15,015 bases of DNA from an archaeon (lineage in GTDB: Archaea; Asgardarchaeota; Thorarchaeia; Thorarchaeales; Thorarchaeaceae): positions 1 through 15,015 of the forward strand of contig JAJRWI010000063.1 of assembly GCA_024276825.1 (NCBI GenBank), given 5' to 3'. Numbering within the stretch: position 1 is the stretch's first letter; every line of letters begins with the position of its first letter. This document shows, one piece after another, positions 1-15,015 of this stretch. The translations under genes were made by a program, and so were the position numbers. Below the pieces are notes generated by a model. The model was not told the DNA's origin. It ran no database searches and saw only the letters and a list, made by a program, of their open reading frames with translations.

Positions 1-1
1 C

Positions 2-667
2 TTCCTCATTCAGCACAACCTTGCCTCCTATGCAGCTACTCCTGGCACTATATTCCCAGGAATGGGCAATTTTGCCGCTGTCATTCTTGGTCCAGCTGGT
101 GCGCCTCTAGCTTGGTTCCTGATAGCAACTCCACTATATGCTAGTCTACTGGACTCGCCAAGCAATGCATTATGGGTCACAAGACCATTCCATGCAATGG
201 CTATGGACCGAATGTGTCCCGAGATCTTTGCTGATGTCCATCCCAAATATCATGTCCCGCACATCTCCCTGTACTATTGGTTGATAGTGCAGATTGTCAT
301 TGTGTTCACCACACTGTTTTACAATGTATATGTTGCAATCGGTGTGCTGTTCACCTATACATTCATCAGATGGCAATTCACACTGGTTGAGGTATCTCTG
401 CCATACTATCGACCGACATTATGGGAGCGAAGCGGTGCATGGACTATATTGGGCATTCCACTGATCTCGATTGCTGGTATAGTCAGTGGTGCCATATTCT
501 TCTATGCCTTGATTAGCTTCATTCCATCAGCGGGTATAGCATATGAAACTGTGTTTACTGTAGCACTCTACACGTTCGCACAGATCATGTACACCTACTA
601 TGGTGCAAAGAACAAGGCTAAAGGAATTGATATGGCAGCGATATTCGGTCAACTTCCTCCAGAGTAG
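2..667 (+). CDS. APC-family amino acid/polyamine permease, C-terminal part (5'-truncated by window edge)
   Basis: The frame is open from position 2 (FLIQHNLASYAATPGTIFPG-M...), so the ATG at 62 is internal. It has several hydrophobic TM segments, the APC-like segment 'TRPFHAMAMDRMCPEIFADVHPKYHVP' (R..fAma.Dr..P..f..vhp....P), and the C-terminus 'KAKGIDMAAIFGQLPPE' typical of archaeal APC permeases. Confidence 0.85.
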   Translation, partial: FLIQHNLASYAATPGTIFPGMGNFAAVILGPAGAPLAWFLIATPLYASLLDSPSNALWVTRPFHAMAMDRMCPEIFADVHPKYHVPHISLYYWLIVQIVIVFTTLFYNVYVAIGVLFTYTFIRWQFTLVEVSLPYYRPTLWERSGAWTILGIPLISIAGIVSGAIFFYALISFIPSAGIAYETVFTVALYTFAQIMYTYYGAKNKAKGIDMAAIFGQLPPE

Positions 668-681
668 TTTAATTTGATATC

Positions 682-717
682 GGAGAGCATTTTGCTCTCC
701 CTTATTCTCTTTTTTAT
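682..717 (+). terminator. Stem-loop plus T-rich tract downstream of the permease, between convergent genes
   Basis: GGAGAGCA-TTT-TGCTCTCC is a perfect 8-bp stem at 682-700, followed by CTTATTCTCTTTTTTT. Confidence 0.65.
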
Positions 718-735
718 AGTGGACTTATAATAGAA

Positions 736-1665
736 CTAGTCCTCTTCATCTTCAAAATCGAAAATTGGAGGAAATCCGTTTCGAGAGGCCTTACAAACAA
801 ATGGTTCCAGTTTGTCCCAAGAGCGATAGAATCGAGATGGGAATGACCATGGTCGAATAGTCATTAATTCAGGCACATCGTTAGATGATCTATAGAATTC
901 TAGTGCTTTTTTCGCCATTTCAAGAACACGCTTTCTCTCATCATCATCCCACACTTGCTGTCTGAATGTATATGCGTCTTCGTACCATTGGTAGAGAATC
1001 TCATAGTCATCAATGAATATGTTCTCAATAAGCCTCCAGGGCCAGAAAAGAGACATTTGCTCAAGTTGAACACCAGAGCCATAATGATTAATTGCCATTC
1101 CCTCTTTGCAGAAAATATAAACAGGACCTTTCTCACGCCATTTTTTCTCTCGGGGTTTTGTACTAGGCCCGCGATGAATCCAATCATACCAGTGCGCTTG
1201 GTAAGAATCCAGCACATCACAATGGTCCACTATATATTTGACTATTGCACTGGTTCCATGATGAGCAAGTCCTTTCACCATATCACGGCCAATATGTTCT
1301 CTAACAAGTTCTCTTACTCTATCTGCATCATCTTGTGGAAAATATGACCAGATTTGAAAATACTTGTTCTCCTTTAGCTTTTGAAATATAAACAGAATTG
1401 CAGCATTACCAATAGGTTTGAAATCACTTGGCAGTTCCTCATCGAGTGGCCAAGAATTGTCTTCTTTGCAAATAACTACTTCTGAGCAGTCCCAAGAAAT
1501 AACTTCTGACCAGGGGATGTCGTATACAATTGTGTATTTCTTTGTTCTCTTGCGTCGGGGGAGAGTGAATCTTATACCCTGTTGGCCAATTTTGGTTTCC
1601 GCTGTCCTCTTACTATAAGGATCATAGCCAACATAATCAGCTGCAAAATCTCGATGTTCTGCCAT
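736..1665 (-). CDS. Hypothetical soluble protein (309 aa), possibly two tandem PH-like domains
   Basis: Long ORF with GGAG a few nt upstream of the ATG, no TM segment and an acidic tail. It has two segments of the pattern G-[IM]-x-[FI]...PW-x-x-[VI], each followed later by D-D-x-x-x-R-V-x-E helices. Confidence 0.75.
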   Translation of the reverse strand: MAEHRDFAADYVGYDPYSKRTAETKIGQQGIRFTLPRRKRTKKYTIVYDIPWSEVISWDCSEVVICKEDNSWPLDEELPSDFKPIGNAAILFIFQKLKENKYFQIWSYFPQDDADRVRELVREHIGRDMVKGLAHHGTSAIVKYIVDHCDVLDSYQAHWYDWIHRGPSTKPREKKWREKGPVYIFCKEGMAINHYGSGVQLEQMSLFWPWRLIENIFIDDYEILYQWYEDAYTFRQQVWDDDERKRVLEMAKKALEFYRSSNDVPELMTIRPWSFPSRFYRSWDKLEPFVCKASRNGFPPIFDFEDEED

Positions 1666-1825
1666 TGATATTTCTCCGTTCTTTTAGGCTGTATTATGCT
1701 GCTTTTGAAGCCTTCGATTATTAAATCTCATTAATGTCCTCATTAGAAACAACTTAAGTTTAAGAATCTATGAGTAGAAATCTTAATTATATGGCTTGAG
1801 TGCAATTATTTGTGGTTCAGTAATA

Positions 1826-2527
1826 ATGAGTCATAAATTAAAGAAAGCCAAAAAGGAACCTTTGCGAATTGACCTCGATGATTTTGAGTTTGAACCATCG
1901 GGGCTTGATCTAAAATGGAGTAAGAATATCATCACAGTACTTGATGGTTATAGAATTCATCGTTGCTATGACCTTACATTTATCGAGAAGGGAGTTAGTG
2001 AGGGAGAACTCCCCAAGCAGTTTCTTAGACAGTGGAAGATTATTCGTACAGTTCTGCATAAATTTGCTGCAATTGGTCCAGAAGTACCCAATGTTAAAAA
2101 GTGGCTATTAAGAAGGCAGCTTATTCAGTTTTTCTCTCTGGTAACTTTCACAATCGCTTTGCCATTAATTGTCCTAACTTGGGTGTTAAGAATTTACGAT
2201 ATCATGTGGTTTACACTTCCGTTTGCAGCAGTTGGTGGAGGTCTTGTATTCGTTGCATGGACTGTTGGTGCATGGTACAACAGAAAGATTGCATGGGCCA
2301 TTGAACACTATATTCAGGAAAACAAGAACCTGTTGAGAAAAGAGAAGATCCACCTAAAGAAGTGGACGCAAAACCTGATTTGGCACACAGCTAGAATTAT
2401 GAGAAAAGAAGGGGCTGATCCAGAGAAGAATCTCATCAAATTCTTCAATAATGATTACAATGGAATTATCGTGGTCAAAGAACCTAATTGGTATCGAAAG
2501 CATTACACTGTTAAATTGAAGATTTAA
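1826..2527 (+). CDS. Hypothetical membrane protein with two central TM helices and basic soluble flanks
   Basis: ORF track gives 1796..2527 (TTG start). The in-frame ATG at 1826 (MSHKLKK), about 35 nt downstream of TTAATTATA, is the preferred start. Hydrophobic segments are 'FFSLVTFTIALPLIVLTWVL' and 'WFTLPFAAVGGGLVFVAWTVGAWY'. Confidence 0.75.
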   Translation: MSHKLKKAKKEPLRIDLDDFEFEPSGLDLKWSKNIITVLDGYRIHRCYDLTFIEKGVSEGELPKQFLRQWKIIRTVLHKFAAIGPEVPNVKKWLLRRQLIQFFSLVTFTIALPLIVLTWVLRIYDIMWFTLPFAAVGGGLVFVAWTVGAWYNRKIAWAIEHYIQENKNLLRKEKIHLKKWTQNLIWHTARIMRKEGADPEKNLIKFFNNDYNGIIVVKEPNWYRKHYTVKLKI

Positions 2528-2547
2528 TGGGGCTAAAATTAGTCCCA

Positions 2548-3669
2548 TTATTTTTCCATCAATTCTTCAATAGGAGTATATTTTATATCAAATCCAAAAT
2601 GACTGGGACCCAATGCATCAAGTCCGTTTTTGCATCTGAGAATATCAGCTGCGGCAAGGCCTATAACTGCCACAGAATCTCTTTTCTTAATCTCTGTATT
2701 AGTAATGGGCATTCCCGTTTTTGCATCTATGACTTCAATAAGATCAGGGCTTGTTATCCAAGGTTGTTCATCCAACCATGTGATATGATTCTCGTTTTTA
2801 AACCAGATCTTCAGGACTTTGCCCTCATATTCATTTTCACCTTTTATGATAGTTTCACCCCACATATAACCCAACTTGTTTTCCCATGTTTTTTCAGCAA
2901 CTACTCCTTTGAAAAGGATCCATCCTTTCATTTTCTCAGCAATTGCAGCTGCAGGATCTTCATCAGTATTCTTACATTCTCGAATGATTGTTCCGACTTT
3001 CAATGCCATTGATAGAGTGTCTGGAATTATTGTTTCATGAAATTCTTTGCCAGTGATTGGAAATGCCACATTACCCAAACGGCCCCAAGCAACCTCACTA
3101 AGTGCCTTTGATATCTTCTCACCCATTTCGTAATTAATTACTTCACTTACAATTGTACTATTACCATACCAATCCACCAAAGCCATTGGAGCCATTGACT
3201 TCCCAAGCAAGCAGACTGTGTTCTGGCAAATCTCAGGCACAGCTCTACCTGCATAATCACCATCAATACAGAATATCCCATACCTTATGGCTGCATCAAT
3301 TGGTGCTGGCGTGTTCCCTCCTCCAAGTTCAAAAGGTGCCACAGCTTTGAATTTAATATCCATGAACTCTTCAAGAAGTTCGAGACCTCTCATAAGCTCT
3401 TTTCCAAAATAGCTCAGAGGAAATCTGTTTTTCTCTCGTTCAATTTCAGGTGTTGGAGGTGCGATGGTCCCAGAATAGAATGCACATGCAACCCAATCAT
3501 CGTCGCCAATATGACTTGGATCGCTTATTTTAATTTTCAAGTCGGATTCAAGAAGGTCATTAAGAATCTTAACGCCCGACTCTAAGGATCCTCCGCCTCC
3601 AGTTCCGTAGAAAGTACAACCGACAACGAAGTCCTTAACATCTTGTTTATTTTTCAATTCAAAGTCCAT
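2548..3669 (-). CDS. DUF917-family protein (putative hydrolase; paralogue 1)
   Basis: DUF917 motifs: GTGGGG near the N-terminus, PFELGGGN, DGDYAGRAVPE, FKNE, PDLI. The start was moved from 3699 to the ATG at 3669, which is preceded by the RBS-like GGAGTGA. Confidence 0.9.
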   Translation of the reverse strand: MDFELKNKQDVKDFVVGCTFYGTGGGGSLESGVKILNDLLESDLKIKISDPSHIGDDDWVACAFYSGTIAPPTPEIEREKNRFPLSYFGKELMRGLELLEEFMDIKFKAVAPFELGGGNTPAPIDAAIRYGIFCIDGDYAGRAVPEICQNTVCLLGKSMAPMALVDWYGNSTIVSEVINYEMGEKISKALSEVAWGRLGNVAFPITGKEFHETIIPDTLSMALKVGTIIRECKNTDEDPAAAIAEKMKGWILFKGVVAEKTWENKLGYMWGETIIKGENEYEGKVLKIWFKNENHITWLDEQPWITSPDLIEVIDAKTGMPITNTEIKKRDSVAVIGLAAADILRCKNGLDALGPSHFGFDIKYTPIEELMEK

Positions 3670-3754
3670 GATCAGATCACTCCAATGCAGAGTTATCATA
3701 AGTTAAACCGGTTATTAAATATGACTTTAACAGAATTTAATAAATTTACATGAT

Positions 3755-3796
3755 AAAAAGAAAAGGTTGAAGTAGCGAATATCGACTATTCGCTAC
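3755..3796 (-). terminator. Stem-loop plus T-rich tract after the metallophosphoesterase gene
   Basis: GTAGCGAATA-TCGAC-TATTCGCTAC is a perfect 10-bp stem at 3772-3796. On the minus strand it is followed by TTCAACCTTTTCTTTTT and lies 8 nt after the stop at 3805. Confidence 0.7.
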
Positions 3797-3804
3797 AGAT
3801 TAGA

Positions 3805-4746
3805 TTAAAGTTCGACCCGGCCAGCTTGGACCTTACCATCTTCAATTGTTATTACAAATCCCTTCAGGATGCCCTCTCGGTATTCAGAGCCAGGATTGAT
3901 ACACAATGTGCGTCCAATCTTGGTGAATCCAACAGACTCGTGAATATGTCCATGCATGCCTAGAAGTGGTTGGTATTTTTCAATTACAGCTCTGACAGAT
4001 TTACTTCCAACGGGACCTTGTTCTTGATATGCGCCCGTTCGTGCAATGGACATGTCCTTTTGTAAAATTGGTGCTGTATCGAGACCTGAATCATAGGGAG
4101 GATCATGAAAGTTGCAAAGCAGTTTGTCATAATCGCCAGAATCTACCCTAGCAAACTCCTCCTCAAGTTTGTCCATAAGCTCTTCATCAGGACATTCACG
4201 ATGCGTATCCCAAGGCGTAGAGTTGACCCATTCCAGACTGATTAGGGGATATCCATTCAGATCTACAACCCTTTTCAATGGATAAATAATCCTTTCATGA
4301 TTCTTGATAACATCATCAATTATATAATCGTCATCATTGCCCGGATTCACTACAACCTTAACACTTTCGTCAATTTTTTCAGTCGCCAAGTCAAGCCATT
4401 GCTGAAGTCGTTCAATCATTAGTCTATGAAATAGCTCTGTTATGGCACCAGGTGTTTCGCGTAGCTTAGCCAGTTCATCAGGTGTCATAATATACGGATA
4501 AAAGCCTTCATCCATTGTGAATTTAATAAACCGATCGAGGTCTTTCTTTTTCTTAAACACCTTCTTTTTGCCATATGGTTGGGCATACCAGCGGTCTTCC
4601 TTCTCTTGGATAATAGGCATTATCGCTTTGCCAGTAAGGTCTCCGCACATCATAGCAACATCTGCTTTGAAGACCTTTGGTGCTCTACACATCTTTTCCC
4701 AAGTCTGCTGACTTCCATGGGGATCGCAAGCTAGAAAGATTCTCAT
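3805..4746 (-). CDS. Calcineurin-like (Icc-related) metallophosphoesterase
   Basis: All five motifs are present: D-x-H (DPHG), GD (CGDL), GN-x-D (GNDD), H (FHDPP), GH-x-H (HGHIHE), plus a C-terminal 'INPGS'. GAGGT RBS lies upstream of the ATG. Confidence 0.92.
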   Translation of the reverse strand: MRIFLACDPHGSQQTWEKMCRAPKVFKADVAMMCGDLTGKAIMPIIQEKEDRWYAQPYGKKKVFKKKKDLDRFIKFTMDEGFYPYIMTPDELAKLRETPGAITELFHRLMIERLQQWLDLATEKIDESVKVVVNPGNDDDYIIDDVIKNHERIIYPLKRVVDLNGYPLISLEWVNSTPWDTHRECPDEELMDKLEEEFARVDSGDYDKLLCNFHDPPYDSGLDTAPILQKDMSIARTGAYQEQGPVGSKSVRAVIEKYQPLLGMHGHIHESVGFTKIGRTLCINPGSEYREGILKGFVITIEDGKVQAGRVEL

Positions 4747-4821
4747 ATTTGAACCTCAATTATTATTATTTCTTTAAGCTGCAGTAGCAAAACAACTTTA
4801 AGAGTTTAATGGTATGAAAAG

Positions 4822-4851
4822 TCCAACTTTACATAATATATTAAAGTTGGA
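4822..4851. promoter_or_regulatory. Perfect 10-bp inverted repeat (putative operator or back-to-back promoter elements) in the divergent intergenic region
   Basis: TCCAACTTTA-(10 nt)-TAAAGTTGGA is seen directly. It is intergenic if the downstream gene starts at TTG 4883. Confidence 0.5.
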
Positions 4852-4882
4852 AGTGAGTAGTTTATCAGCTGGTGAACTTAGA

Positions 4883-5680
4883 TTGTCGGGTAAGTATGGA
4901 CCAATACTTGATGATTTTCTTGATGAAGCATTAAGGATTGAGAAGGCGGCAGCAGAGAATGATATTCCATTAAGGATTATTGGTTGCCTTGCTTTTCGAT
5001 TAAAATGCCCAGAATATGTGGACCTTCATAAGAAAATGGGGCGTGAAGTCACGGACATTGATTTTATTAGTTATTACAAATATAACAAAAAAGTAAGGAA
5101 TCTTTTCCGAGATGAACTTGGGTATTATTGGGTTCCACCAGGCTTTGCAAGGGCCACAACCCTTAGGGACTTGTTCGTTGATAAAGAGCGGGGAAGAAAG
5201 ATAGATGTGTTTTACGATCAACTAGACTTTTGTCATTTAATCGAGTTTAAGAAGAGAAAACGATTGGACATTGAAAAGCCAACGATTCCTCTTGCTGAAT
5301 TATTCCTTGAAAAGACACAGATAGTCGAGATAAATGCTAAGGATTTGAAGGACCTTGTCATTATGTTTTTGAAATATGATGTTACTTCCGAAGATGATGA
5401 TTCTCAGATTAATGGATATTATATATCGAAGCTTCTTGCAGATGACTGGGGCTTCTATTATACGGTTACTGAAAATATCAAGAAATTCATCAACTTTCTT
5501 GATAGTGTTGAACATCTCACCGAAGAACAGAAGAAACTGATAATGAAACGGGCACTAAAGTTGCGAGTGATGATAGAAGATGAGCCAAAATCGAGGGGGT
5601 GGAAACGAAGAGCACGGATTGGGACAAAGAAGCGCTGGTATAAGATAGTTCATTCAATGGATGGAACAACTAAGCTGTAA
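4883..5680 (+). CDS. Uncharacterised protein with a pol-beta-superfamily nucleotidyltransferase-like N-terminus
   Basis: 'LRIIGCLAFRL...REVTDIDFI' matches hG[GS]xA...DxD, with a third acidic strand 'KIDVF'; C-terminal half is helical. The TTG at 4883 is in frame with the 4814 ORF and preceded by GGTGA (4871-4875), so it is the preferred start. Confidence 0.7.
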   Translation: MSGKYGPILDDFLDEALRIEKAAAENDIPLRIIGCLAFRLKCPEYVDLHKKMGREVTDIDFISYYKYNKKVRNLFRDELGYYWVPPGFARATTLRDLFVDKERGRKIDVFYDQLDFCHLIEFKKRKRLDIEKPTIPLAELFLEKTQIVEINAKDLKDLVIMFLKYDVTSEDDDSQINGYYISKLLADDWGFYYTVTENIKKFINFLDSVEHLTEEQKKLIMKRALKLRVMIEDEPKSRGWKRRARIGTKKRWYKIVHSMDGTTKL

Positions 5681-5710
5681 GGATAATCGCGGAAAGGATG
5701 TGGCGTTCAA

Positions 5711-6829
5711 ATGAAACTGTCTAAGGAAGAAGCACTGGACATGCTCATTGGCGTCGGAATATTCGGGACCGGTGGCGGTGGTGACCCAGAACACTTTGGC
5801 AAGCCAATGATAAATTGGGACTATGACAAGGGCCGAATGTACGAACTCATCGATCCCAAGGACGTTGCTGATGATGCATTCATAACATGTGGTGGCTACA
5901 TGGGTTCTGTTAAGGCCTTTACTTCAATTGGTGATCTTCTTGAAACGTGGGAAGAAAGATATGAACTGTTTGAAACTCTCAAAATAACCGAGTCCATTAC
6001 TGGTAAGAAAGTTAACCATCTGGTACCATTTGAGCTCGGTGGAGTTAATACAACAGTAATGTTGTCCCTAGCCGCAAGGGCCAAAATCACAACAATTGAC
6101 GGTGATGGTCTCGGCAGGTCTGCTCCTGAAACACAGATGATATCATTTGTTGGGTATGACATCTCATTATGTCCAATGCCAGTTGTAACAAGGGGAGGTA
6201 GTATTGTTATTGTAGAGAAAGCTTCAACTCCTGCATTGGCTGACGAGATTGGCAGATTTGCCGTGGTAAATGATGGTGGTGCTGGTGCAAATAATCATTA
6301 CTATCAGACTGGTGCCCAACTGAAGAAGAGTGTGATTCCCAATAGTATCTCGTTATCAATTCAGATTGGGTCAGCTGTGAAGGATGCAAACAAGTCTGGT
6401 AATGATCCAATTGACAGCTTTATTGATATAACAAAGGGCAAGATTCTCGCAAAAGGCACTGTATCAAGTGTTAAGGGTGAGGACAAAGCAGGCCATTGGC
6501 ATGTATTGGCAACAATTGATTCCAAAGATCACGAAGGTGTGATTCAGCTAGTCATCAAGAATGAATACATGATGCTCCTCTGTGATAGCAAACCAGTGGT
6601 CATGTTCCCTGACCTCATTTGTCTTCATTATCCTGACACTGGATATGGAGTCATGAGTGCAGATCTTAGAGAAGGAATGGATGTCGTGATAACTGCAGTT
6701 CCTGCCCATGAACGCCTTAGATATGCTGGATCAACAGAAGTGGGTAAGCAGGCCTTCTCTCCAGAGAGGTATGGATATCCTGAATTGACCTACAAGCCCA
6801 TGGAAGATATCCTAAAGAACCTTCATTAA
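5711..6829 (+). CDS. DUF917-family protein (putative hydrolase; paralogue 2)
   Basis: DUF917 motifs: GTGGGGDP, PFELGGVN, DGDGLGRSAPE, IKNE, PDLI. It starts 30 nt downstream of the NTase-like gene. Confidence 0.9.
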   Translation: MKLSKEEALDMLIGVGIFGTGGGGDPEHFGKPMINWDYDKGRMYELIDPKDVADDAFITCGGYMGSVKAFTSIGDLLETWEERYELFETLKITESITGKKVNHLVPFELGGVNTTVMLSLAARAKITTIDGDGLGRSAPETQMISFVGYDISLCPMPVVTRGGSIVIVEKASTPALADEIGRFAVVNDGGAGANNHYYQTGAQLKKSVIPNSISLSIQIGSAVKDANKSGNDPIDSFIDITKGKILAKGTVSSVKGEDKAGHWHVLATIDSKDHEGVIQLVIKNEYMMLLCDSKPVVMFPDLICLHYPDTGYGVMSADLREGMDVVITAVPAHERLRYAGSTEVGKQAFSPERYGYPELTYKPMEDILKNLH

Positions 6830-6872
6830 GACCAACATCAGAATAAACATATCCTCTATGTGGGGTTTGAAA

Positions 6873-7637
6873 ATGAAGACTATCGGTCTGGTGGGCGCAA
6901 CAGGTCTAGACTGGATGCAAAACGAGAGAAAGTGGCAATTTGTTATTGATAACACTCCTAAAGGCTTTAGGATTAAGAGCTACATTCCAAGATTTGGTAC
7001 TCATAGTATCGAGTCCAGGGTTGATGAAACTTACAATGCACCGTTTATCCTTGAAAAGATTGTAGAAGCCAACAGAGACAAGGTGGATGCAATAGTCATA
7101 GATTGCGTATGTGATCCAATCCTTGATGCAGCTTGCGAGATATCCAATGTTCCTGTAATTGGTCCATTGAATGCTTCGTTGCATGTTGCTCTTACTCTTG
7201 GTAATAGATTTGGAGTGATAACAGTACAAGGTCTTTCATTGATTAAATGTCTTGAAGAAAAAATCCGAAAATATGGACTGAAAGCTTTTCTGGCTGACAT
7301 TGGGTACATAACCATGCCAGTTCTCGAGATTGCAGATAGGCCCAAAGAGGCACAGAATGAGATAATAAGAATTGGCAGTGAGATGGTAGAAAGCACAGGT
7401 GTCGAGATTATAATTCTGGGATGCACTGGACTTTCCCATGAAGTTGACATTAAGAAGATCTCAGAAAAACTAAACTTGCCAGTATTGGATCCATTCATAG
7501 TCGCAGTGAATTATGCTGCATTTCTCGTCAATTCGAATCTCACTCAAAGCAAGATTGCATATCCTATACCCCCAAAGAAGAAGATTACGGAACCTCCAAG
7601 TCTTAAGGACATATTTAATGATGTTCTAAGAGAATAG
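6873..7637 (+). CDS. Asp/Glu/hydantoin racemase family protein (hydantoin/allantoin racemase-like)
   Basis: 'SIES..DE', first catalytic Cys in 'DAIVIDCVCDP', second in 'IILGCTGL', and 'LPVLDP'. The ATG at 6873 follows GGGGT (ORF track start is 6858). Confidence 0.9.
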   Translation: MKTIGLVGATGLDWMQNERKWQFVIDNTPKGFRIKSYIPRFGTHSIESRVDETYNAPFILEKIVEANRDKVDAIVIDCVCDPILDAACEISNVPVIGPLNASLHVALTLGNRFGVITVQGLSLIKCLEEKIRKYGLKAFLADIGYITMPVLEIADRPKEAQNEIIRIGSEMVESTGVEIIILGCTGLSHEVDIKKISEKLNLPVLDPFIVAVNYAAFLVNSNLTQSKIAYPIPPKKKITEPPSLKDIFNDVLRE

Positions 7638-7651
7638 AAACCCAAAACAAG

Positions 7652-8857
7652 TCATTTTTCCTTCATCAAGATTAACAGTAGAAAGAAGATGGCAAATGAG
7701 AGTATTGAGAGCATCAGATAGGGCAGGAGGATTTGAAAGTCACCAAGCCATCCCCCAAGAATTGGTCCGATGAAAAAGCCGATTCCGGCTAAACTCTCAA
7801 CAATTCCAGCATGCGTTCCTTTTTCGTTCTCAGTGGCAGAGATAATCGTGTAGATACCCCCAAGATAGAGGAATCCAACACCAAGACCACTGGTAATCAT
7901 TGCAATAAATAGGTAGATGTAATTCTGAGTGAAGAATATAGCAAGCATGCTAAGACCTGTAATAATAGTTCCACCCTTCATGACATTATCTATCCAAGAT
8001 TGATCAATTCCCGTGCATATGACAAAACCGATTGTCCTAGCAAGATTCCAAATTAGCAACAATTCACCAAAAGTCTGCGATGTATACATCGGCAGCGATT
8101 CAATATATGTCGGGAACAGACCTAATAGCACGGTTGATACAAACCCAAAGAGCATCAGCGCAAGATATGAGCCTATGAATCTAGGACTGGTCTTGAGACC
8201 CGCTGTATCAATCTGCGGGGGGCTGGTTTCTCTATCGTCTGTGTTGTTTAAACTTAGAGCCTCACTTGTATAATTCTTAACAAGAGTCAGTATAATTGCT
8301 AGGGAAACAATCTCAGCAATGATGACCACATAGATGCTAGTTATATTGCCAAAGTTCATTGCCATGTAAGCAATTATGAAAGGGCTGAGTATCATTCCAG
8401 CACTCCAAGAAGTAGAGAATCTGGCAAGGACTGACTTTTGATTATGAGGATTTAGTTCTGCAACCATTGCCTCGATTGTTGGATAAAACAGCCCAAAGAA
8501 AAAGCCCTCAAGTGCTCTAATTATAATAAGATGAATGGGTAGTATGAATGGTAGTGGATATAATGCCAGAACCGCAAGATAGCAGATAGTCGCAATGATT
8601 AGAGACCTTTTCCGACCAATACGATCGGATATTCGACCACCAATAAAAGGCGAGAACATATAGACAATACCAAATGACCCCATTGTCCAACCAATGATAT
8701 ACTGTGAAGCATGCAGCTCTCCGGCATACCAAGGCGCAAAGATCTCTGTGGTTCCAAGAGAGAATGTCGCAATTATAGTCAATATGTAGCCGACTGAGCG
8801 AGCTCGCTTCCTTTCCTGCTCTGACATGTCATTGATGTTTCTTATCTCCATGGACAT
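7652..8857 (-). CDS. Major facilitator superfamily transporter (about 12 TM)
   Basis: MFS motif A 'GRISDRIGRKRS', motif B 'IRALEGFF' and C-terminal 'GPILGGWL', with about 12 hydrophobic segments. Confidence 0.93.
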   Translation of the reverse strand: MSMEIRNINDMSEQERKRARSVGYILTIIATFSLGTTEIFAPWYAGELHASQYIIGWTMGSFGIVYMFSPFIGGRISDRIGRKRSLIIATICYLAVLALYPLPFILPIHLIIIRALEGFFFGLFYPTIEAMVAELNPHNQKSVLARFSTSWSAGMILSPFIIAYMAMNFGNITSIYVVIIAEIVSLAIILTLVKNYTSEALSLNNTDDRETSPPQIDTAGLKTSPRFIGSYLALMLFGFVSTVLLGLFPTYIESLPMYTSQTFGELLLIWNLARTIGFVICTGIDQSWIDNVMKGGTIITGLSMLAIFFTQNYIYLFIAMITSGLGVGFLYLGGIYTIISATENEKGTHAGIVESLAGIGFFIGPILGGWLGDFQILLPYLMLSILSFAIFFLLLILMKEK

Positions 8858-8876
8858 AAAAGGATCAATCCTGTTG

Positions 8877-9890
8877 CTATCTGAGGTTAGGAACGACCTC
8901 TTTGCTTAGAACCGTTGTTGTTTCAATCACATCAGTTCCCGGTACTGGAAACAATACGGGAGTATTGGCACCTGCATCCACGATATCTTGAATCTGCTTT
9001 ATGCAGCTATCAATATCACCAATCACACCAAGGGTTTGAATCATCTTGTCAGTGATGAGCGCGCCAACATTCTCCTTCTTTTGAAGGGCATCTTTGAATG
9101 CCAGTAGTTGATCTTGCGTGACTCCAGCATGCTCCATGAGAGGGCTTGTTAGCGGCGCGTGGGGAACATAGAGTTTCATGAATTCTCGAGCTACTTTGAA
9201 TGCTCTATCAAGGTCATCATCAATCACCATTGGTAGATAAGATACCATCTCAAAATCATCAAGACTTCGATCAGCCGCCTTAGCACCCTTTCTTATTCGC
9301 TCCCATGCAAACTTTATGTAGCTAGGAGTATTAAATATCGATAGAATCACTCCATCACCAATTTCTCCTGCAAGTTTTAGGCCCATTTTTCCCTCAAAGG
9401 CCAGAAATATGGGAGGGTCTTTTCTAACTGGATCAAATATCAATTGGATGTCCTTGGCATTATAGAATTGTCCATTGAAATTAATGCTCTCACCACTCAT
9501 TATAAGTCGAACAAGTCTGACACATTCTTTTGTTCGTGATAATGGCTTTTTAAACTCATAGCCCATTTGGGACATCCAAAACGGCACACCTGAACCAAGA
9601 CCAAAAACACATCGCTTGTTGGTCAACTCGTCCACAGTGGCAAATTCCATTGCAATCAATGCAGGATGACGCGTGTAGGGGTTGATTACACCAAGCCCAA
9701 TCCGAATCTTATCGGTCACCATCCCCGCGGCAGTAATGTAAGGAATACCACCTCTGAAGAAGTAATCTTCAGCAAACCAGACTGATCCAAAGCCTAACTT
9801 CTCGGCAGTCTTGGCTAGTTCTACTGCTTCACGAACAGGAAACACTCCCGTCATTGCTACTCCAAATTCTTTGAACCCGTTCATTTTCAT
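8877..9890 (-). CDS. LLM (luciferase-like) class flavin/F420-dependent oxidoreductase, Mer-like
   Basis: 'LAKTAEKLGFGSVWFAEDY', 'IRIGLGVINPYTRHPALIAMEFATVDEL', 'FGLGSG' and 'LAGEIGDGV'. The start could be GTG 9893, ATG 9890 or ATG 9884. Confidence 0.9.
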   Translation of the reverse strand: MKMNGFKEFGVAMTGVFPVREAVELAKTAEKLGFGSVWFAEDYFFRGGIPYITAAGMVTDKIRIGLGVINPYTRHPALIAMEFATVDELTNKRCVFGLGSGVPFWMSQMGYEFKKPLSRTKECVRLVRLIMSGESINFNGQFYNAKDIQLIFDPVRKDPPIFLAFEGKMGLKLAGEIGDGVILSIFNTPSYIKFAWERIRKGAKAADRSLDDFEMVSYLPMVIDDDLDRAFKVAREFMKLYVPHAPLTSPLMEHAGVTQDQLLAFKDALQKKENVGALITDKMIQTLGVIGDIDSCIKQIQDIVDAGANTPVLFPVPGTDVIETTTVLSKEVVPNLR

Positions 9891-9897
9891 CACTTCG

Positions 9898-9931
9898 AAA
9901 AAAGAAAGAGGGGGGAGGAAACCCCTCTTTC
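9898..9931 (-). terminator. Stem-loop plus T-run between the AOR and LLM genes (intra-operon terminator/attenuator or stability hairpin)
   Basis: GAAAGAGGGG-(8 nt)-CCCCTCTTTC is a perfect 10-bp stem at 9904-9931 that overlaps the AOR stop codon. On the minus strand it is followed by TTTTTT. Confidence 0.6.
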
Positions 9932-11852
9932 ATGGCGGCAGTTTATCCAATTGCTCTAGGAAGTCTGCTACATCCTTGAGTCCCAGTTTCTCATAGGTCG
10001 CACGATATGGCCAGCTTGTCTTCAGATCCCATTCATGTAAAGCGTAATATCTGTCAAGCATATGATCCAATTCATCTCTTGAATTCATTGCACCCTTCAA
10101 TGGCCCTGAAGCAGCACCCTCATTCATTAATCTCCATGGAAGATCATCATGATCTCGGGTAGCACCGCGAGTCACATTGAATGCTTTTTCGAGCGTGACC
10201 ACCCTTCTACCAGTGAACATGAGCTCTTCCTCTGTCATCTCAATTCCAGTTGCTGCTGCATATAATCGTGCCATGTTATTTGGATTCACTCCATAAGCTG
10301 CTGTTGAAGTAAATACACAGAACCCAAGTGCTTCGGAGATCTCATAACAGTCCTCGTGCCAGCGCACAATTTCTGCTCTATATTCAGTATGATGCGGTGA
10401 AGCCCATTTTTTATCGCCAGTGAGCTTCTCGATGAGTTCTACAGCTTCTGGACTGGCTCCAAATTCTGCAAAGGTCTCAGTCATGAGGTGATCATTGCCT
10501 CGTGGATTTACAGCGAATGCCAATGCATAAGCCTTGGCCGATCTCGTTTCCACATTTGATTGTTCGAGTCCCTTTGAGTTCATTATGGCCCACTTGTAAG
10601 ACTCTTTACCAACCTTCTTGGTTGCGACTTTGAGCCCTTCAGCAAGAAGTTCGCCTAGATTGCCCTTCCTTGTCGCCATGGCCTCAATCATTTTGAACAA
10701 CTCCTCCTTTTTGCCCCAATCCAGCTCAAGGCCATCAGTATCATCCTTAGTGAGAACGCCTCGGACATAACTCTCAATGGCCCATTGCGAAATTGTGCCA
10801 GCTGATATAGTATCAAGACCAAGTCGGTTGCATATCTCATTAGCGACAATAACTGCTTCAGTATCAATAACACCGGGACCATGTCCAAGGGCACCGAAGG
10901 TTTCATATTCTGGTCCCCCGCTATACTTGCCCTTGAATGGTCCCTCATCAATCCTGCAAAATCTATGGCACCCAATTGTGCATCCAAAGCAGGCAACCCG
11001 TCGTTTCAGGTATCCCTTTTCAACCAAAGCTTGTCCGGTGATAGGATGAACATTGTCTGAATGCCCGATTTGCCAGTTTCTACCTGGAAATGCATGCAAT
11101 TCATTAACAGCAGGAATGGAGCCAGAGGTCCCATAATCGTGCAATGAAATGGCCCCGCTATCGACCTTGAGAAGTTCTCTCATCTCCTTTGCGATCTCAG
11201 CGAACTTCTTGGGATCTTTGATCTTGACTGGACGAGTTCCCTTGACGGCTACGGCCTTTAGTTTCTTCCTGCCCATTACTGCTGCTCCGCCACCTCTGGC
11301 TGCAGCATGATAGAGCGAAATATGAATTGAGGCTGGCTTGACGAGCTTCTCTCCAGCGGGGCCAATATAAAGTCCCCTGCATTCTTCGCCGTGCCATTTC
11401 TTGAGTAGTCTGTCTGTTTCATGGATATCCTTGCCCCAGAGATCTTTTGCATCTCTAATTTCAACATGATCATCTTCAATCAGGATATATGATGGTTTCT
11501 CAGCCTGCCCATGAACCACAAGATGGTCATAGCCTGCAAACTTTAATTCGGCTCCCCAATGTCCACCACTATTGGATTTAAGATAGAATCCTGTAACAGC
11601 GCCTATTGTGGTTACAGAGGTTCTTCCAGAACAGGGGGCAGTAGTTCCAGTGACTGCGCCAGGAGCAAAAATGATCACATTTCTTGGATCATCCCATGTG
11701 ATTTCAGGATCTTTGCAATAGTTCCATAAAAGTTTTGCATTAATACCTCTGGAGCCAACATAGAGCTTTCTCCATTCTTCAGGAAGGTCCTCAATCCAGA
11801 CCCTTCCTTCAGTCAAGTCGACATGAAGTATTTTACCTTGATGACCATACAT
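9930..11852 (-). CDS. aor: Aldehyde:ferredoxin oxidoreductase family (tungstopterin, [4Fe-4S]) catalytic subunit
   Basis: 'GKILHVDLT', 'SNSGGHWGAELKFAGYD', 'IGPAGE', 'AARGGGAAVMGRKKLKAV', 'CFGCTIGC', 'GPEYET', 'LGLDTISAG', 'GFCVF' and 'YYALHEWD'. Confidence 0.95.
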   Translation of the reverse strand: MYGHQGKILHVDLTEGRVWIEDLPEEWRKLYVGSRGINAKLLWNYCKDPEITWDDPRNVIIFAPGAVTGTTAPCSGRTSVTTIGAVTGFYLKSNSGGHWGAELKFAGYDHLVVHGQAEKPSYILIEDDHVEIRDAKDLWGKDIHETDRLLKKWHGEECRGLYIGPAGEKLVKPASIHISLYHAAARGGGAAVMGRKKLKAVAVKGTRPVKIKDPKKFAEIAKEMRELLKVDSGAISLHDYGTSGSIPAVNELHAFPGRNWQIGHSDNVHPITGQALVEKGYLKRRVACFGCTIGCHRFCRIDEGPFKGKYSGGPEYETFGALGHGPGVIDTEAVIVANEICNRLGLDTISAGTISQWAIESYVRGVLTKDDTDGLELDWGKKEELFKMIEAMATRKGNLGELLAEGLKVATKKVGKESYKWAIMNSKGLEQSNVETRSAKAYALAFAVNPRGNDHLMTETFAEFGASPEAVELIEKLTGDKKWASPHHTEYRAEIVRWHEDCYEISEALGFCVFTSTAAYGVNPNNMARLYAAATGIEMTEEELMFTGRRVVTLEKAFNVTRGATRDHDDLPWRLMNEGAASGPLKGAMNSRDELDHMLDRYYALHEWDLKTSWPYRATYEKLGLKDVADFLEQLDKLPP

Positions 11853-12347
11853 TTACTCTTTAACCCCCTTGTGATAATTGCGATATTCAGCCATTCGTTT
11901 AGACCTCAGCTGCTTCTTCAATCTGAGACTCTCATCATTAGCGGGCACCCATTGAAGCGCGCCCGCAACACAATGTTGGACGCAATATGGGTCATTTCCA
12001 CACAAATTACATATCATGGCCACATTTGTTTCTGGATGTAGACGAATTCCGTGATATATACAGGCCTCTACACACGATCCGCAACCAGTGCATAGATCTT
12101 TATCCACATGAATTATGCCTGTCTTTTCATCTCTTGTGAGTGCATTCTCGTGACAGGCGTCAGTGCAAGGATGCGGGTCGCACTGCTCACACAATAACGG
12201 AAGACCAATTGCGAACTCTTCATTCTTAAAGATTTTAATTCGACTTCTGAAAGGGTCGAACATTTCTTCTTTAATTAAAGAACACGCAAGAGTACATTGT
12301 TTGCAACCAGTGCATTTGTCCATATCAACAAGCAGCAGGTTTTCCAT
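11853..12347 (-). CDS. 4x[4Fe-4S] polyferredoxin electron-transfer subunit (DmsB/AOR small-subunit type)
   Basis: Four Cys groups: CTGCKQCTLAC, CEQC....CTDAC, CTGCGSCVEAC, CNLC.....CVQHC. Its TAA stop directly abuts the AOR ATG (TAAATG). Confidence 0.93.
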   Translation of the reverse strand: MENLLLVDMDKCTGCKQCTLACSLIKEEMFDPFRSRIKIFKNEEFAIGLPLLCEQCDPHPCTDACHENALTRDEKTGIIHVDKDLCTGCGSCVEACIYHGIRLHPETNVAMICNLCGNDPYCVQHCVAGALQWVPANDESLRLKKQLRSKRMAEYRNYHKGVKE

Positions 12348-12370
12348 TTCTTATACATCCCAAGCTAATT

Positions 12371-12399
12371 TCTTAAAGTTGACTTAATATTGTATACAA
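12371..12399 (-). promoter_or_regulatory. Putative archaeal promoter of the ferredoxin-AOR operon, with an upstream palindrome
   Basis: Minus-strand TTTAAGA (12377-12371) lies about 24-30 nt upstream of the ATG at 12347. The perfect palindrome TTGTATACAA is at 12390-12399. Confidence 0.5.
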
Positions 12400-12606
12400 C
12401 CCACTTTTTAATTTGTTGTTTAACTTAGTTGGCATAGTAAAATGCCAAAGACTATCTTCAAAATCAATGCTGTTGACTAAGAAGAAGTTGCAACATATCC
12501 AACAGCCCTGATTGAAATATCACAATTGAAAAGCTTGCAATCTCAATCGGGTTAGATGTTGAATATGGCCAGATATCGAGACTTTCAGGATATTCTAGAA
12601 TTTGCC

Positions 12607-13260
12607 TCATGAATTTATAATATCAACAATGAGTTTCTTTCGTACATTTTTCTCAGAAACCAAATACTCATAAATCTGGTTTTCAGGGATATTCTGAATG
12701 AGATGAGCCATGCTTGTTTTATAGGCATTCATTAACTTGCGAACCTTCAATTGAGGATAAATAAACAAGAATAGGCTAAAGATCAGATCTAAAATTACCA
12801 ACGCAAGTCCCAAAAGCATTCGCATGAAAGTACATGCTCTGATTATTCTAGCAATAATATTGCCAATGCTTAATATTGCACTAATTCCAATAATTAACAG
12901 ACTAACTTTAGTCAATGCATTTGTGATATTCCAATAAAACGTAGTAAAGAATATGTAATAGCTTTTCTTTGATAGAATATCAATTAATTCCATCATCTTG
13001 ATTTTATCTTTGGCTTCTTTATCAGTCGAATGATGTTTAGTTGTTCAACAAGCTTGAATAGGAGTAGCTTGTTTTGTTCCTCATTGAAGGAGTTTGGTTG
13101 CAATGCACCAAATAACTAAAAGAACAAGATCTGAAATTATATTGCGTTCCAAGTCATTGAATAAATAATAAACAATTGGAAGTATTTCCATTTCTAAAAA
13201 TACAACTAACGTAGCTACTTTATGGCCAAGTCCAAGTTTAAACCGCATAAATATGCAAGC
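12607..13260 (-). pseudogene. Possibly decayed AT-rich membrane-protein gene; the intact remnant is ORF 12607..12996 (129 aa, 2-3 hydrophobic segments)
   Basis: The frame of ORF 12607..12996 continues upstream to about 13272, through TGA stops at 13047-13045 and 13083-13081, and encodes further hydrophobic text (ACIFMRFKLGLGHKVATLVVFLEMEILPIVYYLF...). The region is very AT-rich. Confidence 0.3.
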
Positions 13261-13473
13261 TTTCCTTTTGCAGATTCATCGAAATACAACGAGTCACTCC
13301 AATAATAACTATCCTCAGGCTGACATTGCATTGCTGGCATCAAGTTCACAATTCATTCTAATGGATTATTGAGCTCACAAAAAACATCCTATTAAGAATT
13401 CTCCAAATATTAGGTCGATGGATGTCATTCTGCAAATAATAGTAAAAATACTTCTAGAACTACTAAAAGCATG

Positions 13474-13510
13474 AAAAAAAGGAACGGAAGTAGGGAATAA
13501 TCCCCACTTC
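13474..13510 (-). terminator. Stem-loop plus T-tract after the LanC-like gene
   Basis: Minus strand GAAGTGGGGA-TTAT-TCCCTACTTC forms a 10-bp stem with one G-U pair (13510-13487), followed by CGTTCCTTTTTTT. Confidence 0.65.
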
Positions 13511-13520
13511 GTTTTTGGAT

Positions 13521-15014
13521 CTACTTTCGTCTTACAAGGATGAAGACAACAGCGATGAGCACAAGGTTCAATGCTATTGATCCATATAGGGCCATCTGGA
13601 ATGTTGCTGGAATTTCACCAGCAGCCGGAGTTGTCGTTGTGATTGGTTCAGTTGTTGTAGTTGTTTCGGTTGTGGTTGTTGTAGTTGCTTCTTCGTTGAT
13701 AGTTACAATTACAGTGTCAGTTGTGGTGCGTCCAAAGAAATCGGTAACGGTGATAGTGTAATTGTATGTTCCAGCTGTAGTAGTATCAACACTGATTGAA
13801 ACATCTTCACCCGAGCCGAATGAATCTGATGACTGCAATATGCTGCCATCAAGGTACACGATCCAGCCACCCGGATAGAGGTCTTCAAGTGTCCATGTTA
13901 TATCAATGGCATCATTAACATTGCTAACGATATCATCGGGGCTTGATACTGTTGGTGCGTCAAAATCCACAACGGGATATGAAGTGCTTGAATGCAGGAG
14001 GAAGTAGCCCGCACCAGCAACACCATAGTAGAGACCCATGTGTACATCTGTGGTCTTATCGGACTGAGTCCACGATGAACCAGAGGATTCCTTGTATGCC
14101 AAATTGCTTAGAGCCTTTAGCACGCCCTGAAAGACTTGCCAGTAGCTGTAATCATGGGTCAATCTGTAGCCTTGAAGCATGAACATTCCTGTTCCAGCAA
14201 GACCATGACCCATTGCAGTTGCAATTCTGTCATTATCGCTGGCATCTGCCCAAAGCAGGCCTCCATTTACCTCGGTAGCATTGTTCTTGAGAAATTCAAG
14301 AATCTGAACCACATAGTTCTTGTAGGTTGGATTGCCTGTTGCATAATATAGTCGTGTAAAGAACCCGCCAATGCCCGCAGGTGAGCGACTCCAACCACCG
14401 AACTTGTAGGATTTTAAGGCTGTTGCATTGTTGTCAGGATAGTAGTATCCATTGTCCTCCTCATGAGTCGCATCTATCCACTCTGCAATGCCATTCGCAT
14501 ATTGAAGGAATGTAGCATTGTTGTACAGATCATACATCTCAAGGAAGAAGATACCAATTCCGGCATCGCCATGCCATCGACCAACGAACCTCTCTGTGTT
14601 GCCATTGTAACGGGTCCATGAATATCCACCTTCACTGTCATCAGCATAGTAGATCAGTCCCTCAATGGTCTTGTTCGCGGCCTCAGCGTATGTCTGATTA
14701 GCGGTGGCGAGATACAGGTTAATGAAATACCCGCCTATACCTGGTGTTCCAAAGGTCCACCGTGTGCTGAGTTGAGTGCTGTTGTCAGCCCCTTCTTTTT
14801 CAACCCACATATAACCATGACTCTTGTTTGCCATTGAGAAGAGCCAGTTTGCAGCACCTTCTGCATAGGCAAGGTAGTTGCTATCGCCAGTGGTTCTATA
14901 CAGGTCGAGGAAGAAGGTTCCAATGCCTGCTGCTCCAGCATACATGCCAGTATAGTTGTTTGATGTTGATGCAATTGTGTTGTCAGCCTCAAATGCCTGT
15001 GGCCACTTGTAGCC
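13521..15014 (-). CDS. Membrane-anchored extracellular LanC-like (alpha/alpha toroid) protein with Ig-like domain, Thr-rich linker and C-terminal TM anchor (5'-truncated)
   Basis: The frame is open to the window end (GYKWPQAFEADNTIASTSNNYTG-M). It has six ~60-aa repeats with GxxG-type loops (GAAG, GTPG, GDAG, SPAG, GLAG, GVAG), a beta-rich domain 'DITWTLED...GTYNYTITVTD', a poly-Thr linker, and the TM 'MALYGSIALNLVLIAVVFILV' followed by RRK. Confidence 0.8.
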   Translation of the reverse strand, partial: GYKWPQAFEADNTIASTSNNYTGMYAGAAGIGTFFLDLYRTTGDSNYLAYAEGAANWLFSMANKSHGYMWVEKEGADNSTQLSTRWTFGTPGIGGYFINLYLATANQTYAEAANKTIEGLIYYADDSEGGYSWTRYNGNTERFVGRWHGDAGIGIFFLEMYDLYNNATFLQYANGIAEWIDATHEEDNGYYYPDNNATALKSYKFGGWSRSPAGIGGFFTRLYYATGNPTYKNYVVQILEFLKNNATEVNGGLLWADASDNDRIATAMGHGLAGTGMFMLQGYRLTHDYSYWQVFQGVLKALSNLAYKESSGSSWTQSDKTTDVHMGLYYGVAGAGYFLLHSSTSYPVVDFDAPTVSSPDDIVSNVNDAIDITWTLEDLYPGGWIVYLDGSILQSSDSFGSGEDVSISVDTTTAGTYNYTITVTDFFGRTTTDTVIVTINEEATTTTTTETTTTTEPITTTTPAAGEIPATFQMALYGSIALNLVLIAVVFILVRRK

Positions 15015-15015
15015 A

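Follow-up and report, generated by a model that had tools for sequence, protein, structure and literature searches.

An accessory island of Thorarchaeia combining a permease/phosphoesterase/nucleotidyltransferase cassette with DUF917, racemase and aldehyde oxidoreductase genes

The thiohydantoin and S-methyl thiohydantoin desulfurases belong to bacterial ergothioneine breakdown, and the Pseudomonas pathway from D,L-ATC to L-cysteine comprises an ATC racemase, an L-ATC hydrolase and a carbamoylcysteine amidohydrolase. A preprint notes a joint enrichment of DUF917 with hydantoin racemase genes and reads DUF917 as a hydantoinase-like family (10.1101/2023.09.25.559410). The locus described here carries both families next to a permease, metallophosphoesterase (MPE) and nucleotidyltransferase (NTase) cassette and an aldehyde:ferredoxin oxidoreductase (AOR); no published description of the island or of the cassette was found in the literature.

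Gene content and borders of the island

The window, that is the whole stretch of DNA analysed, is an entire contig of 15,015 bp, and the block is therefore truncated at its left end and carries on in contig C64. Twelve tightly packed ORFs occupy positions 2-12347 with intergenic gaps of 0-130 nt, and every gene family claimed by the sequence-only reading is present among them, as judged from Pfam and NCBIfam matches or, for the NTase, from motifs and fold. The first gene, g01 (2-667, + strand; weak TIGR00909 match), encodes the C-terminal 221 aa of a very divergent permease of the APC superfamily, the N-terminal 297 aa of which lie at the start of C64 (L158:3-893, minus strand) and match AA_permease. 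A full-length ortholog (L033:4284-5816) matches PF00324 AA_permease at 4.8e-13, its residues 1-286 corresponding to C64 and residues 302-510 to C57. On C64 the permease half is followed by Mrr-like, ThiS-like, CCG/Fer4, FAD_binding_4 (GlcD/GlcF-like) and ATC_hydrolase-like genes, the same run being present in relatives. The window is thus the larger part of a Thorarchaeia accessory island of ~17 genes and ~19 kb. At the right border, conservation alongside the block was not found in the related loci compared for the two genes beyond 12347 (12607-12996 and a LanC-like gene, 13521-14945).

Two genes near the left end have no Pfam match. The product of g02 (736-1665, - strand) is a Trp-rich cytosolic protein of 309 aa, also devoid of NCBIfam and PDB matches; its position is conserved, and those of its 106 clusters that bear a source name all come from Thorarchaeota or related Asgard. 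That of g03 (1796-2527, + strand) is a membrane protein of 243 aa with a central hydrophobic hairpin, as inspection of the translation indicated. The ORF at 2527-3012 (+) was treated as spurious, since it overlaps the first DUF917 gene in antisense and has no Pfam match.

Conservation and linkage of the genes

The contiguity of the twelve genes, already noted in the sequence-only reading, is confirmed by the ORF layout. It exceeds what chance would give: of 20 related loci belonging to 8 other genera of Thorarchaeia, 16 show g01-g12 in complete colinearity, with protein identities of 45-82%; G045 and G050 have the segment g06-DUF917B-racemase-MFS separated from the remaining block. Of the 87 genomes of the class, 60 were found to have DUF917A and 59 the island AOR ortholog, the two following a near-identical genus-by-genus pattern, and in five genomes of 86-98% completeness DUF917A, the island AOR, g02, the MPE and the GlcD-like ortholog were all not found. 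Within Thorarchaeia, gain and loss affect the island as a whole, a pattern that is to be read with the caveat that physically linked genes are lost jointly regardless of function.

The same families recur in other lineages in a different arrangement. A Baldrarchaeia contig and the related f6/g22 genomes contain APC permease, g03, MPE, AOR, g06, the luciferase-like oxidoreductase (LLM), Fe-S protein and DUF917A in a different order, with identities to the island of 60-64% for AOR, 42-44% for DUF917A and 32-33% for the LLM, the last being so low that its orthology is uncertain. The Bathyarchaeia contig L101 carries AOR (64%), Fd, CCG, FADb4, DUF917 (50%), g06, APC permease, g03 and MPE; on the Bathyarchaeia contigs L107 and L123 the cassette is joined to a racemase and a DUF917 gene, L123 also having a HyuA-like gene. 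Eight island families recur, shuffled, in another Asgard lineage, and one Bathyarchaeia contig has seven; such reshuffling speaks for a functional link between them. The conserved order, the all-or-none distribution and this recurrence are direct observations. The sequence-only reading would have been contradicted if the genes kept company in no other genome, but they were found together in many.

The adjacency could alternatively be a matter of descent, the permease cassette, the DUF917/racemase genes, the AOR-LLM-MFS genes and GlcD/F being unrelated operons frozen side by side without a common pathway. The colinear copies are confined to a single taxonomic family, f1, so that part of the synteny is explicable by descent alone; moreover, the cassette is autonomous and promiscuous, units of AOR plus Fe-S protein occur in several copies in this genome, which has 8 AOR-family matches besides that of the island, and the split in G045 and G050 is tolerated. 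Against this, the order is retained across 9 genera down to 45-50% identity, and the orphan g02 and the GlcD-like gene at the flank share in the all-or-none distribution. The same AOR group, DUF917A type and cassette re-associate, shuffled, in Baldr-like and Bathyarchaeia contigs: the AOR is 76-82% identical between Thorarchaeia genera and 60-64% identical to these cassette-locus copies, versus at most 36% to the 8 paralogs in its own genome, and it forms an island-specific ortholog group. In addition, the runs MPE-DUF917A and NTase-DUF917B-racemase, each co-oriented, diverge from one conserved spacer. Descent without a shared pathway is accordingly considered rather improbable.

Modules of the island and their possible function

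APC-type permease, MPE and Pol-beta NTase constitute a core cassette which is widespread and apparently undescribed, being present at no fewer than 596 genome loci of archaea and bacteria with varied partners. The MPE gene g05 (3805-4746, - strand) gives weak Metallophos matches in Pfam; its metal ligands D8, H10, D36, N137, H214, H267 and H269 are all invariant, motif III reads GNDD, and a dinuclear metallophosphoesterase is predicted, divergently oriented from g06. The g06 family (2,052 representative clusters) has no Pfam model, and for g06 itself (4814-5680, + strand) no sequence-level match was found. Its assignment as an NTase nevertheless held, on the basis of conserved motifs (D81xD83, which is invariant, and G57 and D131, each retained by 90% or more of 129 diverse homologs) and of an AF2 model (pLDDT 90.7) with ANT(2'')-Ia (Z 11.8), MenT1 (11.6), LnuA (10.2) and JHP933 (10.2) as best structural matches. 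The true start of g06 is probably the TTG at 4883, in agreement with orthologs that begin MSGKYG. The shared divergent promoter region at 4747-4882 has conserved AT-rich boxes, with TTTAAA..TAATGGT and ATATTAA elements repeated in orthologous spacers, together with an inverted repeat (arms 4793-4808 and 4834-4849).

At 48 of 54 loci non-orthologous to the island, g06 has an MPE within 10 kb, and at 38 of them it has an APC-type permease; a g03-like gene adjoins the cassette in 14-15 of 54-57 loci. Partners elsewhere include FGGY kinases, aminotransferases, adenine deaminase and Fe-ADH, a diversity which means that the presence of the cassette tells little about this pathway. The idea that the phosphoesterase/NTase pair is a fixed part of one pathway is not supported, since with the permease it makes up a free-standing cassette.

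The NTase and MPE may instead be a writer/eraser or signal synthase/hydrolase pair controlling the permease or the operons, through reversible nucleotidylation of a protein or through a nucleotide signal made and degraded, with catabolism left to the remaining island. Both enzymes are predicted to be active, they accompany the permease irrespective of the neighbouring enzymes and they stand head-to-head at a conserved regulatory spacer; the structural neighbours include the protein- or RNA-modifying NTases MenT and TglT and, lower among the matches, cyclic-nucleotide and alarmone synthases. The Icc/CpdA-type cNMP phosphodiesterases are likewise metallophosphoesterases. Fusion with an HTH domain of MarR/IclR type is seen in one g06-family protein, but on a single metagenomic contig. 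The leading structural matches ANT(2'')-Ia and LnuA, however, are small-molecule O-nucleotidyltransferases, and in bacterial loci the trio is adjacent and co-oriented in the manner of metabolic genes, a separate GntR regulator frequently accompanying it. A regulatory role of the pair is hence possible, though on balance unlikely.

The second group of genes may handle the ring of the substrate. DUF917A (S-Me-THD family; 2548-3699, - strand) is co-oriented with and downstream of the MPE gene (PF06032 3.3e-39, PF20906 6e-52) and has 2O3I as sole PDB relative; DUF917B (5711-6829, + strand) is co-oriented with and downstream of g06 (PF06032 4.4e-34, PF20906 1.9e-37). The two are ~27% identical and, in most class genomes having both, 2-3 kb apart. 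Family-invariant residues are kept in both, in DUF917A those of GTGGGG, FELGGxNT, IDGD..R and KNE. DUF917A scored 46 bits against the thiohydantoin desulfurase equivalog (cut-off 440) and DUF917B 61 bits against the S-methyl thiohydantoin one (cut-off 450), so that both are distant paralogs of the desulfurases. The proposed link to modified-histidine breakdown is not sustained by these scores, nor by the occurrence of urocanase in 82 of 87 class genomes, island or not. The racemase (6858-7637, + strand; PF01177 6.1e-36) matches best, in the PDB, the allantoin/hydantoin racemases 3QVJ (4.4e-22), 5LFD and 2EQ5, and has both catalytic cysteines in conserved DCxCDP (C83, C85) and GCT (C189) motifs. 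With key residues intact, MPE, NTase, racemase and both DUF917s are predicted to be catalytically competent. The absence of a hydantoinase from the window, remarked on earlier, extends to the island, where no hydantoinase, dihydropyrimidinase, allantoinase, carbamoylase, urocanase-type or lyase gene was found; the genome has a single Hydantoinase_A-family gene, located on contig C33.

The redox genes share the minus strand. The MFS gene (7652-8857; PF07690 3.6e-38), conserved in position and 19 nt from the LLM gene, is the last of an Fd-AOR-LLM-MFS unit that is apparently one operon. The LLM (8877-9893; PF00296 5.4e-63) has only F420 enzymes (Mer, Fgd, Adf) as nearest PDB chains and is Mer-like and probably F420-dependent, the genome having three CofE-family genes; a true Mer was rejected at 193 bits for TIGR03555, under the cut-off of 348.7. 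The AOR (9930-11852; AFOR_N 1.2e-71, AFOR_C 5.9e-110) matches 1AOR at 5.2e-107 and is abutted, with zero gap, by an Fe-S gene (11853-12347; Fer4_11 and related domains), the product of which has Fe-S subunits of AOR complexes as best PDB matches (9MQX_E, 1.4e-33; WOR5 6X6U_B; AorA 8C0Z_C) and is predicted to be the poly-[4Fe-4S] electron-transfer subunit of the AOR.

The island might also be biosynthetic or a sulfur-transfer system instead of catabolic: a ThiS-like carrier, once activated and loaded, would serve to build or modify a sulfur-containing metabolite or cofactor, e.g. the pterin of the AOR, while AOR and LLM would run reductively. Most of the Thorarchaeia islands examined, and C64, have a conserved ThiS-family gene with a terminal GG, and in Baldr-like and Bathyarchaeia loci a gene of this family directly adjoins g06. 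A class-V aminotransferase, of the family that includes cysteine desulfurases, stands beside the cassette in Baldrarchaeia contig L055 and metagenome contig L057; the named DUF917 enzymes and ATC hydrolase act, by their family names, on C-S bonds, and the AOR cofactor requires a MoaD-type carrier. On the other hand, two of the island genes encode importers, and a ligase, a radical-SAM protein or an E1-type activating enzyme was not found there. A GG-tail scan showed the ThiS-like ORF to be missing at most of the bacterial cassette loci, degradative routes are known that use relatives of DUF917, the racemase and ATC hydrolase, and the island is dispensable in genomes with many remaining AOR-family candidates. 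A biosynthetic or sulfur-transfer role is for these reasons regarded as improbable.

We prefer, at a probability of roughly 0.5, heterocycle catabolism by separable modules acting jointly on one imported compound. The island probably imports and breaks down a ring compound containing N and perhaps S; gene content and retained key residues are seen directly; substrate class, step order, catabolic direction and the targets of NTase and MPE are inferred. In the first module the permease, often with g03, would serve uptake together with the MPE and an NTase shaped like small-molecule O-nucleotidyltransferases (ANT(2''), LnuA), as a portable cassette inserted in many different catabolic clusters of archaea and bacteria. 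In the second, if the only DUF917 enzymes that bear a name are a guide, the DUF917s may hydrolyse position C2, be it an amidine, thioureide or isothiourea, in a chiral N- or N,S-heterocycle with a five-membered ring; the racemase would supply both enantiomers to ring hydrolysis, and the ATC-hydrolase-like protein from the adjoining contig would belong here. In the third, two-subunit AOR, Mer-like LLM, MFS, the GlcD/GlcF-like FAD/Fe-S dehydrogenase and the ThiS-like protein of C64 would form a redox end, oxidising the resulting aldehyde, alcohol or hydroxy-acid skeleton with transfer to ferredoxin and F420.

The single twelve-gene catabolic system originally suggested agrees with co-occurrence and joint gain and loss, but it is divisible, the cassette being free-standing and the MFS gene part of the AOR operon; the block is a mosaic of modules rather than one proven pathway. 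Similarly, the enzymes present agree with uptake of a hydantoin-like ring that is racemised, hydrolysed and then passed to redox steps, while the substrate and chemistry of that scheme are deductions; it would be purely speculative to take the substrate as phosphorylated or nucleotidylated, or to have the LLM receive a C=N intermediate.

Comparison with known systems

Like the thiohydantoin and S-methyl thiohydantoin desulfurases (NF058529, NF058532), both DUF917s have S-Me-THD_N/C domains (formerly DUF917) with the invariant residues, and their genes neighbour a hydantoin-type racemase and permeases. In contrast to those systems, the island has no ergothionase or thiourocanate hydratase gene, and it carries two paralogs, which are linked with an NTase/phosphoesterase pair and with an AOR. 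The racemase is of the same subfamily as those of hyu clusters and the allantoin racemase HpxA (3QVJ, 5LFD), including the two cysteines, whereas hydantoinase, dihydropyrimidinase, allantoinase and carbamoylase are lacking from the island. As in the D,L-ATC pathway, a ring racemase is paired with a putative hydrolytic opening of a cyclic isothiourea, unaccompanied here by a carbamoyl-amidohydrolase in the island; the ATC_hydrolase-family gene flanking it on C64 follows a paralogous NTase in other Thorarchaeia genomes, and the matches are modest (51.8 bits on C64; 27.9 bits in L093, just below the cut-off of 28.1).

Both chains of the two-subunit tungsten AORs (P. furiosus WOR5 6X6U, Aromatoleum AorAB 8C0Z, 9MQX) are matched, without an AorC-type FAD subunit; unlike these AORs, that of the island, putatively a W or Mo enzyme, shares its orientation with a Mer-like LLM gene and an MFS gene within a presumed heterocycle-handling island. 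Finally, g06 shares with ANT(2'')-Ia, LnuA and the MenT/AbiEii-like minimal NTases the Pol-beta core with G[S/C], DxD and a third Asp (Z 10-12 over 140-180 residues, sequence identity 11-17%). It differs from them in the lack of an antitoxin or resistance context, in a C-terminal helical domain of its own with invariant H141, K167, D180, W212, R266 and W275, and in its obligatory partnership with a metallophosphoesterase and a permease.

Layout and conservation of the island

The contig under study (C57) is complete at 15,015 bp and belongs to a metagenome-assembled genome (G000) of 2.94 Mb and 98% completeness. The closest proteins in the databases all bear a Thorarchaeota label. Positions 2-12347 are occupied by twelve open reading frames with intergenic gaps of 0-130 nt. 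Pfam and NCBIfam identified two S-Me-THD/DUF917 proteins (DUF917A and DUF917B), a metallophosphoesterase (MPE, at threshold level), an Asp/Glu/hydantoin racemase, an MFS transporter, a luciferase-like protein (LLM), an AOR and a poly-4Fe-4S protein, and gave no family assignment for g02, g03 and g06. The first gene, g01, is incomplete and encodes the last 221 residues of a divergent permease of APC type. On the basis of strand and spacing, the genes are probably divided into six transcription units, namely g01, g02, g03, MPE-DUF917A, g06-DUF917B-racemase and Fe-S-AOR-LLM-MFS. Neither an Rfam family nor a tRNA gene was detected in the window.

A relative has the permease ortholog in full length, and this protein matched the adjoining contig C64 (locus L158) of G000 with its residues 1-286 and C57 with its residues 302-510. 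The two contigs (window 1-60 and L158 1-893) abut within the permease gene, about 15 codons being absent between them, so that a break in the assembly divides the island. A PDB sequence search with the full-length permease gave no match. Beyond its half of the permease, C64 carries Mrr_cat-like, 96-aa ThiS-family, CCG/4Fe-4S, FAD_binding_4 (GlcD-like) and ATC_hydrolase-like genes, and since relatives carry the identical gene set upstream of the permease, the island of G000 comprises about 17 genes. The class I/II aminotransferase gene of C64 (L158:5728-6896, + strand) is broken into the overlapping frames 5728-6231 and 6222-6896, a frameshift or sequencing error being the probable cause. The two genes to the right of position 12347 are not conserved alongside the island; in relatives this flank consists of DUF2085 and DegT genes, the homologs of which are found on contig C40 of G000. 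For a LanC-like protein of 474 aa (window 13521-14945, - strand), the rest of the genome contains about 20 partial paralogous matches; the gene is not conserved next to the island.

The sequence-only reading had described twelve contiguous genes with short gaps, and this was borne out both by the spacing and by synteny: of 20 regions, each of at most 20 kb, sampled from eight other genera, 16 were colinear for all twelve genes, with protein identities of 45-82%. Among the remaining four, one was colinear as far as its contig end, one was without the left three genes and had a truncated DUF917A, and two genomes of one genus (G045 and G050) had the g06-DUF917B-racemase-MFS segment placed elsewhere, in G045 still less than 16 kb from the rest.

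Roughly two of every three Thorarchaeia genomes in the sample carry the island. DUF917A was found in 60 of the 87 genomes of the class, and DUF917B lies 2-3 kb from it in most genomes possessing both paralogs. The ortholog of the island AOR (76-83% identity) occurs in 59 of the 87, in a genus-by-genus pattern nearly that of DUF917A; the genomes in which the two patterns do not match have a completeness of 62-90%. Five genomes, 86-98% complete, were devoid of DUF917A, the island AOR, g02, the MPE and the GlcD-like ortholog, and one of these belongs to the same genus and consists of a single contig. In G000 the genes g01 to g08 are single-copy, and the AOR gene has eight further family matches, all of at most 36% identity. 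The g02 protein represents an orphan family restricted to Thorarchaeota (106 clusters), for which profile searches of PDB and Pfam returned nothing significant, and g03 shows a central hydrophobic hairpin.

Putative ring-directed and redox enzymes

Both DUF917 proteins retain all family-invariant residues and score far above the cut-off of 27 bits, DUF917A with 134.9 bits (PF06032) and 176.2 bits (PF20906), DUF917B with 118.2 and 128.9 bits. The thiohydantoin and S-methyl thiohydantoin desulfurase models (NF058529 and NF058532) were rejected for DUF917A (46.2 and 34.6 bits) as well as for DUF917B (53.8 and 60.9 bits) against cut-offs of 440 and 450 bits. With such low scores, the link to modified-histidine breakdown in the sequence-only reading is not supported. 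Neither the window nor C64 carries an ergothionase (aromatic-lyase family) or a thiourocanate hydratase (urocanase family) gene; G000 has one HAL-like and one urocanase-like gene, which lie together, within 5 kb, in a hut-like cluster on another contig (C24:77504-82468), and urocanase is found in 82 of the 87 class genomes irrespective of the island. For want of a correlation between urocanase and island, the modified-histidine idea was rejected. The urocanase frame of G000 is unusually long (744 aa), the orthologs of relatives having mostly 670-700 aa.

The racemase (PF01177, 124.6 bits) has its nearest PDB chains among allantoin/hydantoin racemases, and 43 homologs share its residues C83/C85 and C189; by family and by the two catalytic cysteines it is assigned to the hydantoin/allantoin type. 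A cluster of the hydantoinase process (hyu) would also include a hydantoinase and an N-carbamoyl-amino-acid amidohydrolase, and neither was among the Pfam matches in the window and C64; the sequence-only reading had likewise seen no hydantoinase in the window. The sole Hydantoinase_A-family gene of the genome is located on contig C33.

The AOR was recognised by both of its domains (AFOR_N 241 bits, AFOR_C 368.5 bits) and by the structure 1AOR (5.2e-107), and for the neighbouring Fe-S protein the matches are electron-transfer subunits from AOR complexes of known structure (9MQX_E, 6X6U_B and 8C0Z_C). From these matches the pair is identified as an AOR-family enzyme with its cognate Fe-S subunit. 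The LLM scored 213.7 bits with PF00296, and its top PDB and NCBIfam matches are all F420 enzymes. It was rejected as a bona fide Mer (TIGR03555 193.5 and NF002619 205.3 bits, against 348.7 and 276); it is the best Mer-like match of the genome, in which no gene passes the Mer cut-offs. Three genes of the CofE family (F420 ligase family) make the presence of F420 in the cell plausible, and the LLM may use it. The LLM is nonetheless an accessory gene, missing from many relatives.

The ThiS-family protein of 96 aa, encoded at L158:2151-2441 (+) and, in locus L033, at 2755-3045 (-), ends with ...FMIAAVGG. Its gene adjoins the CCG/FAD_binding_4 pair in most of the Thorarchaeia islands examined, and in Baldr-like and Bathyarchaeia loci a ThiS gene is the immediate neighbour of g06. 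The protein may serve as a sulfur carrier, or as a MoaD for the AOR.

The permease, phosphoesterase and nucleotidyltransferase cassette

The pairing of a phosphoesterase with a nucleotidyltransferase, proposed from the sequence, was confirmed by the metal ligands of the one and the fold of the other, and by their proximity in other genomes. In the MPE, none of the seven metal ligands D8, H10, D36, N137, H214, H267 and H269 varies among 48 sequences, and the calcineurin-like motifs DxH, GD, GN(H/x)(D/E), H and GHxH are all present, motif III having the form GNDD; the Pfam score lies at the threshold (PF00149, 21.8 against 21.5 bits). The family of g06 comprises 2,052 representative clusters at 50% identity. 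Its profile had no significant sequence match in Pfam or PDB, and NTP_transf_5 matched only two g06 orthologs, at an E value of 0.004. The residues D81xD83, H141, K167, D180, W212, R266 and W275 are invariant in 129 diverse members, G57 and D131 being retained in at least 90% of them. An AF2 model built on the 129-sequence alignment (pLDDT 90.7) superseded an earlier one based on 12 close orthologs only (pLDDT 58), and predicts a Pol-beta nucleotidyltransferase core followed by a helical C-domain. The hG[GS] loop, the [DE]x[DE] pair, a third carboxylate and the NTase fold of the Pol-beta superfamily were all recognised in g06. The closest structures were ANT(2'')-Ia (Z 11.8, 153 residues aligned), MenT1 (11.6) and a fungal NTase-like protein (11.0), followed by JHP933 and LnuA (both Z 10.2). 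As for a MenT/AbiEii context, the Pfam matches (general Pfam annotation only) included no antitoxin family, and in 48 of 54 g06 loci the neighbours are phosphoesterase, permease and metabolic enzymes. A complex prediction for MPE and NTase gave a score of 0.00 which, being without controls, counts neither for nor against binding.

Orthologs of g06 start with MSGKYG, which corresponds to a TTG at position 4883 and a protein of 265 aa; the annotated ATG start (4814) is therefore probably wrong. With the TTG start the divergent spacer measures 136 nt. It carries an inverted repeat, CAACTTTAAGAGTTTA / TAATATATTAAAGTTG (window 4793-4849), with a perfect 9-nt core CCAACTTTA..TAAAGTTGG. The AT-rich boxes TTTAAA..TAATGGT and ATATTAA, shared by orthologous spacers, are candidate promoter or operator sites. 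No g06 relatives longer than 505 aa were found, which is weak evidence against fused forms. On a single metagenome contig a protein of 396 aa (L159:3548-4738) combines an N-terminal MarR/IclR-type HTH with a g06-family member; its gene adjoins a radical-SAM gene.

A scan of 185,579 species genomes with a 20-sequence alignment as query returned at least 596 g06 loci, distributed over Thor-, Heimdall-, Odin- and Bathyarchaeia, Nitrososphaerales, Chloroflexota, Actinomycetota, Desulfobacterales and others. In the 54 loci used for neighbour counts, none of which is orthologous to this island, g06 has an MPE within 10 kb in 48 cases and an APC-type permease in 38. Bacterial loci usually have all three genes side by side in one orientation. 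Much less frequent were all the other neighbours, namely g03-like (14), FGGY kinase (6), AOR (5), Fe-S (4), GlcD/F-like (4), DUF917 (3), racemase (2) and LLM (2) genes. Neighbour clustering added aminotransferases, a bona fide adenine deaminase, Fe-ADH, 2-hydroxyacid dehydrogenase and GntR regulators.

A second, paralogous cassette stands next to the island in many Thorarchaeia genomes (loci L056 and L086-L095) and is absent from G000. It is composed of a 525-aa permease, a g03-like gene, an MPE, then a divergent NTase and an ATC_hydrolase-like gene. The copy in L056 is accompanied by MttB-family, corrinoid-protein and Zn-ADH genes, and in genome G040 (L044/L095, one contig) it is inserted between the Mrr-like and CCG/FAD genes of the island.

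Recurrence in other lineages and possible role

In a Baldrarchaeia contig and the Baldr-like f6/g22 genomes, the APC, g03, MPE, AOR, g06, ThiS, LLM, Fe-S and DUF917A genes are found in a different order, together with FGGY and DHDPS-type aldolase genes; the identities are 60-64% for the AOR, 32-33% for the LLM and 42-44% for DUF917A. The Bathyarchaeia locus L101 contains an AOR (64%), Fd, CCG, FADb4, a DUF917 protein (50%) and the cassette, with PfkB, KDPG/KHG-aldolase and RraA-like genes as neighbours. Two further Bathyarchaeia loci combine the cassette with racemase and DUF917, one of them adding a HyuA-like gene. Among Asgard archaea outside Thorarchaeia, the association of DUF917A with the AOR was limited to the f6/g22 genomes. 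The more distant Asgard DUF917 paralogs (at most 37% identity) are surrounded by different genes. The shuffled re-association of the same ortholog groups is the best evidence here for functional linkage, and comes from only three or four lineages.

On this analysis the preferred reading is that of a catabolic island of modular build, which would act on an imported, chiral five-membered ring compound containing N or both N and S. The substrate class was assigned by analogy, from the names of the protein families, the subfamily of the racemase, the neighbouring ATC-hydrolase-like gene and the remark on DUF917 and hydantoin racemase in a preprint (10.1101/2023.09.25.559410). The uptake cassette would import the ring compound, the ring hydrolases and racemase would act next, and oxidation of aldehyde, alcohol and hydroxy acid would end the pathway. 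The NTase/MPE pair is compatible both with a metabolic tag-and-cleave step and with a regulatory writer/eraser.

It is tempting to join these elements further. Permease, MPE and NTase would form a widespread, undescribed uptake-coupled nucleotidylation system, in which NMP would be attached for a time to an imported amino compound, or to the permease itself, and then removed again. The Thorarchaeia would use the cassette to supply a hitherto unknown anaerobic pathway in which the two DUF917 hydrolases would open an N,S-heterocycle, the ThiS-like protein would handle the sulfur released, and a dedicated tungsten AOR would stand at the end. With all its parts together this scheme is rather improbable, at roughly one chance in five.

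Among the heterotrophs of sediments, Asgard archaea and Bathyarchaeia rank as major groups, and little is known of their organic substrates. The island offers a concrete and testable set of enzymes for a compound class not previously linked to these groups. The core cassette extends to Chloroflexota, Actinomycetota, Desulfobacterales and many archaea, with about 2,050 protein clusters, and because of this size and taxonomic breadth, together with the lack of a Pfam family, the cassette is a large blind spot in genome annotation. If its chemistry were assigned, thousands of genes could be annotated, and a new coupling of transport and nucleotidyl transfer might be revealed.

The literature that was searchable on DUF917, thiohydantoin desulfurase, ergothioneine with thiohydantoin, and Thorarchaeota with hydantoin, which does not include the primary papers behind the S-Me-THD name, yielded no description of the island, in agreement with the sequence-only reading, which knew of no described pathway with this combination. 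An assignment of the chemistry would also give the barely studied DUF917 enzymes a second functional context, and one of the many archaeal AORs that are still orphans would gain a physiological substrate.

Follow-up and report, generated by a model that had tools for sequence, protein, structure and literature searches.

An APC permease, a metallophosphoesterase and a nucleotidyltransferase-fold protein form a conserved three-gene unit in archaea and bacteria

The window (the whole 15,015-nt stretch of thorarchaeal DNA analysed here) contains two head-to-head genes, one for a metallophosphoesterase (MPE; 3805–4746, minus strand, 313 aa) and one for a Pol-beta-superfamily nucleotidyltransferase-fold protein (NT; 4883–5680, plus strand, 265 aa, TTG start). 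An earlier note on this DNA had proposed that the two reversibly nucleotidylate a substrate or pathway protein, or make and degrade a messenger tied to amino-acid uptake. Both reading frames are present as it described them, and its IIGCLA, TDIDF and KIDVF motifs are all found in the NT-like gene.

The NT reading frame opens at ATG 4814, directly 3' of a conserved non-coding motif (4796–4813), but TTG 4883 lines up with the ATG start codons of five Thorarchaeota orthologues, and a GGTGA (4871–4875) lies 7 nt upstream of it. Judged from this alignment, the correct NT start is TTG 4883, as used in the earlier note, and the divergent spacer therefore spans 4747–4882 (136 nt), in keeping with the single intergenic region of about 135 nt previously reported. 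Alignment of 13 orthologous spacers reveals two retained motifs, CTTTAAGAGTTTAATGGT at 4796–4813 and ATATTAAAGT at 4838–4847, which resemble archaeal TATA boxes and may serve as promoters; GGTGA at 4871–4875 is retained as well.

Folds and catalytic sites of the divergent pair

The NT protein itself gave no usable match in Pfam, NCBIfam or PDB sequences. It has 1682 relatives (clusters at 50% identity, E<=1e-3), and its AF2 model reaches a pLDDT of 94.8. The top Foldseek matches of the model are all nucleotidyltransferases, and VIA places it closest to ANT(2'')-Ia (4xje, Z 11.8) and MenT1 (8an4, Z 11.8), followed by 5uvd (Z 10.5) and LnuA (4wh5, Z 10.1), with the toxin-type TglT (Z 9.9) and MenT4 (Z 8.4) also matched. 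The predicted structure thus bears out a Pol-beta-type nucleotidyltransferase fold. The hG[GS] motif, the [DE]x[DE] pair and the third carboxylate are all present in NT; across 71 aligned homologues (down to 30% identity), Asp58 (codon 5054–5056) and Asp60 (5060–5062) are invariant, and Gly34 (4982–4984) and Asp108 (5204–5206) are at least 90% conserved. One relative of 396 aa (P0247) has a MarR-type wHTH domain at its N terminus. Fusion proteins of 505 aa or more were sought and not found, an absence that counts for little.

The MPE matches Pfam weakly, both PF14582 and PF00149 (Metallophos; 21.8 bits, just above the 21.5-bit cut-off), but has an intact binuclear metal site. All canonical motifs are present and kept in 14 relatives (D8-x-H10, G35-D36, G136-N137-D138-D139, H214 and G266-H267-x-H269), with GNDD replacing GNH[DE] and about 90 extra residues inserted between motifs II and III. 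Its seven metal ligands (Asp8, His10, Asp36, Asn137, His214, His267 and His269) show either complete or at least 90% conservation. The AF2 model (pLDDT 94.5) has 106 PDB matches at E<=1e-3, the best 50 of which are metallophosphoesterase-fold proteins, headed by aq_1956 (2yvt, E 3.6e-11) and TT1561 (1uf3, E 1.2e-8) and followed by Mre11/SbcD, LpxH and Rv0805. By its motifs and its modelled beta-sandwich, the MPE belongs to the calcineurin-like metallophosphoesterase superfamily, within which its family is large (more than 7500 matches at E<=1e-3 in a word-index search). Both enzymes of the pair therefore have intact catalytic sites.

These structures bear on two alternative readings of the pair. 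NT might make a nucleotide signal that the MPE degrades and that the permease described below, or neighbouring regulators, would sense; the first Foldseek match of NT by E-value is indeed a CD-NTase, CdnE (6wt9), MPEs like Rv0805 are cyclic-nucleotide phosphodiesterases, and the two genes share a tight presence/absence pattern. However, CdnE fits NT poorly (TM 0.27, rmsd 15) and is missing from the top VIA matches, the best structural matches (MenT, ANT and LnuA) transfer NMP to an acceptor and perform no cyclisation, the locus encodes no known receptor domain, and MPE–permease pairs occur without NT. We consider a second messenger improbable, and the cyclic-nucleotide synthesis suggested previously is disfavoured, as NT is closer to ANT/LnuA/MenT-type transferases than to cyclic-nucleotide synthases. 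The likeness to MenT1, TglT and MenT4, together with weak PF08843 (AbiEii) matches in two of the 71 NT relatives, would instead suit a toxin–antitoxin or defence system in which NT blocks tRNA and the MPE is the antidote. Yet PF08843 does not match the window NT, there is no AbiEi/MenA-type antitoxin gene next to it (the neighbours being the MPE, DUF917 genes and a permease), a permease and catabolic genes consistently accompany the pair, PADLOC returns only weak, generic matches (NT, E 0.004; MPE, 1.2e-9 to a candidate family), and the NT family is not consistently basic (median pI 6.4), all of which makes this reading very improbable.

A permease as third member of a conserved unit

The contig starts within an APC-family permease gene (2–667, plus strand), of which the C-terminal 221 residues remain; its assignment is supported by alignment and by synteny with a related locus (L001), where the counterpart is a full 563-aa gene matching PF00324, and the missing N-terminal portion is probably encoded on contig C64. 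The truncated protein ends in KGIDMAAIFGQLPPE (about 623–664), the C-terminal signature of the permease subfamily linked to MPE and NT (...GID..F..LPPE at the C-terminal end), which is common to about 90 permeases from Asgard archaea to Actinomycetota. In this genome it is the only permease of the tail type, and MPE, NT and this permease are each present in a single copy, all within the locus. The tail was also considered as an exclusive mark of the unit and rejected, since permeases of genomes lacking NT and MPE carry a related tail (KKGID..EIC..IPEE plus 4–5 extra residues). Likewise, NT lies close to 25 of 27 permeases ending in PPE and to 6 of 14 ending in PVE, but we discarded this contrast as evidence because the PVE set comes mostly from one Chloroflexota lineage.

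Around the pair, the window has a symmetric arrangement, with one DUF917 (S-Me-THD-like) paralogue downstream of MPE (2548–3699, minus strand; PF06032 E 3e-39, PF20906 E 6e-52) and another downstream of NT (5711–6829, plus strand; PF06032 E 4e-34, PF20906 E 2e-37), both consisting of S-Me-THD_N and S-Me-THD_C. This layout stands as the earlier note had it and recurs in at least 13 other Thorarchaeota-type loci. The DUF917 genes do not belong to a conserved unit, however: beside an MPE/NT pair they are found only in Thorarchaeota-type loci and in one Bathyarchaeia locus, and are thus lineage-specific cargo outside the conserved core. An Asp/Glu/hydantoin racemase-family gene (6858–7637, plus strand; PF01177 E 6e-36), which accompanies the DUF917 pair in Thorarchaeota loci, is likewise local catabolic cargo.

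The conserved core is the unit of NT, MPE and APC permease (4883–5680, 3805–4746 and 2–667 in the window), which occurs in many archaea and bacteria. Among 301 Asgard genomes, NT and MPE are both present in 103 and both missing from 190, while five have NT alone and three MPE alone. The tallies of the two genes by family agree closely (54 and 52 of 76 genomes in f1, 14 and 14 of 21 in f22), down to families that have neither (0 of 28 in f5 and 0 of 68 in f9), and the tail-type permease has the same family distribution. Asgard NT genes have an MPE within 9 kb in 35 of 42 cases and within 300 bp in 30; these 35 pairs are divergent (20), tandem (12) or convergent (3). The two genes thus co-occur almost perfectly, usually as neighbours, and none of the three refuting outcomes named in the earlier note (another fold, a variable DxD, a failure to co-occur) was observed. 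Four NT copies with no MPE nearby (L022, L024, L035 and L039) have unrelated contexts that give no functional hint: a histidine kinase, a sugar-isomerase-like TIM barrel with PEBP, the E and C subunits of an A/V-ATPase, and a B3_4-domain gene.

Beyond Asgard archaea, related loci gathered with the MPE alignment extend the unit to Bathyarchaeia, Chloroflexota and Actinomycetota, including the cultured Thermomicrobium sp. CFH 73360 (L069) and Nonomuraea jiangxiensis (L123). The trio of MPE, NTase-like protein and APC permease, which the earlier note had suggested for other archaea, is thus confirmed, and the permease link is real. Among 42 well-flanked MPE genes of archaea and bacteria, 38 lie within 5 kb of the permease gene and 29 within that distance of NT; the 13 loci that lack NT in this range are mostly from Anaerolineae. 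Over 66 modules, evolutionary distances correlate at r 0.90 for MPE and permease, 0.76 for NT and permease and 0.73 for MPE and NT; none of 2000 permutations reached these values, which are nevertheless inflated by the shared ancestry of related genomes. In one genome (G076), NT, MPE and permease are all retained although each lies on a contig of its own. Across Asgard archaea, then, NT, MPE and permease are gained, lost and diverge together.

A possible role in tuning uptake

The genes next to the unit differ from locus to locus: class-III aminotransferases, GlnA-like proteins, AlaDH, creatininase, a PF04199 cyclase or a glycyl-radical enzyme, further genes of amine and amino-acid catabolism such as proline racemase/ornithine cyclodeaminase and Puu-like genes, and DUF917 in this Thorarchaeon. 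Because these catabolic neighbours vary while MPE and NT stay constant, we infer that both enzymes serve the permease rather than a single catabolic pathway.

How they would serve it can be read in more than one way. The permease might import amines or amino acids as phosphoesters, phosphodiesters or nucleotide conjugates (e.g., of the head-group type), from which the MPE would free the amine at the inner membrane face, with NT nucleotidylating an intermediate so as to re-activate or trap it, in the manner of small-molecule O-nucleotidyltransferases. Small-molecule transferases such as ANT(2'')-Ia and LnuA are among the nearest structures to NT, the MPE groups with phosphodiesterase- and nuclease-type MPEs and not with PPP protein phosphatases, and MPE and permease form the tightest pair, often with abutting or overlapping genes and at times without NT, all of which would fit such processing of the cargo. 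However, the pathways encoded nearby are of diverse chemistry (hydantoin racemase/DUF917, proline racemase/ornithine cyclodeaminase, creatininase, Puu-like), and a phosphoester step is required in none of them. APC permeases, moreover, transport cationic or zwitterionic amino compounds, and the scheme leaves NT without a clear role. We hold this reading to be unlikely.

We instead favour, at a probability of roughly 45%, the reading that MPE and NT are parts of a three-gene uptake unit in which reversible nucleotidylation would tune transport. NT would transfer NMP from an NTP to a hydroxyl group on a transport-related protein or small ligand, and the MPE, acting as a phosphodiesterase at the cytoplasmic face of the permease, would hydrolyse the phosphodiester made by NT, thereby switching or tuning the uptake of an amine or amino-acid nutrient. 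In this Thorarchaeon, the unit would feed the cluster of two DUF917 genes and the racemase, whose substrate is probably a cyclic-amide or hydantoin-like compound. The strict pairing of a writer with its eraser, as conceived in the earlier note, is weakened by the 13 of 42 well-flanked MPE loci that lack NT: an eraser persisting without its writer argues against such a pair and points to an MPE role that does not require a neighbouring NT.

A stronger form of the proposal, in which permease, MPE and NT would physically assemble and reversible nucleotidylation of the permease, the MPE or a bound ligand gates transport, is doubtful. Prediction of a complex of MPE, NT and the last 35 permease residues gave a score of 0.00, which speaks neither for nor against binding. 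Against nucleotidylation of the permease tail itself counts that, among about 90 permeases, it contains no conserved Ser, Thr or Tyr, an aromatic position alternating between Tyr and Phe; the only near-invariant hydroxyls of the permease are Ser/Thr13, in the N-terminal F-x-R-x-A-[ST]-G-L motif, and Tyr85, both in motifs that we take to be typical of APC transporters in general. Were the gated complex to exist, it would represent a previously unknown control of nutrient uptake common to Asgard and other archaea, Chloroflexota and Actinomycetota.

In any case, one permease subfamily now connects two large enzyme families without assigned function, in two domains of life. Should these enzymes control or complete transport, they would represent a new principle of nutrient-uptake regulation, and many "hypothetical" genes of uncultured archaea would gain a functional context. 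Our literature search found no paper describing the three-gene unit and no functional study of the trio, PF14907 (NTP_transf_5), TT1561, aq_1956 or COG2129.

Comparison with known systems

Among characterised proteins, ANT(2'')-Ia (AadB) and LnuA are small-molecule O-nucleotidyltransferases that share with NT a minimal Pol-beta core and a helical C-terminal domain (153 residues aligned with 4xje, rmsd 3.2), and AadB weakly matches the NT family profile over the G...DxD region (E 0.17). In contrast, sequence identity to NT is only 12–16%, NT exceeds them in length by about 90 residues, with an additional conserved helical part at the C terminus (Trp189, Arg243, Trp252), and its genomic partners are a permease and an MPE, without any antibiotic context. 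The MenT/AbiEii (DUF1814, PF08843) toxins belong to the same nucleotidyltransferase subgroup, but NT has no antitoxin partner and lies in a nutrient-uptake context rather than a toxin–antitoxin locus. PF14907, an "uncharacterised nucleotidyltransferase" family with no function known to us, shares the G...R...DIDh pattern with the NT family; it is weakly matched by 28 of the 71 relatives (best E 1.2e-6; P0241 scores 19.7 bits against a gathering cut-off of 31.2), and the window NT (P0001) is unmatched even at E<=10. The closest structures to the MPE, the PF14582-type aq_1956 and TT1561, for which we found no substrate in the literature, are 13–14% identical to it and 226–257 residues long, and leave its insertion of about 90 residues uncovered.

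The system that the proposed tuning of transport recalls most is AmtB–GlnK–GlnD, which combines a channel with its PII regulator and with a Pol-beta-type uridylyltransferase that also has a removing domain. The three-gene unit has no PII protein, its putative remover is a separate MPE instead of an HD domain, and the nucleotidyltransferase fold is the sole sequence relation, with modification being a proposal in the present case. What the two would have in common, as a functional analogy only, is a transporter gene tied to the transfer and removal of nucleotidyl groups that tune the uptake of nitrogen compounds.

Gene order of the window and start of the NT gene

The source genome is 98% complete, and the window is one entire contig of 15,015 bp (G000:C57), with proteins whose closest relatives are labelled Candidatus Thorarchaeota, of the Asgard group. 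Using the ORF listing together with Pfam, the gene order runs from the C-terminal part of an APC permease (2-667, +) through two hypothetical genes without a Pfam match (736-1665, −; 1796-2527, +) to a DUF917 gene (2548-3699, −), the metallophosphoesterase gene MPE (3805-4746, −), the nucleotidyltransferase-like gene NT (+, ending at 5680; ORF listing), a second DUF917 gene (5711-6829, +) and an Asp/Glu/hydantoin racemase gene (6858-7637, +), with MFS, luciferase-like and AFOR genes 3' of the racemase. The symmetric DUF917/MPE/NT/DUF917 layout described in the earlier note is therefore real. The two hypothetical genes separate the permease from the first DUF917 gene; at another compared locus, L001, unannotated genes of other sizes hold the same position. 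The permease is truncated at the contig start, and its N-terminal part seemingly lies at the end of contig C64 (G000:C64:33-887), so the two contigs probably adjoin in the genome.

The start of NT was located by aligning 13 orthologous Thorarchaeota spacers. The first ATG of the ORF, at 4814, comes after a conserved non-coding motif, TTTAAnAGTTTAATGGT (4796-4813), and the sequence downstream of this ATG is unconserved and variable in length. Conservation restarts at the codon matching TTG 4883 of the window (ATG in five orthologues), followed by (S/T)GKYG, and GGTGA at 4871-4875 lies 7 nt upstream of the TTG. NT therefore spans 4883-5680 and encodes 265 aa, leaving a spacer of 136 nt, which bears out the start and spacer size first proposed. 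A second conserved A/T motif, ATATTAAAGT (4838-4847), is found about 36-45 nt ahead of the NT start, separated from the first by a stretch of variable length. Judged by their resemblance to archaeal TATA elements, the two motifs are probably two TATA/BRE elements or an operator.

Conservation of the permease, MPE and NT

Around distant NT homologues (41-49% identity) lie the same three genes, with order and strand varying from locus to locus: NT itself, an MPE of ~315 aa and an APC permease of ~530-610 aa. The MPEs at these loci share one specific subfamily with the window MPE (36-72% identity to it), and the trio, which the earlier note placed in other archaea, is thus present elsewhere. Across 40 regions centred on 42 NT genes in Asgard genomes of many families, MPE lies within ~9 kb in 35/42 cases and within 300 bp in 30/42, and the permease accompanies 33/42; NT and MPE are divergent in 20 cases, on the same strand in 12 and convergent in 3. 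An MPE-centred count covered 80 loci, one genome per species, from Archaea and Bacteria. Among the 42 MPE genes flanked by 5 kb or more of sequence on each side, 38 have a permease within 5 kb (27 of these adjacent), 29 have NT and 26 have both. The carriers in this set include Bathyarchaeia, other Thermoproteota, Methanomethylicia and Aenigmatarchaeota among the archaea, and, among the bacteria, Dormiibacterota, Thermodesulfobacteriota, Chloroflexota (one of them Thermomicrobium sp. CFH 73360, which is in culture) and Actinomycetota (one of them Nonomuraea jiangxiensis).

The expected co-occurrence of NT and MPE is evident across 301 Asgard genomes, of which 103 have both genes, 5 NT only (all 72-87% complete), 3 MPE only and 190 neither. 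Per-family tallies of the two are nearly identical, and the permease with the characteristic tail occurs in the same families; extra weak permease matches in family f9 (E 1e-21 to 1e-28) represent a different permease type. In the source genome, NT, the family-specific MPE and this type of permease are each present as a single copy, and the three copies are together at the window locus. The unit is patchy, and was not found in two other genomes of the window's genus (86% and 88% complete). Genome G076 carries NT, MPE and the tail-type permease on three separate contigs (L130, L131, L039), each with 5-9 kb of flank devoid of the others, which indicates that the module can be dispersed yet retained.

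The three genes also diverge together. Over 66 modules, the distance-matrix correlations are 0.90 for MPE-permease, 0.73 for MPE-NT and 0.76 for NT-permease, values that are inflated by shared ancestry and were reached by 0/2000 permutations. In several genomes that have more than one diverged module, permease, MPE and NT all fall into matching types (e.g., the two Thorarchaeota types at L040/L041 and L010-L012).

Thorarchaeota have two diverged module types (L040/L041, G134:C420): one with the DUF917 pair and the permease ~3.2 kb off, the other with a permease ~0.9 kb off that ends in SLPPE or SLTPE. Genome G134 carries both on a single contig, ~11-14 kb apart, and, by their match coordinates, G248, G167 and G269 seem to do likewise. 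At L019 (G012:C1:1911169-1913330), two tandem NT genes, each with one in-frame TAG inside its match, stand beside one MPE and one permease.

Constant trio, variable neighbours and possible function

Outside Thorarchaeota-type loci (at least 13), a single locus, from Bathyarchaeia, has the DUF917 pair and racemase around MPE and NT. Other loci are flanked by genes for class-III aminotransferases, GlnA-like, GATase, AlaDH, Fe-ADH and aldehyde dehydrogenase proteins and, further, for proline racemase with ornithine cyclodeaminase, a glycyl-radical enzyme, creatininase and a PF04199 cyclase. Because the trio is constant and its catabolic neighbours vary, MPE and NT appear to work for the permease rather than for any single pathway; this is our main argument. 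We favour, at a probability of roughly 45%, the reading that both assist or regulate the permease: NT would attach an NMP to a protein or ligand connected with transport, and MPE would hydrolyse it. The writer/eraser idea of the earlier note survives in this form, but two points speak against a strict pair: 13/42 well-flanked MPE loci have no nearby NT, and the MPE-permease link is tighter than that of NT to either. Processing of imported cargo, namely amines conjugated to a phosphoester or nucleotide, is a possible but distinctly less probable role, and we consider it unlikely that the two enzymes form a nucleotide messenger pair.

From Asgard to Actinomycetota, module-linked permeases share the C-terminus ...(K/R)xxG(I/V)(D/P)x6(Y/F)xE(I/L)P(P/V)(E/A/D)-COOH (KGIDMAAIFGQLPPE in the window), within which no hydroxyl residue is conserved. 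In Asgard genomes lacking NT and MPE (L134, L135, L137), the tail is related but extended, KKGID..EIC..IPEE(T/V)LEV(V); the shared tail is therefore a subfamily trait and does not by itself establish docking.

A PF04199 'putative cyclase' gene, of the kynurenine-formamidase-like amidohydrolase family, lies inside or beside the module at L069:10936-11595 (Thermomicrobium; order NT-MPE-cyclase-APC-APC) and at the distant archaeal locus L003:5222-5875, and may be an occasional fourth member.

The two enzymes and their known relatives

NT has no match in Pfam, NCBIfam or PDB sequences and belongs to no curated family, and its own family is large (1682 clusters at 50% identity, E<=1e-3). In an alignment of 71 members with identity down to 30%, R54, D58, D60, H118, K144, Q146, D157, W189, R243 and W252 are invariant, so that the DxD is kept in homologues, and G34, D108 and D112 are kept in at least 90%; these conserved residues include the G, the DxD pair and the third carboxylate that characterise Pol-beta-type transferases. 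PF14907 is matched weakly by 28/71 members and AbiEii by 2/71, and the family profile weakly matches AadB across the G...DxD region. The suspected NTase fold was recovered in the AlphaFold model (pLDDT 94.8, pTM 0.92), whose top Foldseek matches are all NTases; an independent aligner gave Z scores of 11.8 for ANT(2'')-Ia, 11.8 for MenT1, 10.1 for LnuA, 9.9 for TglT and 9.7 for JHP933. The conserved residues and this confident model thus place NT, as a catalytically competent member, in the small ANT/Lnu/MenT-like branch of the superfamily. A MenT-like toxin system, despite the MenT1 match, is highly improbable in view of the genomic context and PADLOC. Elsewhere in the family, P0247 (396 aa) has a MarR-type winged-helix domain fused N-terminal to the NT domain, and a solo paralogue (L035:8898-9758), which has no neighbouring MPE, is placed between the genes for subunits E and C of an A/V-type ATPase and adjoins a P-type cation ATPase gene.

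MPE is intact, as had been supposed, with all metal ligands (D8, H10, D36, N137, H214, H267, H269) kept in 14 relatives. Its third motif is GNDD; His-less variants of this motif are typical of YfcE/MJ0936-type phosphodiesterases. The model (pLDDT 94.5) best matches the uncharacterised aq_1956 and TT1561, followed by Mre11/SbcD, purple acid phosphatase, LpxH, YmdB and Rv0805.

In our literature search, neither the trio nor the function of the NT or MPE family was the subject of any paper; each protein falls within a known superfamily, and it is the association itself that is undescribed and widely conserved. Both enzymes also depart from their nearest known relatives: the shorter aq_1956 and TT1561 leave uncovered an MPE insertion at residues ~40-125, with conserved positions P44, G81, Y83, F106, W117 and E123, and NT has an additional conserved C-terminal helical part.
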